From: an uncultured Desulfobacteraceae bacterium
Lineage (GTDB): Bacteria; Desulfobacterota; Desulfobacteria; Desulfobacterales; JALSRD01
Direction: 5' to 3'
DNA: 64,000 bases
Assembly: GCA_964442705.1 (NCBI GenBank)
Contig: CAYUAQ010000003.1
Location: forward strand, 102-64,101
Shown: in pieces, positions 1 through 64,000 of the stretch
Layout: every line of letters begins with the position of its first letter
How positions within the stretch are numbered: the first letter of the stretch is position 1
The notes under the pieces: model-generated
Told to the model about the DNA's origin: nothing
Databases searched by the model: none
What the model saw: only the letters and a program-made list of their open reading frames with translations
Translations under genes and position numbers: made by a program

Positions 1-1
1 C

Positions 2-1336
2 ATCATCGACGAGGTGCACATGCTGAGCATCGCGGCCTTCAACGCCTTGCTCAAAACGCTGGAGGAGCCACCGGACCACGTGATGTTCATGTTCGCTACC
101 ACCGAGGCCCACAAGATCCCGGTGACCATCCTGTCGCGCTGCCAACGTTACGATTTCCGGCGTATTGCGCTGGGGTCCGTGGTGGCGCACCTCAAAAAGC
201 TGTGTGCGCTGGAGAACTTCAGCTCCGATGAGCAGGGGCTTTGGCGCATTGCCCAGGAAGCCGGCGGGAGCATGCGTGATGCCCTCAGCCTCCTCGACCA
301 GGTGATGGCCTGTTCTGACGGCAGGGCCGCCCATGACGAAGTCATGGAAATCCTGGGGGTTATCGATCGCCGGGTGCTTTTCGATATTTCGGCGGCGGTT
401 TTTTGCAATGATCTGCCGTCCGTGCTGGCCGCCATCGACGACGTTTACGACCGGGGGCATGAAATGGACCGGTTTTTTGCCGACCTGGTCGAACATTTCC
501 GCAACCTGATGGTGGTGAAGATGGCCGCCGATGCCGCCAAGCTGGTGGACCTGCCTGCCAGCGAAATCGAGCAGATGGAAAACCAGGTGGCGGAGGTGCC
601 GGTTGAGGCGTTGAAGCGCGTATTCGACCTGCTGCTGAGGGAGGCGGCGGCCGTAAAGCTTTCCATGCAGCCCAGGCTGTCCCTTGAAATGGCTTTCATT
701 CGCGTTTTAAAGCAGCCGCCAGCCTTGCCTATCGACGTGCTCATCGAAAAGCTTGACCGGCTGCAGCAGCAGTTCCGGCAGCAGGCGGCGGTTTCAGAGC
801 CGGTGAGCGCCCCTTCCGTGGAGACATGCCGGCGGTACGGGGACGAGGACGGCGGTGCGCCGGCAACCGCTGCCGAAGTGCGCGAGGCACCCAACGTGCC
901 GTCCGCCTCGCCAGAAGCGGTCCCCAAACCCGCCGACCGTGCACCCCTCGACCAGGAAAAGGTCTGGGAGCAGATCACGGCACTGGTTTCACGGGAATCC
1001 CCAGCCCTGGTTGCCTGCCTGGAAAAATGCCGTTTGAACCGGCTGACGGATGACTGCATGGAAATCAGGGTGGCCGGCAACGGGTTCCATTTGAATATGG
1101 TAAAGCGCGAAAAACATGTGAACCTGATACGGGAGGTCTGCCGGCAGGTTATGGGCAAAGCGCTCAGGATCGACGTCGCCGGCGATGATGTCGCCCCGGA
1201 GCCTCGCAGTCAGGGGGTCATGGATAGCCACCGGCTGAAACAGGAGGCCGTCAATCACCCGCGGGTAATGGAGGCTCTGGAAATTTTCAAGGGCCGCATT
1301 GTGGATGTAAAGATTCTACAGGAGGAAACCGGATGA
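2..1336 (+). CDS. dnaX: DNA polymerase III subunit gamma/tau, C-terminal part (5' end outside window)
   Basis: Frame open from nt 2 (IIDEVHMLS...). Clamp-loader motifs LLKTLEEPP and SRCQRYDF. Canonical dnaX-ybaB-recR order follows. Confidence 0.9.
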
Positions 1337-1644
1337 AAGGTATGGGAAATATGCTCAAGCAGGCCCAGAAACTGCAGGCCAAAATGCTGCGCATGCAGGA
1401 CGAACTGGCTGAAAAGACCGTTGAGAGTTCCGCCGGCGGCGGTATGGTGAAAGTGGTGGCCGACGGGCGCCAACGCATCCGCTCCATCCGTATCGAAAAA
1501 GAAGTGGTCGACCCCGATGATGTGGACATGCTGCAGGACCTGGTCATGGCGGCCGTCAACGATGCGCTGAACAAGGCCCAGGAAATGGTGTCGGCGGAGA
1601 TGACCAAGCTCACCGGCGGCATGAATATTCCGGGGCTGGGGTAG
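1333..1644 (+). CDS. ybaB: YbaB/EbfC family nucleoid-associated protein
   Basis: 103 aa. ATGA start/stop overlap with dnaX. Conserved position between dnaX and recR. Typical GGGMVKV...I.I core. Confidence 0.9.
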
Positions 1645-1671
1645 AAAAACACATCCACCGACAGGATCATC

Positions 1672-2280
1672 ATGAGCATGCAGCAATACTATCCCGCCCC
1701 CATTGTGGGGCTTATCAAGCATCTGGCCAAGCTGCCGTCCATCGGTGAAAAGAGTGCCGAGCGGCTGGCCCTCCACCTGTTGCGGACCCCGCGGGAAGAG
1801 GCCCTGCGGCTGGCAGAGGCCATCGTCGAACTCAAGGAGCGGGTGCGGCTGTGCGCGATGTGTTTCGGGCTCAGCGATGCCGAGACTTGCCGCATTTGCG
1901 CCGATCCGTCCAGGGACACCGGCGTGCTGTGTGTGGTGGAACAGCCCGGAGACATGGTCTCAATTGAAAAATCAGGGGCTTTCAAGGGCCGTTACCACAT
2001 TTTGCAAGGCGTCCTGTCCCCCATGGACGGCATCGGGCCCGACGGCATCCGCATCCGGGAACTGATCGACCGGATTCAGGCCGGCGGCACCAGTGAAGTG
2101 ATCCTGGCCACCGGCACCAGCGTGGAAGGGGAGGCCACGGCGGATTACATCGCCCGACAGCTGGCGGGTCTTCCCGTGCGGGTCACCCGCATCGCCTCTG
2201 GCGTCCCCATGGGGGGGGATCTGAAGTATGTGGATCAGGTGACGCTCAAGAAGGCTCTGGAGAGCCGGCATGCCCTCTGA
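1672..2280 (+). CDS. recR: Recombination protein RecR
   Basis: 202 aa. N-terminal HhH (LPSIGEKSAERLA), C4 zinc finger (CAMC-x9-CRIC), Toprim-like C-terminal region. Confidence 0.95.
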   Translation: MSMQQYYPAPIVGLIKHLAKLPSIGEKSAERLALHLLRTPREEALRLAEAIVELKERVRLCAMCFGLSDAETCRICADPSRDTGVLCVVEQPGDMVSIEKSGAFKGRYHILQGVLSPMDGIGPDGIRIRELIDRIQAGGTSEVILATGTSVEGEATADYIARQLAGLPVRVTRIASGVPMGGDLKYVDQVTLKKALESRHAL

Positions 2281-2668
2281 TGCGTGCCGCCGGGAGATAT
2301 TCATCTGCCGCATGTGCGGAGACTGCTGCCGCGGGTACGGCGGCACTTTTATCAGCCCGGCCGACATCCGCGCTATCGCCGCCTATGTGGGAGTGGAGGC
2401 GGGGCGGTTCGTGGAAAACTACTGCCAGTTTTCGGGCCGGCGGCCGGTGCTGGCCCAGGCGGATAACGGGTACTGCATCTTCTGGGACGGAAAATGCAGC
2501 ATCCACCCCGTAAAGCCGCGCATGTGCCGGCAGTGGCCCTACCTCAAGAGCGTCCTGGTGGACGTGGGCAACTGGCACGCCATGGCGGACTCGTGTCCGG
2601 GCATGCGCACCGATGTGGACGAGACCGTGATCCGGGACTGCGTGGCGCGCAGGCTTGAAGAGGGCTGA
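2270..2668 (+). CDS. YkgJ-family Cys-cluster (zinc/iron-chelating) protein
   Basis: 132 aa with CRMCGDCC...C...C pattern typical of the YkgJ/UPF0153 family. 11-nt overlap with the recR stop. Confidence 0.7.
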   Translation: MPSDACRREIFICRMCGDCCRGYGGTFISPADIRAIAAYVGVEAGRFVENYCQFSGRRPVLAQADNGYCIFWDGKCSIHPVKPRMCRQWPYLKSVLVDVGNWHAMADSCPGMRTDVDETVIRDCVARRLEEG

Positions 2669-2760
2669 AAAGCGGCCGTCACGTTTTATTTCCCATCCAC
2701 CAGACCCACAAAACCAACGAAATTATGAAATGGCGAATTGGGTTGCGGGCAGCGCCCGTG

Positions 2761-3051
2761 TTAGCGGATTCCCGGCGCTTTCCACTCCCGGGAAGGTACC
2801 AGGCGGTACCACGGCCCCTCCTGGTCGCGGTCGCTGCCGGTGATACGACGGATGATGTTGCGGCCCTCTAAGTCAGCGAGGCAGACGTCCAAACTGGCTT
2901 CGTCGCTGTTCCATATGCCCGACAGATTCTTGCGGGAGATGATGCTGCCCGCGTCCGACAGCCCGCAGCACAGCAGGTAGCACGAGACGGATTCGGTGGA
3001 GAGGCCTTCCTTGAATATGCGCTGATCCATTTTGGAATGATGGGTGTTCAT
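2761..3051 (-). CDS. Hypothetical small protein (96 aa)
   Basis: Strong RBS (GGGAGG, 6 nt before the ATG at 3051). GC3-rich frame. No recognisable family. Confidence 0.5.
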   Translation of the reverse strand: MNTHHSKMDQRIFKEGLSTESVSCYLLCCGLSDAGSIISRKNLSGIWNSDEASLDVCLADLEGRNIIRRITGSDRDQEGPWYRLVPSREWKAPGIR

Positions 3052-3253
3052 GTTTGCCTCCCTTGCGGCGATGCCTTCATTTAAAAGCTGTCAGGTATCA
3101 GCTCGCAGCAATCAGGGAAAGGGTTGTGCCCGAATGAAGCTCGTGGGGTGCTTTGCTTTTTTGGTTGGCAAGACCGGCTCCATTTTTCATCTGACAACGG
3201 ATACCTGACACCTGACAGCCGTCACACCATGGCCCCGGAGGTTTTTCCACACC

Positions 3254-4060
3254 ATGATCGGCATCCTCGATTCAGGACTGAGCGCCCTGCGCCTGGCCGC
3301 CGCCATCCGTCGGCAGCTGCCGGCGCACGACCTGCTGCTGTATGTCGACACGGCGCGTGGTCCCTGGGGCCTGCGCAGTTCCGGCGCCATCCGCGAAGCC
3401 GCCATGGCGGCTTCGCATTTCCTGGTCGGGCAGGGCGCCCGCCTGTTGTTGTGCGCCAGTCACGGTGCCGCCGCCGAGGCCGCCGAAGCGGTGCAACGGC
3501 ATGCCAGCGTGCCGCTGCTTGATGTGATCACCCCTGCGGCCGAGGCCGCCGTGGCGCGATCGCGCGGCCGCAGGATCGGTGTCTTGGGCAGCCCCGCGCT
3601 GGTGTTGTCACGAGGGTACGAAGACGCGATTAACCGCAGCGATCCGAATACCCGCGTCTTTTCCTCGGCTGCCCCCCTGATTCTGCCGCTGACAGAGCAC
3701 GGCTGGCTCAAGAAACCCGAAACCCGCATGATCCTCAAGAAGTACCTGCACTCCCTAAAGTTGCGGCAGGTGGACACCCTCATCTGCGCCGGCGGCCATT
3801 TTGCTTTGCTGGAGGCCGTCATCCAGCGTAAAATGGGTCGTCGCGTGGCCATCGTCGACCCTTTGGCGGTTCTGGCCCGCCGGCTGGTGCAGTACCTGAC
3901 GGCGCATCCAGAGCTGGACCTGCATTTGGTCAAAAACCGCCATCTGAGATGCGCCGTATCGGATGTCGGTCCCGGCAGTGCAGAGCTGGCCGCCCGCTAT
4001 TTCGGCGGCCCCGTTACGTTGCGGCGGGCACCGTCCATTGGTTACAGCCGGGCCGTGTAG
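3254..4060 (+). CDS. murI: Glutamate racemase-like protein (divergent Asp/Glu racemase family)
   Basis: 268 aa. N-terminal IGILDSG, then PWG. Both catalytic-Cys positions are present but in altered contexts (LCASHGA instead of ACNTAS, ICAGGHF instead of GCTHYP). Confidence 0.65.
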   Translation: MIGILDSGLSALRLAAAIRRQLPAHDLLLYVDTARGPWGLRSSGAIREAAMAASHFLVGQGARLLLCASHGAAAEAAEAVQRHASVPLLDVITPAAEAAVARSRGRRIGVLGSPALVLSRGYEDAINRSDPNTRVFSSAAPLILPLTEHGWLKKPETRMILKKYLHSLKLRQVDTLICAGGHFALLEAVIQRKMGRRVAIVDPLAVLARRLVQYLTAHPELDLHLVKNRHLRCAVSDVGPGSAELAARYFGGPVTLRRAPSIGYSRAV

Positions 4061-4869
4061 TTGGGCCCCACGACGAGCAGATTATTGGTGATGGTGGCCT
4101 GGATGCGCTCCATTTTGCTCCCGAAAACCAGGTCGCGGATCACCCCGTGACCGTAGGCCCCCATGACCACCAGAGCGTTGTGGGGCACCTCGTAGAGGTT
4201 GCTCTCCAGTTTGCCGCTTTCGAAACGGTCCCACCGTTTGACGTACTGCCTGACTTCCGCCTCGAGGTTGTTTTCACGAATGATGTCGTCGTAGCGATCG
4301 GCGCCGCCACCCTCCACCTGGGTGAAAAGCGTCAATTCGCACCCGGACTGTCGACAGAGCTGGATGCCCAGCCTGAGGGCCTTGACGGCATTGTTGGAAC
4401 CGCCGAACAGCACCGTGATGCCGTTCCAGGGTTTGTAGGCCGGACTGGTGATCAGCACCGGAAAGTGTGCCGACTTGACGATGCGCCGCACCCGCGGGCC
4501 GATGTAGCCCAGCCCGATCTTGTGGGAGAGGTCGCTGATGCTGCGCGGGCAGCACATGTAATCGTAATGGGTGGGAATGTCGGGCAGGGTCGAGGCCGTG
4601 AAATGTTTGGGTTCGAAAAATACGGGCTTCAACCCGGCGGCCCCCACGATTTCCTCGGCATGCCGGCGGGCGCTGGGCGGATCGGTCAGATAGGATTCGT
4701 CCAGGTCCACCTGCACCACGTCGTTTTCAAAATACATGAGAAACTTGGTCGACTGCGGGATGTAGATTACCGGGTAGGCGCCCACCTGCCTGCAGAAATG
4801 CACGGACTGCATCAGCGTTTCTCTTCCCAGGGGCGTGTTGCGAAAGATGTGAAAGAGTTCCTTGTCCAT
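4042..4869 (-). CDS. Universal stress protein family protein (tandem Usp-like)
   Basis: 275 aa. C-terminal half ends VVMGAYGHG...GS...V, typical of the UspA ATP-binding fold. Confidence 0.65.
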   Translation of the reverse strand: MDKELFHIFRNTPLGRETLMQSVHFCRQVGAYPVIYIPQSTKFLMYFENDVVQVDLDESYLTDPPSARRHAEEIVGAAGLKPVFFEPKHFTASTLPDIPTHYDYMCCPRSISDLSHKIGLGYIGPRVRRIVKSAHFPVLITSPAYKPWNGITVLFGGSNNAVKALRLGIQLCRQSGCELTLFTQVEGGGADRYDDIIRENNLEAEVRQYVKRWDRFESGKLESNLYEVPHNALVVMGAYGHGVIRDLVFGSKMERIQATITNNLLVVGPNYTARL

Positions 4870-4888
4870 TTTTCCTTTCTCCCTCCTC

Positions 4889-6610
4889 TCAACTGGTCTG
4901 CACCGCCAGTTCCCGGCGGTAGCGATCCAGCAGGGTCGCCTTGGATATCATGCCTCTGAAGCGGTTGTTGCTGACCACCGGCATGCTGAACAGCCGCTGT
5001 TCATCCATTCTGCGGAGCACTTCGGCCAGGTCGTCGTCGGGGTGTATGGTTTCGATGTCGGTGTTCATGATCTCTTCTATGACGACCGCGTCGTACATGG
5101 CGGGGTTGAACAGGTAAGGGCGTACGTCGTCCAGGTAGACCATCCCCAGAAACTCTCCGGTTTCCGGGTCCTCCACTGGAAAGTAATTGCGGTGCGAGAT
5201 CTTGACGATGTCCACGAATTCTCCCAGACGCATGGTGGGCGACACCGCGATGCAGTCCTTTTCCAGCAGCTCGGGCACGCTCAGGTCGGTCAGCACGCGG
5301 GCGTCTGTGCCGGGCCGCAGCAGGTGCCCGTGGTCGATAAGCTCCTTGAGATAAAAGGAGGCCGGCTCGAAGTAGTGGCACACCGTGGTCGAGATGACCG
5401 AAATGATGATCAGCGGCAGGATGACTTCCCAGCCCCCGGTGATCTCGACGATCAGAAAGATACCCGTCAGGGGGGCCTGCAGCATGCCGCTGATCAGCCC
5501 GGCCATGCCCAGCAGGGCAAAACAGCCCTCACTGGCAATATTAGCCCCTGGCCACATGACGGTCAGCGCCCGCTGGAAAGTCAGGCCCAGTATGCTGCCG
5601 ATGGCCAGGCAAGGGGCGAATATGCCGCCCGACCCGCCCCATCCCAGCGTGAAAGAGGTGGCCAGAATCTTGGCCGTCAGCAGGATGAAAACCAGCATCA
5701 ACCCCGGCTGGTACATGCCGTGGATCATGAGCCTGGTGGTGTGGTAGCCCTCGCCCAGCACGTCCGGCATCGCCAGGCCCATGGCGCCCACCAGGCAGCC
5801 GCCCAGGGCGGCGCGCAGCCAGGTGGGGCCGCGCGTTTTGCTGCACAGGCCGTTCATGCCTCTCAGCAGACGGGTCAGCAGGATGGACGCGCCGGCGGCC
5901 AGAATACCCAGGCCGACGCTGCCCCCGATGTCGATGAAGTTGATGCTGAACACCTGGTGGGTGAAGGCGATGCGGTTGCCCATCAGGATGCGGCTGATCT
6001 CGGTGCCCGAAACCGCCGCGATGGCGATGGGGATGATGTTGAGGGTCGTCCACTCGCCGAGGATGACTTCCACGGCAAAGACCATGCCGGCGATGGGGGC
6101 GTTGAAAATGGAGGAAATGGCCCCGGCGGCGCCGCAGCCTACCAGGGTGACCCGCTGACGTTCGTTCAACCCGAACTTGCGCGCAATGGTGGAGCCGATG
6201 GCGGCCCCGCTGATGACCACCGGGGCTTCGGGGCCGGCCGAACCGCCGCTGCCGATGGTCAGGCAGCTGGAGATCAGGCGGGTGAAACTGGAGCGGAAAC
6301 GCAACAGGCCGCCATAGCGTGACACCGCGTAGATGACTTCCGGTACGCCGTGGCCGGCGCCCTCGCGGACGATTTTTTCCAAAAATATGGACGATGCCGC
6401 CGCGCCTGCAGCCGGCAACAGAAAGGCCCACCAATAGTGCCGCAGGGGGTGCAGCCATTCCACCATGGCGTCGATGGAAGTGTTGAGGGCCACCGACGCC
6501 ATGCCGCTGAAATTGCCGACGATGACGGCGATGAGGATCAGCAGTAGCCGGTCGTCAAGGCGGAAGAAGCGCCATCTGGCCACCGAAAGCCATGGTTTGA
6601 TGCGATCCAT
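4889..6610 (-). CDS. ClC-family voltage-gated chloride channel/antiporter with C-terminal CBS pair
   Basis: 573 aa, many TM helices. Selectivity motifs GSGGSAGPEAP, GEGYH and GGIFAPCL. C-terminal CBS-pair-like region. Confidence 0.9.
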   Translation of the reverse strand: MDRIKPWLSVARWRFFRLDDRLLLILIAVIVGNFSGMASVALNTSIDAMVEWLHPLRHYWWAFLLPAAGAAASSIFLEKIVREGAGHGVPEVIYAVSRYGGLLRFRSSFTRLISSCLTIGSGGSAGPEAPVVISGAAIGSTIARKFGLNERQRVTLVGCGAAGAISSIFNAPIAGMVFAVEVILGEWTTLNIIPIAIAAVSGTEISRILMGNRIAFTHQVFSINFIDIGGSVGLGILAAGASILLTRLLRGMNGLCSKTRGPTWLRAALGGCLVGAMGLAMPDVLGEGYHTTRLMIHGMYQPGLMLVFILLTAKILATSFTLGWGGSGGIFAPCLAIGSILGLTFQRALTVMWPGANIASEGCFALLGMAGLISGMLQAPLTGIFLIVEITGGWEVILPLIIISVISTTVCHYFEPASFYLKELIDHGHLLRPGTDARVLTDLSVPELLEKDCIAVSPTMRLGEFVDIVKISHRNYFPVEDPETGEFLGMVYLDDVRPYLFNPAMYDAVVIEEIMNTDIETIHPDDDLAEVLRRMDEQRLFSMPVVSNNRFRGMISKATLLDRYRRELAVQTS

Positions 6611-6626
6611 GCCAGCTTGTTATCCG

Positions 6627-7313
6627 TCAGTACCCGGCTGATACCAGCTGCTTTTCCAGCCGGGCGATGTGTTCAAAGAAATCGGTCGGGGCCGGTGTTG
6701 TCTTCAAAAAGGCCACGAAAGCGTCGTCCCGGACGCAGTAGGTCAGACGGGACAGCAGGTGCAGATGCGTCTTGACCGAGGGGCTCAGCAGGACGAACAT
6801 GACAAAAACCGGCAGATGGTCTACAGCCTTGAAATCAACGGGGTTTTTCAGGAAACAGGTGGTGATGACGGAGCGGGTGGTGGTATTGCGGGCCGGGTTG
6901 CGCGGGTGCGGAATGGCCACGCCTTTGCCGATGCCCGTGGAGGCCAGTTCTTCGCGCGCCAGCAGACGCTCGTAAAGTTCCTGGCGCTCGGCAGGTTCCA
7001 TGTCCGGAATGCTGTCGGCGGCAGCCCGCAGCGCCGAGGGGACATCGGCGGCCTCTATATCGTAGACAACGCCCCCACGCCGCATGACGGTCTGCAGGTC
7101 TTCGAGCGCGGGCGCCTGCGGGGTCGTATTGTCACCGCTGGGGGGAAAAAAGGAGAGGTTGCGCTGTTTGGCCCAGCGTTCTAGGGCCGCCTGGCTGAAA
7201 CTGTACTCTTCTCCGACACGCCGCACCGGCAGACGCCCCTGGCGAATCCAGCGATGTACCGTGCTTTCGGGGACCCCCAAGCATTTTGCGATTTCGGAAA
7301 TGGTAAGCTGCAT
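6627..7313 (-). CDS. HTH (MerR/excisionase-type) domain fused to PTS EIIA(Ntr/fructose)-type domain
   Basis: N-terminal LTISEIAKCLGVPESTVHRWIRQGRLP. C-terminal EIIA-2 signature GIGKGVAIPHPR. ATG at 7313 has an AAGGACGG RBS. The longer ORF to 7349 starts on TTG. Confidence 0.75.
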   Translation of the reverse strand: MQLTISEIAKCLGVPESTVHRWIRQGRLPVRRVGEEYSFSQAALERWAKQRNLSFFPPSGDNTTPQAPALEDLQTVMRRGGVVYDIEAADVPSALRAAADSIPDMEPAERQELYERLLAREELASTGIGKGVAIPHPRNPARNTTTRSVITTCFLKNPVDFKAVDHLPVFVMFVLLSPSVKTHLHLLSRLTYCVRDDAFVAFLKTTPAPTDFFEHIARLEKQLVSAGY

Positions 7314-7689
7314 GACAAACCGTCCTTGTGGCCAGAATACCGTAAACAAAAAAAACTAAACCGAATATTCCAGAAAATCAATGAATTTATGCCGGAACTT
7401 ATTGAGAAGGTACGTGCGGTTTCAGCTGCCGCATGGTGATATTCCGCCGGGGGCAGGGCTCTCGATATGCTCGCGGTCGAACGCGGCTTTTTAACTTAGC
7501 GGCCCGATTTATAAATACGATGGCATTCATCCGTCAGTGCATCCCGTCTGGCGGCGTTGCGAAACCACGACATATTCGCGATATGCCGAAGTCTTCGCGC
7601 CTTGCCAGACAGGCGCCCCGAAGGCTTCGGGGTGTCACCGTATTTGCGATTTGCCATCGGGCGTCGGCCGTCAGCCCGAGGTCTGCCCG

Positions 7690-7728
7690 AAAAAACAGGC
7701 AGCCCGGCCATTGGGCCGCGGCTGCCTG
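7690..7728 (-). terminator. Rho-independent terminator after sdhB
   Basis: Minus strand reads CAGGCAGCC(G)CGGCC-loop-GGCCGGGCTGCCTG followed by TTTTTT. It lies 48 nt after the sdhB stop. Confidence 0.65.
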
Positions 7729-7775
7729 GTGAAGATGTCGTCAGTGGGCGTATCGCTATCCGCAGCGACCCATGG

Positions 7776-8540
7776 TTACCTCTCGGCCGAGAAGAACCCC
7801 GCCTTAAAATACTCCCGGTTGAGACGGGCGATGTTGACGATGGAAATTTCCTTGGGGCACTCGGCCTCGCACTCGCGTTCATTGGAACAGTTTCCGAAGC
7901 ACAGGTCGTCCATGCGGCGGACCATGGCCAGGGCGCGCCGGGCGGCTTCCGGTCTCCCCTGGGGCAGCAGGGCCAGATGGGACACCTTGGCACTGACGAA
8001 GAGCATGGCCGAGGCATTGGGACAGGCCGCCACACACGCGCCGCAGCCGATGCAGGCGGCGGCGTCCATGGCCAGTTCCGCTTTTTCCTGGGGGACGGGA
8101 ATGGTGTTGGCATCGGGGGCGCCTCCGGCATTGACCGAGATGTAGCCGCCGGCCTGGATGATCCTGTCCAGTGCGCTGCGGTCGATGACCAGATCCCTTA
8201 CCAGTTTGAAGGCCCGGGCGCGAAAGGGCTCGATCACGAGGGTATCGCCGTTGTTGAAATGGCGCATGTGCAGCTGACACAGGGTGGTTCCCTTTTCATG
8301 GCCGTGGGGGTGGCCGTTGACCACCGCGCCGCACTGGCCGCAGATGCCCTCGCGGCAGTCGGAGTCGAAGGCGATGGGTTCTTTGCCGTCCAGTGTGAGC
8401 TGGTCATTGACCACGTCCAGCATCTCCAGAAACGACATGTCCGTGGAGATGTTGCTGGCATGCAGCGTCTCGAAGCCGCCCCTGGAGTCGGCGGTTTTCT
8501 GCCTCCATACCTTCAACGTCAGATTGATGGCTTTGCTCAC
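7776..8540 (-). CDS. sdhB: Succinate dehydrogenase/fumarate reductase iron-sulfur subunit
   Basis: 254 aa. 2Fe-2S ([10 protein letters not shown]) and ferredoxin-type clusters ([12 protein letters not shown]; CxxCxxCxxxCP). Confidence 0.9.
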
Positions 8541-10450
8541 TTGTAACTCCTTTGTGCAAGGTGAACGTTTTCAAAGACCAGGGGTTCGATATGCCGCTGC
8601 GGTTCGCTGCCGTCGCCGGTGTATTGCCAGGCCGCCACGTGGGCGAAGTTTTCGTCGTCGCGCAGGGCCTCGTGCTCTTCGGTCTGATAAGCCTCGTTGA
8701 AATGCCCCCCGCAGGATTCGCGGCGGGTGAGGGCGTCGATGATCATCAGTTCGGCGAACTCCAGGAAATCGGCCACCCGGCCGGCCCGTTCCAGACTCTG
8801 GTTGAATTCCTCGCCGTCACCGGGCACCAGTACGTTTTCCCAGAACTCGGCGCGCAGCTCCTGGATCATGCGGCGAGCTTTGTTGAGGCCCTCGTCGTTG
8901 CGTGACATGCCGCAGTAATCCCACATGATCAGGCCCAGGTGGCGGTGAATGTCGTCCACGGGGCGGTGGCCGTTGACAGTCAGCAGTCGCTGGACCTGGG
9001 CGGTCACCTTTTTTTCGGCGGCCTCGAAGGCCGGGTGATCGGTGGAAACCGCCTGCCGGGGGGTGCCCGCCAGGTACCCGCCGATGGTGTAGGGGATGAT
9101 GAAGTAGCCGTCTGCCAAGCCCTGCATGAGGGCGCTGGCGCCCAGCCGGTTGGCGCCGTGATCGGAGAAGTTGGCCTCTCCCAGCACGAACAGGCCGGGA
9201 ACCGTGCTCATCAGGTTGTAGTCCACCCACAGGCCGCCCATGGTGTAGTGGATCGCCGGGTAGATGCGCATGGGGGTTTCGTACGGGTTTTCGGCCGTGA
9301 TCTTTTCGTACATTTCAAAGAGGTTGCCGTATTTTTTCTCGATGACGTCGCGGCCGTCGCGGCGGATGGCGTCGGCAAAATCCAGGTAAACGGCCAGGCC
9401 GGTTTTTCCGACCCCCTTGCCCTGATCGCACTGCTGCTTGGCGGCCCGCGAAGCCACATCCCGGGGAACCAGGTTGCCGAAGCTGGGGTATTTGCGCTCC
9501 AGGTAGTAGTCCCGTTCGGATTCGGGGATTTCGTTGGGCGGGCGCTTGTCGCCGGGGGTTTTGGGAACCCACACCCGGCCGTCGTTTCTCAGGCTTTCGC
9601 TCATCAGGGTGAGCTTGGACTGGTGCGTGCCGTGCATGGGGATACAGGTGGGATGGATCTGGGTGAAGCAGGGGTTGGCGAAAAGGGCGCCGCGCTTGTA
9701 GGCTCTGTAGGCGGCGGTGACGTTGGAGGACATGGCGTTGGTGGACAGGAAAAAGACGTTGCCGTACCCGCCCGTGGCCAACACCACCGCATCGCCGGCG
9801 TAACGCTCCATGTTCCCATTGACCAGGTTGCGCGCCAGGATGCCGCGGGCCTGGCCGTCCACCACGATCAGGTCCAGCATCTCCCGGCGGGTAAACATCT
9901 CCACGTGGCCGGCGGCGATCTGCCGGCTGAGGGCGCTGTAGGCCCCCAGCAACAGCTGCTGGCCCGTCTGTCCGCGGGCGTAGAAGGTGCGCGACACCTG
10001 GGCGCCGCCGAAGGATCGGTTGTCCAACAGTCCGCCGTATTCCCTGGCGAAAGGTACCCCCTGAGCAACGCACTGATCAATGATGTGGTTGCTGACCTGG
10101 GCCAGCCGGTAGACGTTGGCTTCGCGGGCTCTGAAGTCCCCGCCCTTGATGGTGTCGTAGAAAAGCCGCCAGATGCTGTCGCCGTCGTTGGGGTAGTTCT
10201 TGGCGGCGTTGATGCCCCCCTGGGCGGCGATGCTGTGCGCCCGCCGCGGGCTGTCCTGGATGCAGAAGTTCTTGACGTTGTAGCCGAGTTCGGCCAGGCT
10301 GGCCGCCGCCGCACCTCCGGCCAGACCGGTTCCCACCACCACGATGGTGAACTTGCGCTTGTTGGCAGGGCTGACCAGTTTGAGCTCGAAACGGTGTCGG
10401 TCCCATTTTTCGGCCAGTGGCCCTGAAGGGATGTGGGCGTCAAGCTGCAT
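8537..10450 (-). CDS. sdhA: Succinate dehydrogenase/fumarate reductase flavoprotein subunit
   Basis: 637 aa. FAD-binding [13 protein letters not shown], the covalent-FAD His region ([15 protein letters not shown]), and HYTMGG. Confidence 0.95.
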
Positions 10451-10471
10451 GGTGTCTTCCTTTCTTGCCTC

Positions 10472-11113
10472 TTAGGCGAAAAATGAAATGTAAATCGGCA
10501 GAAACCCGAACCCGATACCGAAAACCAGGCTGATGATGGTGCCCGCGATCATGATGGCCGGCATGTACTTGGGATGGTTGAGGCCCAGGGTCTGGAAGAG
10601 ACTCCAGAATCCGTGGCTGACGTGCAGCGCTACCACCACCATGGCAAAGATGTAGATGGCGACGATGAGCGGATCGGCAAAGGCGTGGGAGACGATCTCG
10701 AAAATCGTGGTGCCGGACTTGTCCACGAAGCTGAAATTGGCCAGGTGAAAGATGACGAACAGCAGGATCAGGAGCCCAGTATACGGCATGGTGGCCGACC
10801 CGATGGTGCGGCCGCCGCCGCTTTTGTTGACACGGTAGCGCCGGGGGCGGGCGGCCAGGTTCTGGATGAAGAGGATCGTGCCGGTGAGGATGTGCACCAG
10901 GGCCAGGGCCAGCAGAATCCATTCGGCCATCGCCAGCACGGGGCCCAGGGAGTGGAGCTTCTCGGCATAGGTGTTGAACGCCTCCGGCCCCCCATATATG
11001 GAGAGGTTGCCGGCCAGGTGAAGGGTCAGAAAACCGATAAACGAAAGTCCCGTGACCGCCATCATCAGCTTTTTGCCAATGGAAGTCCCCAGGGTGTGGG
11101 TCAGCCAGTTCAT
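10472..11113 (-). CDS. sdhC: Succinate dehydrogenase cytochrome b subunit (b558-type, 5 TM)
   Basis: 213 aa polytopic membrane protein directly upstream of sdhA, in the type-B sdhCAB arrangement. Confidence 0.75.
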   Translation of the reverse strand: MNWLTHTLGTSIGKKLMMAVTGLSFIGFLTLHLAGNLSIYGGPEAFNTYAEKLHSLGPVLAMAEWILLALALVHILTGTILFIQNLAARPRRYRVNKSGGGRTIGSATMPYTGLLILLFVIFHLANFSFVDKSGTTIFEIVSHAFADPLIVAIYIFAMVVVALHVSHGFWSLFQTLGLNHPKYMPAIMIAGTIISLVFGIGFGFLPIYISFFA

Positions 11114-11175
11114 CGCATCCTCCGGTGGGCATGGGGGAAAACAGATCCCGGTTACATTTGGAAAAAAATCAAAAA

Positions 11176-11751
11176 CTATTTTATTCGCCCATGGCTGTCA
11201 ATGAGATTTTTGTGCCACCAGCGGCTGGAGTCCCTGTCCAGTATGTCTCTGGCCAGCTTTTTGCCGGTGGGTGTTTTGAGCCGGTCACAGGCTGTTGAGA
11301 GCCATCCCCGTACCGGGCGGTAACCGCTTTCCCCGATGGGCTTTAAATCCAGGATCAGGGCCAGTTGGTCGGCGTCATATGCCAGGCGCGACTCCAGGGT
11401 GTGCTGACCATTGAATTCTTCTATAAGGTCCGTCAGCAGCGTTCCGAAGGGGACATCCGCCGCCATGTCGGCCACGGCCCTGCTTTCATCGGATGTGGTG
11501 TAGAGCCGCTGGAAGTAGTTGATGTCTCCGGTTCGGGATTCGGGCAGGTCGTGTACCAGCGCCAGGCTTATCAACCGGAGAGAATCGGCTTCAGGATTCA
11601 GCTGGGCCATCACGAAGGCGATGAAAGCGACGGAAAAGGAGTGTTCGGCGACGGATTCGCTGCCCCGGCCGAGAAAGGCGTATCCGGAGCGGTGAAGGCG
11701 TTTCAGGAAACAGGCTTCATACAGGAGATCGGCAATTGATTTCGCATTCAT
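11176..11751 (-). CDS. HD-domain phosphohydrolase (YfbR-like)
   Basis: Contains the H...HD (VHDLPE) motif. Start set at ATG 11751 because the longer ORF overlaps the upstream regulator gene. Confidence 0.7.
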   Translation of the reverse strand: MNAKSIADLLYEACFLKRLHRSGYAFLGRGSESVAEHSFSVAFIAFVMAQLNPEADSLRLISLALVHDLPESRTGDINYFQRLYTTSDESRAVADMAADVPFGTLLTDLIEEFNGQHTLESRLAYDADQLALILDLKPIGESGYRPVRGWLSTACDRLKTPTGKKLARDILDRDSSRWWHKNLIDSHGRIK

Positions 11752-11767
11752 GGGCAGGCAGGCAGGC

Positions 11768-13120
11768 TCAGTCCAGGTGTTTGACATCGATTCCGTATTT
11801 CTTGATCTTGTAGTGAATGGCCCGGCGGCTGATACCCAACAGGCTGGCAGCATCCTTTTGGACACCCCCGCTGCGGCGCAGGGCTCTCACGATGGTCTGG
11901 CGCTCGTTGTCTTCCAGCGAAAGGGTGTCCGGCTCTGTCTGCCTGGGCAGCGACCTCTGCTCGGGCAACCCTCCCAGTTGAATGTCCTCTTTGCGCAGCA
12001 CACCGTCCCGGCACAGCACAATACCGGCTTCCAGGGCGTTCTTGAGTTCACGTACGTTTCCGGGCCACGGGTAGGCCGACAGCCACTTGATCGTTTCGGA
12101 CGGCAGTTTGACAGGTGATATTTCATGGATGTTGCAGAAATTTTCCGCAAACCGGTGTGCCAGCAGGGGGATGTCTTCACGCCGGTCCCTGAGGGGAGGG
12201 ACCGTCAGCGTGACCACCCGCAGACGGTAGTACAGGTCTTCACGAAACTTGCCGGTGCCGATGTCTTCTACGAGGTCCGCGTTGGTGGCTGATATGATGC
12301 GGCAGTCTACGTCGGATTCTTCCAGGCTGCCTATCTTGCGGATCTTGCGTTCTTCGATGAAGCGCAGCAGGCGGGTCTGCATCTCGGGTGAAACATTTCC
12401 GATCTCGTCGAGGAAGAGGGTGCCGCCATCGGCGGATTCGATCAGGCCCTTCTTGTCGCGGATGGCATGGGTAAAAGACCCCTTGACATGGCCGAACAGT
12501 TCGCTTTCCAGCAGGCCCGTGGGTGTCGCGCCACAGTCGACCACCACGAAGGGGTCGGCGCTGCGATGGCTCATCTGATGGATCAAGCGCGCAATGCGCT
12601 CCTTGCCCACGCCGCTCTCTCCCAGGATGAGTACGTTGACGTCGCTGGCGGCCACGCGTTCGGCCAGATCGTAAAGTTGCTTCATGCCGGCGCTGTTGAC
12701 TTTTTCCAGGCAGGCCGTCGAGGTTTTCGGTTGCTTGTCTTCCGTCATGGAAGCGTCGACCCGGATACGCTTCAGCTTGCGGATCAGCTCCTGTCCGTCG
12801 AAGGGCTTGGTCAGGTAGTCGATGGCTCCCGATTTTACCGCCGCCACGGCATCGGGTATGGTGCCGTAAGCCGTCAGCAGGATCACAGGCAGTTGCGAAT
12901 GCATGCGGCGCGCTTCGGTGAGCAGCTGCAAGCCCCCCATCTCCGGCATCTTGACATCGGAAACCATGACGTCCACCCGTTGGGTGGCCAGGATCTGAAG
13001 GGCCCGGGCGCCTCCCTCGGCCCGGTACACCTCGAAACCGGCGGAGGTCAGGCGTGCTTCAATGACCTCCAGTACGTGGTGGTCATCGTCGACCACCAGA
13101 ATGTGTTGCGCTGTTCCCAT
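11768..13120 (-). CDS. Sigma-54-dependent response regulator (receiver + AAA+ + Fis-type HTH)
   Basis: 450 aa. Receiver ILVVDDD...D. Walker A GESGVGKE. GAFTGA-equivalent loop (GSFTHA). C-terminal HTH AASLLGISRRAIHYKIKKY. Confidence 0.9.
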   Translation of the reverse strand: MGTAQHILVVDDDHHVLEVIEARLTSAGFEVYRAEGGARALQILATQRVDVMVSDVKMPEMGGLQLLTEARRMHSQLPVILLTAYGTIPDAVAAVKSGAIDYLTKPFDGQELIRKLKRIRVDASMTEDKQPKTSTACLEKVNSAGMKQLYDLAERVAASDVNVLILGESGVGKERIARLIHQMSHRSADPFVVVDCGATPTGLLESELFGHVKGSFTHAIRDKKGLIESADGGTLFLDEIGNVSPEMQTRLLRFIEERKIRKIGSLEESDVDCRIISATNADLVEDIGTGKFREDLYYRLRVVTLTVPPLRDRREDIPLLAHRFAENFCNIHEISPVKLPSETIKWLSAYPWPGNVRELKNALEAGIVLCRDGVLRKEDIQLGGLPEQRSLPRQTEPDTLSLEDNERQTIVRALRRSGGVQKDAASLLGISRRAIHYKIKKYGIDVKHLD

Positions 13121-13158
13121 ATCAGCTGAAAATTTTCACTTTCGCACATCCCGCTTCA

Positions 13159-13875
13159 TCAGGGGGATGAAAGTTCCTTCTTTTTTTCCAGAATCTTCTT
13201 GTCGATGGCTTCCAGGCTGTTGATTTTGTGTTTGAGGTTCCAGATTTCCTGCTGCAACTCGGCGGTGTAATCCACATAGTAACGCAGCAGTTGTTTCTGG
13301 GCTTCCATGTTGCCGAGGCGGGTTTTCAGTTCTCTGATTTTGTCCTGACAGGCCTGGTAGCGCTTCATCGGCACGGCATCGGACTGCCGGGTCGACTGTT
13401 TTTTCTCTGGGGGCGGTTTTCTCACGACCGCAGGGGGCGAAAGGCGGGCCAACAGCGGCGCCAGCATGCGCGGGTCTTCGGACCGGTATTTCAGTGGCAC
13501 CTGGCGGCTCCAGGTTCGCCACTGTGACAGGGCGGCCGTATACTCCGAGGGGTTTTCGGCCAGTGCCAGACGGGTGCAGGACAGACCATACAGCGCCTTT
13601 CTGGCGATGCGTGGGTCGCTGGAGTGGCTCATTTGCTCAAATAATTTCCTGGCCCGGCGGTAATTGCCCGTCTGAAACGCTTCGATACCCAGGTCGAGCG
13701 TATGTCGATCTTCTGCCGCTTCCACCGTCCGGTTTCCGTCCGGGGGTTCGGGAGCAGGGACGGCACAGCCGGAGGCCACCAGGAGCAGCGCCGCCGCAAA
13801 GAACACGAGGGCACGGCTTTGCCGGCCGGCAGTGAGGCAGGGTTGTTTTATTGATACAGGCTGGAGGCGTTTCAT
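13159..13875 (-). CDS. Lipoprotein with TPR-like helix pair and C-terminal coiled coil
   Basis: Lipobox LLVASGC. Sits between the kinase and regulator genes of one apparent operon. Confidence 0.55.
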   Translation of the reverse strand: MKRLQPVSIKQPCLTAGRQSRALVFFAAALLLVASGCAVPAPEPPDGNRTVEAAEDRHTLDLGIEAFQTGNYRRARKLFEQMSHSSDPRIARKALYGLSCTRLALAENPSEYTAALSQWRTWSRQVPLKYRSEDPRMLAPLLARLSPPAVVRKPPPEKKQSTRQSDAVPMKRYQACQDKIRELKTRLGNMEAQKQLLRYYVDYTAELQQEIWNLKHKINSLEAIDKKILEKKKELSSP

Positions 13876-13971
13876 AGGTGTACGTTTCCCGCTGGCGGTT
13901 ATGGTGTTCTGATCATACGGCCCATAAGGGGTTCGGCTGACACCGATGACGGCTGCAATCGGGGCTGTGGT

Positions 13972-15426
13972 TCAGGCAGCCCCCTCCTGTACGGATTTGC
14001 CGGGCAGCGTAAAGCAGAATGCGCTGCCCCGGCCGACACGACTTTTCACCCACAGCGTACCCCCGTGGGCTTCGACCATTATTTTGGTAATGCTGAGCCC
14101 CAGGCCGACCCCATCCATCTGATTGCGGAAGCTGGCGCCGCGGTAATACTTATTGAAGATGAGCTTCTGCTCATCTTCTGAAATGCCGGGCCCGTTGTCT
14201 ACCACACAGATCTCTATCCCCCCGTTTGTGATCTGCTGCACCCTGACTTCGATCGCCCCTCCATTTTGACAGAATTTTACGGCGTTTCCCAACAGATTGA
14301 GCAGTGTCTGCTGCAGCGCTTCGGGGTCCCCCGTTATTTTGGGGAGCTGTGGAGGGGCTGCCAGCCTGACACGGATCTCCTTCTGGGCGGCGGCTGGCTT
14401 GATTCGCTCGATGCAGCCGCTGATCAGAGGCAGAGGGGCGACGCTGCGGAGATCGATTTTGATGGCGTGGGACTCGAGCCGGGTTACCTGCATCAGGTGA
14501 TTCAGCAGGTCACTGATGCGGCCGATTTCTGAGCTGGCAATCTTTAAAAATTTCCTCTGGCGATCATTGATACTGCCCATGACCTCTTCGGCAATCATAT
14601 TCACCGATTCCCGGATCGATGTCAAGGGGGTTCTGATTTCGTGGCTCAGCATCGATATGAAATCCGCACGCATGTTCTCCTCTTCCTGCAGCCGCCGCGC
14701 CATTTCATTGAAGGCCCGTGCGACTTCGCCGAATTCGTCCCGGGAACTGATGGAAATCGGGCGGCCCAGATGCCCGCTGGAAACGGAGCGAATGCCCCGG
14801 GTCAGAATTCTCAGGGGGCGGATGGTGGAGTACACCAGAAAAAGACTCCACACCAGTCCCACCAGGGTGGACAGGGCCAGTCCGATCATGCCGGTTTTGA
14901 CGGCTGCCTGGCCGCGCCGGTTCAATTCCACGTTGTTGAGCACGATCTGTTCTTCGTTTCCGGCCTTGGCGCTGGTGATCATATCGATCCAGCGGTTGAT
15001 GGTTGCTTCCGGGAGCCACATGGTCCGGGGTGGGTTTTCCAAATTCAGCTCGCCGGTTTTTTCCATCATTTCACGGTAGCTCTGCGCCAGTTTTTGCCAA
15101 GTGCTCGGCGGCTTCCCGTCCGGCAGCGTCTGCAGGATATTTTCCAGGTTGGATTCGAATTCAGATTTTTCCAGCTGAAATCGTTCCAGGTATTCCTTCT
15201 TTTTAAGGAGCAGGTATTTTTTTTCAGCCTCTTCCATGTTGAGCAGGCTTTCGCTCATTTTCTTGGCGGCCGAGGAGATACGGTACTGTGTATTGACGAT
15301 CTTTTCGGTGACTTCCATCATGCGATGAATATTCAGGTACAGAGCTAGGATGGTGCCGTAGAAAATCAGCAGGAACACGAAGTACCAGCCGAACAGTTTG
15401 GCTCTGATGCCGGGGGCAAATCTCAT
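13972..15426 (-). CDS. Sensor histidine kinase (TM-sensor-TM-HAMP-HisKA-HATPase)
   Basis: 484 aa. H-box SHEIRTPLT. N, G1 and G2 boxes (NLLGNAVKF, DNGPGI, GVGLGL). Confidence 0.9.
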   Translation of the reverse strand: MRFAPGIRAKLFGWYFVFLLIFYGTILALYLNIHRMMEVTEKIVNTQYRISSAAKKMSESLLNMEEAEKKYLLLKKKEYLERFQLEKSEFESNLENILQTLPDGKPPSTWQKLAQSYREMMEKTGELNLENPPRTMWLPEATINRWIDMITSAKAGNEEQIVLNNVELNRRGQAAVKTGMIGLALSTLVGLVWSLFLVYSTIRPLRILTRGIRSVSSGHLGRPISISSRDEFGEVARAFNEMARRLQEEENMRADFISMLSHEIRTPLTSIRESVNMIAEEVMGSINDRQRKFLKIASSEIGRISDLLNHLMQVTRLESHAIKIDLRSVAPLPLISGCIERIKPAAAQKEIRVRLAAPPQLPKITGDPEALQQTLLNLLGNAVKFCQNGGAIEVRVQQITNGGIEICVVDNGPGISEDEQKLIFNKYYRGASFRNQMDGVGLGLSITKIMVEAHGGTLWVKSRVGRGSAFCFTLPGKSVQEGAA

Positions 15427-15521
15427 GGCTCGGTTTTATCCTGGAGAGTAGGATTGCAGACCAAAATGAACGGTTTTCTACCAGAACCAAGCTGCGAAGT
15501 CAAATCCGGCCGCCAAAGTCC

Positions 15522-15548
15522 TTGACACTCCGCGAACCGCCATAATAT
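15522..15548 (+). promoter_or_regulatory. Candidate sigma-70 promoter for the tol-pal operon
   Basis: TTGACA (15522-15527), 15-nt spacer, TAATAT. About 100 nt upstream of the tolQ ATG. Spacer is shorter than optimal. Confidence 0.35.
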
Positions 15549-15648
15549 AGGTACACGATTATTTTATCCTAGACCGTCTCTGACAGGCGCAGGCGCTTAC
15601 GGATCGGTTCGGTTGTTGCCGTTACAATCATTTTTTCACGGAGTTTTT

Positions 15649-16365
15649 ATGCCTCAAGACATAAGTATTTTCAGTATGATCAGTCATTCCGGCCCCATGG
15701 TTCTTTTCGTGTTGCTGGTGCTGGTGTTTTTTTCCGTGGCCTCCTGGGCGGTTATTCTGATAAAATACAATTTCATTCGCAAGGCCTTTCGCGAGTCGGC
15801 GTTGTTTACCGACTTCTTCTGGAAGAGTCGGGATTTGTCCGATGCCTTCACCAAATCCAAACAGTTGCGCAACAGCCCGATTGCCAGAGTTTTCCGTATC
15901 GGATACGTCGAACTTCGCAAGGTCAGCCAGACCGCCAGAGCTTCAAATGCCGATTCTCCCGATCGGGAGGCCGGATGGCAGAGCCGCTCCACGGGTATGG
16001 ACAACATCAAGCGGGCGCTGCGGCGGGCTACCAGCACCGAAGTTATCCGCATGACCCAACTGGTGCCTTTTCTGGCCACCACGGGAAATACCACGCCGTT
16101 CATAGGGCTGTTCGGCACCGTCTGGGGCATTATGAACTCATTTCATGGTATCGGCCTGCGCGGGTCGGCCAGTCTGGCCGTGGTTGCACCGGGAATCTCG
16201 GAGGCCCTGATCGCCACGGCCGCCGGTCTGGCGGCGGCCATACCGGCCGTAATCGCCTTCAACTATTTCATGCAGAAGATACGCATACTCGAAGCCGAAC
16301 TGCAGAGTTTTTCCGCCGATTTTTTAAATATCATTGAACGCGATATCATGCGTGCCAATGCCTGA
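15649..16365 (+). CDS. tolQ: Tol-Pal system protein TolQ (MotA/TolQ/ExbB proton channel)
   Basis: 3-TM MotA/ExbB-type sequence, first gene of tolQRAB-pal. ATG at 15649 preferred over the TTG at 15613. Confidence 0.9.
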   Translation: MPQDISIFSMISHSGPMVLFVLLVLVFFSVASWAVILIKYNFIRKAFRESALFTDFFWKSRDLSDAFTKSKQLRNSPIARVFRIGYVELRKVSQTARASNADSPDREAGWQSRSTGMDNIKRALRRATSTEVIRMTQLVPFLATTGNTTPFIGLFGTVWGIMNSFHGIGLRGSASLAVVAPGISEALIATAAGLAAAIPAVIAFNYFMQKIRILEAELQSFSADFLNIIERDIMRANA

Positions 16366-16376
16366 AGGGATCTTCC

Positions 16377-16790
16377 ATGGCCATAGAAACCAACTCCGAC
16401 CGGCTGATGGCCGATATCAACGTGACGCCGCTGGTGGATGTCATGCTGGTGCTGCTCATCATCTTCATGGTAACCGCGCCCATGATGATGCAGGGCGTCG
16501 ATGTCTCCCTGCCCCAGACCACTTCAGAGCCGCTTAAATCGGAACAGGAACATATCATCATCACAATTAATCAAGACGCTAAAATTTTCATCAACGATTT
16601 TGAGGTATCCGTCGATTTTCTCGGTGAGAAACTGACCCGCATCCTGGCTGGCAGAAGTGACAAACAGGTGTATCTACGGGCAGATAAGAACATTCCATAC
16701 GGAATCGTGGCCCAGGTGATGGCCGCCATTCAGGGGGCCGGGGTCACCAGCCTGGGAATGGTCACCGAACCGCCGCCCAAGAAAAAGTAA
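16377..16790 (+). CDS. tolR: Tol-Pal system protein TolR (ExbD/TolR)
   Basis: 137 aa. INVTPLVDVMLVLLIIFM with the conserved Asp in the TM helix. Confidence 0.9.
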   Translation: MAIETNSDRLMADINVTPLVDVMLVLLIIFMVTAPMMMQGVDVSLPQTTSEPLKSEQEHIIITINQDAKIFINDFEVSVDFLGEKLTRILAGRSDKQVYLRADKNIPYGIVAQVMAAIQGAGVTSLGMVTEPPPKKK

Positions 16791-16820
16791 CCACCGAAAC
16801 TATCCGTATCCGACACTTTC

Positions 16821-17738
16821 ATGAAGGACCAGCCAAGGGCCCACGCATACTTTCTTTACGGCTCTGATGCCGAACGGCGGACATGGTACAAATTCTTTAC
16901 CATTTCCCTGCTGCTCCACGTGATCCTTTTCGCAGCCGTGCTGTTCATGCCCGATTTCAGCTCCAGGGGTCGCCCCTATACGCCAACGGTGATGAATGTG
17001 CGCATGGTCACGCTGAACGCGGAGCCGTCGGCCCCGCCCGGGCCGCCGGCGCCCAAGCCGGCCAAAAAGGAGGCTCCGCCACCGGTGCCCGAACCGGTTG
17101 AAAAGGCCAAAAAAGAAAAAAAAGTGCCGGTCCCTGAAAAAGAAGCGGTGGTAGAAGCCAAGCCGCAGCCCAAACCCGAAATATCACTGGCGCCCAAGAA
17201 GATAAAACCCAAAACCTCACTCAAAAAAAAGACTTACCAACCCGAAAAGGTGGTTAAAAGTGCCATTCGGAAACTCGAGAAAAAAACCAAAGAACCGACG
17301 TCCCGCAAGATTGAGAACGTTCTGGCACAACTGAAAAAAAAGGTGCAGCGTCAAGGGCCGCCCCGGCCTTCAAAACGGCCTGCTGCCGGGACCGGTGGCG
17401 GGGGATACGGCGGCACGCCTGGTGGAATGAGTGCCAAAGCGCTCAGTCACCTTGACATTTACAAGGCAGAAGTCGCCTATCAGATACAGAAACACTGGGC
17501 CTTCTCCGAGCAACTGGCGGGCAACGGCAGGAATCTGGAAGCGATACTGGTCATCAAAATACTGCCCAGCGGGGAAATTGCGGATATCTGGTTCGAAAAG
17601 CGTTCCGGCAACAAGTATCTGGACGATTCGGCCTATAAAGCCATCAAAAAGGCCAACCCGCTGCCCCGGCTGCCGGAAGGATATTTACGCCCCTTTTACA
17701 ACCTGGCGGTGCGTTTTACGCCCAAGGGGCTACGGTGA
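16821..17738 (+). CDS. tolA: Tol-Pal system protein TolA (TonB-C-type domain)
   Basis: N-terminal TM helix, a Pro/Lys/Glu/Ala-rich linker, and a C-terminal TonB/TolA-like domain. Positioned between tolR and tolB. Confidence 0.8.
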   Translation: MKDQPRAHAYFLYGSDAERRTWYKFFTISLLLHVILFAAVLFMPDFSSRGRPYTPTVMNVRMVTLNAEPSAPPGPPAPKPAKKEAPPPVPEPVEKAKKEKKVPVPEKEAVVEAKPQPKPEISLAPKKIKPKTSLKKKTYQPEKVVKSAIRKLEKKTKEPTSRKIENVLAQLKKKVQRQGPPRPSKRPAAGTGGGGYGGTPGGMSAKALSHLDIYKAEVAYQIQKHWAFSEQLAGNGRNLEAILVIKILPSGEIADIWFEKRSGNKYLDDSAYKAIKKANPLPRLPEGYLRPFYNLAVRFTPKGLR

Positions 17739-17759
17739 GTTGAAAGGAAGGAAGAATCT

Positions 17760-19085
17760 ATGAGATGCCTCCATAAAACGGCCGCGTGTCTGGCGTTGGC
17801 CCTCTTTCTGGCTGTGGTGCCGGGCGTCTGCCTGGCCGGCTACGACTATGTAGACATCAGCAACCCGTTTCTGCGCAAGATTCCCATCGCAGTTCCCCAG
17901 TTCAAGGCTTTTTCCGGCACCGCCGAAGAGCTGCAGCTTGCCCGCGGTTCTTCGCAGCTGCTCTCCGACACCCTGGCGTTTACCGGTTATTTCAAGATAC
18001 TCGATCCGGCTGCTTTTCTTTTCGATCCCCAGAAGGACGGCATCGTGGCGCCCAGGATCAGCTTCAAGAACTGGACGACGGTGGGGGCCGAGTTGCTGGT
18101 CACCGGTGGCATCGTGCAGACGGCCGATCTGGTGGAAATGGAGCTGCGCCTCTATGACACCTTCAAGGAGAAGCTGCTGCTGGGAAAACGGTACAAGGGC
18201 CAGGTTGCCGACCAGCGCCGGATGATCCGCCGTTTCTGCTCGGAGGTGATTTTCAAGCTGACCGGACGGCGCGGTATTTTCGGCAGCAAGATCGCCTTTG
18301 TGTCCACGGCTTCGGGCAATAAGGAGATTTATATCTGCGATTTTGACGGGTACCGACCCCGCAAGTTCACCAACAACAAGAGCATCAATTTGACCCCCAT
18401 GTGGTCGTCGGATGGTAAGTGGATCGCCTATACCTCCTATGCCAAGGGCAATCCCGACCTGTACATCAAAAATGTGCGCGAAAAGCGCGGCACCGTGGTG
18501 GCGCGCAGGGGAATCAACATCTCTCCCTGTTGGGTGCCGGGCAAGTTCGAACTGTCGGCCACATTGTCCTTTACCGGTGATCAGGAAATTTATCTGTTGA
18601 CCGGAAGGGGAAAAATTATTAAGAAACTGACCAACAACCGGGGGATCGACGTATCTGCCTCATGGTCGCCGGACGGAAAAAAAATGGCCTTCGTATCCAA
18701 ACGCTCCGGAACCCCCCAGATCTACATCAAGGATATCGTCACCGGTGAAATCCGTCGACTAACCTATGAGGGAAAACACAATACCCAGCCGAACTGGTCG
18801 CCCAGAGGAGATCGGATAGTATACACCGCCTTCACGGATGGGGAGATCAACATTCGTGTCATCGGCGTTGACGGCAACGGACTGATGCAGCTCACCGAGG
18901 GACAGGGGGACAACGAATCGCCCTCCTGGTCACCGGACGGCAGCCTGATCGTCTTCAGTTCGGACCGCGAGGGCGTGTCGCGGTTGTACGTGATGACCTC
19001 ATACGGAACCGATCAACGGCGACTGCTGGAGATGCCCGGTGAGCAGAGTGAACCGAACTGGTCACCCAATATTGAGGGGCCGTAG
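17760..19085 (+). CDS. tolB: Tol-Pal system beta-propeller protein TolB
   Basis: 441 aa. Signal peptide, and repeated WSPDG/WSSDG propeller blades. Confidence 0.95.
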   Translation: MRCLHKTAACLALALFLAVVPGVCLAGYDYVDISNPFLRKIPIAVPQFKAFSGTAEELQLARGSSQLLSDTLAFTGYFKILDPAAFLFDPQKDGIVAPRISFKNWTTVGAELLVTGGIVQTADLVEMELRLYDTFKEKLLLGKRYKGQVADQRRMIRRFCSEVIFKLTGRRGIFGSKIAFVSTASGNKEIYICDFDGYRPRKFTNNKSINLTPMWSSDGKWIAYTSYAKGNPDLYIKNVREKRGTVVARRGINISPCWVPGKFELSATLSFTGDQEIYLLTGRGKIIKKLTNNRGIDVSASWSPDGKKMAFVSKRSGTPQIYIKDIVTGEIRRLTYEGKHNTQPNWSPRGDRIVYTAFTDGEINIRVIGVDGNGLMQLTEGQGDNESPSWSPDGSLIVFSSDREGVSRLYVMTSYGTDQRRLLEMPGEQSEPNWSPNIEGP

Positions 19086-19242
19086 GGAGCGTGGATGTGC
19101 CCAACGGTTCCCGCGCGGAGTGTGCCGCAAAGCCGAAAGCGGATTGACCGGATTGTGCTGGACAGACCCACAACCCCGAGCACGACAACAGGAGGGGGAA
19201 GGGATCAACCTGTATACTTGATAGGCCAAAGGAGGAAATGAG

Positions 19243-19785
19243 ATGCGAAACAGAATGTGGATCACCCTTGCCCTGGTACTTGTTATTCCCGCGATGCTTT
19301 TCACGGCTTCCTGCGCTAAAAAAGCGGTAGGTCCGACGACCAAGGCGGAAAAGAAAATGACCGACGAGGCCGCCAAAAAAGCAGAGGAAGAGGCCGCCCG
19401 TCAGCGCGCCCTGGAAGAACAGCGGCTCAAAGAGGCCCGCCAGGCCAGAGAGGCGTTCGTCAATGAAATGATCCATTTTGCTTTTGACAGTTCCGCGCTG
19501 GATGCCGCGGCCCAGGATATCCTAAAGAAGAAAGCCGCCTACCTGCAGGCCAATCCGGATGTCCGTGTGGTTATCGAAGGCCACTGTGACGAACGCGGTA
19601 CCGTTGAATACAACCTGGCGCTGGGGGAAAGACGCGCCCAGGCCGCCAAGGCTTTCCTGGTGAATCTTGGCATCGATGCCAATCGGCTGGAAACCATCAG
19701 TTACGGGGAAGAGCGTCCCATCGATCCGGGCCATAACGAAGCCGCCTGGGCCAAGAACAGAAGGGACCAGTTCGTTATCAAGTAG
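19243..19785 (+). CDS. pal: Peptidoglycan-associated lipoprotein Pal (OmpA family)
   Basis: Lipobox FTASC. OmpA-C signature [20 protein letters not shown]. Confidence 0.95.
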
Positions 19786-20015
19786 GCCGCCTGTAAGTAG
19801 CGGGGGGTCTGAGCGTTACGGTCGTTTGAGAACACCCGAACGGCATTACCGGCTGTTGCCGCGGAATCTCGTCGCCAGCAGCCCCCAAAATCCACAGCCG
19901 TTGCCGCCTTTCGCCAGAGGGGATCGTTTTGCGGCGGGTGGCAACCGGCCTGTGGCGAGGCCGGATGGCCCGGTGGTTGGCCCACTGCATGGCGGAGAGG
20001 GGAGGCGCGTCAACG

Positions 20016-20849
20016 ATGAAATCGTTCTGTTGCATTGTCTTGATGGGGGTGCTGGCGCTGGCTGGTTGTGCCACCCAGACCGACATGTACAGCCTGGATG
20101 CGCGCCTGGCGGCACTGGAACAGCAGAATGTCGACCTGAAGAAGCGGCTCGAGAAGTTCGGCAGAGACCAGAGGACCACGGATCAAAAACTCAGAGACCA
20201 GACGGCGGTTCTGTATGCCACTCTGGACAAGGTGCAGGAGGATATCCGGTTGCTGAGCGGGCGACTGGATGAAACTGAGTATCTGCTTAAAAAACAGTTG
20301 AATGCCGTACGTAAATCCAGTTCCTCCGGTGAGCAGCAGGTCAAAACGGTGGAGGAGCGGCTGTCGGACTTGCAGCGTCGCATGGGGCGTATCGAGCAGT
20401 ACCTGAGTCTGGAAACGGCGGTGCCCGGCGTTGCCGGTGCAGTCCCCGCGGCGGCGGCCGTGCCCAAAAAGCGCAGCCTGTCGCAGAACGAGCTTTACGT
20501 GAAAGCCAAACAAACTTTTGACAACGGGGACTACCCCGGGGCCAGAAGTGCTTTCCAGGAATTTCTGAAGCGCTTTCCCAAAGCCAAGAATGCCGACAAT
20601 GCCCAATTCTGGATCGGTGAAACCTATTACCGTGAAAAATGGTATGAAAAAGCCATCCTCGAATACCAGAAAGTCATCGAAAATTATCCCAAGGGCAACA
20701 AAGTACCCGCGTCTCTCTTGAAGCAGGGCCTGGCTTTTTACAGCATGGGAGACAAAGCCAATGCCCGCTTGATCTTGAATGAGCTCATCACCAAATATCC
20801 GCATTCCCGGGAAGCCAAAATCGCCGCCAAGAAACTCAAGAGCTTCTGA
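20016..20849 (+). CDS. cpoB: Tol-Pal system protein CpoB/YbgF (coiled coil + TPR)
   Basis: Signal/lipobox LALAGCA, coiled-coil N-terminal half, C-terminal TPR (YbgF) region. Follows pal. Confidence 0.85.
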   Translation: MKSFCCIVLMGVLALAGCATQTDMYSLDARLAALEQQNVDLKKRLEKFGRDQRTTDQKLRDQTAVLYATLDKVQEDIRLLSGRLDETEYLLKKQLNAVRKSSSSGEQQVKTVEERLSDLQRRMGRIEQYLSLETAVPGVAGAVPAAAAVPKKRSLSQNELYVKAKQTFDNGDYPGARSAFQEFLKRFPKAKNADNAQFWIGETYYREKWYEKAILEYQKVIENYPKGNKVPASLLKQGLAFYSMGDKANARLILNELITKYPHSREAKIAAKKLKSF

Positions 20850-20954
20850 ACCGGTGGGCACCCTTATTCCCCGTTGGAAAGGGCCCATCGTCCGGGGTAC
20901 AGGGGCAACCCCGGTGATTTCTCCTTTTCCCGCCCCCGACTCACTGTATTTTCC

Positions 20955-21506
20955 ATGGCGATGATTAAAATCATCGGTGTCGATCCGGGTCTTGCCGCCA
21001 CCGGCATCGGCGTGGTGGCGGGGGAGGGGATACGCATTGCCGGCTATTCGTCGGGTTGTATCCGGACATCCAAGGGGGACACCCTGGCGCATCGGCTTGC
21101 CGGAATCTATGAGTGTCTGTCGGAAGTGCTCCACGCTGAGAAGCCCGACAGCATGGTGGTTGAAGACGTCTTTTCCCTTGATCGCTATCCCAAATCCGGG
21201 ATAACGTTGGGAAAAGTCTGCGGTGTCATTCTGCTGGCCGGGCAGCGTGCCGGTGTGCCGGTGAAAGAGATTCCCGTGCGCGAGGCCAAGCAGATACTCA
21301 CGGGCAACGGCAACGCCAGCAAGGAACAGCTGGAGAAAGCCGTGCGTCATCTGCTGAGGGCTGAAGCGCCCATTCGACCCTTCCACGCTTCGGACGCCCT
21401 GGGACTGGCACTGGTGGGACTGTACCGTTTCGATCATGACCGGCGCTTTGCAGCGGGTGCCGAATGCAGGGAAGAAGACACCGATGATCGGTTATATAGA
21501 GGGTAA
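20955..21506 (+). CDS. ruvC: Holliday junction resolvase RuvC
   Basis: IIGVDPGLAATGIGVV N-terminus and the catalytic acidic residues pattern. Followed by ruvA-ruvB. Confidence 0.9.
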   Translation: MAMIKIIGVDPGLAATGIGVVAGEGIRIAGYSSGCIRTSKGDTLAHRLAGIYECLSEVLHAEKPDSMVVEDVFSLDRYPKSGITLGKVCGVILLAGQRAGVPVKEIPVREAKQILTGNGNASKEQLEKAVRHLLRAEAPIRPFHASDALGLALVGLYRFDHDRRFAAGAECREEDTDDRLYRG

Positions 21507-22089
21507 GCTGCTCAGGGTCGATGAAGACCGGATCCTGCTGCTGGCCAACCAGGTGGGTTTTGAGGTGCTGCTGCCCGCTTTTGTAATGGAAACCGTACGG
21601 GCCAAAGCACCCGGCGATCCGCTTGCGCTGTTTATCTACTACCAGCAGACCGAAAGGCAGCCCAAACCGGTACTCATCGGATTCAACAACCAGTTGGAAA
21701 AGGAATTTTTTCAGCATTTTATCAGTGTGGAAGCCATCGGTGCCACCAAGGCTGTCAAGGCCATGACCCGGCCGGTCCACGAGATCGCCGCAGCCATCGA
21801 GTCTCAGGATGTGGCGCGTTTGAAGGGTCTCAAGGGGATCGGGGAACGTACCGCCCGCAAGATCATCGCCTCGCTGCGCGGCAAAATGGATAAATTCGTT
21901 CCCGCGGATGCCTCCCGGCCCGCGGTGCGACGATCACCGGCGTTTGCCGATGCGGTCATGGAAGTCCTGGTGGAGCAGTTGGGATACCACCGCGGGGAGG
22001 CGCGTCGCATGATTGCAGAGGCCCTGGACCGCCATCCCGACGTTCAGGGTCCGGAAGGCCTGCTCGATGAAATCTTTCGCGCCGGCTAG
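21484..22089 (+). CDS. ruvA: Holliday junction branch migration protein RuvA
   Basis: MIGYIEGKL start and an HhH pair ([10 protein letters not shown]). 23-nt overlap with the ruvC end. Confidence 0.9.
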
Positions 22090-22160
22090 TCGATTCGCGC
22101 TTTGAACCCGCCAGGGAAAACAAGCGTTTAACCATTACTGGAGAAAACACGGAAAAGCGG

Positions 22161-23204
22161 ATGGCGGAGATGGTGTTGACACCCGGCTCCGGGAAACAGG
22201 GCATTGTTTCGGGCGCCAGCCTGGCGGTGGACGAGGAGCCGGAACTGCTCTCCCTGAGGCCGGAGCGGCTGGACGATTACGTGGGTCAGCCGGAGGTGAT
22301 CGAAACCTTAAGGATCGCCATCCAGGCGGCCAAAAAGCGTCAGGAACCCCTGGATCACATCCTGTTTCACGGCCCGCCCGGATTGGGCAAAACCACCTTG
22401 GCCCACATCATTGCCGGAGAAATGGGCAGCCGGTTGACGGTTACCTCGGGGCCGGCCCTGGAAAAGGGCGGCGACCTGATTGGCATTCTGACCCACCTGG
22501 AGGAGGGGGACGTGCTGTTTGTGGACGAAATCCACCGTACCTCCAAGACAGTGGAAGAATTTCTCTACCCCGCCATGGAGGATTTCGCCGTCGATTTCGT
22601 TTTCGACAAGGGCATCCACGCCCGCAGCCACCGTTTTCACTTGAACCGCTTTTCGCTGGTGGGCGCCACCACCCGGGTGGGGCTGCTGTCGGCGCCGTTG
22701 CGGGACCGTTTCGGCATTTTCCGCAGTCTGGATTTCTACGACCAGGACGATCTGGTTAAAATCGCCAGACGTTCGGCATCTTTGCTGGAGGTGGCCATGG
22801 ACCAGGACGCGGCCATGGAACTGGCGCGTCGCTCACGGGGCACACCCCGCATCATCAACCGGCTGCTGAAGCGGGTTCGGGACTATGCCGAAGTCAAAGG
22901 CGACGGCACCATCACCAGGCCCGTGGTGCGGGCCGCCCTGGCGCTCGAGGGGGTCGACCAGAAGGGGCTCACCGACCTGGACCGACGGTATCTGAAGACC
23001 ATCATCAAATTCTATGACGGCGGACCGGTGGGCATCGAAGCCATCTCCGCCACGCTGCAGGAAGAAAGCGACACCCTGGTCGACGTGGTCGAGCCCTACC
23101 TGCTGAAGACAGGACTGGTGCTGCGGACGTCGGCCGGCCGCCGGGCCAGTGAACGTGCCTACCGGCATCTGAACCTGCGCGCTTCCCAGCGCAAACTTTT
23201 TTAA
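22161..23204 (+). CDS. ruvB: Holliday junction helicase RuvB
   Basis: 347 aa. [12 protein letters not shown], Walker [10 protein letters not shown], Walker B VLFVDEIH. Confidence 0.95.
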
Positions 23205-23212
23205 CGCCCGCC

Positions 23213-24046
23213 ATGTCTATCATCACCCTGCTCACGGATTTCGGGACTCGGGATGAATATGTCGGTGTGATGAAAGCGGTGATGCTGTCCACCACCCCTT
23301 CGGTCGCGGTGGTCGACATCACACATGAAGTGCCGCCCCAGGATGTCGCCCGGGCGGCATACCTGCTGGAAGGCTACCACCGTTATTTTCCACCGGGAAC
23401 GGTCCACGTGGTGGTGGTGGACCCCGGTGTGGGCGGTTCACGTTCCATTCTGGCCGTGGGAACCGAAAAATACACCTACCTGGTTCCGGACAACGGCGTC
23501 CTGGAGCGAATCATCGACGACCTGGCACCGCAGGCCGTGGTGCGGGTGGAAAACCATACCCTTTTTCGGGCCGAGGTGAGCCGGACCTTTCACGGGAGGG
23601 ACATCTTCGCCCCCGTGGCCGCCCACCTGGCGGCGGGCATGGACATTTCCGAGCTGGGCCGGGCGGCCGCCTGGCCGGATATCGTGCGTCTGGACCTTCC
23701 CCGGGCGGTGATCACGTCTGCCGGCGAAATTGAAGGGTGTCTGATCACCTTCGACCGTTTTGGAAACGGCGTGACCAATATCCGCCGGGAACATCTGGAA
23801 AAACTGGTGCTGCCTCTCGACGGTCGCCAGGTCGAAGTGCGGCTGGCCGGCCGGTGCATTGCAGGGCTGTCGCGGAGTTATGATGCCGTGCCGACGCTGA
23901 AACCCCTTGCCATTGTCGGTAGCCGGGGGTATCTTGAGGTTGGCGTCAACTGCGGCAATGCAAAGGAGGCCCTTGATCTTGCGGTGGGGGAAGCGGTCAG
24001 CGTCAGGGGCGTACCGCCGGGATCTCATCCCTGCGAAAACGCGTGA
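23213..24046 (+). CDS. SAM hydroxide adenosyltransferase / SAM hydrolase family (DUF62, chlorinase-fluorinase fold)
   Basis: 277 aa. IITLLTDFGTRDEYVGVMKAV N-terminus is typical of this family. Confidence 0.8.
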   Translation: MSIITLLTDFGTRDEYVGVMKAVMLSTTPSVAVVDITHEVPPQDVARAAYLLEGYHRYFPPGTVHVVVVDPGVGGSRSILAVGTEKYTYLVPDNGVLERIIDDLAPQAVVRVENHTLFRAEVSRTFHGRDIFAPVAAHLAAGMDISELGRAAAWPDIVRLDLPRAVITSAGEIEGCLITFDRFGNGVTNIRREHLEKLVLPLDGRQVEVRLAGRCIAGLSRSYDAVPTLKPLAIVGSRGYLEVGVNCGNAKEALDLAVGEAVSVRGVPPGSHPCENA

Positions 24047-24058
24047 GGATTCTCTCCA

Positions 24059-24433
24059 GTGGGTAAACCGTCCGATAACATCACGATCATAGATGAGGGG
24101 CTTACCGTCGAGGGCGATGTCAGTGGAAGCGGAGAGCTGATCATCCGGGGGACCCTGCGGGGGAGCCTGTCCGGTGAGCGGGTGACCATCGCTCCCGGCG
24201 GATCGGTTTTTGCCGATATCGAAGCCGTCCACATGACCATCGCCGGTCACTGTCACGGAAATCTGCGCATCAGCGGAGAAGTCGCCCTGCTGGCTTCGGG
24301 AAGCTGCCAGGGGGAGCTGCACTGCGAAGATCTGACGGTGGAAGAAGGCGCCCGCCTGAATGCCCGCGTGCGCTGCGGGCGGCCGCTGCCTGATCAGTCC
24401 TTCCAGCTGAAAACGGCCACCAGTGGAAAATGA
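24059..24433 (+). CDS. Bactofilin (polymer-forming cytoskeletal protein)
   Basis: 124 aa of repeated beta-helix-type G-x-V/I-x-G segments (VEGDVSGSGELIIRGTLRGSLSGERVTI...). GTG start with a GAGGA RBS. Confidence 0.8.
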   Translation: MGKPSDNITIIDEGLTVEGDVSGSGELIIRGTLRGSLSGERVTIAPGGSVFADIEAVHMTIAGHCHGNLRISGEVALLASGSCQGELHCEDLTVEEGARLNARVRCGRPLPDQSFQLKTATSGK

Positions 24434-25200
24434 TCCGAGGGGTAGCGGCCCTCGAACCGTTCCCGGATGACCTGGACGTCTACGACCTTGAGATCACCCC
24501 GGAACAGAATCCAGTCGATGGCACGGCCGTTGCTCTGGCCGGTAAACCCGTGATGCGTGCCGGGGCACGTCCCGCCGAAAACATCTTCGAAGCCCCCCTC
24601 GTCATCTTTGCGACCGGTCAGCAGGCCATAGCAGGGACTGTGGCAGTCGGTGTTGAAATCCCCCATGAGGATTACCGGCGCCGCCGCCGGCAGCGGGGAC
24701 AACCGGGACAGGATCAGACGGCCGCTGTTGCGTTGAACGCCAGCATCGAAGTCCAGGTGGGTGTCGACACATGCCAGTCGCCGGCCGGGGCACGCGAACA
24801 TCCCCATGGTGCACTGCCGCGGCCAGCGGCTGTTGCGGAAACGGCTGGGCACCTCCGGCGTGGGGCTCAGGAAGAAGTGGCTTTCAAAGGTGCAGCGCCA
24901 TTTTTGGCGGTAAAACAGGATGTTGTTCTGCCAGAATGCCGGAGCCGGTCGGCGTCGGCCGATGAAGCGGTGACCGGGCAGCACGCGGGTGAGAAAAGGC
25001 AGCTGGAAATCGTTGACCTCCTGCAGGCCAATGAAATCCGGATTGAAGCGGGAGAAGAGGGACGACAGGCATTTCTTGCGGAATTTCCAGCTGTTGGGTC
25101 CATCGTCGGCTCTACCGAAGCGCAGGTTGAGCGTCATGACGGTGAAAGTCTGCGACGACGGGCCGGCGGAAGAGGGGGGCGCGGAAGCCATGGCGGTCAT
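24394..25200 (-). CDS. Endonuclease/exonuclease/phosphatase (EEP) family protein
   Basis: TVMTLNLRFG...GLQEV...DHFPLV are hallmark EEP motifs. Start is set at the ATG that forms an ATGA overlap with the upstream CYTH stop. Confidence 0.8.
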   Translation of the reverse strand: MTAMASAPPSSAGPSSQTFTVMTLNLRFGRADDGPNSWKFRKKCLSSLFSRFNPDFIGLQEVNDFQLPFLTRVLPGHRFIGRRRPAPAFWQNNILFYRQKWRCTFESHFFLSPTPEVPSRFRNSRWPRQCTMGMFACPGRRLACVDTHLDFDAGVQRNSGRLILSRLSPLPAAAPVILMGDFNTDCHSPCYGLLTGRKDDEGGFEDVFGGTCPGTHHGFTGQSNGRAIDWILFRGDLKVVDVQVIRERFEGRYPSDHFPLVAVFSWKD

Positions 25201-25802
25201 GACCCCGCTGCAAAGGCGCGGGGCCAGCCCGGGTCGACGCAGATCCCCTTGAAATTGTCGAAGGTGAGATCGCTGAAAGGCAGGTCCAGCTGCCGGCGGA
25301 GATGATCGAACATCTCCAGGTAATTTGCCAGGATACGTTTTTCCCACCGCAGGTTCAATTTGCGCGATACGGCGGCAATCTCCCTGCGGGGGCCCTCGAT
25401 CTCCAGGAAAGAGCCCATGGGCAGCGTGTCCAGACACAGCTGGACATCTCCGCAGGCAAACGTTTCCCGCCATTTTTCGTATACCCGCGTGCGCTGAAAT
25501 CCGACGGCTTCCAGGATGCCTGCCATGGTATCGAAGCTGTCCAGCTGCACTTCCATTTCCCGGAACACCTTAAACCCGGGCTCTTCGGTTCCGGGGGGGG
25601 ATTTGAAAGTCAGCCTGGCGCGGGTGTCGTTGCGCAGGCGTAGCAGGGCTTTTTTCCGCATCAGGGAATGACCGACGTCATCGTAACAGAAATTGGTTTC
25701 AAAAACACGGCCCCGGCTGCGGCACCCCAACGTTGTGATGGCGCTGCGCATGACATCGGCATCGTCGACGGGGAATTTGACTTCGATTTCCAGATGGTCC
25801 AT
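25197..25802 (-). CDS. CYTH-domain protein (class IV adenylyl cyclase / triphosphate tunnel metalloenzyme)
   Basis: Begins MDHLEIEVKF (the EXEXK motif), about 200 aa. Alternative upstream starts at 25829 and 25877. Confidence 0.75.
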   Translation of the reverse strand: MDHLEIEVKFPVDDADVMRSAITTLGCRSRGRVFETNFCYDDVGHSLMRKKALLRLRNDTRARLTFKSPPGTEEPGFKVFREMEVQLDSFDTMAGILEAVGFQRTRVYEKWRETFACGDVQLCLDTLPMGSFLEIEGPRREIAAVSRKLNLRWEKRILANYLEMFDHLRRQLDLPFSDLTFDNFKGICVDPGWPRAFAAGS

Positions 25803-25870
25803 GATGTTCGTACCGTGGCTGCAGTGCATCGCAAACAGTTTTTCGCTCCGACCATAGACATATTTTTTTC

Positions 25871-25899
25871 TTGACACAAGTCCAATTTTTATTTAATAG
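25871..25899 (+). promoter_or_regulatory. Candidate sigma-70 promoter for rplM-rpsI
   Basis: TTGACA-N17-TAATAG in an AT-rich stretch about 100 nt upstream of the rplM start. Confidence 0.45.
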
Positions 25900-25997
25900 T
25901 GCCAAATTCTTCTGACTGAGCTGTTGGAAAACGGCACCGCTGCCGCTTTTTGCGGCTTACAGTTCAAGTGATTTTAAAATTTTACGGGAGTCGACAG

Positions 25998-26432
25998 GTG
26001 AAGAAATATACAACTAGTGCCAAAGCATCCGACAACGAGGGCAAGTGGTACCTGGTGGATGCCGACGGGGCTGTACTGGGCCGGCTGGCAACCCAGATTG
26101 CCGCGCGGCTGAGGGGCAAGCACAACGTGCTTTTTACACCCCATGTGGATACCGGAGACAGCATCATCGTCATCAACGCCGAAAAGGTGAAACTCACCGG
26201 GCGCAAGTGGAACCAAAAGATATACTACCGGCACAGCGGCTATATCGGCGGTTTGAAGGAAATCAGTGCCGAAAAACTGCGGGAGAAGCGGCCGGAGGAC
26301 ATCATTCGTTTCGCCGTGCGGGGGATGTTGCCCAAAAACCGGCTGGGAAGAAAACTTTACAGAAAACTGAAGGTTTACACAGGGGACAAGCATCCACACG
26401 AAGCCCAGAACCCAGAGATTCTGTCGCTGTAA
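25998..26432 (+). CDS. rplM: 50S ribosomal protein L13
   Basis: GTG start at 25998 preceded by GGGAG. WYLVDA...VLGRLA...LRGKH is the L13 signature. Confidence 0.95.
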
Positions 26433-26466
26433 AGGCCAGAAAAATTACCCAGGGAATAGCTTACCA

Positions 26467-26862
26467 ATGGAACAGGAAAACGTATTTTACGCCACGGGAA
26501 AACGCAAGACGGTGACGGCCAGGACCTGGCTGATGCCGGGCAGTGGAAAAATAACCGTCAATGACAGGGACCTCGACGACTACTTCAAGGTGGAAAGCGC
26601 CAAGCAACTGCTCAAGCAGCCCCTGGACCTGACCAATACCCTGGAGAACTTCGACGTCCGCGTCTACGTCAAGGGGGGCGGATACTTCGGGCAGGCCGGC
26701 GCCATTCGTCACGGCATCTCGCGGGCGCTGGTGATGGCCGATCCCGACCTCAGGGCCGCCTTGAAGAAGGCGGGTTTCATTCGCCGCGACCCACGGGTCA
26801 AGGAGCGCAAGAAATACGGCCAGAAGGGAGCCCGGGCGCGTTTCCAGTTCTCCAAGCGCTAA
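26467..26862 (+). CDS. rpsI: 30S ribosomal protein S9
   Basis: 131 aa. YATGKRKT...GGG..GQAGA.RHGI.RAL...ERKK.G...AR...QFSKR. Confidence 0.95.
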
Positions 26863-26923
26863 CCGCACCACACTATTGGCAATATCCGGGGGAGACCGGC
26901 TGCCCTCAGCCGTCCCCCCTTTT

Positions 26924-28144
26924 TTACGTCACCGTGATGACCGCTTCGTCGTGGCATGTCAACTGCTCCAGTCCCCGTGCGGTGATCACATGGGTATTTT
27001 CGATCCCCACCACTCCCTTTCCCGGAAATACCAGTTTGGGTTCCAGGGCGATAACCATGTTTTCCGCCAGGACCGTGTCCTGCCCCCGGGCCAGGAACGG
27101 ATATTCGTCCAGTTCGATGCCCACTCCGTGGCCCACGAACCTGACGCGTGCGCCGACCGGTCCCATGAAATAGTCGGCATAGCCGGCTTCTGCCGCCAGC
27201 GAAAGCGCCAGCCGATAGATGTCTCCAGCGGTCCTCCCCGGTGTGGTCGCCGCTTTCACTTTTTCCTGCAGGCTGAGCATGGCCGCGTGTCCCTCAAGCA
27301 GGTCATCGGGGAGTTCGCCTAGACAGTAAATACGCGTATGGTCAGCTAGGTAGCCCCGGCAGGCGAAAGCGTAGTCCAGCAGGATGGGCTCATGTCGTCC
27401 CACGGTTCGGAACCCGGCGCCCTGGGCCACGGTCCTGCCCGGCCCCATGCCGCCGGTGGGTGAAGACAGGTAGCTGGGAACGGCCGCGGCTGCCCCGGAC
27501 ATCAGGTGACCGTAAAAAACTTCCGCCCCCCAGAGCCGCATGCGCACTATTCCCTGGTGCCCCATGCAACGTGCAACGGACTCCAGGCGGCCGGCCAGTT
27601 CGATTTCCGTCATGCCTTCGCCCAGCACATCGGGCACCTGGGCCGCCAGCCGATCCGCCAGCCGCGCCGCCTGGCGGATCCGGGATATCTCGTATTCCGA
27701 CTTCACCATGCGCGTCAGGCGGATGCCATGGGAGATGTCCACGATGGCGATGTCGGGGAAAAGACGCTGAAAGCTGAAATACCGCGCGGCGGGCAGGACA
27801 TCAAGTTCCATGCCCAGCCTCGCGGCGGGGAAACAGCCCCGCTTTTTCAGCACTTCAGGCACTTGACGCGGCGAGTCGATGGCCGTCACCCGGGGCAGCG
27901 ATGTTTCGCTGCGTGCGCGTTGCACGTGACGGTATACCATCAGGAGAGGGTCTCCTTCGGCCGGAATATAGAGATGAGACTGCTGGATGGTATCGGCAAA
28001 GTAGAACAGGTCGCTGTTTTGGAGAATCAGGGCACCGTCCACCTCGTCTTGCTGCAGTCGCGCCTGAAAGCGCCGGATACGCGTCGAAAGCTCCGCCAGC
28101 GGGGTGCCGGTATCCAGATTGTATTGCATGGGGATGTCCTCCAT
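26924..28144 (-). CDS. Xaa-Pro aminopeptidase / M24-family metallopeptidase
   Basis: Creatinase-like N-terminal domain plus a pita-bread fold (HGVGIELDE...IEN). Starts at ATG 28144 or 28129. The 598-aa ORF extension upstream looks non-coding. Confidence 0.85.
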   Translation of the reverse strand: MEDIPMQYNLDTGTPLAELSTRIRRFQARLQQDEVDGALILQNSDLFYFADTIQQSHLYIPAEGDPLLMVYRHVQRARSETSLPRVTAIDSPRQVPEVLKKRGCFPAARLGMELDVLPAARYFSFQRLFPDIAIVDISHGIRLTRMVKSEYEISRIRQAARLADRLAAQVPDVLGEGMTEIELAGRLESVARCMGHQGIVRMRLWGAEVFYGHLMSGAAAAVPSYLSSPTGGMGPGRTVAQGAGFRTVGRHEPILLDYAFACRGYLADHTRIYCLGELPDDLLEGHAAMLSLQEKVKAATTPGRTAGDIYRLALSLAAEAGYADYFMGPVGARVRFVGHGVGIELDEYPFLARGQDTVLAENMVIALEPKLVFPGKGVVGIENTHVITARGLEQLTCHDEAVITVT

Positions 28145-28324
28145 CTGGGTTTGGGCTCTGAAAATACCAGATCGGTGGTGCCGGTGCAAGGCGACCAATG
28201 GGCGGGGCCCGTTGACACCCGCCGGTAAGCTGATTATTTCAAAGTAAAAACAGGTCAGCCGGAAGAACTCGCGACAAGCGGAAACGTGCTCTTGTGTTGG
28301 CCGAGGAAGGGAGGTGTTGCCTTT

Positions 28325-28687
28325 ATGCTGCGTTGTGATCGATGCCAGACCCTTATCGCCGACGGAGACGAACATGTCCATCTCGGCGAAACCCTGTGTG
28401 AAGACTGTTACATGGACATGCTTTCTCCTCCCCGCACGTGTGATCCCTGGGCGGTGCACAGCGCCAAGGCCATGACGGGGCCACGGGCGGGAGTCACCGA
28501 GCTGACGGAAATCCAGCAGAAAATTCTGCGCATGCTGGCAGAATCCGGCGGGATGCCCCTCGAGACCCTGTGTGAGCGGCTGCACATGAAGCCTGCCGAT
28601 GTGCAGAGGCAGATCGCCGCCTTGCGCCACATGGAAAGGGTGCGGGGCGCTCTGGTAGACGGTGTCCGGGTGATCCGCCTGTGGTAA
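28325..28687 (+). CDS. Small zinc-ribbon + winged-helix-like protein (hypothetical)
   Basis: CDRC...CEDC pair followed by a LTEIQQKILRMLAE...wHTH-like segment. GGAAGGGAGG RBS upstream of the ATG at 28325. Confidence 0.5.
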   Translation: MLRCDRCQTLIADGDEHVHLGETLCEDCYMDMLSPPRTCDPWAVHSAKAMTGPRAGVTELTEIQQKILRMLAESGGMPLETLCERLHMKPADVQRQIAALRHMERVRGALVDGVRVIRLW

Positions 28688-29475
28688 CGCCATCTCCCTG
28701 CGAACCCCCTCTGTTCCCACCCCTGCCGGAATCTCCCCGGGTTCCGTTTTTCCCCGTGCACGAACCGATTTCAGGGCGGGGCTGTTTTTTTCTTTTCAAG
28801 TTCTGCCTGCCCCTGCCGATATTTGAAATCAGGAAGACCATCATTCCTATGCCGGGTGAAGGGAGACGTGAAACTGAGCGTCAAGATCCTGAAAGCGAAG
28901 ATTTCGGGGATTTTCAAAAAACCGGGGAGGCCCAGCGGTCAGGCATATACGTCTACCCGTACTCCCCTGAGACGGGCGCCTGAAGCAGGATTGATCTTTC
29001 CGCCGGGGCCATAGAGGGCAAAGCTGTGTTGCCATTGCCGGCTGGGGGAGTTCCCAGACCGACGGTCCGTGTACGCCACGGTTCTCTTCCCGGCAGGAGA
29101 GCCCGCCGTCGGCACGGAGACCGCCGGCTGGAAAGTGCCGCTGTAAGGAACGATTTCGTAGCGAATAGCGGTTCTCATTGGGGGGCACCGTTGCAGAAGC
29201 TTAATTTATATAATTGTAGCCAAATTTTTTAAAAAGGTAAAGAACTACTCATACCATTTTTTTGTAGGCGGGGTTACATAATTTGCGTTTCTCGACCGGG
29301 ATGCCCCTGCCGGTTCACTCTGGGCAGGATGGCGGCTCGCGCGGGCCGGCGACTGGCGGGGAAAGACGAAGACAGATGGGATGGCTTGAGACGCTGCACG
29401 AATCTTGCATGCTTGGAAAGATAGGATGCTCAGGCCGAAGTGAGGGATTTGTAAAGCGATACAGGAGATAGAACC

Positions 29476-29838
29476 ATGTCAAGCTTGATAGGCTCCATTG
29501 TCCGGGGAATCGAAGCCCCCGCTTTCACGGGCTCCGAGCAGCAGAAACTGTCCGTTCCGCCACCTTCCGCTGCCGCCGGTGCCGACGTCCACACTATGCA
29601 GCAAGTTACACCACCCTCCGCCAGGGTTGCTCACAGTCCTGAGGGTGACAAAGTGCGGGATCAGGGCCATTCGGTGGGCGGAGGCAGCCAGAGGGAATCG
29701 GAAAGCACGGAGATCGAGATCGAGGAGAGAAAGTTCGATTTTGAAAACGGCCAGCTGACGGTCAAGGTGTATGACCGCAACGGAAAGCTGCTGCGCGAAG
29801 TACCCCCTGGATACGTGCCTCTGGACCTTTCTGCCTGA
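29476..29838 (+). CDS. flaG: Flagellar protein FlaG family
   Basis: 120 aa. C-terminal KFDFENGQLTVKVYDRNGKLLREVPP matches the FlaG signature. GGAG RBS. Confidence 0.65.
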   Translation: MSSLIGSIVRGIEAPAFTGSEQQKLSVPPPSAAAGADVHTMQQVTPPSARVAHSPEGDKVRDQGHSVGGGSQRESESTEIEIEERKFDFENGQLTVKVYDRNGKLLREVPPGYVPLDLSA

Positions 29839-30060
29839 TGCACCCTTCCCCGCCGCCCTTCGGCACCCTGCATCGACCGAAGCACCGGCAGTCCCCCGGG
29901 GCCTGCCGTCTGCCGGTCTGGGTGCCGGAATCATGTTTCACGCCACGATGATTCCCCCGATACAACCCTGCCCGCCGGCAGTGACCCCGCGGCCTAAGGG
30001 GAGGCGGTTTGGAGCCGGACAACCGCTTGCGGTTACAAGATATTATCCCTGTCCAGGGGT

Positions 30061-30087
30061 TAAAGCTTCCCGTGCATGTGCCGATAA
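30061..30087 (+). promoter_or_regulatory. Sigma-28 (FliA) promoter for the motA-motB (PomAB-like) operon
   Basis: TAAAGCTT-N11-GCCGATAA, a near-perfect match to the TAAAGTTT-N11-GCCGATAA consensus, 169 nt upstream of the ATG. Confidence 0.75.
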
Positions 30088-30255
30088 TCCAGATAGGAAA
30101 ATCTGGACAGACCACCCTTCCAGAACGGGGTGTTTCTCCTGTCCGGCTGTTTTACCCGCTGTCTGGCATTGCTGATGTAAATCCACGACAAAAGGTGATC
30201 TGGAAAGCAGATAGAAGAAAGTTCTGTTGACAAATCAGTACAATAAGAGGGCAGT

Positions 30256-31038
30256 ATGGATCTGGCGACAATCATCGGGCTGGTAGGAGGATCAGGACTG
30301 GTTCTGTCAGCCATCATCATGGGGGGCAGTGCCAGAATATTTCTCAACATCCCGGGCATACTGATCGTTTTCGGCGGCACGCTGGCCGTGGCCTTCATCA
30401 AGTTCTCCATGGGGGATGTCATCAACTCCATCAAGGTGGCCATGAAAGCTTTCATGGCCAAACTGGAGCAGCCCGAAAAGGTTATCGCCGAGATGATCTC
30501 CTACGCCAAGATCGCCAAGAACGAGGGACTCATCGCCCTGGAGAGCAAAAAACCCAAAGATGCTTTTGCCGCCAAAGCCTTGCGCTACCTTTCCGACGGC
30601 CTGGACCAGGGGCTCATCGAGGACATGCTCAACAAGGATATTGAGATCATGCTTCAGCGGCATGCCACCGGCCAGGGGGTCTTCAAAGGTATGGGGGACT
30701 CGGCGCCGGCTTTCGGCATGATCGGCACACTCATCGGCTTGGTGCAGATGCTGGCCAGCATGGATAATCCCAGCAGCATCGGACCGGCCATGGCAGTGGC
30801 ACTGCTGACGACACTGTACGGGGCGCTGGCCGCCAACTTCATCTGTATGCCGCTGGCTGACAAGCTGGCGTTGCGGAGCCAAGAGGAACTGGTCAACAAG
30901 CGAATCATCCGCGAGGCCGCCGTGGGAATTGCCAAGGGGGTTTCCGCCATGGTGCTGGAGGAATCCCTGAAAATCTACCTGTCGCCCAAAAACCGCTCCC
31001 AGAAGAATTCCGAAAAGGGCGGAAAGAAGAAGAAGTAA
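30256..31038 (+). CDS. motA: Flagellar stator protein MotA (PomA-like)
   Basis: 260 aa. MDLATIIGL...APAFGMIGTLIGLV...GPAMAVALLTTLYGA closely parallels Vibrio PomA as I recall it. Confidence 0.9.
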   Translation: MDLATIIGLVGGSGLVLSAIIMGGSARIFLNIPGILIVFGGTLAVAFIKFSMGDVINSIKVAMKAFMAKLEQPEKVIAEMISYAKIAKNEGLIALESKKPKDAFAAKALRYLSDGLDQGLIEDMLNKDIEIMLQRHATGQGVFKGMGDSAPAFGMIGTLIGLVQMLASMDNPSSIGPAMAVALLTTLYGALAANFICMPLADKLALRSQEELVNKRIIREAAVGIAKGVSAMVLEESLKIYLSPKNRSQKNSEKGGKKKK

Positions 31039-31039
31039 G

Positions 31040-31819
31040 ATGGGAGAACCCCAGGGCATCAAAAAAGAGGCCACGGGTGCGCCTGCCTGGGTGGTTACCT
31101 TCGGCGACCTGATGAGTCTGCTGCTGTGCTTCTTTGTGCTGCTGCTGTCGTTTTCGGAGATGGATCGGCAGAAGTACAAGGAGGTCGCCGGATCCCTGAG
31201 GGAAGCCTTCGGAATTCAGCGCAAGACCCAGGTATTTGATTCTCCCAAAGGTGACCGCATCATCGCCCGTGATTTCGACAGGCAGTTGAACCTGACCAAA
31301 GACGTGCATGCCGAGGCGGTCAAAAAGAAGCTCATCGAAGAAATCGAGTCGCTTTTCCCCGAAGACATCAAGGACCTCATCAGCGTTGACAACGAGAACG
31401 GTGAGATCATCATCCGCCTGATGGGGGAGACGACCTTCGATTCCGGCAAGGCCGAGATTCGTCCCTCCACACGGCCTCTGCTGGTCCGGATCGCACTGGT
31501 TTTGAAAAAATCCAAGGGGGAAATTGTCATCGCCGGGCACACGGACAACGTGCCCATTACCGGTGGACCGTTCCACTCCAATCTATACCTGTCCATTGCC
31601 CGGGCCGCTTCAGTGGCCGAACTCTTCATTCGGGATGCCGGTTTCGATCCCAAACGCATTGCCACCATGGGGTTTGGTGAATACCGCCCGGTCAAGTCCA
31701 ATGCCACCTGGCAGGGACGGCAGTCCAACCGCCGCGTGGAAATCATTCTCAGCGACACGCCGTTGATGCAGGCTGAGAAACCATCGGATGCGCCCGTCCA
31801 AAAAGGCAGGAGGGGGTAG
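31040..31819 (+). CDS. motB: Flagellar stator protein MotB (PomB-like, OmpA-C domain)
   Basis: TM segment FGDLMSLLLCFFVLLLSFSEMD is nearly identical to the PomB plug/TM region with its conserved Asp. C-terminal OmpA-like NRRVEI. Confidence 0.9.
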   Translation: MGEPQGIKKEATGAPAWVVTFGDLMSLLLCFFVLLLSFSEMDRQKYKEVAGSLREAFGIQRKTQVFDSPKGDRIIARDFDRQLNLTKDVHAEAVKKKLIEEIESLFPEDIKDLISVDNENGEIIIRLMGETTFDSGKAEIRPSTRPLLVRIALVLKKSKGEIVIAGHTDNVPITGGPFHSNLYLSIARAASVAELFIRDAGFDPKRIATMGFGEYRPVKSNATWQGRQSNRRVEIILSDTPLMQAEKPSDAPVQKGRRG

Positions 31820-31831
31820 AGGGCCCGGGTA

Positions 31832-32551
31832 TCAGATCAATGTGAGGTGTCGATGCCGGGCCGCGGCGTCAGAGGGTTGGTCACCGGCGGCCAGATGGCG
31901 CTGCCGGATACTCATGATCTCCCGGGTAATGGCGGAGATGCGCAGGGCCTGCTCATTTATCTTCTCCAGCCTGGCATAGCGGGTGGAGCCCTTTTCAGTG
32001 TCCATGAGCAGCAGTTGGATATAGCCCGATATGGTCATCAGCGGCTGGGCCAGTTCATGGCAGATGGATCCAGCCGTTTGAAGGGCACCGGTAAGTCGTT
32101 TGATTTCAGCCTGCAGATGTTTCCTGGACCGCAGTTCGGTCTCATCGCTGACGGTCAGTATCACCGCCGGGGCCCCCCTGCCGATTACACAGGTGGTGGA
32201 AAGCGCCAGTTGACGACGGCGCTTTTTGGATACAGGCAGATGGAAATGGGCGTTGGCGTGCTGCTGTCGCAGGCGAAACGTATTTTCGATCAGGATACCA
32301 AGCCCGCATCGGCGACACTGGTTTTCCAACCGGGCCCCCGGGGAGACATTTCCGCAATGCCTGCAGCCCAAGAGTTCACAGATGGTGGTTGCCCGACTTG
32401 CCGGCCGGCATTGCCGGCGGTAGGCGGTCATACTGTCATTCTGCCACAGAACGTTCCGATTCTCATTGATGACAGCCACCGGGCTCGGTAGACGGTTCAG
32501 AAGCATCTGCAGCTGCGCTGAAAGGCGCAACCCTTTTTCAATATTCGTCAT
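31832..32551 (-). CDS. PAS-like sensor + HisKA (DHp) domain protein lacking an ATPase domain
   Basis: H-box SICHELAQPLMTISGYIQLL about 74 aa from the C-terminus. No N/G1/G2 boxes. The next feature downstream is the convergent motB end, 12 nt away. Confidence 0.65.
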   Translation of the reverse strand: MTNIEKGLRLSAQLQMLLNRLPSPVAVINENRNVLWQNDSMTAYRRQCRPASRATTICELLGCRHCGNVSPGARLENQCRRCGLGILIENTFRLRQQHANAHFHLPVSKKRRRQLALSTTCVIGRGAPAVILTVSDETELRSRKHLQAEIKRLTGALQTAGSICHELAQPLMTISGYIQLLLMDTEKGSTRYARLEKINEQALRISAITREIMSIRQRHLAAGDQPSDAAARHRHLTLI

Positions 32552-32664
32552 TTCCGTCTTTCCTACGGCGCGTTTTCATCAGTGACTGATCTCCAACTCA
32601 TTCAGACGTCGCTGATCCGTGCTATGAAAGCCGACCAGGGGAGAGCGACTCGCTTACTCCGGAC

Positions 32665-32910
32665 TCAACCCTCCGGGCAACCGGGAGCCTCATCCGGCTG
32701 AGGCCGGGGGGCGGGGTGCTGATCACGGGACTCGGGCAGGGATTTATCCAACGGGACAATGCCGGAGCTGGAATGACGCCTGTCCCGACCGCTGCGACGA
32801 TCCGTCCCCTTGCGTCGTTCAGGCCCGGAATAGGTGGAGGTGATCCACCGCCGGTCGAAACCGGACCGTCGGTTTGACTGTTTCCTGCGGTTTGCGGATA
32901 CCGTTTTCAT
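32665..32910 (-). CDS. Arg-rich small protein with hexad-spaced (N/D/E)RR repeats (81 aa)
   Basis: Six xRR motifs at residues 7, 13, 19 and 31, 37, 43. Strong sigma-28 promoter about 60 nt upstream. Weak RBS. Confidence 0.5.
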   Translation of the reverse strand: MKTVSANRRKQSNRRSGFDRRWITSTYSGPERRKGTDRRSGRDRRHSSSGIVPLDKSLPESRDQHPAPRPQPDEAPGCPEG

Positions 32911-32971
32911 TTTTCTTTTTCAGATTGAGGGTGATTCTCGATCTGGATTGGTCCAGCCGGCCTTAAATGGG

Positions 32972-32998
32972 TTATCCGCATTTTATCCTGAAACTTTA
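32972..32998 (-). promoter_or_regulatory. Sigma-28 promoter (minus strand) for the Arg-rich ORF / PAS-DHp operon
   Basis: Minus strand reads TAAAGTTT-N11-GCGGATAA. Confidence 0.65.
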
Positions 32999-33063
32999 GA
33001 TCGGCCTGTCGACTTTGAAGCAGGCCGATTGGGGCTGTGCGCCACGCGGAGGTTGTGGATTTC

Positions 33064-33090
33064 TAAAGTTTTCTGTCGGCGGGGCGATAC
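33064..33090 (+). promoter_or_regulatory. Sigma-28 promoter for the fliK-like / flhB-CTD-like operon
   Basis: TAAAGTTT-N11-GGCGATAC, 55 nt upstream of the TTG start at 33145. Confidence 0.65.
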
Positions 33091-33144
33091 CTATCAAGGG
33101 AGACCAGCGCCGCGGTTCATTGGCGCAAAAGGGGAGCCGTCTTT

Positions 33145-34446
33145 TTGTTGAATCCGAGTGCCATCAAAGCGACCCTGGGTTTCGCTCCTGCCGAAGACCT
33201 GGCCAAGAGCGGCACCTTGAAAGTCGGCGATCGACTAACGGTAAAGGTGCTGAAAGCCGATGGCGGCAACGTCCTTGTGGCCCTTGGAAGGCTCAAGATC
33301 CCCGCGCTGGTGGATTTCGCCGTCAAGGGCGGAGACCGTATCCAGGTGGTGGTGGCCGGCCTGCAAAGGGGGCAGGTGCGCCTGCATCTGGTGGAAGGGT
33401 TATCGACTTCGGCTCTGTCCGGAAGAGGCATGGAGCTGTCCGGGCAGCCGGAGCCACCGGAGATGGATTTGATGGGTGGTGGCCAGCGCAGCAGTGTGAC
33501 GCGCGACGTGACTCCCCTGACGATGCCGCTGGCTCGGGATATTGTCGGCCTGCAGGGCGAAATCATGGAAATACTGCTGTCCCATCGGTCGCCCGCCGGC
33601 AACAGGCCCAATCCCGCCGATGTTTTTTCAGCGCTCAGCCGTATTATCCGTAACGTCGGGCCACTGCCGCTGGAGAGCGGAAGTGCCCGGCTGGCCCCGC
33701 AGATTGCCTTCCAGGTGGAAAATTACGGCATTTTTTTCGAGAAAAAACTGGAAACGCTGATCGCTCAACTGCTCAAGGGCCGGCACGCCGGACCCTTATG
33801 GGATCGCCCTGAAATCAGGTTGCTAATGGACCAGGATATGAAGCCCAACCTGTTGAGGCTTCAGCAGGCTTTCGGTGATCTCAACAAACTGGTGTCGGGA
33901 TCGGCCTGGCGCAAGACCGGACCTGCCAGGCAGCTGCTGGAAGGGTTGCTGGCAGATATCGAACGTCAGCAGGGCCGGGCGGTGCAGCTGAAATCGGCGG
34001 CCCGCAGCCTGCAGGAGCCGGTTTACAGTGCCGGTGCCGAAAAAACCGGTGAGACAGCCCGCCCGGATGCAGGCCAGGTGTTCACTTACCAGTTCAATCT
34101 TCCCGACAATGACAGCAGTGTCCGATTGAAGGTCTATTACGCTTCCAGCAAAAGGCGGAAAGCGCGGCAGGGGAATCGCCTCTCGCTGCTGCTTTCCATG
34201 GGCCGCATCGGAGAAATCCGCACCGATTTTTTCCTGCTGCAGGGAAATCTCGACATCACCTTTTATGTCCGCAGCGAGGAGGTGAAAACACTGGTTGAAG
34301 GCCATCTTCCCCATTTTACACCGGCGGTAGAGGCGCTCTTTGCGGGCCTCAACATCAAGGTCCTCGTCTCTGAACCCAGGGTCGCAACTTTTGAGACCCA
34401 GGACTGGATCAGGCCGGGAGATAAACTGGTGGACTACCGCGTATGA
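33145..34446 (+). CDS. Flagellar hook-length control protein-like (FliK C-terminal Flg_hook-type domain)
   Basis: The C-terminal ~110 aa (LSLLLSMGRIGEIRTDFFLLQGNLDITFYV...LFAGLNIKV) fits the FliK C-domain pattern. Conserved pairing with an FlhB-CTD-like gene. TTG start after GGGGAG. Confidence 0.6.
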   Translation: MLNPSAIKATLGFAPAEDLAKSGTLKVGDRLTVKVLKADGGNVLVALGRLKIPALVDFAVKGGDRIQVVVAGLQRGQVRLHLVEGLSTSALSGRGMELSGQPEPPEMDLMGGGQRSSVTRDVTPLTMPLARDIVGLQGEIMEILLSHRSPAGNRPNPADVFSALSRIIRNVGPLPLESGSARLAPQIAFQVENYGIFFEKKLETLIAQLLKGRHAGPLWDRPEIRLLMDQDMKPNLLRLQQAFGDLNKLVSGSAWRKTGPARQLLEGLLADIERQQGRAVQLKSAARSLQEPVYSAGAEKTGETARPDAGQVFTYQFNLPDNDSSVRLKVYYASSKRRKARQGNRLSLLLSMGRIGEIRTDFFLLQGNLDITFYVRSEEVKTLVEGHLPHFTPAVEALFAGLNIKVLVSEPRVATFETQDWIRPGDKLVDYRV

Positions 34447-34715
34447 AAAAGGAAAGCGCCAGAAGCGCCGTGGCGTTGAAGTACCTGCCGGGCAAGGATC
34501 GTGCACCCCGGGTGGTGGCCAAGGGCCGCGGGCTCATTGCGGAGAAAATACTGGAAGTGGCCGACCGCAGCAACGTGCCGGTGCGCGAGGATCGGGAGCT
34601 GACGCAGCTGTTAGAAGCCCTGGATCTGGACCGTGAAATTCCGACCGAGCTCTACCGTGCCGTGGCCGAAGTGCTGGTGTTTATTTATAATCTGAATAAA
34701 CAGGCACCGGCCTGA
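34443..34715 (+). CDS. FlhB C-terminal-domain-like protein (EscU/YscU/HrcU family, YlqH-like)
   Basis: 90 aa. APRVVAKGRGLIAEKILEVA...NVPV.ED..L...L matches the FlhB-CC subdomain. ATGA overlap with the upstream gene. Confidence 0.8.
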   Translation: MKKESARSAVALKYLPGKDRAPRVVAKGRGLIAEKILEVADRSNVPVREDRELTQLLEALDLDREIPTELYRAVAEVLVFIYNLNKQAPA

Positions 34716-35355
34716 CCCGGCCCCCCACTTGGGCGGCGGCCACTCGGCTGGTGTCCGGGGCTGGGATGTCGCGAAGCATGTTGGTGAATTTCTCGGCGTT
34801 TCTTTTCAGCAGTACCAGTGTGGAGTACGCCGGTGCGCCCATGCTGTGGGCGAAGATGTAGTCCGTAAGCGGTTTGGGGGCCGCCCCCTCTCTGGCGGCG
34901 GCATGCCACAGAAGCTGCGAGTGGGGATCCGCCGTGCGGTAGACCCACATCTCCTGAGCCACTAGCGCTGTTTCAAAATCGCTTCCCTCAAAATAAGCGT
35001 TAATGCGGCCGACGATAAATCGGCTGCACTCGTATCGACGGGCAATCTCATTCATCTGTGCAAGGCTGAGCCCGATGCTGTCCGGATCGGTCAGGATCTC
35101 ACCGACGCTACCCGTACTCTGCAAGGTGTCCGCCACACACTGCGCGGCTGTGCGACCCACCCCCGGCGCATAATATGGCTCCACGAAACGGAAAACCAGG
35201 GTGCGGGCGCCGGGCAGTCCGTTATGGGCGGGATGGGTAAAAATGGATTCGGGATATCCCACCGGCGGCAGCACCACGGTGGACTGGTAGGCGCATCCAC
35301 TGCAGAGGATCAGCAGAAGGCCGGCGGCGATCAGGAATCTGGCCGAGGGTTGCAT
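34681..35355 (-). CDS. Hypothetical lipoprotein
   Basis: Start at ATG 35355 gives MQPSARFLIAAGLLLILCSGC (lipobox). No family recognised. Confidence 0.55.
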   Translation of the reverse strand: MQPSARFLIAAGLLLILCSGCAYQSTVVLPPVGYPESIFTHPAHNGLPGARTLVFRFVEPYYAPGVGRTAAQCVADTLQSTGSVGEILTDPDSIGLSLAQMNEIARRYECSRFIVGRINAYFEGSDFETALVAQEMWVYRTADPHSQLLWHAAAREGAAPKPLTDYIFAHSMGAPAYSTLVLLKRNAEKFTNMLRDIPAPDTSRVAAAQVGGRVRPVPVYSDYK

Positions 35356-35623
35356 ATGGATCCCCTTATTTGGGGGGTTACACCAAGGGCCTTGGCCGGT
35401 CCAACCGGCCGACCCGCTGTGGTCTGTCCATGGTACATTCAATTTCCATACCAGCTCCCAAAGGTGGCATGATAAAAGACGGTGATTTCGGCATTGTGGC
35501 TATAATATCATAAAATATCACTATTTCAATACGTTAGGAAGGTACCTACGGCGCCAGGGGATATTTTTGCAGCGTGGTGGCACGGGGTTGTTGCCTGTGG
35601 CCGTCGGTTGATTGACACGCGAA

Positions 35624-35689
35624 GGCAAAAATTGCCGGGGCCGTATCGACGGGGGGCTCCCTGGGCTTGCCGGGCCGGCAAAAACTGCC
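35624..35689. promoter_or_regulatory. Two dyad-symmetric GGCAAAAAYTGCC sites (candidate enhancer / UAS for a sigma-54 activator)
   Basis: GGCAAAAATTGCC at 35624-35636 and GGCAAAAACTGCC at 35677-35689. Centres are 53 bp apart, 85-150 bp upstream of the sigma-54 promoter at 35773. Confidence 0.4.
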
Positions 35690-35772
35690 CGGCAGGACGG
35701 TTACCAATGCTTTTATTATTGTATCTTCCTGAAATAAATTCATATAATAGTCAATCAAAACCTTTTCAGGTG

Positions 35773-35788
35773 TGGCAGGGAAATTGCA
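35773..35788 (+). promoter_or_regulatory. Sigma-54 promoter
   Basis: TGGCAG-GGAAA-TTGCA (GG-N10-GC), upstream of the 35854 ORF and the CheX-CheX-FliN gene. Confidence 0.75.
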
Positions 35789-35853
35789 TCGTTTAACGGC
35801 GACACCGTCAACCGTCCTGTGTGGACCAACTGGGAAAGGAGCCTGTCAAAGCG

Positions 35854-36312
35854 ATGAAAGTAGATCAAGTCAATGACCCCTCGCGCAATTTGACGCAACG
35901 GGCAAACAACGTAACGGAGCCGGACGGCGCGGAATTCAAGAGCATCCTGGAGCAGAAAATGGAACCACCACCATTGCAGGATATCGACGCCACGCCTTCC
36001 CCCACGGCCCCCGAAATGATTCCGGACGTGACCTTCAAGCCGCTTGCGGTGGTCGATGGCCATAGTATCGTTCACCAGGTGGAGGGTTTCCTGGATACAC
36101 TGGAGGCGTATCAGCAGAAACTGATGGATGCCGGCGTGAGCCTGAAAGCCTTATCGCCGCTCATCGACCGGATTCGGGTCCAGGGCGAGCAGCTGTCTTC
36201 CTACCTGGAGGGCCTCCGGCCCGGGGACGGCATGCGGGATATCCTCGGCCAGATGCTGATCACCTCTTCACTGGAAGTGATCCGGTTCAACCGGGGGGAC
36301 TATATCGACTAG
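35854..36312 (+). CDS. Hypothetical protein in flagellar operon
   Basis: ATG at 35854 after GGAAAGGAG (alternative GTG at 35821). GC3-rich frame. No family recognised. Confidence 0.5.
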   Translation: MKVDQVNDPSRNLTQRANNVTEPDGAEFKSILEQKMEPPPLQDIDATPSPTAPEMIPDVTFKPLAVVDGHSIVHQVEGFLDTLEAYQQKLMDAGVSLKALSPLIDRIRVQGEQLSSYLEGLRPGDGMRDILGQMLITSSLEVIRFNRGDYID

Positions 36313-36490
36313 CCGTTCGGTATTCGGTCAGGTTTTACTCCCGACAGCGATTTCGGTTGCAATCGTTCCCCCAAATGTGAAATAATCCCGGTATGATGAC
36401 CAGTTGACGCGCAATACTCAACAGGCATCGGCATGCCCCTGCGGTGCGCGTCGGGTTTCGCCGGTGCTCATTTCTGAACGGCGGGGTTTG

Positions 36491-37915
36491 ATGGAACTGC
36501 AAGAATCCGTGGACATAAAGGCCAGGGTGAGTGAGTCGGTGATCGATGTGTTTGACACTATGCTCTCCCTGCCAGTGGAAGTTGCCGGGGATGATTCGGC
36601 CGAGCGGGAAAATGCCGATCGTGTGGTGGCGGCCGTAAATTTCGCCGGTGAGGTCATGGGGCTCATCACCTTTGATGTTTCCGACGCCTTTTCCAGGATA
36701 ATGGCGGCCGCCATGCTGGGCGTCCAAGTCGATGAGATAGAAAACGACGATGAGATCAAAGACTTGCTCGGCGAGATCGGCAATATCGTCGGGGGCAACC
36801 TGAAATCGGCCTTCACGGATGCGGGACTGGACTGCAGCATCTCAACACCATCGATTACCGCGGGAAGCGGTTTCACCATCGAAGCCTTCAAAAGAAAACC
36901 TTTCGAGCGCTTCGTTTTCCGGTATGAGGACCACCGCATCTTTGTCGAGGTGGGGCTGAAGCCACAGCAAGGCGGACAGGACGCCGGTCAGCAGGACGCC
37001 GGTCAGACGGAAACGCAAGGGGGTGGGTCGGGTGCCCCCAGGGATTTCGAGGCCATCGGTTCCATGGACCTGAAAGCTTCGGCGTGTGCCTCGCTGGTCG
37101 AGGTTTTTGATACCATGCTGTCCATGGAGATCCGTATAATGGAACAAGAGTCGCCGCCCGGCAGGTTCGAGAATTATCTGGTGGGATCGGTGAATTTCAC
37201 CGGAGAAATCATGGGCCTGGTTTCCATCGGGGTCCCCGACCCGTTTTCAAGGCTGATGGCGGCCGCCATGCTGGGAACCGATGCCGATGAGATCGAAAGT
37301 GATGACGAGACCAGGGATCTTCTGGGGGAGATCAGCAATATCGTGGGGAGCCGCCTCAAGTCCGCTTTTACCGATGCCGGCATTGGTTGCCGTCTGTCGC
37401 CGCCGGCCATCATCGCTGGAAGCGACTTTCGCATCGAATCCCCCGGCATGGAAACCACCGATCGTCTTGTTTTCGGCTTCCGGGAGCACAGGGGTATCAT
37501 CGAGATAGGCGTGAAGGGACTGCGGGCATTGAAAGAGGCCGCACGATCCGCACCGACCCCTTCCCCGGTCGAAAGGCCGCATGAACCATCTGCCGCCGTG
37601 GAAACACAGGATCCGATCACCGAAGCCCCTGGACCGGCACCCATGCTGTCGAGCGGCGGCAATCTGGACGTGATTCTGGATATCCCTCTGGAGCTCACCG
37701 TGGAACTGGGAAGAACCCGGATGAAACTCAGCGAACTGCTGGAGATGAACCAGGGATCGGTGGTAGAACTGGCCAAACTGGACGGAGAACCGGTGGACAT
37801 TCTGGCCAATGAAAAGGTCATCGCCAAGGGTGAAGTCACCGTCGAAAATGAAAAATACGGCATTCGCATCACCGAAGTCCTCGGCCGCCTGGACCGCATT
37901 AAAAATCTGCGGTAA
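36491..37915 (+). CDS. fliN: Flagellar motor switch protein FliN fused to two tandem CheX-like phosphatase domains
   Basis: C-terminal SpoA/FliN domain (LDIPLELTVELGRTRMKLSELLEMNQGSVVEL...GIRITEV). Two ~150-aa repeats each carry D-x3-E-x2-N-x21-P (DLLGEIGNIV...TP and DLLGEISNIV...SP). Confidence 0.85.
   Translation: MELQESVDIKARVSESVIDVFDTMLSLPVEVAGDDSAERENADRVVAAVNFAGEVMGLITFDVSDAFSRIMAAAMLGVQVDEIENDDEIKDLLGEIGNIVGGNLKSAFTDAGLDCSISTPSITAGSGFTIEAFKRKPFERFVFRYEDHRIFVEVGLKPQQGGQDAGQQDAGQTETQGGGSGAPRDFEAIGSMDLKASACASLVEVFDTMLSMEIRIMEQESPPGRFENYLVGSVNFTGEIMGLVSIGVPDPFSRLMAAAMLGTDADEIESDDETRDLLGEISNIVGSRLKSAFTDAGIGCRLSPPAIIAGSDFRIESPGMETTDRLVFGFREHRGIIEIGVKGLRALKEAARSAPTPSPVERPHEPSAAVETQDPITEAPGPAPMLSSGGNLDVILDIPLELTVELGRTRMKLSELLEMNQGSVVELAKLDGEPVDILANEKVIAKGEVTVENEKYGIRITEVLGRLDRIKNLR
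36977..37006 (+). repeat. Perfect 15-bp tandem duplication (CAGGACGCCGGTCAG x2) in the inter-CheX linker
   Basis: Read directly. Encodes QDAGQ-QDAGQ. Confidence 0.9.
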
Positions 37916-37984
37916 TTTCCAAAGCAGCCATTCGCCTCTGGGAAACCGAGCACCCCACATGGCGGGTCGAATAGGAAAAGCGCT

Positions 37985-38899
37985 TCACTCCATATAGCGG
38001 AACAGCCCCACGATGCGCGGTGTTGTCTGGGAGGTGAAGAAAGACGGCACCGAAGCCTTTCCGTCTTTGGCCTCCCGGATGGTACGATAGGTCCCCCACA
38101 GAACCGCAAAACATGACCGCTCACCTAACCTGGCTGGTAGAATGAACATTTTTCCGGCCGGGTCCACTTCGCTGAAGGCTCGCATGACGGTCTGTGGCTG
38201 GCAGGCGACTTCCAGGCTGATGCTGTACTTTGCCGGGTGGTTGCGAAAGTAGCGCCTGTAGACTTGTGCGGCCTGCTGCAGACGCCCCGCGCGGATTTCT
38301 CCCGTCAAATCCGGCAGGCCGTTTCCGGCAGACAACCGATTCTCCCAAAGACGCGTTTTGTCGGCAGGCGGCTTTGGCGGGGAAGGCGTCGGTTCTATCG
38401 CCGTGAAGGTGCCTGGCCTCTGTGATACCGGCGGCGGGTCTTCCTGTTTGGTTGCCGGTTCCGGTGCGGGCGTCTGCACCGGGGCAGATGTGGTTACCCC
38501 GACGGACAGGTTTTCATTTTTTGTCTGGCCTCCGGTGTCAGCGCTTCGCGGGGCTTCGGGAATCGTTTCAACAGGGGCTGCGCTGTCCGGTGCGGGAACG
38601 TTTGCCGCCGTGCCGGCAGAAGCAGGCTCGGGGGTGGAGGTTGGTGCAGTGGCCGCTACACTGACAGGTGGGGGCGTTTTAATGGGAAAGGTCTGTGCCA
38701 GATTCGGGGTCAGGGTGCTGTCGTCTGAGCGGAAAATACCCAAAACGGTGGCCACGGCCGCGATCACGGCCGCACAGATCACCACCACCGCCAAGGTCCT
38801 TCCGCGTCGCGGCCGAGGGTGGTGGGAATGCTGATTTTCCAGGGATTCCCGGAAATTTTCATCGAATTCAAAAAAATCCTGGCTGTTGTCGTCCTGCAT
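37985..38899 (-). CDS. Single-pass membrane protein with Pro/Thr/Ala-rich linker and SPOR-like C-terminal domain (tentative)
   Basis: TM segment LAVVVICAAVIAAVATVLGIF, a long low-complexity linker, and a folded C-terminal ~90 aa. Confidence 0.5.
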   Translation of the reverse strand: MQDDNSQDFFEFDENFRESLENQHSHHPRPRRGRTLAVVVICAAVIAAVATVLGIFRSDDSTLTPNLAQTFPIKTPPPVSVAATAPTSTPEPASAGTAANVPAPDSAAPVETIPEAPRSADTGGQTKNENLSVGVTTSAPVQTPAPEPATKQEDPPPVSQRPGTFTAIEPTPSPPKPPADKTRLWENRLSAGNGLPDLTGEIRAGRLQQAAQVYRRYFRNHPAKYSISLEVACQPQTVMRAFSEVDPAGKMFILPARLGERSCFAVLWGTYRTIREAKDGKASVPSFFTSQTTPRIVGLFRYME

Positions 38900-39087
38900 G
38901 GTGATTCCGGGCCGTACGAACGGACACCGGTGTCAGCGGTGTCTGGATGAAAGGGTCTCGCCCGTCTGTTAGCACAGGATTTTTTTATTTTAAAGGGCCG
39001 GGGTCAATTTTTTTGATGCCGAGATTCTAAAACGCCGCTGCTTGCCGCGAGGGGGGTGCCCGGGGGTAATGGTATCCGGTCCGGCAG

Positions 39088-39312
39088 TCAGCGCCCCAAA
39101 TGGTCGTAGGTGCTGTTTTTCTTGCGGCGATCGGGGTTCTGTCGCCGGTCGTTCTTAAAAGACAGGCGCACAAAAACGCCGTCGCGGACACTTTTGCGGC
39201 GGTCCTGTCGGTTTTTGCGGCGCTCCCGGCGGGGATTGTGCTGCCCGGGTGCGTTGCCACCGCCCTTCAAGTCGTTTTTTACACGCGGCATATCGCCGAT
39301 GCGGATGTCCAT
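39088..39312 (-). CDS. Arg-rich small protein with (D/E)RR repeats (74 aa)
   Basis: GGGAGG RBS 6 nt before the ATG at 39312. PRRERRKNRQDRR...NDRRQNPDRR. Same strand as motA2B2 upstream. Confidence 0.55.
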   Translation of the reverse strand: MDIRIGDMPRVKNDLKGGGNAPGQHNPRRERRKNRQDRRKSVRDGVFVRLSFKNDRRQNPDRRKKNSTYDHLGR

Positions 39313-39314
39313 GC

Positions 39315-39344
39315 TGCACCTCCCTGATCATGCACCTCCCTGAT
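39315..39344 (-). repeat. Direct duplication of the RBS-plus-ATG segment (ATCAGGGAGGTGCA x2)
   Basis: The plus strand shows TGCACCTCCCTGAT at 39315-39328 and again at 39331-39344. Confidence 0.85.
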
Positions 39345-39348
39345 GGTA

Positions 39349-39376
39349 TCTTCGGCGTAACTATCGTGGGGCTTTA
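39349..39376 (-). promoter_or_regulatory. Weaker sigma-28-like promoter upstream of the second Arg-rich ORF
   Basis: Minus strand reads TAAAGCCC-N12-GCCGAAGA. The spacer is 1 nt long and the -10 has two mismatches. Confidence 0.3.
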
Positions 39377-39586
39377 GGGTTTGCGAAAAATTAGTTCGCC
39401 ATTTTCAGGCGTTGAGGCGCCCGCCGGGCAAGGCGTGGAAACCCAGGAATATCAACCATATTTTGAGTTTCCGCAACGCAGTCAGGCGGGATGGATCGAC
39501 GTCAGGAATGTGAAGCTATTTTTAAGCGCGCCCTTGGTGTTTCTGGTTTTCTTTCTCTTCCCAGGGGTTCTTGCGCCAGGCAATGA

Positions 39587-40387
39587 TCATCGTTCGATCA
39601 GCGTGATCTCCACCCGCCTGTTGGCCTGCCGATGATCCACGGTGTCGTTGGGCGCCACGGGGCGGTAGCTGGCGCTGCCCCGTATGGTGATCCGCTCGGC
39701 GCTTACGCCGTTGGCGATCAGGAACCTGGCCACGCTGGCCGCCCGGGCGGCCGAAAGCTCCCAGTTGGACGGGAACTGAAACGTGTGGATGGGCGTGTCA
39801 TCGGTATGGCCGGTAACCTGCACCTGCTGTTCTGCCTGTTCGGCGATGAATTCCGCCATGCCCATGAGGGTCGGCTGGAATTCGGCCAGCAGATCGGCCT
39901 GTCCCGTAAGGAAGGTGATTTTTTCGCTGAGAATGAAAACAGGGCGCTTCTTCTCCCAGCGGACCCGAATACCCTGTCCGGCGTTGGCTTTCATGAAGGC
40001 CTCCACTTTCAGCTGCAGGGGACTGGGTGCCGGCGTGGATGGGTGCGGCGGTGCCGTCGGCTCCTGGAAAACGGCCGGTTTGGGAGAGCCGGCCGGCAGA
40101 ACGGCTTTTGCTGCCGCCGACTTCGAGGGTACGATGATTTTGTGCCGGATGATCTGGGAGGGAACGGGACCCCGATCCGCCTGCCGGAGCGAGAACAGGT
40201 TGCCGGTTCCGGTGCGGGCGTACAGCAGAATGAAAAAGATCAGCAGCAGCGTCATCAGGTCGGCGATGGTCCAGCTGGCGCCATCGTCTTCACCGGCGGT
40301 ACGGGCTGCCGTCCTGCGCCTGTGGATGCGCTGCCGCTCGGAGAACTCTAGTCGTTTGACCAGTTCCTCATAACTCAGATCGTGCAT
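39587..40387 (-). CDS. motB: Flagellar stator protein MotB-like (second set, OmpA-C domain)
   Basis: WTIADLMTLLLIFFILLYA TM helix with the conserved Asp. C-terminal OmpA-like GHTDD...NRRVEI. Confidence 0.8.
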   Translation of the reverse strand: MHDLSYEELVKRLEFSERQRIHRRRTAARTAGEDDGASWTIADLMTLLLIFFILLYARTGTGNLFSLRQADRGPVPSQIIRHKIIVPSKSAAAKAVLPAGSPKPAVFQEPTAPPHPSTPAPSPLQLKVEAFMKANAGQGIRVRWEKKRPVFILSEKITFLTGQADLLAEFQPTLMGMAEFIAEQAEQQVQVTGHTDDTPIHTFQFPSNWELSAARAASVARFLIANGVSAERITIRGSASYRPVAPNDTVDHRQANRRVEITLIER

Positions 40388-40388
40388 A

Positions 40389-41210
40389 TCACCTCTTCAA
40401 TGCCATGCGCTTCAAAAGGGGTTTCGGGCTTCTCGGGGGGGATGCCGGGAGGACGACGGTATCTTCGGCGTCACCGAAACGGATGTATGCGCGCAGGCGA
40501 TGGGACAGCGCCAGCGGGTTTTTGGCATCGGCGATGTCCAGGACCGCTTCCATGACGATGCTGTGCTGCACGGCATCGTCGCGCAGATGTTCGGTCAGCT
40601 TGCGGGCCAGGGGCTGGAAGATCAGATTGGAAGATAACAATCCGTAAAAAGTGGTGAGCAGGGCCAGGGCCATGCCGTGTCCGATTTCAGCGGGGTCGCC
40701 CATGTGACTGAGCACGCTGATGAGACCGATGATGGTGCCCACGAAGCCGAAAGCCGGCGCCAGGCGGGCCAGGGTGTTCAGAATGCCGATTTCGGCCTCC
40801 TTGCGCGACAGATAGAGCTCGTACTCCTTTTCCATGATGGCGTGGATCTCGAAACGGTCGTAATCATCTAGAATCAGCTCGATGCCCTTGCGCAGAAACG
40901 GGTTGCTGGTTCTGGCTGCGGCCGCACTCAGATCCCGGGGGCCATATATTCTGCGGATGCGGGCCAGCATTTTGGCCTGGCGCACGAGCTCCGCCAGGTC
41001 CGGTTCCCGGCGATGGCAGGCCGCGCGCAGACTGCGCCAGAGCCCTTTGAAGGTTTTCAGCGGAAAAGAGAGAAACACACCGATGAGTGCACCCCCCAGC
41101 ACGATGCCGCCGCTCTGAAGGTTCATCGCCAAAGATATATCCCCCACGATGGACTTGAAAAACAGTACGAAAACAAGAACTCCGAATAGTATCAAAAGCT
41201 TCTGAATCAT
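40389..41210 (-). CDS. motA: Flagellar stator protein MotA-like (second, divergent set)
   Basis: 273 aa MotA/TolQ/ExbB channel (APAFGFVGTIIGLI...GMALALLTTFYGLL). Its stop is 1 nt from the motB2 start. Confidence 0.8.
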   Translation of the reverse strand: MIQKLLILFGVLVFVLFFKSIVGDISLAMNLQSGGIVLGGALIGVFLSFPLKTFKGLWRSLRAACHRREPDLAELVRQAKMLARIRRIYGPRDLSAAAARTSNPFLRKGIELILDDYDRFEIHAIMEKEYELYLSRKEAEIGILNTLARLAPAFGFVGTIIGLISVLSHMGDPAEIGHGMALALLTTFYGLLSSNLIFQPLARKLTEHLRDDAVQHSIVMEAVLDIADAKNPLALSHRLRAYIRFGDAEDTVVLPASPPRSPKPLLKRMALKR

Positions 41211-41269
41211 CGAGACTTCTCCGTATGCGCAGGAACGGTGTGGCTGAAAAAGATACTGCAGCGCTTCAA

Positions 41270-41285
41270 TGCAGGTTTTGTGCCA
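41270..41285 (-). promoter_or_regulatory. Sigma-54 promoter for the motA2-motB2 operon
   Basis: Minus strand reads TGGCAC-AAAAC-CTGCA (GG-N10-GC), 60 nt upstream of the ATG at 41210. Confidence 0.75.
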
Positions 41286-41396
41286 GAAAAAATGATCCTG
41301 TAATGCCTTGGTTTATGGCGCTGAAGACGGATGACAGGCCGTTGGGGAGAAAAAACTGCCGGAAGCCTTTTCACCAACCGGAAAGTTCTGCCCGTT

Positions 41397-41423
41397 TAAA
41401 GCCGGCCCCTGCTTGGCCGATAA
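41397..41423 (+). promoter_or_regulatory. Orphan sigma-28 promoter
   Basis: TAAAGCCG-N11-GCCGATAA on the plus strand, pointing into a 440-nt stretch with no recognisable gene. Confidence 0.7.
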
Positions 41424-41500
41424 TGAAAAGAACACCAGTTTGGGCTCTGCGGATATCGGCCGCTTGGCAACAGTGCCGCCGGGGAGCATCGCAGAAAGAA

Positions 41501-41824
41501 ATGGAGGACGGGGTGATTCTACAGGAAAGCGATTGCGTGTTGGAGATCGGGAGGGCTGGTTTCAGCGTAACGCGGATATCCAGGGGAAAGGTTCATTTTC
41601 ATCGCCACCGGTTTATTGCCTGCGGCCGGGCAAGCGGACGTCTGAATTTCGGCAGCGGTGTCTCCTTTGCCGTCAGTGGCACCGTAAAGGTTCTGGGAGG
41701 CCGCGAGGCGGTGCTGCGTGATGTGCGGGTCATGCCGGCTGTAGGCGTGCAGGAGGACGCTTTCGGACTGAACGGACTTCCGGAGGGCAACAGCAGGCCG
41801 GCTGCGGCGCGCCGGTGTGCCTGA
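41501..41824 (+). CDS. Candidate 107-aa ORF downstream of the orphan sigma-28 promoter
   Basis: Part of the 41225..41824 ORF. ATG at 41501 lies about 70 nt after the predicted TSS. Third-codon positions are mostly G/C, as in neighbouring genes. Weak RBS and no family recognised. Confidence 0.3.
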   Translation: MEDGVILQESDCVLEIGRAGFSVTRISRGKVHFHRHRFIACGRASGRLNFGSGVSFAVSGTVKVLGGREAVLRDVRVMPAVGVQEDAFGLNGLPEGNSRPAAARRCA

Positions 41825-41859
41825 GTCAGACGTGCGATACTGCCCTCGATGTCCGCTGG

Positions 41860-43263
41860 TCAGTTGGGACCTTCGGTGATCATGTCTTCGGTGATACGGT
41901 ATTTTTCGATCTTGCGGTAAACCGTGGTGGTGTTGATGCCCAGGATGCGGGCCGCCTGCTGCCGGTTGCCGCCCATGGCTTTAAGGACCCGGATGATGTG
42001 GCGTTTTTCCAGTTCCGCCAGGGTGACCAGATCACCCTCCCGGTCGGCCGTTTTTTCGGGCATGGACTGGAGCAGGGGGACCGATGAAGGCCTGAGAACA
42101 CGGTCTTTTTCCAGCAGCACGGCCGCCGCGATGATGTTCTCCAACTCGCGTACATTACCCGGAAAACTGTACTGCAGCAGTCGGTTGGCCAATTCGCTGT
42201 CGATGGTCTCGATGTCCTTGTTGTTCCTGGCGGCATAGAGCTTCAGGAAGTGGTGGGCCAGGGGAAGGATGTCGTCACGCCGCTCGCGCAGGGGCGGAAG
42301 CTTGATGTTGAACATGTTCAGCCGGTAGAAGAGGTCCGCCCTGAAGCTCTTGTTGCGTATCTCCTCCTGAATGTCCCGGTTGCTGGCACTGATAATGCGC
42401 ACGTCCACGTTGCGCAGGGTGGTGCTGCCCAGCCGGTAAAGCTCTCTCTCTTCAATCACCCGCAGCACCTTGGCCTGCAGGGAAAGTTCCAGTTCTGTAA
42501 TTTCATCCAGAAACAGGGTCCCGCCCTGAGCCCGTTCGAAAAATCCCTTCTTGTCGCTGAGCGCATCGGTGTAGGCCCCCTTGATGTGCCCGAAGAACTC
42601 GTCTTCGAAAAGGAATCTGGAAAATGAGGCCATGTTGACGGCCACGAAAGGCGCCTGGGAACGGTTGCTCAGATCGTGGATCACCGACGCCAACAGCTCC
42701 TTGCCCGTGCCCGACTCCCCCGTAACGAAGACATTGTAATCCGTGGGGGCCACGACCTCGACCTGGCGGAACACCAGGGCCATGGATTCGTCCTTGGCCA
42801 CCATGCGCGTAAAGGCCTCGGGGTTCTGCAGGTCCGAGAAGCGCTGCTTTTTTTCGTAGAGCGTGAGTTCGTTGCGCAGGTTGAAACGTTCCAGGGCCCG
42901 GTTGGCCGTCAGGATCAGTTTGTCGGTGTTGAGCGGTTTGACCAGGTAGTCATAGGCACCGAAACGCATGGCCTGGATGGCGGTGGAGGCTTCATCGGAG
43001 GCCGTGACAATGACGCACTCGATATTGGGAAACTCGGTCTTGACGGCTTCCAGCAGTTCCATGCCGCTGACGTGGGGCATCTTCAGGTCCAGAAACACCA
43101 GGTGAAAACGGTGACTGCGGATGATCTCCAGAGCCTCCCGGCTGTCCGACAGGATGGCCGGCTCGGGCAGGCCGGAACTGACCAGGGTGGCCTGAATGCT
43201 CAGCAGCAGTCCCTGGTCGTCATCGACCACCAGGATTGAGGCGTTGTCGGGAATCGATTTCAT
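41860..43263 (-). CDS. Sigma-54-dependent response regulator (receiver + AAA+ + HTH), flagellar-cluster associated
   Basis: 467 aa. ILVVDDD receiver, GESGTGKE, GAYTDA loop, C-terminal AARILGINTTTVYRKIEKY. Confidence 0.9.
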   Translation of the reverse strand: MKSIPDNASILVVDDDQGLLLSIQATLVSSGLPEPAILSDSREALEIIRSHRFHLVFLDLKMPHVSGMELLEAVKTEFPNIECVIVTASDEASTAIQAMRFGAYDYLVKPLNTDKLILTANRALERFNLRNELTLYEKKQRFSDLQNPEAFTRMVAKDESMALVFRQVEVVAPTDYNVFVTGESGTGKELLASVIHDLSNRSQAPFVAVNMASFSRFLFEDEFFGHIKGAYTDALSDKKGFFERAQGGTLFLDEITELELSLQAKVLRVIEERELYRLGSTTLRNVDVRIISASNRDIQEEIRNKSFRADLFYRLNMFNIKLPPLRERRDDILPLAHHFLKLYAARNNKDIETIDSELANRLLQYSFPGNVRELENIIAAAVLLEKDRVLRPSSVPLLQSMPEKTADREGDLVTLAELEKRHIIRVLKAMGGNRQQAARILGINTTTVYRKIEKYRITEDMITEGPN

Positions 43264-43284
43264 CTTGATCTCATGGTGGCCGGG

Positions 43285-44844
43285 TCAGACGCCGGGCGAC
43301 AGCAGCGCGTCGACCTTGCGGAGCAGGTCTTCCATTTTTATGGGCTTGAAAAACACATTGGTGAACCCCAGCTGGGCGGCTTCGTCCAGTTTGGGATGGC
43401 CCGGAAAGCCGGTGGTCAACAGCACTACCATGCCGGCCAGTTCCGGGGTGTTGCGTATGGTGCGGCAGACCTCCAGGCCGTCCATGTGGGGCATGAACAT
43501 GTCCAGGATGAGCATGTCCGGCCGATAGGACCCCAGTTTGATGCAGGCCTCCACGCCGTTGGCGGCCTCGTCCACCACGTAGTCGCGTTCACGGGTCAGT
43601 GTGGTCGTCAGCAGTTCGCGGTTCCACTTTTCGTCGTCCACGATGAGGATGCGGGCGCCGCGGGTCTTGCGTTTGGACGGAAAGGAGACCTTGAAGACCG
43701 TACCGTGGCTGGCACGGCTTTCAAAACGGATATCGCCGTCGTGGGCCTTGGTCAGGCTGTAGGTCACGGCCAACCCCAGACCGGTGCCGCCCTCGTGCAG
43801 CCGATCGGTGACGAAGGGGTCGAAGATCTTGTTTTCTATGGACGGAGCGATTCCCCGGCCGTTGTCGCGGACGTGCAGGAAGATGCGGTCGCCGTGAGCA
43901 TCGAAGCCGGTGCGGATATCGATACGGCCGTCGGCACGGTCGATGGCCTGCACGGCATTGAGCACCAGGTTGAGAATGATCTGCTCGATGTTGTGCTGGT
44001 TGCCCATGATGCGGGGAAGATCCGTGCCCAGTTCCAGGTTGACGGCCACCCCGGCGGTGTTGATGGACGGCTGGGCCAGCCGCATGGCATTGTTGACGGC
44101 CTCGTTGATCTGAACCGGCTCGATGTCCGTTATTTCCGTTTTTTTGGAAAAATTCTTGAGATCCGTGATGATCTTGCTGATGCGCGTGGCCGCAATACCC
44201 ATGTCGTGGTGCATCTGGCCGATGTTGCCTGCCAGGAACCGATAGCTGAGACCGCCGTATTTCCGCTGCGCATCGGCTTTTTCGGTTTCCGCCAGGATGG
44301 GCAGCACGTCCCGCCACACCTTCTCGAGCAGGTTGATGTTGAAGGTAATCAAATTGATGGGGTTGTTGATCTCGTGGGCCATGCCGGCCACCATGGTCCC
44401 CAGAGCCTCCATTTTCTGGGTCTGCTGCAGGTGGCTTTCGATGCGCCGGCGGTCGGTCTCGTCGGTAAACGCCAGGTAGTGGTAATCGCGTTCGCCGATA
44501 CGCACCCGCCGGGCGAAGACAGAGGTGTTGATGATGCGGTCACCCCGCACTTTCAGGGAGAGCTCCCAGTTGCTCAAGGTGCCGGCCCGGTTCAGCGCCT
44601 CGATCAGGCGTGCCCGGGAGTCTTCGGCATACAGCTCCAGTTCGGTGACGGTTCTGCCCCCGATCTCGTCGGCGGTGTAGCCGGTCAGTTCACAGAAGCG
44701 GTCGTTGAAGATCTCCAGGCGATGCGACGCCACGTCGGCCAAGGCAATGGCCTGGGGGACCAGGTTGAAAAGCTGGTGGTAGTCCGGGAAAAGCGCCTGC
44801 TCCACCGCGAGGGGGGCTGGATCTATGGCTGATGGCTTGTCCAT
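43285..44844 (-). CDS. Hybrid sensor histidine kinase (PAS + HisKA + HATPase + C-terminal receiver)
   Basis: 519 aa. H-box AHEINNPIN, N/G boxes (NLVLNAVQA, DNGRGI, GTGLGL), receiver ILIVDDE...D...K. Confidence 0.9.
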   Translation of the reverse strand: MDKPSAIDPAPLAVEQALFPDYHQLFNLVPQAIALADVASHRLEIFNDRFCELTGYTADEIGGRTVTELELYAEDSRARLIEALNRAGTLSNWELSLKVRGDRIINTSVFARRVRIGERDYHYLAFTDETDRRRIESHLQQTQKMEALGTMVAGMAHEINNPINLITFNINLLEKVWRDVLPILAETEKADAQRKYGGLSYRFLAGNIGQMHHDMGIAATRISKIITDLKNFSKKTEITDIEPVQINEAVNNAMRLAQPSINTAGVAVNLELGTDLPRIMGNQHNIEQIILNLVLNAVQAIDRADGRIDIRTGFDAHGDRIFLHVRDNGRGIAPSIENKIFDPFVTDRLHEGGTGLGLAVTYSLTKAHDGDIRFESRASHGTVFKVSFPSKRKTRGARILIVDDEKWNRELLTTTLTRERDYVVDEAANGVEACIKLGSYRPDMLILDMFMPHMDGLEVCRTIRNTPELAGMVVLLTTGFPGHPKLDEAAQLGFTNVFFKPIKMEDLLRKVDALLSPGV

Positions 44845-44925
44845 GGCGGTCTCAGAAATTCCATCCGTTCCTTACACCATCGCCGCTTTTTTTTCAAATA
44901 CGGAAAAGTTTTTTTCAAAAAAGCT

Positions 44926-44952
44926 TAAAGTTATTCCGCCAAAGTACGATGA
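44926..44952 (+). promoter_or_regulatory. Possible sigma-28 promoter for flagellin
   Basis: TAAAGTTA-N11-TACGATGA. Good -35, but only 5/8 match in the -10. Implies a leader of about 145 nt. Confidence 0.35.
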
Positions 44953-45104
44953 AAGAACTCAAAGGCAATTTTTTCGTCGGAAAGGAGGCCCAGAAAAAAG
45001 ACGACAGCCGAGAACGACACATCCAGTCAACAGCCGATGTTATCGGCGCCATTCAGACGGTCGGCAGAAGGCCGATCGCAAAACCTTAGAAAAGGAGAAA
45101 TAGC

Positions 45105-45914
45105 ATGTCTTCGATTACCCTGACTTCCGGAATGCGGCAGAACCTTTTTGCGCTTCAGAAAACCTCCTCCCTGATGGAGCAGACCCAGAGCCGGCTGGCC
45201 ACGGGCAAGAAGGTCCAGAGCGCCCTGGATGACCCCATCAACTTCTTCGCGGCCCAGAACCACCAGCAGCGCGCCGACGACCTGGCCTTTCGCAAGGATG
45301 CCATGAGCGAGGCCATTCAGACCATCAAGGCCGCCGACAACGGTATTTCGGCCATTACAGATTTGATCGCCGCCGCCAAGGCGACGGCCCAGTCGGCCCT
45401 GTCGACGTCGGATACCACCGAGCGAGCAAGTCTCGCCACGCAGTTTGATGGGCTGCTCGATCAAATCGATTTTCTGGCTTCAGATTCAGGCTACAAGGGC
45501 ATCAACTTCTTGAACAATGAATCGATGACGGTGGCATTTGACGCCGAAGGTGATAGCACCATTTACCTGGAAGGGTTCGCGGGAAGCTCTGGCGGGCTGG
45601 CGATTGATGATGCTACTAATAGTTGGGCGGATGCCGCTAATATTGAAGCCGCAATCGACGATCTGGACACTGCCAAGGATACGCTGCGCACCGAGTCCAA
45701 GGAACTGTCCAACAACCTGAGCGTCATCACCACGCGCCAGGACTTCACCACCAAGATGATCAACACCCTGGAAGACGGTGTGGCCAACCTCACCAACGCC
45801 GACATGAACGAGGAGGGGGCCAACATGCTCATGCTCCAGACCCGCCAGGCACTGGGGACCACCTCCCTGAGCCTGGCCTCCCAGGCGGCGCAGTCGGTCC
45901 TGAGGCTGTTTTAG
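45105..45914 (+). CDS. fliC: Flagellin (short, alphaproteobacterial-like type)
   Basis: 269 aa. N-terminal LTSGMRQNL...L..Q..LATGKKV.SA.DDP. C-terminal NMLMLQTRQALGTTSLSLASQAAQSVLRLF. Confidence 0.95.
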   Translation: MSSITLTSGMRQNLFALQKTSSLMEQTQSRLATGKKVQSALDDPINFFAAQNHQQRADDLAFRKDAMSEAIQTIKAADNGISAITDLIAAAKATAQSALSTSDTTERASLATQFDGLLDQIDFLASDSGYKGINFLNNESMTVAFDAEGDSTIYLEGFAGSSGGLAIDDATNSWADAANIEAAIDDLDTAKDTLRTESKELSNNLSVITTRQDFTTKMINTLEDGVANLTNADMNEEGANMLMLQTRQALGTTSLSLASQAAQSVLRLF

Positions 45915-45951
45915 TATAGAACCCTGAGGGCTTGCTTATCGGCAGTTCGTC

Positions 45952-45978
45952 AATCGGGGGAGAAAACCTCCCCCGATT
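45952..45978 (+). terminator. Strong hairpin after flagellin (11-bp perfect stem, no U-tract)
   Basis: AATCGGGGGAG-aaaac-CTCCCCCGATT, 38 nt after the flagellin stop and 13 nt before the AGGAGG RBS of the next ORF. Confidence 0.4.
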
Positions 45979-46003
45979 GAAGCCTTCCTCAGGAGGTGAC
46001 ACC

Positions 46004-46678
46004 ATGATTCCGTCAGATTTGAGTATCCAGCAAAACAATTTTCTTTCTACCAGTCGATCCTCGGGGATTGAAACAGCCGAACAGTCGCGTGCCGACGTCA
46101 AGGAGGGAAATTCTCCGGATGTTCATAAACGCAATCCTGACGGCTGGGTCAAGATCGATCGCAGCGGCTTCCCTTTCAGCAACAGGCAGGCATCGACTTC
46201 GAATTTGAATTCCGTCGCCCGCACGATCCGGCGGGCGGACGAAACCATGCAGGAAATCGGCCGGCACATCGACGACATGAAGAGCCGGCTGCAAACCCAC
46301 GTCAAGAATTACCCGCCTTTTCCTCCCGGCAGCGAAGAGCGCGTGAAGATGCTGAAGAGCTTCTCGGCCTTCCGCAGGCTCATCGACGATCTCACTGTTC
46401 CCCCCGACGACGATTCCGCGGCCAGGATAATGAATTCCGCCCCTGCCTGGGATGGGGGAATAGTTGTCGAGCACAAGGGATTTGCGAAAACCATCCACAG
46501 CCAGCCCGTGGGTACGGGGCCGGACGGGATCGACATCCCGCGGCTTTCTGAGGCTGCCACCGACTCGGATTTCCAATCTATGATTGGGAAACTCGAAAAT
46601 GCCGCCAGGACCCTCGAATCCCGAAGGGCTGGATTGCAGGCCGATGCCAACGGTATTTTCAATCCGCCCGAAGCCTGA
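46004..46678 (+). CDS. Hypothetical protein between flagellin and flbT
   Basis: AGGAGG RBS 8 nt before the ATG at 46004. 224 aa. No family recognised. Confidence 0.55.
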   Translation: MIPSDLSIQQNNFLSTSRSSGIETAEQSRADVKEGNSPDVHKRNPDGWVKIDRSGFPFSNRQASTSNLNSVARTIRRADETMQEIGRHIDDMKSRLQTHVKNYPPFPPGSEERVKMLKSFSAFRRLIDDLTVPPDDDSAARIMNSAPAWDGGIVVEHKGFAKTIHSQPVGTGPDGIDIPRLSEAATDSDFQSMIGKLENAARTLESRRAGLQADANGIFNPPEA

Positions 46679-46709
46679 ATCAACCCATATTAACCAGGGG
46701 GCTTATTTC

Positions 46710-47099
46710 ATGGCACTGAAAATTACACTGAAACCCCGCGAACGCATGGTTATCGGTGGCGCGGTGATCGCCAACGGTGATTCCCGCAGTCAGTTCACCA
46801 TCGAAAACCGTGTGCCGGTTCTGCGGGAGCCCGACATCATGGCAGAGGAACGCGCTGACTCCCCGGCCCGGCTAATCTATTTCGTGATTCAGCTGATGTA
46901 CATCGATTCCGAGCACCAGTCGGTATACTACGACAGCTACTGGCGCGTGGCCCAGGAACTCGTAAAGGCGGCGCCCTCCACCGTGGCCTTCATCGATCCC
47001 ATCAGTGAGTACATACTCAGCGACCGCTACTACCTGGCCTTGAAAATGGCCAAAAAACTCATGGCCTACGAAGAGGAGGCGCTCAACCGTGTACAGTAA
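46710..47099 (+). CDS. flbT: Flagellar biosynthesis repressor FlbT
   Basis: MALKITLKPRERMVIGGAVIANGD...VLRE.DIM...PARLIYF..QLMYID parallels Caulobacter FlbT as recalled. Confidence 0.85.
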   Translation: MALKITLKPRERMVIGGAVIANGDSRSQFTIENRVPVLREPDIMAEERADSPARLIYFVIQLMYIDSEHQSVYYDSYWRVAQELVKAAPSTVAFIDPISEYILSDRYYLALKMAKKLMAYEEEALNRVQ

Positions 47100-47466
47100 C
47101 GTGTTGAAGACTTACGAGAGCGTTGACAAAAACACCATGTCCGGCCGGGAAACCGAGGCCCGGGTGCTCACCAAGGCGGCTCTGAAGCTGAAGCAGTGCC
47201 AGCAGGGGTGGGATGAACCCGATCGGGATGACCGCCTGGATGAAGCCCTGAAGTACACCCAACGCATCTGGAGCATATTTCAGGCCGAGCTTTCCAAGCA
47301 GGAAAACCCTCTGCCCACGGCCCTCAAACGGGACCTCCTGCGGCTGAGCGCTTTCATCGACAAACGCATCTTTGAAACCATGGCTTTTCCCGCCCCGGAA
47401 AAGCTGAACATCCTGATAGACATCAACCGCAATATTGCAGCGGGATTGAGGGAGTCAGCCGGATAG
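47089..47466 (+). CDS. flaF: Flagellar biosynthesis regulator FlaF
   Basis: 125 aa, GTG start overlapping the flbT end. ...TEARVLTKAA...RIWSIF...LP..L...L..LS.F......IDINRNIAAGL fits FlaF. Confidence 0.85.
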   Translation: MYSNVLKTYESVDKNTMSGRETEARVLTKAALKLKQCQQGWDEPDRDDRLDEALKYTQRIWSIFQAELSKQENPLPTALKRDLLRLSAFIDKRIFETMAFPAPEKLNILIDINRNIAAGLRESAG

Positions 47467-47575
47467 ACTGAGTCGTTAAAGACAGGGAAAGACACCACAG
47501 CGGTATTTCCTTTTGGAAAAACCGCTGTTTTGATTTCGTAAGGAGAATAGCGGGCACTGCGCCACCGGGGCCTGT

Positions 47576-50500
47576 TCACCTCTCATAGGTTCCTGTCTTG
47601 GGATACACATCCCCCTGCCCGGCACATTTGGCATACAGTTTCAAAACTTCTTTGTCAGCGTGCTTGCTGTCGATGGCGGCTTCCGCCAGGGCCTTGGCGA
47701 ATTCGGGTCTGCCGGAATCCAGAAGCCCCTTGGCCAGTTCATGGCAACGGATGGCGAGCCCGGGACCGATGGCTGTGCGTGACAGTTTGTCAAGTAGCGC
47801 CATGGCTGTTTCCTTGTTTCCTGCGGCACAGTTGGCCGCCGCCAGCAGGAATTGTGCCGGAAGATATTCCGGCAGCCGCCCACAGAGCTTTTCCAGCGAC
47901 GCCAGGGCCTGCTCCGGGTATCCCAGGTGAAGCTTGGCCAGGGCGAAATGGTAATGTCCCTCCTTGGAGTCCGGGAGCAACGCCAAGGCCTTTTCCGCTG
48001 TTTCCAGCACCTTGTCGAAACGGCCCAGGCTGCAGTAGGAGATCCCCAGGTAGATGTAAGCCCTTGGCTCGTGGGGCGCTTCTGCAATATAACGATGCCA
48101 GAGTTCCACGGCCTCGGCATGTTTTTTCAATATTTCGGCCTGAACGGCGAGTTCTCTCAAGGCCACGGGTGCACAGCCAGTCTCATTAAGTTTCTGACGG
48201 CCAATCTGGTAGTACATTTCTCCTTTCTGAGTGGTTTTCCGGCGGTCTAGTTTTCCATAGTGGTGTATCTGAAGATGGCATGGTTTCATTGCTATACCGG
48301 CCTTTTTCAGGGAAGGTTCCACCATTTCGTGCACCGGAAAATCAAACCGAATGGCAGGATCATTCGGGAATATACGGATCTTGGCGCTGGGCGTCCATCC
48401 TGTTCCGGCCTCAACTTTTCCATAGCGGCCTTCATTGGCCTCCCAGAGGACCATATTGCTGTCGAGAGTGTAGTTGCGGGTGTTGACGACAAACGCCTGT
48501 CTGCGGCGTGACGACTGACGGCACAGGCGTCTGAAAAGACCGTATTCCAGGGGCGACAGCGCCTCGTCGGCATCCATGACGAAAATCACTTCTCCCCTCG
48601 CCAGGGACAGTGCGTGATTGCGGGCCGCCGCAAAATCACCGCTCCAGTCGAAGGTGTCGACACGGGCACCGAAAGCCCGGGCGATGTCCGGGCTGCGGTC
48701 GGACGACCCGGTGTCCACCACGATGATTTCATCGACCACGGGCTTTACGCTGGAAAGGCACTTTGCCAGATATTGCTCTTCGTTTTTTACGATCATGCAC
48801 AGGGACACCAGGCCGCGTGATGTTGTGTTTTCCTTTTCAGTGGTGCCCAACTTTTCCCGCAATTTGAGCGCCGTAGCCAGGATGCCGTCTTCGACACCGA
48901 AATCAGCCATGGCCGCTTCGATTTCACCCATGGCTTCAGAATAAGCCTGCAGGTGAAGGAGAATGTCAATACTCATGTAACGGATTTTTTTGCTGTGAGG
49001 ATAGGCAGCCGCCCCCTCTTCGACAATGGGGCGGGCCCGTTCATAGGCATTCAATTGGGAAATGGCGTTGTGATAGGCCGAGGCGATGTCATGGTCGGCC
49101 GGGGAAAGGATGAAGCCGTTCTCGTATAAGTCGAAGGCGGTTCTTTGGTCCCCGGCCTCCCCGTGAAGCATGGCAAGGTTGGTGTGCGCCTCTCCAAAAC
49201 CGGGGTCGGCTTCCAAGCTGCGCTGAAACCATTTGCTGGCGGCATCCATGTCGTTTTTTCCCAGGGCCAGCACGCCTTGAATGTTGAGCACGGAGGGGTG
49301 ATGCGGGGCCACCAGCAGCGCTTCTGCCGCCAGTTTGCAGGCCTTTTCGTTATGGCCCAGACCGGCCTCGCAGACCACAGCCATTACCAGTGCGGATACG
49401 TCCTGCGACTCTCGCGGCATCTCGCTGAGCACATGAAGAGCGTCTTCAAACTGACGCGTCTGTATCAGCATAGCGGTAAGGGCGAGATATCCGTGGCGTC
49501 GGCCGGGCAGCAGGCCAATGGCCTTCAGGAAGAGATCTCCAGCCTCATGAATGCGTTCGGCCTGCCAGGCCTTTATGGCGTCTGTTTCCATTGACAGCAC
49601 CAGGCGTTTCTTACCTTCCACGCTTTGGCCGTCTGTTCCGCTCCACTTGAGGTTAAAATATTTTTTACTGCGCCCGGGCAGATTTCTCATCCGGCGGTGA
49701 AGATAGACGTCGCCGGCGATGAAATTCTGATACCCATTTAGCGCTGCCCGCAGACAGAGGTCTTCGGCCTCATATCCGCCTTCACCCACCTCTTCATCGA
49801 AGACGCCTATGTCTTCGATGAGTTCCCGTCGCATGAGCAGACAGAATCCATCGACGGTTTCACTCGCAATGCGGCGGTGGCGGTTGCGTCGATGAAACTC
49901 TGCGGAAAAATCCGTCAGCGGCCCCATGGTGTGGTTCCAGCAGCAAGGTGTTTCCTGGCGGGATTCGGCGGCGTTGGACATGGCGCCGATCACCCCGGCA
50001 TTGGAAGCGCAATTGAAGTGACTGCACATTGCTGCGAGCCAGCCTGGCGTTACTTGCACGTCATTGTAAAGCCTGAGGATGAATTCCCCCCGGCTGGCAG
50101 CGATCCCGACATTAAAGGCTGCCGCCATGCTGGTTCCGGATTCGCAGGACACCTGACGGCAAAGCTCATTTTTTTTGAGGTAGCTCCGGAGCCATTTTGC
50201 AGATCCCTTGGCCATTCCGTTGTCGATAATGATGATTTCGTGGCGTTCGGAAGTGTGCCGATCGACGCTTTCTAAGCATCGACGCAGCTGTTTCACAGGA
50301 CCTGCGGCCGGAATCAGGATGGATATCAGCGGCGGATGGTTTAACCCGGTTTCGGCGACTGCTCCAGGGGCCAGGGTTGTCTTGCTTTCGCTTTTCCCGG
50401 AAAGAGATGGTCGTGAACCGGCGTCGGAGCGCCCGGAAGTGTTTTCCGGCGCATTTTTCGAACTTTCCAACCGTTCCAAGTACTGGCGGGCATCGTCATT

Positions 50501-53500
50501 GCCGGGGTCCATGGCCAGAAGCCGCCGGTAATACGCTGCGGCTTCATCCAGCTGGTTCAGCGCCAGGCTGATATGGCCGGCCATCAGCAGGAGCCCCGTA
50601 TCCCGCGGGCGTTTGTTGACAAGGTCTCTATAGATAGCAAGGGCTTCCCTCTTACGGTCAAGTTCCACCAGAGTAAAGTCAGCCAGGTTTTTCTGGAAAT
50701 GCGGATTGTCCGGCGCAAGGTGTACGGCTCTGACATAGTGCCTTCTAGCCTTATCAATGGCACCTGCCTCGTGATAGAGCACAGCCAGGTCGTTGTGAGC
50801 CATGGCGAAATCGGGAAAAGCCGCTATAAAAGCCGTGATTTTTTCGATGGCACTGCCGGCCGGATCATTCTCGAGGGTCGACAGAAGCTCGGTATACATG
50901 GACTCGGCTGCCGGCGCGACCGCCGCTTTTTCTGGCTCAGGGCGAGTGATTTGCAGGCTTTCTAAAGCCGTGCGATTGTTGGGGTCGACTTTCAGCACGC
51001 GTTCATAGAAACTGTGGGCATCATCTAGGCGTTCGAGCCGGAGACAGATATGGCCCATGGCCAGAAGGGCTTCGGTGTCGAAGGGGTCTTTATTGAGAAC
51101 GCCGACATAGATGCCCATGGCTTTTTCGATCTCTCCAAGGGCCACGCAGTAAAAGTCCGCCAGGTTTTTCTGGTAAACCGTATTTTCGGGGTCGATTTCC
51201 ACCGCTTTGCGGTAGGAGGCGAGGGCGTCCTCGCGTTCGCCGCGGTGGTGGTACAGTACCCCGAGGTCGTTGTATGCCGGGGCAAAAAGGGGAGAATCCT
51301 TCGTCAACTCCACAAGCTTTTCAACCGCTTCGTCGTGCTTCTGCGACCGGACAAGTCGCTGTATGCCCTGATATCTGGATTGCACCATCTCTGTGGGCGC
51401 AGTGGCGGCAGCAGGTTTACGCTCCAGCGCTTGGCGGCGGTTGATGATTTTGCCTGCGGAACGGGCCGTGTTGTACATCTCGAAGATGCGTCGATTCTCT
51501 TCAGCCTGGCGGTTGCGGTTGGAGTGCTCGATGCTGCCGGGTGATTTCAGGTAAAGGCCCAGCAGTACGGGGATATGCAGAAACGTTCTGGTTTGGGATA
51601 TGCGCAGCCAGAATTCATAGTCGCCGGAAGTGACGAATGACCCATCGAAATATCCATATTCGTCATGGATCTCCCTTCGCCACATGGGCTGCGGGCCGAC
51701 AAAGCATCCCTTGCTGAGCAGGTCGTCGCGGTCGAAATTCATCCAGCGATAGAATCCCACCGGCGTGCAGTGTTCGAAGCGCTCGTTTTCGGTTTCAGTA
51801 ATGATCACATCTGCGTAAACCAAGCTGATTTCGGGAAGCGTTTCCAGAATGGTGCTCATTACCTCGAAGGCGTCTTTGCGGTGCCGGTCATCGGTGTTGG
51901 CATTGGTGACGTACTTGCCGCGGGCTGCTTTTATGCCGCGATTCCAGGCGGCATAGACCGTTTCGCGCTTTTCGGTGCGAAGGTATTTGATGTTGCCATA
52001 GCGCTGTTGAAACTGCCGTATGATTGTAGATTCTTTCTGCTGGGAGCCGCTGTCAACAACGATGATTTCGAGACGTTTGGCGATGGTCTGATTTTCCAGA
52101 TCTTCCAGGCAGCCGCGGATGAGGTTCTCGGCGTTGTAGGTGGAAACAATGGCAGAAATCAGGGGGGGGACATCAGGAAACGAACGCGAGATGCGATCAC
52201 CGTTTTTGATCTTCTTTCCCCAGTCAATATCCCAGATATCCAGATCAGAAAAATAATCAAGGCCATATTCATTGAACCAATTTAGAACTTGGGTTTCGCG
52301 CCAGTGGTCTGGCAGGTTATATCTCGATTCATCGAAGAACATATATCCAGCAAACCACTCTGCAGGGGCAGGCTTTAGCTTTAAATTGTTTTCATCCTTG
52401 CTGGGGGCATAAAGCGCATTTATTTTTTCGGTTGATTTGCCAGGCTCTCGAATACGTTCCAGACAACGATACCAGCTTTGTTTAATAAGAAGGTTCCGCC
52501 AGTTTACAAACTGGAAATGAAGCAGGCCGAATGTGTATCCGGGAATGACTTTCAACCTGCCTGAAAGGCTTTGCGGGATACGGGGGGTATGTATGAAAGC
52601 GGATTCATAGGAACACTTGCCATCGTCGCAGAATATTATACCCTTGTAATTGTTAGTCCAGACAGAGTCGTCAAAACGATAGTTATGTACACTCCGCCAC
52701 AGCTGAATCCATACCAGCGATATCCGCTCACCCGGTTGTAATTCCAGAATTTTATGTCGTAAGAAATTGTTTTTTGCGCAATTTGCGGTGAACATTTCAT
52801 CTGCGTCAATCACAATGAAGTGGGTTCCCCCTATTTTTCTGCCATACTGCAGAATCCTATTTCGATCACCTGGTTCGTCTCGATGCCATTTGTCTTTTTT
52901 GATTATGGCCTCAATGTTACAATCGTTCGCCAGATTTTTTACAATTTCGACGGTGTTGTCTTCAGAAGCGTCATCAAGGAAGACAATTGCATCGGTATAA
53001 AGGGAAAGTGAACGCAAGCATGGCTCAATGATATTGGCTTCATTCCGGGCCGTAACCAAACCGACTATTTTTTTGGTTCTATATGCTGATCTTTTATTTT
53101 TCTTTTCCGACTGGGACATCGTAAGTCTTATGTCATTGTGGGCCCTTGTCTGGCTTGCAGTAGAAGTTGGTCTGCCAGAAGTTTTCAAAAGAGGCGCCAT
53201 CAATTCAACGTCAATGGTATCTTTTTTCTCGCCCCGATTGGTTTTCATTTGACTTAAAGCACGCAGTGAAACAAATTTGAGCCCCTCGTAATAAAAGTGC
53301 TGGTGGGGGTTAAATATAATATCGTCAATGGTGGTATCGTGATATTTTATTTCGGAATTATGGCTACCGATTTCGGCCTCATTTCGATACAAGATATTTT
53401 CATAACCGTAATGCAAGTAATCGATATCGCGTGCCGGACGAATGCCATACACGGCCATCGTGGAGCTGCCGTCGATGCAGAAACATTCCTTGTCAACGCC

Positions 53501-55804
53501 ATTGGCGCTCAGAAACTTGTTGTATTCGTCAAGCAGGACGTAAAACTTTTCGAAATGTTTCAGCTGGGCATTATTAAGGAAATGGAGGCTGTTTTCGTTA
53601 AAGAATATTTGGGCTAAACGAACCGTTTCCTCGTGGGTATCATTGATATGTACCGAATGGTTGCCGACGCCAAAGAGTTGCCGTATGTCTTCTTTGCATT
53701 GCTTAATATGATTCAGGCTATTGGCTTCAACTAAAAACACCCGAACAGGCCCGGCGCCACGAAAACATTGCTCCGCTTTGTGTTTGGCTCCCCTGAACAG
53801 TGTGGACCAATTGCCCAACCAGTTTTCCCCCCTGTACATTTGTTTAATCAACAGATGCGGACCATTGTTGTGAAGGTGGACATCTTTGCTATAAAAAATG
53901 TCCGCATGCCTGCGAATAATCTGCAGCACTTTGCTTACTTTGCCTTCGGCAGTGGGAAAAACGGTTATTATATACGTATTTTTCTTTATTTTGCTGTATT
54001 CATACGCCATTGCATCGGCGTATGAACTGTCCAGTTGACGATCCCGGAAAAAGGTATAGTTGTATGAATTGGTATCACGGTTGAAGCAAGCCACGCGGAC
54101 ATTTTTCTTCAAGAGACAACCCAACGCCAGGCGGTGACTGCCGTCAATAATCGTCATGTCGCTTCCCACGGGTATAAGGGATCTTGCCTCATTAAACCCT
54201 TCCGCCATAAACGACCGGCATAATTCGTGAAATGAAGAAAGAAAATCCTCTGCAGATACTTTGCCTGAGCCGTCAGACTCAAAAAAGCCATTCAACGCAT
54301 ACAGATGAGCAAGATATAATTGTCGCCCCCAGTTGCTTTGTAGTTTCAATAAATGAAACCGTCCATAGATGATTTTTGCCATTACATCAAATCGGCAGGT
54401 GTTTATCAGGGAGGTGGGGTCGACGGTTTGAATTTTAACAAGCCCCTTTTTCGGCAAATAATTAATGTTGAAAAGATGTGGATTTATTTTTGAGCGAATC
54501 TCCTCGATTTGAAGCTGTTTCGAATCGTTAGCGCCCGGAAGATTCGTCGTCCCGTGATCATGCCGTACCGACGGAATGTCCGCAAAAAATAGATCCTGAC
54601 GATTATCATAAACCACAGAATATCCGTGCAAAGAAAGCAATTCGATAATATCGTCTCTGCGACCACCATATTCCACAACAATTAACTGGGGTTTGTACTT
54701 TTCAAAATCCAGCCCTTCCAGGACTTCGAAATCGTGTCCTTCGGCGTCAATAGAAAGTAAATCTATATCCGTCAGATTGTTTTCAGCCAGGATCTCCGTT
54801 AATTTTTTTACTTGCACTTTTTCTTTTGTCCACTGGGCACCGTATTTACGGGTCCACCGCTCGGTTTCAGCTGGATCAAGCGCGGAGACGTCGCTGCCCC
54901 ACTCTGGCAGATGCGGATAGGTGGACACATTCATTTCAGCCGTTCCGTTGCGATTGGAAACCGCCACTTGAATGCATTTGACATTTTTCCCTAAATAGGA
55001 ACGACGCAACTTTTCAAAATTTTTTTTGATCGGCTCTACACAAAGCCCCTGCCAGTCATATTTTTCCACAAGACGTCGAACGTTACTATAGTGCTTTCCA
55101 TCAAAAGCCCCCACCTCCACAAAGACCATGTTGCGGGGCTTTCGCTCGGAGAAATACTGCTCGATGAATTCATCCTGCCCCAGTTGAGCGTAATACCCTC
55201 TGGCGTGCTTGGGAAGTTCTCGCGCAAACCAAAATTCTCTATTAAGGGCGAGAACCTTTCTGCAGGCCTCTTCAACCAGCCTGACATTTCCCAGTTTTTC
55301 CGCAAGCAGCGCGACAAGCCATGCGGCCTTCCATTTTTTGGCCTGAAGAGCGGAAAAGGCTTCCGCCATTTCAAGTGTTTTTTCCAAAAGATGGCGTGGG
55401 AATTGTTTTGTCAGCCGGGATTGAAAAACACCTATGGCGTCATCCAGGTGTGAGGTAAGATACTTGCGGAAAGCTTCCGGCTCTTTCGGTAACTGAGAGG
55501 TCAGCAGGAAATAAAACATCGTCTCCCCCGACGACCGGTCTAACTTCAGCGATGTCCTGAAAAACGATGAAGCGGCGGATAACTCGTCTCTGATTAGCAG
55601 TATCCGCCCGAGATTGAAATTGGCACGCACATTCTGCGGATTTTCCGCCAATAGATGGGAACATTCTGCATAAGCGGAATCGAGTTCACCACAAAACAGA
55701 TGATGTTCGATGCGTTCATGGCGTGCCGTCAATTTTCTATTCTTGGTCATTATGGTCCCTTTAAGGAGAGAAATGTTTACAGGCGCTGTTCGGGTGGTCA
55801 TCAT
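47576..55804 (-). CDS. Giant multidomain protein: TPR + FkbM methyltransferase + ParB/NTase-like region + 4 x GT2 glycosyltransferase + interleaved TPR blocks
   Basis: Uninterrupted 2,742-codon ORF. Motifs read from the translation: VEVGAFDG (FkbM), IIDGSHRLA, GS-x12-DID, four GT2 cores (LDDASEDNT/DADE; VVDSGS/NTDD; IIDNG/EAED; VVDTGSSD/DADE), many TPR repeats. An alternative start at M19 (55750) is possible. Confidence 0.85.
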   Translation of the reverse strand: MMTTRTAPVNISLLKGTIMTKNRKLTARHERIEHHLFCGELDSAYAECSHLLAENPQNVRANFNLGRILLIRDELSAASSFFRTSLKLDRSSGETMFYFLLTSQLPKEPEAFRKYLTSHLDDAIGVFQSRLTKQFPRHLLEKTLEMAEAFSALQAKKWKAAWLVALLAEKLGNVRLVEEACRKVLALNREFWFARELPKHARGYYAQLGQDEFIEQYFSERKPRNMVFVEVGAFDGKHYSNVRRLVEKYDWQGLCVEPIKKNFEKLRRSYLGKNVKCIQVAVSNRNGTAEMNVSTYPHLPEWGSDVSALDPAETERWTRKYGAQWTKEKVQVKKLTEILAENNLTDIDLLSIDAEGHDFEVLEGLDFEKYKPQLIVVEYGGRRDDIIELLSLHGYSVVYDNRQDLFFADIPSVRHDHGTTNLPGANDSKQLQIEEIRSKINPHLFNINYLPKKGLVKIQTVDPTSLINTCRFDVMAKIIYGRFHLLKLQSNWGRQLYLAHLYALNGFFESDGSGKVSAEDFLSSFHELCRSFMAEGFNEARSLIPVGSDMTIIDGSHRLALGCLLKKNVRVACFNRDTNSYNYTFFRDRQLDSSYADAMAYEYSKIKKNTYIITVFPTAEGKVSKVLQIIRRHADIFYSKDVHLHNNGPHLLIKQMYRGENWLGNWSTLFRGAKHKAEQCFRGAGPVRVFLVEANSLNHIKQCKEDIRQLFGVGNHSVHINDTHEETVRLAQIFFNENSLHFLNNAQLKHFEKFYVLLDEYNKFLSANGVDKECFCIDGSSTMAVYGIRPARDIDYLHYGYENILYRNEAEIGSHNSEIKYHDTTIDDIIFNPHQHFYYEGLKFVSLRALSQMKTNRGEKKDTIDVELMAPLLKTSGRPTSTASQTRAHNDIRLTMSQSEKKNKRSAYRTKKIVGLVTARNEANIIEPCLRSLSLYTDAIVFLDDASEDNTVEIVKNLANDCNIEAIIKKDKWHRDEPGDRNRILQYGRKIGGTHFIVIDADEMFTANCAKNNFLRHKILELQPGERISLVWIQLWRSVHNYRFDDSVWTNNYKGIIFCDDGKCSYESAFIHTPRIPQSLSGRLKVIPGYTFGLLHFQFVNWRNLLIKQSWYRCLERIREPGKSTEKINALYAPSKDENNLKLKPAPAEWFAGYMFFDESRYNLPDHWRETQVLNWFNEYGLDYFSDLDIWDIDWGKKIKNGDRISRSFPDVPPLISAIVSTYNAENLIRGCLEDLENQTIAKRLEIIVVDSGSQQKESTIIRQFQQRYGNIKYLRTEKRETVYAAWNRGIKAARGKYVTNANTDDRHRKDAFEVMSTILETLPEISLVYADVIITETENERFEHCTPVGFYRWMNFDRDDLLSKGCFVGPQPMWRREIHDEYGYFDGSFVTSGDYEFWLRISQTRTFLHIPVLLGLYLKSPGSIEHSNRNRQAEENRRIFEMYNTARSAGKIINRRQALERKPAAATAPTEMVQSRYQGIQRLVRSQKHDEAVEKLVELTKDSPLFAPAYNDLGVLYHHRGEREDALASYRKAVEIDPENTVYQKNLADFYCVALGEIEKAMGIYVGVLNKDPFDTEALLAMGHICLRLERLDDAHSFYERVLKVDPNNRTALESLQITRPEPEKAAVAPAAESMYTELLSTLENDPAGSAIEKITAFIAAFPDFAMAHNDLAVLYHEAGAIDKARRHYVRAVHLAPDNPHFQKNLADFTLVELDRKREALAIYRDLVNKRPRDTGLLLMAGHISLALNQLDEAAAYYRRLLAMDPGNDDARQYLERLESSKNAPENTSGRSDAGSRPSLSGKSESKTTLAPGAVAETGLNHPPLISILIPAAGPVKQLRRCLESVDRHTSERHEIIIIDNGMAKGSAKWLRSYLKKNELCRQVSCESGTSMAAAFNVGIAASRGEFILRLYNDVQVTPGWLAAMCSHFNCASNAGVIGAMSNAAESRQETPCCWNHTMGPLTDFSAEFHRRNRHRRIASETVDGFCLLMRRELIEDIGVFDEEVGEGGYEAEDLCLRAALNGYQNFIAGDVYLHRRMRNLPGRSKKYFNLKWSGTDGQSVEGKKRLVLSMETDAIKAWQAERIHEAGDLFLKAIGLLPGRRHGYLALTAMLIQTRQFEDALHVLSEMPRESQDVSALVMAVVCEAGLGHNEKACKLAAEALLVAPHHPSVLNIQGVLALGKNDMDAASKWFQRSLEADPGFGEAHTNLAMLHGEAGDQRTAFDLYENGFILSPADHDIASAYHNAISQLNAYERARPIVEEGAAAYPHSKKIRYMSIDILLHLQAYSEAMGEIEAAMADFGVEDGILATALKLREKLGTTEKENTTSRGLVSLCMIVKNEEQYLAKCLSSVKPVVDEIIVVDTGSSDRSPDIARAFGARVDTFDWSGDFAAARNHALSLARGEVIFVMDADEALSPLEYGLFRRLCRQSSRRRQAFVVNTRNYTLDSNMVLWEANEGRYGKVEAGTGWTPSAKIRIFPNDPAIRFDFPVHEMVEPSLKKAGIAMKPCHLQIHHYGKLDRRKTTQKGEMYYQIGRQKLNETGCAPVALRELAVQAEILKKHAEAVELWHRYIAEAPHEPRAYIYLGISYCSLGRFDKVLETAEKALALLPDSKEGHYHFALAKLHLGYPEQALASLEKLCGRLPEYLPAQFLLAAANCAAGNKETAMALLDKLSRTAIGPGLAIRCHELAKGLLDSGRPEFAKALAEAAIDSKHADKEVLKLYAKCAGQGDVYPKTGTYER

Positions 55805-55823
55805 TTAACCCCATTTTGCACTT

Positions 55824-55839
55824 TGCAAAACACATGCCA
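55824..55839 (-). promoter_or_regulatory. Sigma-54 promoter for the giant ORF
   Basis: Minus strand reads TGGCAT-GTGTT-TTGCA (GG-N10-GC). Only about 10 nt of leader before ATG 55804, or about 64 nt if M19 is the start. Confidence 0.7.
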
Positions 55840-56090
55840 TGTTTAAAAGGGGAAAAATCATAAAAAAACAATCAGTTATAGATTATTAGGGTATAGGAAT
55901 CGTATCAATGACCGTCAAATTACTGACGGTTTAGATGAACCCCTTCCCAGCGGTGGCGTGATTTCAGCAAAATACAGGCAAGGCCGTCTCTTTGCTTATA
56001 GAAAATCCTGGCCCAGGCGATAAATTGGTCGTATCAGAGAGGAAGCGGGACAGTAGCCACGGAATCAAAACAACCATCGTACGGTTGCCC

Positions 56091-56117
56091 TCAAGAACTC
56101 CCACCACTTGCCGATAA
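56091..56117 (+). promoter_or_regulatory. Possible sigma-28 promoter for the TPR gene
   Basis: TCAAGAAC-N11-GCCGATAA. Perfect -10, weak -35. Confidence 0.45.
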
Positions 56118-56148
56118 TGAACACAGCGCAAAGCAGAAAGCATTGAAC

Positions 56149-57336
56149 ATGGACATCATCGGTATCAGCAATCCGGACAACCTTTTCAGTGCCACAGTGG
56201 TGCAGTCGCAACAACTGGAGGCGATGGCCAACGATGCGCTCAAGAGCGGCATCGACCGTTACATGCGCCAGGACTACAAGGGGGCCATCGCCGAGTTTCA
56301 GCGCTCGCTGGGGTTGTCCCAGGGCTCCGGCTATGCCGTGGATGCGGCCAATTACATGGCCAGGGCCTACATGGCGCTGGGTGACAGCGAGCGGGTGATA
56401 GCGTCCTATGAGACCGCCATTCGCCTGGCTCCCTTGCGTGACGACAGCCACATCAGCCTGGGCAATTTTCTTTATGCCGAGGAACGGTACGAAGAAGCCG
56501 CGCGAGCCTATGAGCAGGCCGTCAAGCTGAATCCGTCTGCCAACAACCGATTCGCATTGGGTCAGGCCTTCATGCAGACCGGGCGCTACGACGATGCCGA
56601 GCAGCAGTTCAGCGAAGTGTCCCGTCTCGAGCCCACCAAGCCCAACGGCAGCTACGGTCTGGGGCTCACCTACAACCGGCAGGGACGTTATGAGGATGCC
56701 ATACGCGCATTTGAACGCGCCATCAGTCTGGACAGCCGTTTCTACGATGCCTATGCGGAAATGGGTTATGCTTACGCGAATTTAGGGCAAATGGACGATG
56801 CCCAGCGGCAGGTGGATTTCCTGGAGCTGGTGGCGCCGGAACTGGCCGGCAACCTGAGCGGGTACATGTACAAAGCGGATCCCCCCAAATTCAGTTTCGC
56901 CTATACCACCGATTTCAGCTATACCATGCCCATGAGGACGTCATTGGCGGCGCTGGACTCCTACCTGGCGGCAGCCAACGCCGAAAAGACCTTTACCATG
57001 AAGTTCCAGTTCGACAAGGAAATGGATCGGGAGTCCGTGCAGAATGTCTTCAACTGGCGCATCGGGCGGTCGACCGGCAGTGGGCCGGGAGAGGCATACA
57101 ATTACGGATTTCAGGTTCCCGACACAGAAGTGCGATTGTCGCCTTTTCCCGATCAGGTGATTTATGACGCTAGAACCATGACCGCCACGGTCTACTTTAC
57201 CATCCGCCAGAATGCCGACGCCGACGGCACCCTCGACCCTTCCCATATCGAATTCCAGTTCAAGGGCAAAGACGAATTCGGCCACCCCATGGACACGGAT
57301 GCCGATCAGTTCAGCGGCTTTTCAGGGGTTGCCTGA
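56149..57336 (+). CDS. TPR-repeat protein with beta-rich C-terminal domain
   Basis: About 5 TPR units in the N-terminal 230 aa. The C-terminal 160 aa are rich in beta-strand-like segments. Divergent from the giant ORF. Confidence 0.8.
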   Translation: MDIIGISNPDNLFSATVVQSQQLEAMANDALKSGIDRYMRQDYKGAIAEFQRSLGLSQGSGYAVDAANYMARAYMALGDSERVIASYETAIRLAPLRDDSHISLGNFLYAEERYEEAARAYEQAVKLNPSANNRFALGQAFMQTGRYDDAEQQFSEVSRLEPTKPNGSYGLGLTYNRQGRYEDAIRAFERAISLDSRFYDAYAEMGYAYANLGQMDDAQRQVDFLELVAPELAGNLSGYMYKADPPKFSFAYTTDFSYTMPMRTSLAALDSYLAAANAEKTFTMKFQFDKEMDRESVQNVFNWRIGRSTGSGPGEAYNYGFQVPDTEVRLSPFPDQVIYDARTMTATVYFTIRQNADADGTLDPSHIEFQFKGKDEFGHPMDTDADQFSGFSGVA

Positions 57337-57556
57337 GCACCGGGGGATTTTGCCGCTGAACGAGCCGCCGTTCTCCGTCTGGCGTTTTCTTTTTGGTATA
57401 GCATCGTTTTCTTGAATGCCGCTCTTCGAATGCACCTCCTGCCTGAAAAAGCACTAATGCGGCATCCTAATCCAGGTGGATCAATGGTACATGACCGGCT
57501 GGATTCCGACTTTCCATTGACCAAGCCAGGGCCGCTCTGATGTGAAAATTCTTCAT

Positions 57557-57579
57557 TTGCAAATTGCAGATTGCAAAAA
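57557..57579. repeat. Heptamer tandem array TTGCAAA-TTGCAGA-TTGCAAA
   Basis: Read directly. A second array, TTGCGAT-TTGCAAA, is at 57831-57844 and a third, TTGCACT-TTGCAAA, at 55816-55829. Confidence 0.85.
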
Positions 57580-58044
57580 TGGACCAGGTGGACCGCAGGT
57601 AGTACCTATAACGGCATCTATTTCTGTGTTTAACTTATTGAATTAAAAGAAAATTAATAGTGACCGAGAGAGGATTGGCGTAATCGCGGTGAAAAAATAG
57701 TTTTCGAGATCAGGCTAATTGTCGGTAAGTTCGCTCGGTAAATACATCTTCACCCTGATAAAATAGTATTTAACCTACTGTTTATTCAAATAATATTTAC
57801 ACTTTAGCCTCCCGGCGCCGGTAGTATCCGTTGCGATTTGCAAAAACAGGCATGGTAGGCGTTGTACTGGCTCCTGAAAAAATACCAAAAAAAATGTTTC
57901 CGTGTGGAAATTTGAGGCCGAGAGCTCAACTACACCATGAAGTATTTGAAACCAGCGGGCACCCCTTCATCTTGAATATCTTCCAAAATTGACATGCCGC
58001 GACATTCCCCGTTGCCGTCCCTGAATCCACGAGTGGAGCAGGGA

Positions 58045-58060
58045 TGGCATTTTTTTTGCT
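58045..58060 (+). promoter_or_regulatory. Sigma-54 promoter for the receiver-less activator gene
   Basis: TGGCAT-TTTTT-TTGCT (GG-N10-GC), 129 nt upstream of the ATG at 58189. Confidence 0.75.
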
Positions 58061-58188
58061 AAATATTGGGGGCGAAATGCCGGTCACAGCTTCCTGGCGG
58101 GACGGCAGGAGAAATCACCGGCTGTTCCCCAAGCACTGCAAAGCCCAATTGAACGCAAAACCTGAGCTCACCACGGAGGAAGGCAGAC

Positions 58189-59247
58189 ATGTATTCAGTT
58201 GCAATTGAGCGGGAACCGGAATTCGCAGGCATTGAAGGGATCAATCTCGTCGCGCGGGAATTTACTTCCAGCAACTACTGTTTCGAAGGCATCGTCGGCC
58301 AGAGCCACGGCATGCGGAAAGTCTTCAAGACCGTCGAGAGGGTGGCCGACAGCGACTCGACCATCGTCATCAGCGGCGAGACCGGTACGGGAAAGGGGTT
58401 GGTGGCCAGGGCCATCCACAACCGCTCCTATCGTCGCGACAAACCTTTTGTCCAGATAAACTGCGGTGCCATTCCGGAAAACCTGCTGGAGAGCGAACTC
58501 TTCGGTCATGAGAAGGGGGCCTTTACCGGGGCGACCGCCGCCAAAAAGGGAAAATTCGAGGCTGCCAACGGCGGTACGATATTTCTCGATGAGATCGGCG
58601 ACATGAATATGGAGCTGCAGGTCAAGCTTCTGCGGGTGCTTGAAGAGTGCCAGTTTGAACGCGTCGGCAGCTGCACCACCATCAATGTGGATGTGCGCAT
58701 CATCGTGGCCACACATCGGGATCTGGAGTCCGCCGTGGCCGAAGGCCGTTTCCGACAGGATCTGTACTACCGGCTGTTCGTGATCCCCATCGTGCTGCCC
58801 CCGCTGCGGGATCGGCACAACGACATTCGTCTGCTGGCAGCGCACTTTATCAACCAGCTCAGAAGAGAAAAGCGGTCTTCCATCGAGGCGTTCTCCAGGG
58901 AGGCCCTCGAACGGTTGTCGCGTCATGATTGGCCCGGCAACGTCAGGGAGCTGAAAAACCTGGTGGAGCGGCTGGTGGTGCTGAACGACGGCCCGCGTAT
59001 CGAAGCATCGGATCTGCCCTCGTCTGTCCTGTCTTCAGCCAGCAATGCCGGCAGCCTCCCTTCCCTGGAGATTTCCGACGAGGGGATTTGCCTGAGTACC
59101 GCCGTAAACGAATACGAAAAAGCCCTGATTACCCAGTCTTTGGAAAAAAGCAAGTGGGTAAAGAAAAAAGCCGCTGAACTGCTGCACGTCAAAAGAACTA
59201 CACTGGTCGAAAAAATCAAACGCCACCAGCTGCAGCCCGCCACCTGA
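58189..59247 (+). CDS. Sigma-54-dependent transcriptional activator without a receiver/sensory domain (AAA+ + Fis-type HTH only)
   Basis: 352 aa. The AAA+ core starts about 40 aa from the N-terminus (GQSHGMRKV...GETGTGKG...GAFTGA). C-terminal AAELLHVKRTTLVEKIKRH. GGAGGAAGG RBS. Confidence 0.9.
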   Translation: MYSVAIEREPEFAGIEGINLVAREFTSSNYCFEGIVGQSHGMRKVFKTVERVADSDSTIVISGETGTGKGLVARAIHNRSYRRDKPFVQINCGAIPENLLESELFGHEKGAFTGATAAKKGKFEAANGGTIFLDEIGDMNMELQVKLLRVLEECQFERVGSCTTINVDVRIIVATHRDLESAVAEGRFRQDLYYRLFVIPIVLPPLRDRHNDIRLLAAHFINQLRREKRSSIEAFSREALERLSRHDWPGNVRELKNLVERLVVLNDGPRIEASDLPSSVLSSASNAGSLPSLEISDEGICLSTAVNEYEKALITQSLEKSKWVKKKAAELLHVKRTTLVEKIKRHQLQPAT

Positions 59248-59435
59248 AAAAAACCAGGTGTCAAAGAACTGACAGAAACTTTCTTTGGCCCTTGACATCT
59301 GGGGGCTCTGCATCCTCTTTCCCTCCTTTTTTGCGGGTTTTGCCAGGCAATCATGACGACCTGGTATCTTTTTAAACATATTAATATCAAATGGTTGCGT
59401 TTATTTACGCTGTTTTCTGGCGAAATGCCCGGTTG

Positions 59436-59451
59436 TGGCAAAGGATTTGCA
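59436..59451 (+). promoter_or_regulatory. Sigma-54 promoter for the response-regulator activator gene
   Basis: TGGCAA-AGGAT-TTGCA (GG-N10-GC), 113 nt upstream of the ATG at 59564. Confidence 0.75.
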
Positions 59452-59563
59452 TTTGATTTGCGGCGGATTGGTTTTGCGCCGTTTTCCATGGCGGCTGCGT
59501 GTTGTCACATCTGCCAAGATAACGTCCGGTAATCGATTAGCGGTTATCCGGCGGGATTTATCA

Positions 59564-60937
59564 ATGCAAACAGGAACCGTTCTTGTCGTCGACGACGATC
59601 CAAAGATTCGAAGCCTCATTGCAGAAGCGCTGGCGAAGAAGGGATTTAATACCTTCCAGGCAGCCGGCGGCGATGAAGCCCTCGACAAAATGGTGACGAA
59701 TCACACCTGCCTGATGATTACCGATGTCAAGATGCCCGACATGTCCGGCATCGAACTGCTCCGCCGGGTGAAACAGCGGGCACCGGAACTTCCCGTGCTG
59801 ATCGTAACGGGGTACGGTAGTATACGCAACGCGGCCGAAGCCATGCAGGAAGGTGCATGTGATTACCTGCTGAAACCGTTTTCCATGGAGACCCTGGTGC
59901 TGGCAGTGGAAAAGGCGCTGGATTCGGTCCGGGGACTCGGTCGCGGCGGGACCCTGCAAAGGCCGGCTGCCGCAGGGCCACGGAAAAAGATCATCACCCG
60001 CGATCCCTGCCTGCTGGCCCTGCTCGAATCCGCCGCCAATGTAGCCCCCAGCAATGCCACGGTACTGATTCAGGGGGAGAGTGGCACCGGAAAAGAGCTG
60101 CTGGCCTCCTACATTCATCACCACGGCCTCAATCCGGATGGTCCTTACGTGGCGGTGAACTGCGCATCGTTGCCGGAAAACCTGGCGGAAAGCGAGCTTT
60201 TCGGCCATGAAAAGGGCGCTTTTACCGGTGCTTTCAGCCGCAAAACCGGAAAGTTCGAACAGGCCGCCCACGGAACCATCGTTCTCGACGAGATCGGGGA
60301 AATGCCTCTGGCCCTGCAGGCCAAGCTGCTGCGGGCCTTGCAGGAAAGGGAGATCGACCGCATCGGGGGACAGGCGCCGGTGCCTGTCGATGCGCGTGTG
60401 ATCGTGATCAGCAACCGGGATCTCAGGGAAGCTGTGGCACAAGGCGCTTTCCGCCAGGATCTTTACTACCGTGTCAACGTGATTCCATTGACCGTCCCGC
60501 CCCTGCGCCAGCGCCGGGACGATATCCTGCTGCTGGCCGAGCACTTTCTGGCCCGCTTCTCCGCCCGGTACGGCAAATGCATGACGCGGGTATCCTCCCG
60601 TGCCGGGGCCATCCTGCTCAATAATCCCTGGCGGGGAAATGTCCGCGAGCTGGAAAATGCCATGGAAAGGGCGGTTCTCATGGGGTCGGGCGACCGGCTG
60701 CTGCCCGAGCACCTTTTCTTGGAAGATCAGGGCGCGCCGCCGGCGGTGGAGACGAAAAGCACGTGTGCTCCTTCCGCCGGAGTAACGTTGCGGGATATGG
60801 AGAAAAGGCTGATTTTCGAAACCCTCGACAAGGTCAGCGACAACCGCACGCATGCCGCCCGTATGTTGGGCATCAGCATCCGGACACTGCGAAACAAGCT
60901 GAAACAGTACCGTGAGGAGCAGGGCCTTGCCCGGTGA
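59564..60937 (+). CDS. Sigma-54-dependent response regulator (FlbD/FleR/FlrC-like), immediately upstream of flgB
   Basis: Start at ATG 59564 gives MQTGTVLVVDDDPKIR... Walker A GESGTGKE, GAFTGA loop, C-terminal AARMLGISIRTLRNKLKQY. Confidence 0.9.
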   Translation: MQTGTVLVVDDDPKIRSLIAEALAKKGFNTFQAAGGDEALDKMVTNHTCLMITDVKMPDMSGIELLRRVKQRAPELPVLIVTGYGSIRNAAEAMQEGACDYLLKPFSMETLVLAVEKALDSVRGLGRGGTLQRPAAAGPRKKIITRDPCLLALLESAANVAPSNATVLIQGESGTGKELLASYIHHHGLNPDGPYVAVNCASLPENLAESELFGHEKGAFTGAFSRKTGKFEQAAHGTIVLDEIGEMPLALQAKLLRALQEREIDRIGGQAPVPVDARVIVISNRDLREAVAQGAFRQDLYYRVNVIPLTVPPLRQRRDDILLLAEHFLARFSARYGKCMTRVSSRAGAILLNNPWRGNVRELENAMERAVLMGSGDRLLPEHLFLEDQGAPPAVETKSTCAPSAGVTLRDMEKRLIFETLDKVSDNRTHAARMLGISIRTLRNKLKQYREEQGLAR

Positions 60938-60973
60938 CGGTGTAGTGATTCCGCCTCTCGGTGGCCGGATATT

Positions 60974-61012
60974 ATTGCCCGCCGTTCCTGGTGGGGCGGC
61001 GGCAATATTTTC
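60974..61012 (+). terminator. Possible terminator after the activator gene
   Basis: ATTGCCCGCCG...CGGCGGCAAT stem (one bulge) followed by ATTTT. Confidence 0.4.
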
Positions 61013-61109
61013 CGACGGTGGGCCCCTTTTGGAAAGCAAATTATCTTGAAGCTTTTTAACTAACTGGTAATATAACAAAAAATGGTTATCAGCGCCTATG
61101 CTGTGAATT

Positions 61110-61125
61110 TGGAACGTAAATTGCA
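61110..61125 (+). promoter_or_regulatory. Sigma-54 promoter for flgB-flgC-fliE-fliF
   Basis: TGGAAC-GTAAA-TTGCA (GG-N10-GC), 69 nt upstream of the flgB ATG. Confidence 0.8.
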
Positions 61126-61193
61126 ATAATTGCAGAGCAACAGGAATCATTAGCAGGCGCCTTTTCAGGGCGCCGGTGGGAGGAGCCCCAAGC

Positions 61194-61616
61194 ATGCAGC
61201 CCAAAGGCCTGTTTTCAGACACCCTCTCTTTTCTTGAGAAGAGCCTGGACCTGCGGACCCGAAAACAGCGCGTTCTGGCAACCGACATTGCCAACGCCGA
61301 CACCCCGAATTTTCAGGCCTTCGATGTCATGGTCGAGGATGCCCTGAAGAAGGTCCGAGAGGCCCAGCGCGGTGATGCCTTCCAGTTGGTAACCACCAAC
61401 CGGCGGCACCTGTCACTGGAACAAGCCCCCTTTCCGGAACCGGTCGTAAGAACGCTGCCGGCGGATCCCTATTCCCTCAAGACCGACGGCAACACGGTGG
61501 ATGTGGACCGCGAGATGGGCAACCTGGCCAAAAACCAGATCATGTACAACACTTCCGTGGAGGTCATTGCCAGAAAGCTGCGATCTCTCAAGAACGTCAT
61601 CAAGGGAGGAAGATAA
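61194..61616 (+). CDS. flgB: Flagellar basal-body rod protein FlgB
   Basis: R..VLA.DIANADTPNFQA... is the FlgB signature. GGGAGGAG RBS before the ATG at 61194. Confidence 0.9.
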   Translation: MQPKGLFSDTLSFLEKSLDLRTRKQRVLATDIANADTPNFQAFDVMVEDALKKVREAQRGDAFQLVTTNRRHLSLEQAPFPEPVVRTLPADPYSLKTDGNTVDVDREMGNLAKNQIMYNTSVEVIARKLRSLKNVIKGGR

Positions 61617-61622
61617 CACGCC

Positions 61623-62060
61623 ATGAATGTTTTCGATGCCCTGCAGGTTAGTTCCTCGGGACTCAGCGCCCAGCGGCTGCGTCTCAATCTGATTGCCGAG
61701 AACATCGCCAACGTAAACACCACCAGCACCTACCAGGGGGGGCCCTATATGCGCCAGGAGCCGGTGTTTGCCGCCATGAGGCGGCCCAGGTCTTTCCAGG
61801 ATCTGCTGAATCTTCAGTTCCGTCCCCAGCAGGCTGAGGTGTCGGTGATCGACGTGATCGAGGACCCCAGGCCGCCCATCATCAAATACATGCCGGGTCA
61901 CCCCGATGCCGATGAAGACGGGCTGGTCCGTTTGCCCAACATCAATATTTTCGAAGAGATGGTCAACATGATATCGGCCCAGCGCAGTTATGAGGCCAAT
62001 GTCACCACCGTCAACGCCGCCAAGTCCATGGCCATGAAGGCCCTGGAGATCGGGAAGTAA
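61623..62060 (+). CDS. flgC: Flagellar basal-body rod protein FlgC
   Basis: 145 aa. SSSGLSAQRLRLNLIAENIANVNTT...MISAQRSYEAN. Confidence 0.95.
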   Translation: MNVFDALQVSSSGLSAQRLRLNLIAENIANVNTTSTYQGGPYMRQEPVFAAMRRPRSFQDLLNLQFRPQQAEVSVIDVIEDPRPPIIKYMPGHPDADEDGLVRLPNINIFEEMVNMISAQRSYEANVTTVNAAKSMAMKALEIGK

Positions 62061-62062
62061 CA

Positions 62063-62365
62063 ATGGATGAACTGCGTATCGACAACAGCCTCAGGCCAGC
62101 ACCGGTGGGAAAGGCGCAACCCGGAAAGACGGCAGGCCCCCAAGAAAAGGGGTTTGGCGAATTTCTGAGCGACTCCCTGGAGGAAGTCAACCGGCAGATC
62201 AGGACGGCCGATGAGCAGGCCCAGCGCATGGTGGCCGGGGAAGATGTCAGTATCCACGGCACCATGATCGATTTGGAGAAAGCCAATATTTCACTGGAAT
62301 TCATGCTTCAGGTCCGCAACAAGGTCATCGAGGCGTACCACGAGATAATGAGGATGCAGATCTAG
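62063..62365 (+). CDS. fliE: Flagellar hook-basal body complex protein FliE
   Basis: 100 aa. ...A..GE.VS.H..MI..EKA..SL.....VRNK..EAY.EIMRMQI. Confidence 0.9.
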   Translation: MDELRIDNSLRPAPVGKAQPGKTAGPQEKGFGEFLSDSLEEVNRQIRTADEQAQRMVAGEDVSIHGTMIDLEKANISLEFMLQVRNKVIEAYHEIMRMQI

Positions 62366-62386
62366 CCCTGAGGGGAGCCGTTTCTA

Positions 62387-63985
62387 ATGCAGATGCCAGG
62401 CGTTGTCACTCAGATGAAAATGCTTTTTCAGAACCTGTCGGCAGGCAAGAAGATCACCCTTTTTGCCCTCGTGGGCCTTTCCGCGACCGTGTTTTTTTTC
62501 ATCATCACATGGGCCGGCCGACCGGATTACCAGACCCTCTATACGAAGCTTTCGGCACAAGACGCCGCAGCGGCGGTGTCCTGGCTGAAAGAAAAACGGG
62601 TTGATTATCGCCTCATTGACCGGGGCAGGACGATTCAGGTGCCCAAGGAAAAGCTGTATGAGACCCGCATGGAAATGGCGGCCCAGGGCCTGCCCCAGGG
62701 CGGTGGTATCGGCATGGAGATCTTCGACAATTCCAAGCTGGGGATGACCGAGTTCGTCCAGAATGTCAACTACCAGCGCGCCCTGCAGGGTGAACTGTCC
62801 CGCACCATCAACGATCTGGCGGAGGTGGAGGGGTCGCGGGTGCACATCGTGATGGCCTCAAAGTCGCTGTTTGTGGAAGACCAGGAGCCGGCCACCGCCT
62901 CGGTGGTGCTCAAACTCAAACCCGGCCGGCACCTGTCGCGGGGACAGGTCGATGGCATCGTCCACTTGGTTTCGGCCAGCGTCTCCGGACTCAAACCCCA
63001 GAACGTCACCGTGGTCGACAACTCTGGCAAGATCCTGTCCGGTTTCGAAGATGAGATGCAGCTGGGCCGCAAGAGCATCCTGCTGCTGGAGTACCAGCAG
63101 AAGGTGGAGCGCAGCCTGGAGAACAAGATCAAATCCATGCTGGACAATGCCCTGGGGCCCGCCAAGGCCATCGTGCGGGCCTCCTGCGACTTTGACTTCC
63201 GGCAGCGGGAGCTGACCGAGGAGAAGTTCTTTCCCGAAAACAAAGTGGTGCGCAGCGAAAAGAAGAGCAGCGAAATCGCGGCCCGGCCGGACCAGATCCC
63301 CATGGGAGTTCCCGGCAAGACGGCCTACGCCGCTCCCGATACCACCAATTCCACCGTTGCCACCGGCCTTCCGGCCATCCAGAAACAGAACCAGATGGTC
63401 AACTATGAAATCGGCAAGGTCACCAGTCACGTGGTGGAGCCGGCCGTCAGACTGGTGAAAACCTCCGTGGCCGTCATCGTGGACGGCACCTACCGCAAGG
63501 TCACCGGCACCGACGGCAACGTCGAGATGCAGTACGTCGCCAGGAAGGCCGACGAACTCAAGCAGCTGGAGAACATCGTCAAGCGGGCCATCAATTTCGA
63601 CCCGGCGCGGGGCGATGAAGTTGTCATCGAGAACATCCCCTTTGATACCGAATCCTGGAAGGCCCTTTCCGAGGAGAAGGAAGAGGCGCCGGGATGGATG
63701 GCCAAGCTTGACGAGCACCGTCTGCTGGTCAAATACGGCATTGCCGGCTTTATTCTCTTTTTCACCTTCCTGTTCATCATCCGGCCGCTGGTACGGTGGT
63801 TGACGGGGGGGGCGGGACGGGATGTGCAGTTGCTGCAGCAGCTGCCCAAAACCGTCGGCGAAATCGAGAACGAGTATGAACACCAGGCGCGCAACCTGCC
63901 ATACAGTGATCAGGCTTCCCGGCTGGTGATGCGGGACAACACGGCCTCGGTCCAGTTGATTCGGGAATGGATGAAAGAGTCCTGA
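62387..63985 (+). CDS. fliF: Flagellar M-ring protein FliF
   Basis: 532 aa. N-terminal TM, YscJ/FliF ring-building motifs, second TM near the C-terminus, C-terminal FliG-binding tail. Confidence 0.95.
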   Translation: MQMPGVVTQMKMLFQNLSAGKKITLFALVGLSATVFFFIITWAGRPDYQTLYTKLSAQDAAAAVSWLKEKRVDYRLIDRGRTIQVPKEKLYETRMEMAAQGLPQGGGIGMEIFDNSKLGMTEFVQNVNYQRALQGELSRTINDLAEVEGSRVHIVMASKSLFVEDQEPATASVVLKLKPGRHLSRGQVDGIVHLVSASVSGLKPQNVTVVDNSGKILSGFEDEMQLGRKSILLLEYQQKVERSLENKIKSMLDNALGPAKAIVRASCDFDFRQRELTEEKFFPENKVVRSEKKSSEIAARPDQIPMGVPGKTAYAAPDTTNSTVATGLPAIQKQNQMVNYEIGKVTSHVVEPAVRLVKTSVAVIVDGTYRKVTGTDGNVEMQYVARKADELKQLENIVKRAINFDPARGDEVVIENIPFDTESWKALSEEKEEAPGWMAKLDEHRLLVKYGIAGFILFFTFLFIIRPLVRWLTGGAGRDVQLLQQLPKTVGEIENEYEHQARNLPYSDQASRLVMRDNTASVQLIREWMKES

Positions 63986-64000
63986 AGGCATGGATTGCGG

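Follow-up and report, generated by a model that had tools for sequence, protein, structure and literature searches.

Here we describe a small ORF on the minus strand of a flagellar gene cluster (32665..32910; ATG start, with the stop codon included in the end coordinate) that encodes an 81-residue, arginine-rich protein, a candidate minimal c-di-GMP-binding protein of the flagellar regulon as judged from its sequence. The ORF lies in the window, that is, the whole stretch of 64,000 nucleotides that was analyzed. What is new is a stand-alone protein resembling the ARR of Caulobacter CleD, apparently timed by σ28 and placed beside a stator operon, in sulfate-reducing Desulfobacterales.

Comparative evidence that the small ORF is a gene

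The initial annotation had noted a weak ribosome-binding site and called for confirmation that the ORF is translated. The Shine-Dalgarno sequence of the window (AAAAAGAAAAATG) is indeed weak, whereas close relatives have a moderate one and L010 a strong one (AGGAGAAGG); the concern about translation is answered by comparison with related genomes. A protein search retrieved four close homologues with 64 to 72% identity, and syntenic orthologues of the 81-aa ORF were present in at least six Desulfobacteraceae/Desulfobacterales assemblies. The close homologues share the gene order, with the fliK-like and flhB-C-terminal genes divergent on one side and the small ORF followed on the same strand by a 240-aa PAS-HisKA gene, the pair converging on motB-motA. 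Over the first 57 codons, dN/dS relative to the window was 0.10 to 0.16, and codon differences fell mostly at the third position (e.g., 12/6/29). Furthermore, the annotated frame was the only stop-free one of six frames across all six genomes compared; the possibility raised earlier, that the antisense frame is conserved instead, was not borne out. The homologues, the synteny, a dN/dS of about 0.1, and the single open frame thus support coding and indicate that the 81-aa ORF is a real gene under purifying selection, translated in the annotated frame.

A longer version of the protein, starting at an upstream in-frame ATG (110 aa, annotated in P0001 and P0003), was rejected. The window and L003 lack this ATG, which coincides with the expected transcription start, and the start conserved instead is MK(T/K). 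Judging from the promoter position, the 5′ UTR would span about 55 nt (32911..32965, minus strand), with the weak Shine-Dalgarno sequence and poor conservation in relatives.

σ28 promoters and flagellar neighbors

The near-consensus FliA promoter reported upstream of the small ORF was confirmed. This σ28 (FliA)-type element (32972..32998, minus strand; 15/16) is composed of a −35 motif, TAAAGTTT (32998..32991), an N11 spacer, and a −10 motif, GCGGATAA (32979..32972), which ends 61 nt before the ATG. It is invariant in the window, L001, L003, and L006 despite diverged flanks, and the identical element also occurs in the more distant L009, L012, and L013, so that the same promoter is found in six related loci representing five distinct orthologue lineages. 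A window-wide scan returned four σ28-like sites versus 0.22 expected from shuffles. A divergent promoter, TAAAGTTT-N11-GGCGATAC (33064..33090, plus strand; 14/16), serves the fliK-like and flhB-C-terminal-only genes, forms a conserved block among relatives, and is kept in L009. Another, TAAAGCTT-N11-GCCGATAA (30061..30087, plus strand), precedes motA1, and the fourth, weaker site is at 28796. Because four sites were found where 0.22 were expected, the locus appears to be a cluster of late flagellar promoters. A conserved element of the TAAA(GTTT)-N11-GCCGATAA type at a suitable distance from the start codon likewise indicates that the small ORF belongs to the late σ28 (FliA) regulon.

The gene downstream of the small ORF (31832..32551, minus strand) encodes a 239-aa protein with PAS-like and HisKA (DHp) domains (Pfam HisKA, 5e-08) and no ATPase domain (HATPase_c). 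It had been called a kinase remnant, a description that does not hold: rather than decaying, the protein keeps a length of 238 to 240 aa in relatives, with an intact H-box (CHELAQPL) in at least five genomes, and is a conserved, genuine DHp-only protein. The gene pair is kept in the window and in L001, L003, L006, L009, L012, and L013. In L009, the stop codon of the small ORF overlaps the start of the PAS-DHp gene, i.e., translational coupling, and no terminator-like site was found on the minus strand between the two genes, which are probably co-transcribed.

As originally described, the pair is convergent on stator set 1 (motA, 30256..31038; motB, 31040..31819; whole unit with promoter, 30061..31819; plus strand). 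On the other side lie the fliK-like gene (33145..34446, plus strand), whose FliK (Flg_hook) Pfam match is weak and sub-threshold, and the flhB-C-terminal-only gene, assigned by Pfam (34443..34715, plus strand). A CheX-CheX-FliN protein (36404..37915) is a candidate switch-complex partner. In a sister clade of orthologues (L010, L011, and L014), the small ORF occupies the same place and the PAS-HisKA gene is absent. The facing stator operon of this clade opens with a REC-HD-GYP-like gene (HHEHFNGRGFP variant) that has its own TAAACTAT-N11-GCCGATAA promoter; HD-GYP is a domain type associated with c-di-GMP phosphodiesterases. A regex search of the window ORFs found no GGDEF motif, and no c-di-GMP enzyme domain was present among the window genes scanned with Pfam. 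An Rfam scan of 28000..41500 at E ≤ 1, which included the 5′ UTR of the small ORF, was also empty; thus, the region is not accounted for by a c-di-GMP riboswitch or another RNA.

Hexad array and conserved core of the protein

The translation of 32665..32910 opens with MKTVSANRRKQSNRRSGFDRRWITSTYSGPERRKGTDRRSGRDRRHSS, and the full 81 residues read MKTVSANRRKQSNRRSGFDRRWITSTYSGPERRKGTDRRSGRDRRHSSSGIVPLDKSLPESRDQHPAPRPQPDEAPGCPEG. The two clusters of hexad-spaced triplets reported in the initial annotation are present exactly as written: [N/D/E]RR triplets start at residues 7, 13, 19, 31, 37, and 43, with gaps of 6, 6, 12, 6, and 6, which corresponds to a single hexad register lacking the unit at residue 25. 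Among 200,000 shuffles preserving the composition of the 81 residues, none had six triplets and 18 had at least four. The ORF was the top-scoring [N/D/E]RR-hexad ORF in a six-frame survey of the window, followed by a 74-aa ORF at 39088..39312. Tandem Repeats Finder detected no DNA-level tandem repeat beneath the hexads, and the hexad period is therefore a feature of the protein. The full array of six triplets covers residues 7 to 45 (32776..32892, minus strand).

The period is real, but the six hexads are not equally conserved. In a 38-member alignment, R14, R15, R20, R21, W22, I23, R33, R38, and R39 were invariant; G17, E31, R32, G35, and D37 were near-invariant; and Y27, G29, and P30 were majority residues, while D19 was replaced by Asn in nine members. 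Triplets 1 and 6 are conserved in the near clade only. Deep conservation instead resides in four invariant RR pairs (R14R15, R20R21, R32R33, and R38R39) around W22-I23 and Y27-x-G-P-E31. The ARR-like core so defined, which was aligned to the PDB entry 6SFT, spans residues 14 to 39 (RRSGFDRRWITSTYSGPERRKGTDRR; 32794..32871, minus strand).

A short motif after the core, IVPLDKSL (residues 51 to 58; 32737..32760, minus strand), is a candidate docking motif. Its V52, P53, L54, K56, and S57 are invariant among close homologues, and it reappears as IVPFDKIL and FVPLGEKL in P0006, P0007, and P0009. The remaining Pro/Glu/Ala-rich C-terminal tail (residues 59 to 81; 32668..32736, minus strand) is variable, its sequence and length differing between relatives through in-frame indels. 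The protein contains 15 Arg residues and an RRW element and has a net charge of about +9. AF2, run with the 38-sequence alignment, predicted no secondary structure (mean pLDDT, 64; pTM, 0.16), with slightly higher confidence for residues 21 to 40. On this model, the protein is best seen as an intrinsically disordered chain that carries a conserved linear motif.

Similarity to the CleD arginine-rich peptide

A near-clade profile (A5) was searched against 177,635 PDB sequences at E ≤ 10. The sole match was 6sft_A, named "Two-component receiver protein CleD" in PDB (E = 0.17). It was again the sole PDB match of a profile of all 126 core segments from an unbiased search (A9; E = 0.13; hhalign, 68%, E = 5e-5) and of a profile of 28 YxGPERR-type segments (A8; E = 4.3e-4; hhalign, 91%, E = 1e-6), the E value of the latter being optimistic because the subset was picked by eye for its ARR-like look. 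The A5 and A9 matches are not significant alone. The A8 alignment is gapless, pairing gkDRRkaqdpnYkGPERRsG with GPDRRRFNSADYKGPRKRKA. A direct Smith-Waterman comparison of the window protein with CSP1, the peptide in 6SFT, gave a score of 46, with a shuffle p of 7e-4; shuffling the Arg-rich part alone gave 1.8e-3. Since these values are low, the similarity exceeds mere composition. Altogether, the searches suggest a weak to moderate similarity to a solved ARR peptide, short of proving homology, and the window protein may be homologous to the Cle ARR.

CSP1 is the 36-residue ARR of Caulobacter CleD, which sequesters c-di-GMP and is unfolded when free (Hee et al. 2020 PNAS, PMC7382256); the ligand of CSP1 is an intercalated c-di-GMP dimer, which the motif DRR-x11-(R/K)RxxD binds with a Kd near 100 nM (PMC7382256). 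An ARR is defined as a tandem [Y/F]xGP[D/E][R/K]R with an N-terminal flanking Arg and a C-terminal flanking Asp (Nesper et al. 2017 eLife, PMC5677366). Grafted onto other proteins, it suffices for c-di-GMP binding, and it is by means of the ARR that Cle proteins dock on the flagellar switch (PMC5677366).

The match of the window protein aligns DRR, YxGP, and RR. In the functional register, D19/R20/R21 correspond to D154/R155/R156, Y27-S-G29-P30 to Y163-K-G165-P166, and R32/R33 to K168/R169, while D37 falls one residue past the D172 position. These mapped binding positions are invariant or majority residues across the family, and alanine substitution at the CSP1 positions caused losses of binding ranging from 8-fold to complete (PMC7382256, Table 1). 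Both sequences contain internal repeats and hence allow an alternative register, in which RRWITS-TYSGPERR is placed on REWVEAVAYVGPDRR.

We then compared the window protein with the published motifs. Y27-S-G-P-E-R-R33 is an exact [Y/F]xGP[D/E][R/K]R unit. The other unit, R15-S-G-F-D-R-R21, is degenerate, retaining G and DRR without the aromatic residue and Pro. The units are spaced by 12 residues versus 13, and the flanking R14/R15 and D37 are present. Instead of the strict DRR-x11-(R/K)RxxD, the window protein reads D19RR-x10-R32R33-xxx-D37: the D-to-D span is equal (19 residues), with a loop of 10 versus 11 residues and the Asp four versus three positions after RR. One-residue loop deletions in CSP1 weakened binding 2- to 7-fold and did not abolish it (PMC7382256). 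Published ARR proteins are almost all alphaproteobacterial and CheY-like; the ARR was a C-terminal extension of a receiver domain in 91%, and 5% of the matches in the published survey carried no known domain (PMC5677366). The window protein, with 81 aa and no Pfam domain, is not fused to a receiver. A Cle-type ARR is also unfolded when free, folds together with its ligand, and takes up two c-di-GMP per peptide with nM to µM affinity; the AF2 model of the window protein agrees with a disordered free state. Because it departs from the Cle ARR in motif spacing and in receiver fusion, we file it as a variant rather than a member.

Family and distribution

No Pfam or NCBIfam model matched the 81-aa protein (Pfam, E ≤ 0.1), and a literature search did not find a paper describing this small-protein family. 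An exhaustive HMMER search, run with a profile of the 58 conserved residues, identified 136 cluster representatives (E ≤ 1e-3), most of them proteins of 40 to 150 aa with few exceptions. RR[STA]G[FLIVM][DNE]RRW was common to 54 of the 139 representatives collected, and the 38-member alignment was drawn from these 54. Orthologues share the core RRSG[FLI][DN]RRWI-x3-YxGPERRxGxDRR. A genome scan with one genome per species revealed 51 loci of this RRWI family, all but two or three of them labeled Desulfobacterales, Desulfobacteraceae, Desulfosarcina, Desulfatibacillum, or delta proteobacterium; three cultured Desulfosarcina species are included.

The 51 loci form three groups. Group A comprises the orthologues in the stator/fliK context. 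Group B proteins, from Desulfosarcina-type genomes, have about 100 aa and consist of SRRTG[IL]DRRWIPSxxHxPERRxGxDRR and an acidic disordered tail, with the Tyr and Gly positions replaced (GHQPERR). No mot genes are nearby, and the neighbor is a divergent DUF882 peptidase gene. Their best σ28 scores out of 16 within 250 nt upstream were 16, 16, 16, 15, 14, 14, 13, 12, 12, and 9, against a background P(≥14) of 0.005. Group B is carried by the cultured Desulfosarcina alkanivorans PL12 and D. variabilis. Two RNA runs contained a D. alkanivorans paralogue, as low-depth contigs that were uninformative on expression, and no RNA run contained the window locus. Group C proteins have about 110 aa and a C-terminal helical segment, and their σ28 score was at most 11/16 in 34 loci. 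Since group B scores high and group C does not exceed 11/16, the σ28 promoter appears to travel with the disordered forms, whereas stator adjacency is limited to the orthologues. Accordingly, of the association with mot genes and FliA promoters that the initial annotation asked about, the promoter part extends to a paralogous group and the mot part applies to orthologues only. Neighborhoods of group C and wider-family members were heterogeneous, or their contigs were too short to inform.

The wider metagenomic family, "DRRSGxDRR-x6-YxGPERRSGxDRR," is built on the module RR-x4-RR-x10/11-ERR-x3/4-RR, often in tandem arrays. It was retrieved by the profile of the window protein and has the same RR module, but the invariant RRWI belongs to the window clade and two sister groups, and the RRWI groups in the genome scan are almost entirely Desulfobacterales. 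It is this wider family, not the window clade, that has the exact CleD spacing DRR-x11-RR, in the motif DRR-x11-RRxxxD.

A second arginine-rich small ORF in the window

The 74-aa ORF at 39088..39312 had been regarded as being of the same style. It is real and is the second-strongest hexad ORF of the window, but it belongs to a separate conserved family, and kinship with the first is not demonstrable. The ORF has a strong GGGAGG Shine-Dalgarno sequence and an upstream conserved CTAAAG-N15-GCCGA element, and it is 78 to 81% identical in relatives. Its 94 homologues (67 to 114 aa, mostly 68 to 76 aa) share the core DRRKNKQDRRKSVRDGVIVSLSFKNDRRxxxDRRKK. AF2 predicts disorder for this protein as well, and searches of PDB, Pfam, and NCBIfam gave no match for the family. 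Common descent of the two small ORFs was set aside on a marginal BLASTP E value of 0.03 and an hhalign probability of 8%.

Proposed function and alternatives

Sequence is a poor guide to c-di-GMP effectors. For the 81-aa protein, we put binding of c-di-GMP at close to an even chance. That the small ORF encodes a free-standing, disordered, Cle-ARR-like c-di-GMP-binding peptide of the late flagellar regulon is a tentative proposal, held at slightly less than even. A direct effect on the motor is less likely than c-di-GMP binding. According to this proposal, the peptide would appear at a late stage of flagellar assembly and remain unfolded as long as c-di-GMP is low. Upon a rise in c-di-GMP, an intercalated dimer would be clamped by the D/N-R-R and E-R-R/D-R-R units with their four RR pairs, the arginines engaging the guanine Hoogsteen edges and stacking through cation-π interactions and the acidic residues engaging the Watson-Crick edges. 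W22 and Y27 would cap the stack, and the peptide would fold upon binding. The complex might then dock through IVPLDKSL on the stator, the switch complex, or the PAS-DHp protein and slow or reprogram the motor; alternatively, the peptide might buffer free c-di-GMP in flagellated cells. The σ28-controlled YcgR/PdeH logic of E. coli parallels a docking or buffering role. The REC-HD-GYP-like gene in the facing stator operon of the sister clade, with its σ28-like promoter, is a context in favor of the proposal. On the other hand, a protein with a net charge of about +9 would bind any polyanion; only one of the two tandem ARR units is canonical, 9 of 38 members have Asn in place of D19, and group B has replaced the Tyr and Gly positions; and two spacings of the strict CleD motif each differ by one residue. 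The repetitive sequence also permits a second alignment register, the published ARRs are nearly all alphaproteobacterial, and the regex search of the ORFs and the Pfam scan of the genes covered gave no GGDEF motif or c-di-GMP enzyme domain in the window.

A broader version of the proposal is more doubtful, and we consider it possible rather than probable. The two paralogous Desulfobacterales lineages of free-standing ARR peptides would be natural c-di-GMP receptors or sponges recruited into the σ28 regulon, a counterpart of YcgR/MotI/Cle or PdeH, and the larger "DRR…YxGPERR" metagenomic family would represent widespread, unannotated minimal c-di-GMP effectors outside the Alphaproteobacteria. 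A free-standing, σ28-timed ARR next to a stator operon in Desulfobacterales would itself mean that the ARR module is a mobile short motif with far wider use than in alphaproteobacterial CheY-like tails. Such peptides would form a new class of motor regulators or second-messenger buffers of very small size, and their pattern could be used to search for hundreds of small proteins that lack annotation.

Arginine-rich motifs such as those of Rev or lambda N bind RNA, and the first inspection of the sequence had offered two guesses, c-di-GMP-binding or RNA-binding arginine motifs. The 81-aa protein could thus be a late-made, arginine-rich RNA- or nucleic-acid-binding peptide that controls the translation or stability of flagellar mRNAs, e.g., the long-leader flagellin mRNA. 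Its 15 Arg in 81 residues, RRW element, and predicted disorder would suit such a role; the flagellar system of the window uses posttranscriptional control (FlaF, 47089..47466), and the flagellin gene lies about 150 nt downstream of a weak σ28-like site. However, the PDB matches at E ≤ 10 included no RNA-binding protein or peptide, only the c-di-GMP peptide 6SFT, which anchors the first guess. Moreover, an acidic residue before each RR pair together with YxGP fits the CleD clamp and is unusual for RNA-binding motifs, and Rfam detected no conserved RNA element nearby. We therefore regard the RNA-binding explanation as unlikely.

Some histidine kinases are known to be modulated by small peptides, and the conservation of the small ORF/PAS-DHp pair in seven loci including the window, with the stop/start overlap in L009, is compatible with a small modulator of a PAS-DHp two-component pathway (CheY-like or σ54 regulator) in which the array serves as a protein-protein interface. 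Nonetheless, L010, L011, and L014 keep the small ORF without the PAS-DHp gene, and group B stands alone beside an unrelated divergent peptidase gene. Because the sister clade and the paralogues do without that gene, the conserved core is independent of the PAS-DHp partner, which makes the modulator role still less probable than RNA binding.

A flagellar type III export substrate or a FlgM-like anti-σ28 factor exported on hook completion is poorly supported and very improbable. Small size, disorder, and a σ28 promoter are hallmarks of FlgM, and the 81-aa protein resembles it in being small, predicted to be disordered, and preceded by a σ28 promoter, next to fliK-like and flhB-like genes. The absence of a Pfam/NCBIfam match to any model implies the absence of a FlgM match, and there is no sequence similarity to FlgM; what is conserved is an N-proximal Arg array rather than C-terminal amphipathic, σ-binding helices, and AF2 predicts no helix. 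Finally, a non-functional ORF that arose by chance in GC-rich DNA, or a leader peptide that regulates the downstream gene through its Arg codons, is as poorly supported and scarcely credible, since the weak ribosome-binding site in the window is outweighed by the dN/dS of about 0.1 with dominant third-position changes, by the sole open frame in six genomes, by the retention of W22, I23, G17, and E31, not of Arg alone, in 54 of 139 cluster representatives and 51 genome loci, and by paralogues that have no downstream gene to regulate.

Comparison with known systems

PilZ-domain motor brakes and clutches include YcgR of E. coli (σ28 class 3), MotI/DgrA of B. subtilis, and FlgZ of Pseudomonas. If c-di-GMP binding holds, the 81-aa protein would resemble them as a receptor that is expressed together with late flagellar genes and is in a position to act on the stator or rotor. 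Unlike these brakes, it has no PilZ fold, D/NxSxxG motif, or β-barrel, and it is far smaller and predicted to be disordered. In a search for PilZ features (RxxxR plus [D/N]xSxxG, a six-stranded β-barrel, and PF07238), neither small ORF of the window gave a Pfam match at E ≤ 0.1 or AF2 strands.

The closest counterpart is the Cle ARR. Both are short, Arg-rich linear sequences tied to the flagellar motor and disordered in the free form (by AF2 prediction for the window protein), and both have [Y/F]xGP[D/E][R/K]R-type units, in which roughly 10 to 11 residues separate DRR from RR and an Asp follows. The window protein differs in being free-standing, in coming from Desulfobacterales, and in having a σ28 promoter, and it also contains an invariant W-I and additional flanking RR pairs.

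Promoters and signaling genes beside the first stator set

Two divergent σ28 promoters lie back-to-back at 32972..33090, separated by ~65 nt, and both are kept in relatives. One drives toward the small arginine-rich ORF (32665..32910, minus strand), and the other toward the fliK-like gene and a gene that matches FlhB in its C-terminal part only. The latter (34443..34715, plus strand), which overlaps the fliK-like gene at that gene's end, encodes a stand-alone protein of 90 aa with a match to Bac_export_2 at positions 261-335.

On the other side of the small ORF, the gene at 31832..32551 (minus strand) encodes a PAS-like and HisKA protein that lacks an ATPase domain. The initial annotation called it a kinase remnant; however, its length (238 to 240 aa) and intact H-box are kept in at least five related genomes, and it is a DHp-only signaling protein rather than a decayed kinase. 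This gene is absent from the sister clade of the small-ORF orthologues, as seen at locus L010. There, the stator operon begins with a REC-HD-GYP-like gene (8054..9226 of L010, minus strand) whose motif is HHEHFNGRGFP, with GFP replacing GYP; its promoter, TAAACTAT-N11-GCCGATAA, lies at 9370..9400 of L010.

Other arginine-rich proteins

Group C of the small ORF's family, comprising P0015, P0020, P0023, P0033, P0105, and P0124 (loci L015 to L036 and others), carries the same RRSGxDRRWI...ERRxGxDRR core joined to a C-terminal helical segment, conserved as LLxSTxxQLEAxTRLLLxKGxIxxxEL...EY. This segment has no match in Pfam and may be an output or dimerization module. No σ28 promoter was found upstream of group C.

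A second ORF of the same style had been noted after the second stator operon, motA2/motB2. This 74-aa ORF (39088..39312, minus strand) represents a separate conserved family of its own, with 94 homologues of 67 to 114 aa (68 to 76 aa in most) sharing the core DRRKNKQDRRKSVRDGVIVSLSFKNDRRxxxDRRKK. AF2 predicted the protein to be disordered. Distant members adjoin a PilZ gene at locus L063 and CheX-CheX-FliN and MotA genes at L064. Upstream, at 39349..39376 (minus strand), a promoter-like element, CTAAAG-N15-GCCGA(A/G)(G/A)A, is kept in three genomes and is σ28-like with a 12-nt spacer. Separately, a near-perfect tandem duplication of ~18 nt (ATCAGGGAGGTGCATG / ATCAGGGAGGTGCAGCATG; 39314..39350, minus strand) covers the Shine-Dalgarno region of the 74-aa ORF and creates an extra out-of-frame ATG; L007 and L008 lack it.

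Other flagellar genes

A weak σ28-like site, TAAAGTTA-N11-TACGATGA, was located at 44926, ~150 nt upstream of the flagellin gene (45105..45914). A 2742-aa ORF occupies 47576..55804 (minus strand). The 503-aa protein encoded at 36404..37915 (plus strand), with two CheX domains and a C-terminal FliN (FliMN_C) domain, is kept in all relatives and is an unusual phosphatase-switch fusion. Finally, the gene at 47089..47466 encodes a homologue of FlaF, a type of regulator known best from Alphaproteobacteria.

Follow-up and report, generated by a model that had tools for sequence, protein, structure and literature searches.

Sugars on flagellin influence filament assembly and motility, as well as recognition by phages and hosts. 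To our knowledge, it has been studied almost solely in pathogens, and with small separate enzymes. SunS, a peptide S-glycosyltransferase that also served for comparison, belongs to the GT-A enzymes; it modifies a polypeptide directly and binds its substrate through a helical region. GmaR of Listeria monocytogenes is bifunctional, being a flagellin O-GlcNAc transferase and the anti-repressor of MogR; its 637 aa consist of one transferase, followed by TPRs and, at the C-terminus, a MogR-binding anti-repressor domain (PMC9638930). FlmG, the flagellin pseudaminyl transferase of Caulobacter, has 596 aa with an N-terminal TPR and a C-terminal domain of the GT-B superfamily (PMC7591256). The sugar-phosphate-methylthreonine pathways for flagellin of P. 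aeruginosa (PA1088-PA1091) and C. difficile (CD0240-CD0244) employ a GT2, a phosphotransferase, a nucleotidyltransferase and a methyltransferase, and in PA1091 the GT2 is already united with the phosphotransferase activity (PMC11833859). ORF6 of Klebsiella pneumoniae O7 carries a methyltransferase, a phosphotransferase and two GT2 modules on one polypeptide, and non-homologous methyltransferase-kinase pairs serve the same role in different serotypes (PMC11231755).

Here we analysed a giant protein that is encoded beside flagellin in an uncultured Desulfobacteraceae bacterium. The protein would be a fused, expanded variant of the known flagellin glycosyltransferase type. We favor the view that it is a soluble, cytoplasmic multi-enzyme protein, which probably attaches O-glycans to flagellin prior to export and elaborates them afterwards.

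Locus and open reading frame

The window, i.e. the whole stretch of DNA that was analysed, comprises 64,000 nucleotides. An earlier note on this DNA had placed a single ORF between flaF and a divergent TPR gene. This was borne out, with a distance of 1.66 kb to the flagellin gene. The locus contains:

45105-45914, plus strand: flagellin, 269 aa with 20% Ser+Thr, putative substrate (Flagellin_N 58 bits, Flagellin_C 23.5 bits)
46584-47099, plus strand: flbT (PF07378, 141.8 bits)
47089-47466, plus strand: flaF (PF07309, 115.4 bits)
47576..55804, minus strand: single stop-free ORF of 2,742 codons; likelier coding sequence 47576-55750 from M19, 2,724 aa
55825-55839, minus strand: sigma-54-type -24/-12 element TGGCATGTGTTTTGC, 1 mismatch to TGGCAC-N5-TTGC
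56143-57336, plus strand: divergent TPR protein, 397 aa, whose association with the giant gene is conserved

The genes flbT and flaF are flagellin regulation and secretion-chaperone genes. On the far side of the giant gene from them lie several sigma-54 activator genes, and homologues of the 397-aa TPR gene adjoin the giant genes of five relatives (L001, L016, L032, L006 and L002). The likelier start of the giant protein is M19: the database copy (P0001) begins there, and the ATG at 55750 is preceded by the ribosome-binding site AAGGGA, while the first ATG of the ORF is about 20 nt away from the sigma-54-like element. Transmembrane segments were not predicted in the giant protein (maximum KD19 1.23).

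A dedicated sigma-54 promoter had been proposed. The motif is present, and the relatives L001 and L032 have comparable elements upstream of their giant genes; on the other hand, 2-mismatch matches to the consensus occur in the window at the chance rate. A sigma-54 promoter of the giant gene is plausible as a prediction from sequence.

Among the window ORFs scanned there were no genes for sugar-nucleotide biosynthesis, for lipid carriers or export, or for pseudaminic acid. Neither MogR nor the Wzm/Wzt transporter and initiating transferase genes that go with ABC-transporter-dependent O-antigen polymerase-terminators of the WbdD/WbdA or O7 ORF6 type were found among the scanned neighbours, and a gene for a glycocin precursor or Cys-rich peptide was not seen nearby.

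Domain organization

A profile-HMM scan recovered the FkbM methyltransferase and the four GT2 modules that had been read from the translation, all above cut-off. From the N- to the C-terminus the protein consists of:

55232..55726, minus strand: N-terminal helical, weakly TPR-like region, aa 27-191 (TPR 24 bits against a cut-off of 27, sub-threshold)
54617..55117, minus strand: FkbM-type SAM methyltransferase, aa 230-396 (PF05050, Methyltransf_21, 75.1 bits against 22.7; TIGR01444 68.7 against 37.7)
53987..54523, minus strand: unnamed module, subdomain 1, ParB/sulfiredoxin-like, aa ~428-606 (AF2 pLDDT >90, weak fold matches, D-G-x-H-R at aa 554-558)
53570..53977, minus strand: unnamed module, subdomain 2, nucleoside-diphosphate-kinase (NDK) fold, aa ~610-745 (Foldseek against PDB and BFVD)
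53186..53551, minus strand: unnamed module, subdomain 3, Pol-beta nucleotidyltransferase-like, aa ~752-873 (separate AF2 model, pLDDT 93.5)
52205..53071, minus strand: GT2-A, SunS/GmaR-like subtype, aa 912-1200 (PF00535 36.5 bits at aa 917-1011, partial profile; PF13704 32 bits)
51455..52165, minus strand: GT2-B, chondroitin-synthase/SpsA-like glycan-extending type, aa 1214-1450 (PF00535 92.8 bits at aa 1217-1382)
50435..51412, minus strand: TPR block 1, aa 1465-1790 (Pfam TPR families, 80-93 bits, strong at ~aa 1480-1790)
49670..50335, minus strand: GT2-C, aa 1824-2045 (PF00535 68.9 bits at aa 1828-1999)
48845..49582, minus strand: TPR block 2, aa 2075-2320 (TPR_19 48 bits, TPR_16 40 bits, strong at ~aa 2110-2300)
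48242..48820, minus strand: GT2-D, homologue of the GmaR transferase domain, aa 2329-2521 (PF00535 77.8 bits at aa 2334-2418)
47705..48142, minus strand: TPR block 3, C-terminal, aa 2555-2700 (TPR_19 49 bits, TPR_2 45 bits, strong at ~aa 2560-2680)

Thus an N-terminal cassette of FkbM domain, unnamed module and GT2-A is followed by the units GT2-B/TPR1, GT2-C/TPR2 and GT2-D/TPR3, in all of which the transferase precedes the TPR block as in Listeria GmaR. Both methyltransferase profiles exceeded their curated cut-offs, which places the domain in the FkbM family. The four separate PF00535 matches all scored above the cut-off of 23.3, as expected of GT2 enzymes of the GT-A fold, and GT-B, GT1 and GT4 families were absent from the Pfam matches of the protein. 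An acidic DxD-type motif is kept in all four GT2 modules: DAD within VIDADE in GT2-A, TDD in GT2-B, the variant ND-V in GT2-C and DAD within VMDADE in GT2-D.

In comparisons with PDB entries GT2-A matched SunS with E 1.3e-5 and GmaR with E 6e-3, and GT2-D matched SunS with E 5e-10. TIGR04195 was matched as well, at a score of 83.7 bits, which is far under the family cut-off of 350. GT2-B and GT2-C resembled K4CP chondroitin synthase (E 7.7e-21 and 1.6e-8, respectively). The identity of GT2-A across relatives was 50-72%.

Five TPR blocks had been claimed. Those C-terminal of GT2-B are strong and the two tandem ones were confirmed, TPR block 1 being a tandem duplication of a ~160-aa unit with halves that are 40% identical (E 1e-35); the N-terminal block stayed below threshold. 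The helical region at aa 27-191 is common to the relatives from Anaerohalosphaeraceae. The C-terminus of the protein lies ~40 aa past the last TPR.

Comparison with flagellin glycosyltransferases

The strongest link to a characterized enzyme was that of GT2-D to GmaR (PDB 22ao, E 2.9e-25). The alignment of positions 10-202 with 7-180 spans the whole transferase domain and pairs VMDADE of GT2-D with AIDADE of GmaR, conserving the DxD motif. TPR block 3 follows GT2-D in the order seen in GmaR, and both proteins are cytoplasmic, lack a membrane segment and are encoded amid flagellar genes. They differ in that the giant protein has four transferases, a methyltransferase and a three-subdomain module within 2,742 aa. 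When aa 2320-2742 were searched against PDB, the sole matches were to the 204-aa chain of the GmaR transferase domain and to generic TPR proteins; the linker and anti-repressor region, crystallised as GmaR 141-637, was absent from the matches.

FlmG, which had been named as the comparator, turned out to be an analogue rather than a homologue. It follows the logic proposed for the giant protein in that a flagellin-binding TPR is fused to a glycosyltransferase; it acts in the cytoplasm, and its genome also encodes FlaF, FlbT and small flagellins (PMC7591256). In contrast to its GT-B domain and N-terminal TPR, the transferases of the giant protein are all GT-A/GT2 enzymes, and in each C-terminal unit they precede the TPR block. 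Membership in the FlmG type was rejected for these reasons.

The PA1088-PA1091 and CD0240-CD0244 pathways combine, on flagellin, kinds of enzyme that resemble those predicted for the giant protein; they consist mostly of separate small proteins with a single transferase instead of four.

Relatives and synteny with flagellin

More than 60 database proteins of 1,500-4,750 aa share the core of FkbM domain, unnamed module and two GT2 modules, and carry merely the label 'FkbM family methyltransferase'. The layout, which the earlier note did not recognise as described, is thus recurrent in sequence databases, although it is undescribed in the literature searched. Moreover, a methyltransferase, a phosphotransferase and GT2 modules on one chain have already been characterized in Klebsiella O7 ORF6 (PMC11231755).

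The metagenomic protein P0002 (2,733 aa) contains every module at 37-72% identity, with TPR1 placed before GT2-B and an extra segment of ~250 aa after the FkbM domain. Its gene order is TPR gene, giant gene, Fer4, FlaF, FlbT, flagellin, sigma-54 activators and flgBC-fliEF, which is nearly that of the window plus the one Fer4 gene. FlaF, FlbT and flagellin flank the giant genes of L016, L021 and L024 too, and flaF and flbT likewise adjoin that of L001. Directly upstream in L021 are aminotransferase, epimerase and methyltransferase genes, like in a typical flagellin glycosylation island. The minimal FkbM-module-GT2A proteins of L041 and L037 are followed by three tandem flagellins, in L041 with fliD thereafter, and the verrucomicrobial giants L013, L019 and L020 have a flagellin at most 10 kb away. 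All these flagellin neighbours pass the Pfam flagellin models. Altogether, 9 of the 47 related loci had a flagellin at a distance of up to 10 kb, corresponding to a binomial p of 1e-9 to 5e-4 at a background of 1-5%.

On the other hand, most members of the wider family lie away from flagellin, and many come from lineages that are not known to be flagellated (cyanobacteria, Kapabacteria, Chlamydiales, DPANN archaea and giant viruses). Therefore, the N-terminal cassette is not specific for flagellin. The same distribution agrees with a different target of the enzyme, either a polymer of O-antigen or capsule type that is built on a lipid carrier, or another protein such as a pilin, an S-layer protein or secreted cargo, the proximity of flagellin being incidental or a matter of co-regulation. 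In L003 the core is located amid genes for T9SS cargo, GT2-B and GT2-C resemble polymerising enzymes, e.g. chondroitin synthase, and the closest characterized multi-module layout, that of Klebsiella O7 ORF6, makes O-antigen. Yet, GT2-D is homologous to GmaR, the flagellin/FlaF/FlbT synteny is kept in divergent relatives and enriched overall, and neither an ABC transporter, Wzx/Wzy, an initiating phosphoglycosyltransferase nor a membrane segment turned up in the giant gene or among the neighbours scanned. We regard a non-flagellar glycan as unlikely. The role as a flagellin glycosyltransferase with recognition by TPRs, as originally suggested, is well supported, by inference from the GmaR homology and the recurrent link to flagellin, FlaF and FlbT.

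Proposed mechanism

In the reading that we prefer, the TPR blocks would hold unfolded or chaperone-free flagellin in the cytoplasm. GT2-D, which is GmaR/SunS-like, and possibly GT2-A would add the first sugar to Ser/Thr, and the chondroitin-synthase/SpsA-like GT2-B and GT2-C would lengthen the glycan. The unnamed module may use an NTP to transfer a phosphoryl or nucleotidyl group and the FkbM domain may methylate, so that both together would give rise to a capped or decorated glycan. The domain identities, the homology to GmaR, the conserved synteny and the lack of membrane segments are results of the sequence analysis, whereas the substrate, the sugars, the sequence of reactions and what the unnamed module catalyses are inferred. 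By analogy, such a cap would have known precedents in the methyl-phosphate cap set by the methyltransferase-kinase terminators of O-antigen synthesis and in the sugar-phosphate-methylthreonine glycans on flagellins from Pseudomonas and Clostridioides. The giant gene is probably transcribed with sigma-54, along with the flagellar regulon around it.

A single soluble protein thus appears to combine substrate recognition, initiation, extension and tailoring in a natural, self-contained version. Because one soluble chain appears to carry all steps from recognition through tailoring, it would be a compact system suited to heterologous reconstitution of protein O-glycosylation. The locus would also help to show how repeated units of a GT2 and a following TPR block share their tasks.

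Since GmaR is both a transferase and an anti-repressor, we also considered that the giant protein is mainly a regulator or scaffold, where the TPR arrays bind regulators or chaperones of the flagellum such as FlbT, FlaF and sigma-54 activators, and some of the transferases are degenerate. The position of the gene between flaF/flbT and several sigma-54 activator genes would fit, as would the fact that the matches of GT2-A and GT2-D to the Pfam GT2 profile extend no further than its first ~95 positions. However, all four GT2 modules have their acidic DxD-type motif, GT2-D aligns with GmaR over the entire catalytic domain, the PDB search gave no match to the GmaR linker and anti-repressor region, and the modules have 46-72% identity to those of P0002, the closest full-length relative, as expected for enzymes under selection. 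A mainly regulatory role is hence very improbable.

The unnamed module

The most novel part of the giant protein is a module of ~450 aa, the stretch of aa 421-880, which had no sequence match in Pfam, NCBIfam or PDB. The AF2 model had a pLDDT of 91.5 and displayed three subdomains. A ParB-like and a nucleotidyltransferase-like region had been suggested here. The motifs of both are conserved across relatives, but Pfam ParBc and NTP_transf_2 did not match the module, no HMM recovered either region and the fold matches are weak to moderate. The two-part reading was also incomplete, as it had missed a subdomain of NDK fold at aa ~610-745 between them.

In subdomain 1 the residues G555, H557 and R558 of the D-G-x-H-R motif are invariant in 52 sequences. 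In the model the motif is located after strand 124-126, where helix 136-144 starts. Fold matches were weak, i.e. PDB 5k5d (ParB-N) with a probability of 0.25 and phage ParB/Srx proteins with 0.8-0.95 over 66-81 columns in BFVD; the E-values of the ParB-like PDB matches were non-significant.

Subdomain 2 matched many NDKs in a Foldseek search against PDB with a probability of 1.0, TM (target) of 0.5-0.64 and E 4e-3 to 4e-2, and NDK matches recurred in BFVD. The predicted structure has the NDK alpha/beta fold with a conserved His in the catalytic loop: H719 is nearly invariant, D722 of the H719-x-x-D722 motif and R708 are conserved, and these residues occupy the positions of the catalytic His loop of NDKs. 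Aligned with what we take to be the sequence of E. coli Ndk, subdomain 2 seems to have another residue in place of the canonical Lys in the 'KPD' motif of NDKs. The Pfam NDK profile (PF00334) did not match the window protein and gave E 0.12 in 2 of 23 family members. A further difference from NDKs is that subdomain 2 is placed between two subdomains of nucleotide-binding type and fused to glycan enzymes.

Subdomain 3 has the conserved motif G779-S780 ... D793-x-D795 (G-S-x12-D-x-D) on a strand-helix-strand element. Most of its 49 PDB fold matches were nucleotidyltransferases such as JHP933, TM1012, ANT(2'')-Ia and poly(A) and CCA enzymes, at TM 0.4-0.5, E >=0.1 and probability <=0.69. Taken together, the fold comparisons give weak to moderate support for putative ParB-like and nucleotidyltransferase-like subdomains.

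The module belongs to a family of 4,087 cluster representatives from bacteria, DPANN archaea and giant viruses, where it is stand-alone or fused to FkbM, GT2, GT10, GT25 or polysaccharide deacetylase. In Neobacillus it is found amid GDP-sugar and fucosyltransferase genes. It is conceivable, though a tentative proposal, that aa 421-880 are the founding member of an enzyme family that is new and widespread and modifies glycans in a nucleotide-dependent manner; here the module would be part of a single-chain assembly line for the flagellin glycan. A possible activity is that of a non-canonical sugar kinase or a phospho- or nucleotidyltransferase using an NDK-type phosphohistidine at H719. With the fused FkbM domain the module could then cap glycans, be they protein-linked or polymeric, with a group of methyl-phosphate type or the like. 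As a large unannotated module that is consistently tied to glycan enzymes and has a predicted structure of high confidence, it offers a chemistry that is directly testable.

The module order of Klebsiella O7 ORF6 equals that of FkbM domain, unnamed module, GT2-A and GT2-B. The parts are different. In ORF6 the methyltransferase is class-I and CgnL-like and the kinase AmiN-like; the protein also has a CBM and a coiled-coil ruler, and acts on a lipid-linked glycan that is exported by an ABC transporter. In the giant protein the methyltransferase is FkbM-type, the middle module has predicted folds of ParB-like, NDK and nucleotidyltransferase-like type, TPRs instead of a coiled coil lie between the modules, and transporter genes were absent from the neighbours scanned.

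Mosaic composition of the giant gene

The giant gene has a mosaic structure, with a change in composition after ~1,200 codons: GC3 is 0.42-0.55 before aa ~1,200 and 0.60-0.75 after it. An assembly chimera or sequencing error fusing an FkbM-module-GT2A gene to a GT2B-TPR gene at this point could account for the GC3 jump, for its coincidence with a gene boundary in L041 and for the giant protein being known from one contig, but is the least probable of the alternatives, because GT2-A and GT2-B are joined in-frame via short linkers in dozens of independent relatives (e.g. P0002, P0004, P0006, L005 and L008), mosaic GC3 occurs within single ORFs of L002 and L006 as well, and a mis-join is not expected to leave 8.2 kb stop-free.

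Modules swapped, fused and split at domain boundaries make the relatives informative on the evolution of glycan diversity. The modules do exist as separate genes: in L041 they are divided over two genes, with GT2-B and TPR block 1 forming a separate gene of 430 aa (43% identity, E 1e-92).

The giant ORF and its neighbours

Translation and ORF listing gave a single stop-free frame of 2,742 codons on the minus strand, confirming the claim of an earlier note on this DNA that one uninterrupted ORF lies beside flagellin. In the database the protein begins at M19 (2,724 aa), and an AAGGGA ribosome-binding site precedes this ATG. The features of the locus are:

45105-45914, flagellin (269 aa), ahead of FlbT and FlaF
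46584-47099, FlbT, ahead of FlaF
47089-47466, FlaF, faced by the 3' end of the giant ORF
47576..55804 (-), giant ORF
55825-55839, sigma-54 element upstream of the giant gene
56143-57336 (+), TPR protein (397 aa), divergent, upstream of the giant ORF

Serine and threonine make up 20% of the flagellin. The TPR gene is followed by sigma-54 activators and then flgB/C-fliE-fliF. The remaining genes of the window are ordinary chromosomal ones (dnaX, sdhA, tol-pal, ruvB, motAB, fliN). RuvB shares 78-81% identity with proteins of Desulfococcaceae and Desulfonema, so the host is an uncultured bacterium of the Desulfobacterales type. There was no Rfam match in 44000-59000, and a terminator scan 3' of the giant stop codon yielded one weak hairpin and nothing else. 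Exact look-ups of the giant protein and of a Geomonas oryzae relative returned no record.

The 397-aa TPR protein accompanies giant genes as a conserved neighbour in genomes of the Desulfuromonadales type (L001:7782-8972, L016:10092-11321, L032:6704-7954, L006:7136-8359 and L002:6094-7278), and the partnership persists even where no flagellin lies within 10 kb. Its final 150 or so residues are not TPR and had no Pfam match. The gap between flagellin and flbT is occupied by a putative gene of 248 aa (45932-46678, +; GC3 0.67) with no Pfam match; in the relative at L001 this gap measures only about 350 bp.

The sigma-54 element upstream of the giant gene has one mismatch to the consensus, and similar elements precede two related genes. 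At two mismatches the consensus matched the window 82 times against 82.6 expected, and the motif count was thus rejected as statistical evidence. What weight there is for sigma-54 comes only from where the motif sits and from its reappearance ahead of the two related genes. Four sigma-54 enhancer-binding proteins are encoded in the window (11768-13120, 41860-43263, 58189-59247 and 59435-60937), three of them flanking the flagellin/giant-gene locus. An 850-bp stretch at 57337-58188 (about 48% GC) has no ORF of at least 80 aa and no Rfam match; its end carries another sigma-54-like element, TGGCATTTTTTTTGC (58045-58059, +), just 5' of a sigma-54 activator gene.

Domain content and assignment of the transferases

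The domains of the giant protein were confirmed with Pfam and NCBIfam profiles:

aa 230-396, FkbM methyltransferase, Pfam 75 bits
aa 917-1011, GT2-A, Pfam 36.5 bits
aa 1217-1382, GT2-B, Pfam 92.8 bits
aa 1828-1999, GT2-C, Pfam 68.9 bits
aa 2334-2418, GT2-D, Pfam 77.8 bits

Three strong TPR regions were found in addition, the first of which is a tandem duplication of a unit of about 160 aa (40% identity, E 1e-35). The scan thus recovered FkbM, all four GT2 domains and three TPR regions of the layout read earlier from the translation, while the N-terminal helical block gave only sub-threshold TPR matches. No hydrophobic segment was present (maximum KD19 1.23). Therefore, the protein should be soluble and cytoplasmic, and a membrane-bound polysaccharide synthase was rejected on the same ground.

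GT2-D aligned across the complete glycosyltransferase domain of GmaR (PDB 22ao, E 2.9e-25) with D-A-D-E kept, and also matched SunS. GmaR is the flagellin O-GlcNAc transferase of Listeria, in which the transferase domain is followed by TPRs that are thought to recognise flagellin (PMC9638930). This GT2-then-TPR layout occurs three times in the giant protein, after an N-terminal cassette. GT2-A belongs to this SunS/GmaR-like subtype too, with weaker matches. GT2-B and GT2-C resemble glycan-extending enzymes, i.e. the chondroitin synthase K4CP, GalT1 and SpsA. The earlier comparison had been with Caulobacter FlmG, which has a different transferase fold and the opposite domain order; membership of the FlmG type was rejected for these reasons. 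The earlier interpretation is thus supported in part: the proposed function in flagellin glycosylation appears right in kind, with GmaR instead of FlmG as the closest relative.

Relatives and linkage to flagellin

The core of FkbM, unnamed module, GT2-A and GT2-B is common to more than 60 proteins of 1,500-4,750 aa (45-70% identity), which are called 'FkbM family methyltransferase' if named at all. A metagenomic relative of 2,733 aa (P0002) has all modules and nearly the same gene neighbourhood, plus one Fer4 gene adjoining the giant. In most giant relatives another FkbM-like domain intervenes between the first FkbM and the unnamed module (P0006 aa 340-575, P0002 aa 346-596, P0024 aa 296-560); the protein of the window has only one.

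In three 'deltaproteobacterial' genomes GT10 replaces FkbM at the N-terminus, as checked by Pfam in L016 and L021. These giants retain the unnamed module and the GT2-C/TPR/GT2-D/TPR tail and adjoin FlaF, FlbT and flagellin; in L021 aminotransferase, epimerase and methyltransferase genes lie directly upstream. The giants with these fucosyltransferase-like N-termini are at L016:528-6770 and L021:8864-16714 in related MAGs. The stand-alone module of Neobacillus (L025) is likewise accompanied by GT10 and GDP-fucose-pathway genes. The associations suggest a possible link to 6-deoxyhexose chemistry.

Related genomes were also checked for the modules as separate genes, and locus L041 holds such a split system. 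A 1,269-aa FkbM-module-GT2-A gene shares a 4-nt overlap with a 430-aa GT2-TPR gene, the latter orthologous to aa 1214-1580 of the giant protein (43% identity, E 1e-92), and three flagellin genes and fliD follow.

Pfam-verified flagellin lay within 10 kb at 9 of the 47 genomic loci, which is far above chance. The remaining loci had none within that distance, and many come from lineages in which flagella are not known. At L003 (1-9806 and 17353-21975) a giant relative, near-identical copies of which are elsewhere labelled Kapabacteria, has as neighbours a TonB-dependent receptor gene and genes whose products carry T9SS sorting tails (Por_Secre_tail). In this context the target may be another protein or glycan.

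The unnamed module

The most interesting lead of the locus is the three-subdomain module at aa 421-880, which was not recognised by any profile library or PDB sequence search. PDB searches with aa 421-900 as a single sequence or as profiles of 23 and 52 sequences gave nothing usable; Pfam and NCBIfam, run on this region and on 23 relatives individually, gave noise and two weak matches to nucleoside-diphosphate kinases (NDK). An AlphaFold2 model of aa 421-880 with the 23 relatives as input had a pLDDT of 91.5 and a pTM of 0.90.

The middle subdomain (aa ~610-745), absent from the earlier domain list, is modelled with an NDK fold (Foldseek matches to many NDKs at probability 1.0, TM up to 0.64); its conserved residues comprise an N-x-S-x-H-x-N-D loop (H719, D722) and R708. 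In the first subdomain an invariant D-G-x-H-R (aa 554-558) is placed at a strand-helix junction, with weak fold matches to ParB-N and ParB/sulfiredoxin. The third, modelled separately (pLDDT 93.5), has G-S-x12-D-x-D placed on a strand-helix-strand core; most of its neighbours in the PDB were Pol-beta-type nucleotidyltransferases, and none was statistically significant. Thus the ParB and nucleotidyltransferase regions claimed earlier found no profile match, yet on the models both motif calls seem reasonable at the level of the fold.

An exhaustive HMMER search returned 4,087 cluster representatives at E<=1e-3 and 1,712 at <=1e-30. The module constitutes a family of its own, for which neither Pfam nor NCBIfam has a model. 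It maps to 53186-54523 of the window (aa 428-873) and was also located at L025:9929-11266, L027, L028, L036 and L043. Its hosts are Desulfobacterota, Verrucomicrobiota, Kapabacteria, cyanobacteria, Bacillota, Chlamydiales, CPR bacteria and DPANN archaea. A stand-alone form of 415-520 aa, labelled 'hypothetical protein', occurs in bacteria and DPANN archaea, and fusion partners are FkbM, GT2, GT10, GT25 and polysaccharide deacetylase. In Neobacillus kokaensis the module is flanked by GDP-mannose pathway genes on one side and a GT10 fucosyltransferase gene on the other. Structural relatives in giant viruses (E 1e-16 to 1e-13) are in part annotated as glycosyltransferases; the viruses are Mimivirus LCMiAC01, Yasminevirus and Catovirus. 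Everything points to nucleotide-dependent glycan chemistry as the putative role.

Proposed mechanism

We propose that the giant protein acts as a single-chain cytoplasmic assembly line, probably under sigma-54 control. The TPR blocks would bind flagellin, by analogy with FlmG, where such binding was shown (PMC7591256), and GmaR, where it was proposed (PMC9638930). The GmaR/SunS-like modules would start O-glycosylation on flagellin Ser/Thr, GT2-B and GT2-C would extend the glycan, and the unnamed module together with FkbM may add a phosphate- or nucleotide-derived substituent plus a methyl group. This toolkit has two precedents. Klebsiella O7 ORF6 combines methyltransferase, kinase and two GT2 domains in a single chain, its product being a methyl-phosphate cap (PMC11231755), and the flagellins of Pseudomonas and Clostridioides are modified by sugar-phosphate-methylthreonine pathways (PMC11833859). 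The system is a fused, expanded version of a known kind. Literature searches on the domain combinations found no paper on the protein family, in line with the earlier view of the layout as undescribed; yet it recurs in databases and has characterised analogues.

Mosaic origin

Over roughly the first 1,200 codons of the giant ORF GC3 is 0.42-0.55, and thereafter 0.60-0.75, compared with 0.70-0.84 in neighbouring host genes. The step (52100-52300, codon ~1,200) coincides with the GT2-A/GT2-B junction and with the gene boundary in the split system (L041:12445). For FkbM and the unnamed module the nearest matches are proteins of Anaerohalosphaeraceae, while for the part from GT2-A onwards the nearest is P0002. 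Because of the GC3 step, the split nearest relatives and comparable composition steps inside the ORFs of L002 and L006, the giant gene seems to have arisen by exchange and fusion of modules. An assembly error at the step was rejected, as in-frame GT2-A/GT2-B fusions are common among independent relatives.

Follow-up and report, generated by a model that had tools for sequence, protein, structure and literature searches.

The window, by which we mean the whole 64-kb stretch of DNA that was analysed, contains a giant open reading frame (ORF) within a flagellar gene cluster (Table 1). Flagellin, FlbT and FlaF are encoded directly 3' of this gene, and its 5' side carries sigma-54 activators and FliF. 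The gene for a 397-residue TPR protein lies divergently beside the giant gene, a pairing that relatives conserve. In its database version the giant protein is 2,724 amino acids long, with M19 (window 55750) as the first residue; an exact-protein look-up of the giant protein returned no record. SdhA is 82–84% identical to that of Desulfosarcina and Desulfonema, which identifies the host as a Desulfobacterales bacterium.

Table 1. Features of the giant gene and its surroundings, in window coordinates (aa, residues of the giant ORF).
Feature	Position	Strand	Remarks
Flagellin	45105-45914	+	Conserved neighbour, 3' side of giant gene
FlbT	46584-47099	+	Conserved neighbour, 3' side of giant gene
FlaF	47089-47466	+	Conserved neighbour, 3' side of giant gene; GC3 0.74
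Giant ORF	47576-55804	-	2,742 codons; glycosyltransferase gene inside flagellar gene cluster
Host-like core, aa 1215-2742	47579-52162	-	GC 0.562, GC3 0.648, codon usage in host range
TPR block 3	47579-48157	-	
GT2 module D	48245-48805	-	70-71% identity to P0075/P0077
TPR block 2	48905-49567	-	
GT2 module C	49685-50323	-	
TPR block 1	50420-51397	-	Profile matches and internal repeat
GT2 module B	51425-52162	-	PF00535, E 3e-26; nearest is TPR-GT2 family (73-77%)
Seam linker, aa 1201-1214	52163-52204	-	NGDRISRSFPDVPP; end of head homology, start of GT2B homology
AT-rich head, aa 1-1200	52205-55804	-	GC 0.447, GC3 0.48, codon usage non-host
GT2 module A	52205-53056	-	PF13704/PF00535 at aa 917-1011; family homology reaches about aa 1200
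Region X, aa 431-880	53165-54514	-	Conserved, Pfam-less; AF2 model pLDDT 94
FkbM-family methyltransferase domain, aa 230-396	54617-55117	-	PF05050; Pfam, E 1e-20
TPR-like N-terminal region, aa 27-191	55232-55726	-	Weak; under Pfam thresholds
Divergent intergenic region	55805-56142	.	GC 0.438; right-hand end of AT-rich block somewhere inside
Sigma-54-type -24/-12 element	55825-55839	-	TGGCATGTGTTTTGC; 1 mismatch; 21 nt upstream of giant ORF
Candidate sigma-28-like site	56091-56117		Before 397-aa TPR protein gene
397-aa TPR protein	56143-57336	+	Conserved non-TPR C-terminal domain; host composition, GC3 0.74

The modules of the giant ORF follow the order TPR-FkbM-X-GT2A and, beyond a seam described below, GT2B-TPR-TPR-GT2C-TPR-GT2D-TPR. 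The FkbM domain scores 75 bits against Methyltransf_21 (PF05050), which has a gathering cut-off of 22.7, and the four GT2 modules score 36–93 bits against PF00535 (cut-off 23.3). TPR block 1 consists of a unit of about 150 amino acids in tandem duplication, the copies being 44% identical. Residues 420–900 had been labelled 'ParB/NTase-like' in a first-pass annotation of this DNA, a label that could not be substantiated. Neither Pfam, even at E-values up to 10, nor the PDB gave a sequence match to the region, and a Foldseek search with the high-confidence model of region X returned only weak nucleoside-diphosphate-kinase-like matches to one part of the model (E 6e-3, target TM 0.5–0.63). By eye only, DGSHR and GS..DID motifs can be seen in region X.

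The G+C content changes sharply inside this ORF. In a sliding-window profile it is 0.51–0.62 from 47.6 to 52.1 kb, 0.40–0.51 from 52.1 to 56.0 kb, and 0.53–0.62 again from 56.0 kb. The only long stretch below 0.46 in the window is 52151–55050 (plus 55551–56150), and the head lies about 13 points under the window mean of 0.575. The N-terminal part (aa 1–1212) has a GC of 0.448 (GC1 0.508, GC2 0.353, GC3 0.483) and the C-terminal part (aa 1213–2742) one of 0.562 (GC1 0.619, GC2 0.419, GC3 0.648), so that the shift is seen at all three codon positions. It also separates adjacent domains of the same fold, with a GC3 of 0.446 in GT2A versus 0.681 in GT2B. The maximum-likelihood single change point falls at ORF nucleotide 3602 (window 52203, codon 1200), with two-unit support from 51929 to 52237, and a change point computed from GC3 only falls at codon 1220 (window 52145; support codons 1183–1226). 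The log-likelihood ratio (LLR) is 53.4, whereas 200 shuffles of the codons gave 3.5 on average and never more than 11.0. The first-pass annotation had placed a G+C step at about 52.2 kb from hand counts of 60-nucleotide lines. Those counts were roughly correct, and the computed profile, GC3 and the change point confirm the step. Its claim that the switch takes place within a few tens of nucleotides fits the support interval, and the coincidence that it had proposed with the boundary between GT2A and GT2B is real as well: the Pfam match to GT2B starts at residue 1217, at the change point.

Protein comparison places the end of head-family homology at aa 1195–1202 and the beginning of GT2B-family homology at aa 1214–1216, and the composition change point (52145–52203) falls in this linker of 11–18 residues between the two GT2 modules. 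A run of eight C residues (52162–52169) overlaps the linker. A phase-variable homopolymer was considered here and rejected, as G or C runs of this length occur at chance level (4 observed, 4.5 expected); no length variants of the run were found in Logan contigs spanning the seam. There is no tRNA in the 64-kb window and no att-like repeat bounding the AT-rich block, around which only 14–15-nucleotide repeats at chance level were found. With these signatures of mobility missing, and with a block that consists of one ORF and a promoter region, we rejected a classical integrative island; the lack of tRNA and att-like repeats fits recombination rather than integrase-mediated insertion.

The non-coding flanks had also been described as AT-rich. 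Their G+C is low, as claimed (0.457 at 57400–58180; see Table 1 for the divergent region), but this is ordinary intergenic DNA. Stretches at 25751–26050, 44851–45150 and 59101–59450 are equally AT-rich, and the flanks therefore add no weight to a foreign origin. A search for structured RNAs in the AT-rich non-coding DNA gave no Rfam match anywhere from 44 to 64 kb. Elements like the sigma-54-type one upstream of the giant ORF also precede the giant genes of three related contigs (L001, L108 and L080). Across the whole window, sigma-54 promoter matches are not enriched (10 versus 6.5 expected), and only their positions are suggestive.

Sixteen host genes have GC3 values of 0.67–0.84, the lowest being 0.671. 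Identical codon usage in both halves of the giant gene had been named as evidence against a foreign head; however, only the C-terminal half lies within the host range. Its codon-usage distance to the 16 host genes is 0.79, versus 1.56 for the N-terminal half and 0.55–1.11 for the host genes themselves, and distances to the giant gene of a relative with 42% G+C are 1.52 and 0.72, respectively. The dinucleotide delta* was not discriminating (57 for the N-terminal half versus the host; host segments of 3.6 kb give 42.7 ± 11 and reach 63 at most). In its G+C and codon usage, both off the host, the head has the composition of a horizontally acquired island. The GC3 of the core sits just under that of all 16 host genes, and the core may thus also be a somewhat older acquisition. 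AT-richness is not a property of the head domains, because the G+C of homologous giant genes follows that of their flanks. Most of 32 such genes (31 from genome records and that of contig L001; the GTDB species representatives hold neither the host's own genome nor the L001 genome) are within a few hundredths of their flanks over a span of 0.32 to 0.66, which rules out intrinsic AT-richness as the source of the step.

A comparison of synteny, suggested in the first-pass annotation, showed that relatives keep the core at the same flagellar locus and carry non-homologous heads. The arrangement flagellin-FlbT-FlaF, giant gene, 397-residue TPR protein is kept in nine related contigs, with all or part of the core (L079, L080, L081, L084, L085, L097, L108, L158 and L159). 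In these, GT2D is 50–71% identical to that of the window, and GT2B is 50–77% identical where present, being absent from L158 and L159. Their heads carry a GT4, sulfotransferase, SAM-methyltransferase, Methyltransf_24 or glycerophosphotransferase domain. The contig L001 has an FkbM head like that of the window in a syntenic locus of uniform G+C (0.41), and the protein P0002, a full-length relative, likewise combines this FkbM head with the core. Ten contigs have the giant gene at this one position, with flaF on one side and the TPR-protein gene on the other, and the arrangement of flagellar genes around it is also found in L001, L084, L085, L158 and L159. In L158 the core has diverged about as much as the flanks (flagellin 78%, FlaF 75%, GT2D 70% and TPR block 3 66% identity). 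The step from an AT-rich head to a host-like core recurs in several of these relatives and also beyond them. The giant gene of L158 changes from a GC3 of 0.36 to 0.53 between two domains (flanks 0.48–0.60, LLR 33), that of L084 from 0.35 to 0.49 (flanks 0.53–0.63), and that of L030, from Thermodesulfovibrionales, from 0.29 to 0.48 exactly where a GT2B-like domain starts.

The nearest relatives of the giant protein also change at the seam when modules are compared one by one. The separate phylogenies that had been proposed were run as neighbour-joining module trees, which are simple distance trees with bootstrap values of 45–56% at the head and GT2B nodes, and they are incongruent between modules. 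GT2D with TPR block 3 is sister to the Desulfobacterales proteins P0075 and P0077 (100% bootstrap) and GT2A is sister to P0002 (98% bootstrap, 72% identity), and head residues 221–900 are never sister to P0002. The head itself is of mixed affinity, with residues 1–900 nearest to Phycisphaerae-type proteins and GT2A nearest to P0002. The head family spans at least eight phyla at identities of no more than 60% in genome records, and this patchy distribution, together with the incongruence and the differing heads of syntenic relatives, is that of a horizontally acquired island. No donor of the head was found. Its best matches are only 52–72% identical, and hence either the transfer happened, in absolute terms, some time ago, or the lineage of the donor has yet to be sampled. 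A collection of 5.8 billion proteins, in which metagenome-assembled proteins with 92–93% identical SdhA occur, contains no orthologue of either half above 52% overall; the vertical inheritance of the core is consequently drawn from more distant relatives only. A metagenome scan with an alignment of the TPR protein found no relative closer than 63%. Metagenome run X6, compared at 80% likeness for a related strain with another head, yielded only short and fragmentary contigs.

The giant gene is a modular, in-frame mosaic, whose original head has probably given way to AT-rich DNA that was acquired horizontally and joined at a domain linker. The first-pass annotation had proposed that a foreign N-terminus of about 1,212 codons was fused in frame to a GT2/TPR protein of host composition, and codon usage, trees, synteny and a head family without AT bias support the foreign, in-frame head. 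However, since a giant multidomain gene was already present at this locus, a replacement of the head is most likely, rather than a first fusion. The mosaic had also been called recent, which holds in the relative sense that the head has not ameliorated, but no date can be given.

In the reading that we prefer, the giant gene would be a modular glycan-building enzyme of the Desulfobacterales flagellar locus. Its core, the C-terminal 1,500 or so residues (GT2B-TPR-GT2C-TPR-GT2D-TPR), would have been inherited together with the genes for flagellin, FlbT, FlaF and the TPR protein, and the N-terminal residues, about 1,200 in number (TPR-like region, FkbM methyltransferase, conserved uncharacterised region and GT2A), would form an exchangeable head. 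The present head may have come horizontally from a genome of roughly 40–45% G+C, probably that of another bacterium with an FkbM-type head, and would have displaced an earlier resident head. The left crossover would lie in the short non-conserved linker just before GT2B. Because GT2B is the first block common to FkbM-head genes and the resident core, a joint at this point would be in frame and leave the domains whole. The right end of the exchanged DNA may lie in the divergent promoter region at 55.8–56.1 kb, and the exchange would have come about by recombination that used GT2B and the upstream flank as its anchors. From genomic context only, we infer a function in the synthesis of a flagellin or flagellum-associated glycan, where the TPR blocks may serve as substrate-binding modules and the head may add chemistry of its own, for example sugar methylation.

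Four other explanations were weighed against head replacement. The whole giant gene may have arrived en bloc, already mosaic, with a C-terminal half that looks host-like because an earlier host had a similar composition. The GC3 of this half, slightly under that of every host gene, would agree with such an arrival, as would the lack of a close orthologue of either half from organisms with 92–93% identical SdhA and the giant gene of L084 and L085, which is wholly AT-richer than its neighbours, so that the locus behaves like an island. We nevertheless consider it unlikely, as the codon usage of the C-terminal half is inside the host range, in syntenic relatives the core has diverged to much the same degree as the flagellar genes beside it, and the gene recurs in one and the same slot. 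Less probable still is a reversed polarity, in which the AT-rich head is the older resident of a once AT-rich lineage and the core was replaced later from a G+C-rich close relative. Genome-wide amelioration would then have lifted the GC3 of the head too, as it stands at 0.74 in both the TPR-protein gene and flaF; moreover, the protein nearest to head residues 1–900 is not that of the syntenic relative, and relatives differ in their heads, not their cores. What speaks for this polarity is that every sampled relative with the locus is lower in G+C (0.38–0.46) than the window, and that the sister of GT2A is P0002, a protein from a syntenic locus.

We regard it as very improbable that no transfer took place and that the step arose in one old gene from amino-acid composition, expression level or local mutation bias. 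Ala/Leu-rich TPR blocks do raise GC1 and GC2 in the C-terminal half, but GC3 rises by 0.17 too, and does so between GT2 domains of the same fold; in addition, the head family elsewhere mostly matches the G+C of its flanks, and the heads of syntenic loci are non-homologous. An assembly chimera, made when two homologous giant genes from different organisms were linked through a conserved stretch, might be suspected in what is probably a metagenome-type contig (69.7 kb), the more so as the conservation of GT2 domains can lead assemblers astray. We rejected this explanation, whose probability is close to nil. Logan contigs from two independent samples cross the seam with 0–1 mismatches (51637–52523 and 52042–52302), read depth has no step there in two runs with continuous coverage, and flagellar genes of host composition lie in conserved order on both sides of the AT-rich block.

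Head replacement at this locus may be one instance of a wider pattern, which we put forward tentatively as possible. The linker before a GT2B-type domain might be a reused in-frame recombination joint, and the giant ORF a single-gene cassette system, in which a conserved TPR/GT2 scaffold receives multi-enzyme heads (methyltransferase, sulfotransferase, glycerophosphotransferase, GT4 or GT2) from an AT-rich pool shared across phyla (Desulfobacterota and Nitrospirota). If so, flagellar glycan chemistry would be diversified as O-antigen loci diversify LPS, but within one reading frame.

Flagellin glycosylation islands (FGIs), as in Enterobacteriaceae, Campylobacter, Pseudomonas and Geobacillus, lie beside flagellin in the flagellar locus and comprise glycosyltransferases and functions for sugar modification in variable sets (PMC4875605). 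Their G+C is under the genome average, in Enterobacteriaceae by a mean of 5.2% and by up to 17.7%, and they have been built piecemeal by several horizontal transfers, not en bloc (PMC4875605). The giant gene is like them in adjoining flagellin in a flagellar locus, in the low G+C of its head and in content that varies among relatives, and it holds four GT2 domains and an FkbM methyltransferase. In this comparison flagellin glycosylation by the window protein is putative. In FGIs, however, separate genes are exchanged, whereas the units in the window are domains of a single ORF, and an exchange must therefore be in frame and leave an intragenic seam.

FlmG of Caulobacter crescentus, a flagellin O-glycosyltransferase of 596 residues in a FlaF/FlbT-type system, binds flagellin through an N-terminal TPR domain and transfers sugar with one GT-B domain (PMC7591256). 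Compared by architecture, the window protein likewise joins TPR blocks and glycosyltransferase domains beside flaF, flbT and flagellin. In contrast to FlmG, it combines four GT2 domains of GT-A type and three or four TPR blocks with an FkbM methyltransferase and a further region that is uncharacterised. Pfam gave no match to a GT-B/GT4 domain in the giant protein, whose catalytic domains are all GT2, and it does not have the FlmG-class architecture. A pairing of GT2 with TPR repeats, as in the window protein, also occurs in GmaR of Listeria monocytogenes, a flagellin O-GlcNAc transferase that is single-module and doubles as an anti-repressor. GmaR is not known to be mosaic. In O-antigen and capsule serotype switching and in mosaic pbp genes, a variable AT-rich centre is swapped via conserved flanks, leaving compositional and phylogenetic footprints. 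In the window, one of the anchors would fall within the reading frame, where two domains meet, and the unit would be a multi-enzyme N-terminus of about 3.6 kb.

Low-G+C, horizontally exchanged sugar-modification loci are well established and usually described as sets of separate genes. Here the exchangeable units appear to be domains of one giant reading frame, with a joint marked to a few tens of nucleotides and similar joints in relatives and in another phylum. Such joints would chart, from natural cases, where multi-enzyme glycosyltransferases tolerate fusion. The locus is likewise a concrete probable case of domain-level horizontal transfer in the largely uncultured Desulfobacterota of vents and sediments, and a candidate for flagellin glycosylation in a group for which we found no characterised case in the literature.

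The giant proteins P0002–P0058, annotated as 'FkbM family methyltransferase', share an FkbM-X-GT2A(-GT2B) supermodule with the window protein at 45–72% identity, often followed by further glycosyltransferase and TPR modules. They come from Desulfuromonadaceae, Geobacter/Geomonas, Phycisphaerae, Kapabacteria, Verrucomicrobiota and cyanobacteria. Unlike the window gene, most of their genes are uniform in composition and equal to their own host. Annotation by the first domain conceals the conserved core and the mosaic history; among these giant proteins, the FkbM head and the flagellar-locus core occur together only in the window and in P0002.

The first-pass annotation had described a sharp G+C seam inside a giant open reading frame on the minus strand of the window, and both a sliding profile and a change-point scan bear this out. 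In a 300-nt sliding profile, G+C is 0.51-0.62 at 47.6-52.1 kb, 0.40-0.51 at 52.1-56.0 kb, and 0.53-0.62 again from 56.0 kb. The first 1,212 codons of this single very long ORF have a G+C content of 0.448 (GC1 0.508, GC2 0.353, GC3 0.483), and the remaining 1,530 have 0.562 (GC1 0.619, GC2 0.419, GC3 0.648). A single-change-point likelihood scan places the step between the glycosyltransferase modules GT2A and GT2B, with a log-likelihood ratio (LLR) of 53.4 versus a mean of 3.5 and a maximum of 11.0 in 200 codon shuffles; a scan of GC3 only gives a nearby position. Outside the AT-rich block, G+C nowhere in the 64-kb window stays below 0.46 over a long stretch. The non-coding stretches flanking the ORF, also singled out as AT-rich, are indeed so (0.438 and 0.457), but do not differ from other intergenic stretches of the window.

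Features of the giant gene and its surroundings (domains from Pfam)
Feature	Protein or ORF position	Window position	Strand	Remark
Giant ORF	2,742 codons	47576-55804	-	
Weak TPR-like region	aa 27-191			
FkbM methyltransferase	aa 230-396			
Conserved region	aa 431-880	53165-54514	-	no sequence match in Pfam or PDB
GT2 module A	starts aa 917			
G+C step	codon 1200, ORF nt 3602	52203		2-unit support interval 51929-52237
GC3-only step	codon 1220	52145		support codons 1183-1226
C8 run (coding strand)		52162-52169		
GT2 module B	aa 1217-1420			
First core TPR block	aa 1470-1790	50420-51397	-	
GT2 module C, TPR block, GT2 module D, last TPR block	in this order after first core TPR block			
Database start	M19	55750		
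Sigma-54-type -24/-12 element		55825-55839	-	TGGCATGTGTTTTGC; 21 nt 5' of first ATG
Sigma-28-like site		56091-56117	+	one mismatch
Further sigma-28-type matches		30061-30087; 41397-41423	+	
397-aa TPR protein		56143-57336	+	
Long non-coding region		57337-58188		850 nt, AT-rich
Sigma-54-like element		58045-58059		within the preceding region
Mirror ORFs	519 codons each	43273-44832; 43285-44844	+; -	

Homology to proteins that share the head stops at aa 1195-1202, homology to proteins that share GT2B starts at aa 1214-1216, and the residues between the two blocks (GDRISRSFPDV) are not conserved; the composition step therefore sits in an inter-domain linker. The C8 run lies exactly in this linker and was considered as a possible site of strand slippage, which would cut the protein short after the head. 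However, the window has 4 G/C runs of this length where 4.5 are expected by chance, and public contigs showed no variation in its length. The stretch at aa 420-900 had been labelled ParB/NTase-like. Pfam and PDB sequence searches found no match to it, and Foldseek returned only weak nucleoside-diphosphate-kinase-like matches, to one part of a confident AF2 model of aa 431-880 (pLDDT 94). These ~450 residues are conserved in at least 46 homologues. Their C-terminal half occurs without GT2A in loci of DPANN archaea, Neobacillus, Chlamydiae, and Burkholderiales (L050-L052, L061-L077).

A seam of this kind might be an artefact, but it is crossed by contigs of two independent samples, X1 (51637-52523, 0 differences) and X5 (52042-52302, 1 difference), and the only runs with continuous coverage of the region, X1 and X2, show no step in depth at the seam. 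The window stretch was found in several public runs, comprising one labelled organism and hydrothermal-vent metagenomes from other studies. In addition, flagellar genes of host composition lie on both sides of the AT-rich block: flagellin, FlbT, and FlaF immediately 3' of the giant gene, and on its 5' side a divergent gene for a 397-aa TPR protein, two sigma-54 activators, and FliF. The window also encodes dnaX, sdhA, tolB, and several sigma-54 regulators. Its SdhA shares 82-84 % identity with Desulfosarcina/Desulfonema proteins (92-93 % with MAG proteins), which identifies the host as a Desulfobacterales bacterium.

Codon usage separates the two halves. The codon-frequency distance to 16 host genes (GC3 0.67-0.84) is 1.56 for the N half, outside the range of the host genes themselves (0.55-1.11), and 0.79 for the C half, inside it. 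Distances to the giant gene of L001, a related contig of 42 % G+C, are 0.72 and 1.52, respectively. The dinucleotide signature does not discriminate the N half.

The halves also have different relatives. The full-length protein matches many giant 'FkbM family methyltransferase' proteins, from sources including Desulfuromonadaceae, Geomonas, Anaerohalosphaeraceae, cyanobacteria, and Verrucomicrobiota. Alignment of most of these proteins is confined to the opening ~44-45 % of the query, with 45-50 % identity. The C half, used alone as the query, returned a separate family of TPR/GT2 giants, mostly from Desulfobacterales/Thermodesulfobacteriota, several of which span 99 % of it at ~45 % identity without an FkbM head. 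By module, the nearest relatives are proteins P0004-P0008, P0030, and P0035 for aa 1-900 (52-70 % identity), the L001 giant protein P0002 for GT2A (72 %), the TPR/GT2 family for GT2B (73-77 %), and P0075/P0077, giant proteins of loci L158 and L159, for GT2C, TPR2, GT2D, and TPR3 (50, 48, 71, and 66 %, respectively). P0077 comes from a Desulfobacterales MAG. Neighbour-joining trees (100 bootstraps) place P0075/P0077 as sister to the window GT2D+TPR3 (100 %) and P0002 as sister to GT2A (98 %) but never to the head (aa 221-900); GT2B is poorly resolved. The module phylogenies are thus incongruent.

The 38-kb contig L001 (uniform 0.42 G+C, no step inside the giant gene) has the window's order of TPR protein, giant gene, and FlaF-FlbT-flagellin, with sigma-54 activators and FlgBC-FliE-FliF nearby and flanking proteins 50-75 % identical to their counterparts. 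L158 and L159 represent the same locus (flagellin 75-78 %, FlaF 73-75 % identical), and a metagenome scan with the 397-aa protein alignment added seven further syntenic contigs (L079, L080, L081, L084, L085, L097, L108). The C-terminal core is wholly or partly kept in every one; GT2D is 50-71 % identical where on contig, and GT2B 50-77 % where present, being missing from L158 and L159. The heads differ: GT4 with a GNT-I-like region and a separate SAM-methyltransferase gene (L084), sulfotransferase plus GT4 and, besides, a TPR-sulfotransferase gene (L085), GT4 (L108), Methyltransf_24, GT4, and GT2 (L080), GT2 and Methyltransf_23 (L079, L081), or glycerophosphotransferase, Methyltransf_23, GT2, and GT4 (L158); in L097 sulfotransferase and DegT are separate genes. 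An FkbM head is found only in the window and L001. The seam is therefore the border between a conserved core and a variable head, and the proposed in-frame mosaic of a foreign head on a host-like core draws support, with caveats, from codon usage, trees, and synteny. The first core TPR block is a ~150-aa unit duplicated in tandem (44 % identity between copies). A homologous TPR stretch precedes GT2B in P0002, L084, and L085 and follows it in the window, so the core, too, has undergone rearrangement.

Could the head be AT-rich through domain constraint? In most of 32 surveyed homologues (G+C range 0.32-0.66) the giant gene is near its flanks in G+C and has no seam, so the AT-richness here reflects history instead. 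Seams recur in L158 (GC3 0.36 in the head, 0.53 in the rest; flanks 0.48-0.60; LLR 33), between GT2 and GT4 domains, and in L084 (0.35 and 0.49; flanks 0.53-0.63; LLR 19), at codon 1245 of 2,077. In L030, a Thermodesulfovibrionales MAG, GC3 is 0.21-0.37 to codon ~1200 and then 0.41-0.53 (LLR 52), with the step at the start of a GT2B-like domain; the AT-rich part holds a GT2A 62 % identical to that of the window. The AT-rich stretch of L030 (giant gene 8051-16978) extends ~5 kb upstream of the ORF, and the L002 giant gene (10001-20815, Desulfuromonadaceae MAG) drops in G+C over roughly 450 codons in mid-gene; steps in both are as sharp as in the window.

Checks for tRNAs, att-like repeats, and mobility genes found none, and the AT-rich block consists of one ORF and its promoter region, so recombination is the likely route of head exchange. 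GT2A is directly followed by a GT2B-type domain in 16 FkbM-family proteins; GT2B would thus be common to the resident core and an incoming gene with an FkbM head, and crossover at this first shared block would put the joint at the observed linker. The right end of the block lies somewhere in 55.8-56.1 kb. Flagellin glycosylation islands are variable, lower in G+C than the genome, and assembled by several transfers (PMC4875605). The same process here acts on domains within one giant ORF, where the joint is locatable in a linker and recurrent.

Flagellin/FlbT/FlaF accompany the giant gene in ten contigs, and flagellin-linked X2-family members also occur in L053, L054, and L057. In Caulobacter, which shares the FlaF/FlbT system, the flagellin glycosyltransferase FlmG binds flagellin through a TPR domain and glycosylates it through a GT domain (PMC7591256). 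The FlmG catalytic domain is GT-B, in contrast to the GT2 domains of the giant protein, which consequently falls outside that class. From this company and precedent, we infer that the giant protein would assemble or decorate a glycan that is linked to flagellin, or at least associated with the flagellum, with the head supplying lineage-specific chemistry.

Promoter-like elements fit membership of the giant gene and the 397-aa TPR-protein gene in the flagellar regulon. Near-identical sigma-54-type elements precede the giant genes of L001 and, with other heads, L108 and L080; the short distance of the window element from the first ATG favours the database start. The window holds more sigma-28-type matches than expected (22 versus 10, two perfect), and the one directly 5' of the TPR-protein gene suggests a late flagellar gene. 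The product has TPR repeats and a conserved non-TPR C-terminal domain. Its gene is a constant, divergently oriented neighbour of giant FkbM/GT2 genes in Desulfobacterales, as are the genes for counterparts of about 32-33 % identity at loci from Desulfuromonadaceae, Geobacter, and Geomonas; such genes lie at L001 7782-8972 and L002 6094-7278. The protein may act as a specificity or chaperone partner. The non-coding region in front of the sigma-54 activator gene, of unusual length for intergenic DNA in the window, has no Rfam match. Elsewhere, two ORFs of exactly equal length mirror each other on opposite strands, the plus-strand product lacking a Pfam match.
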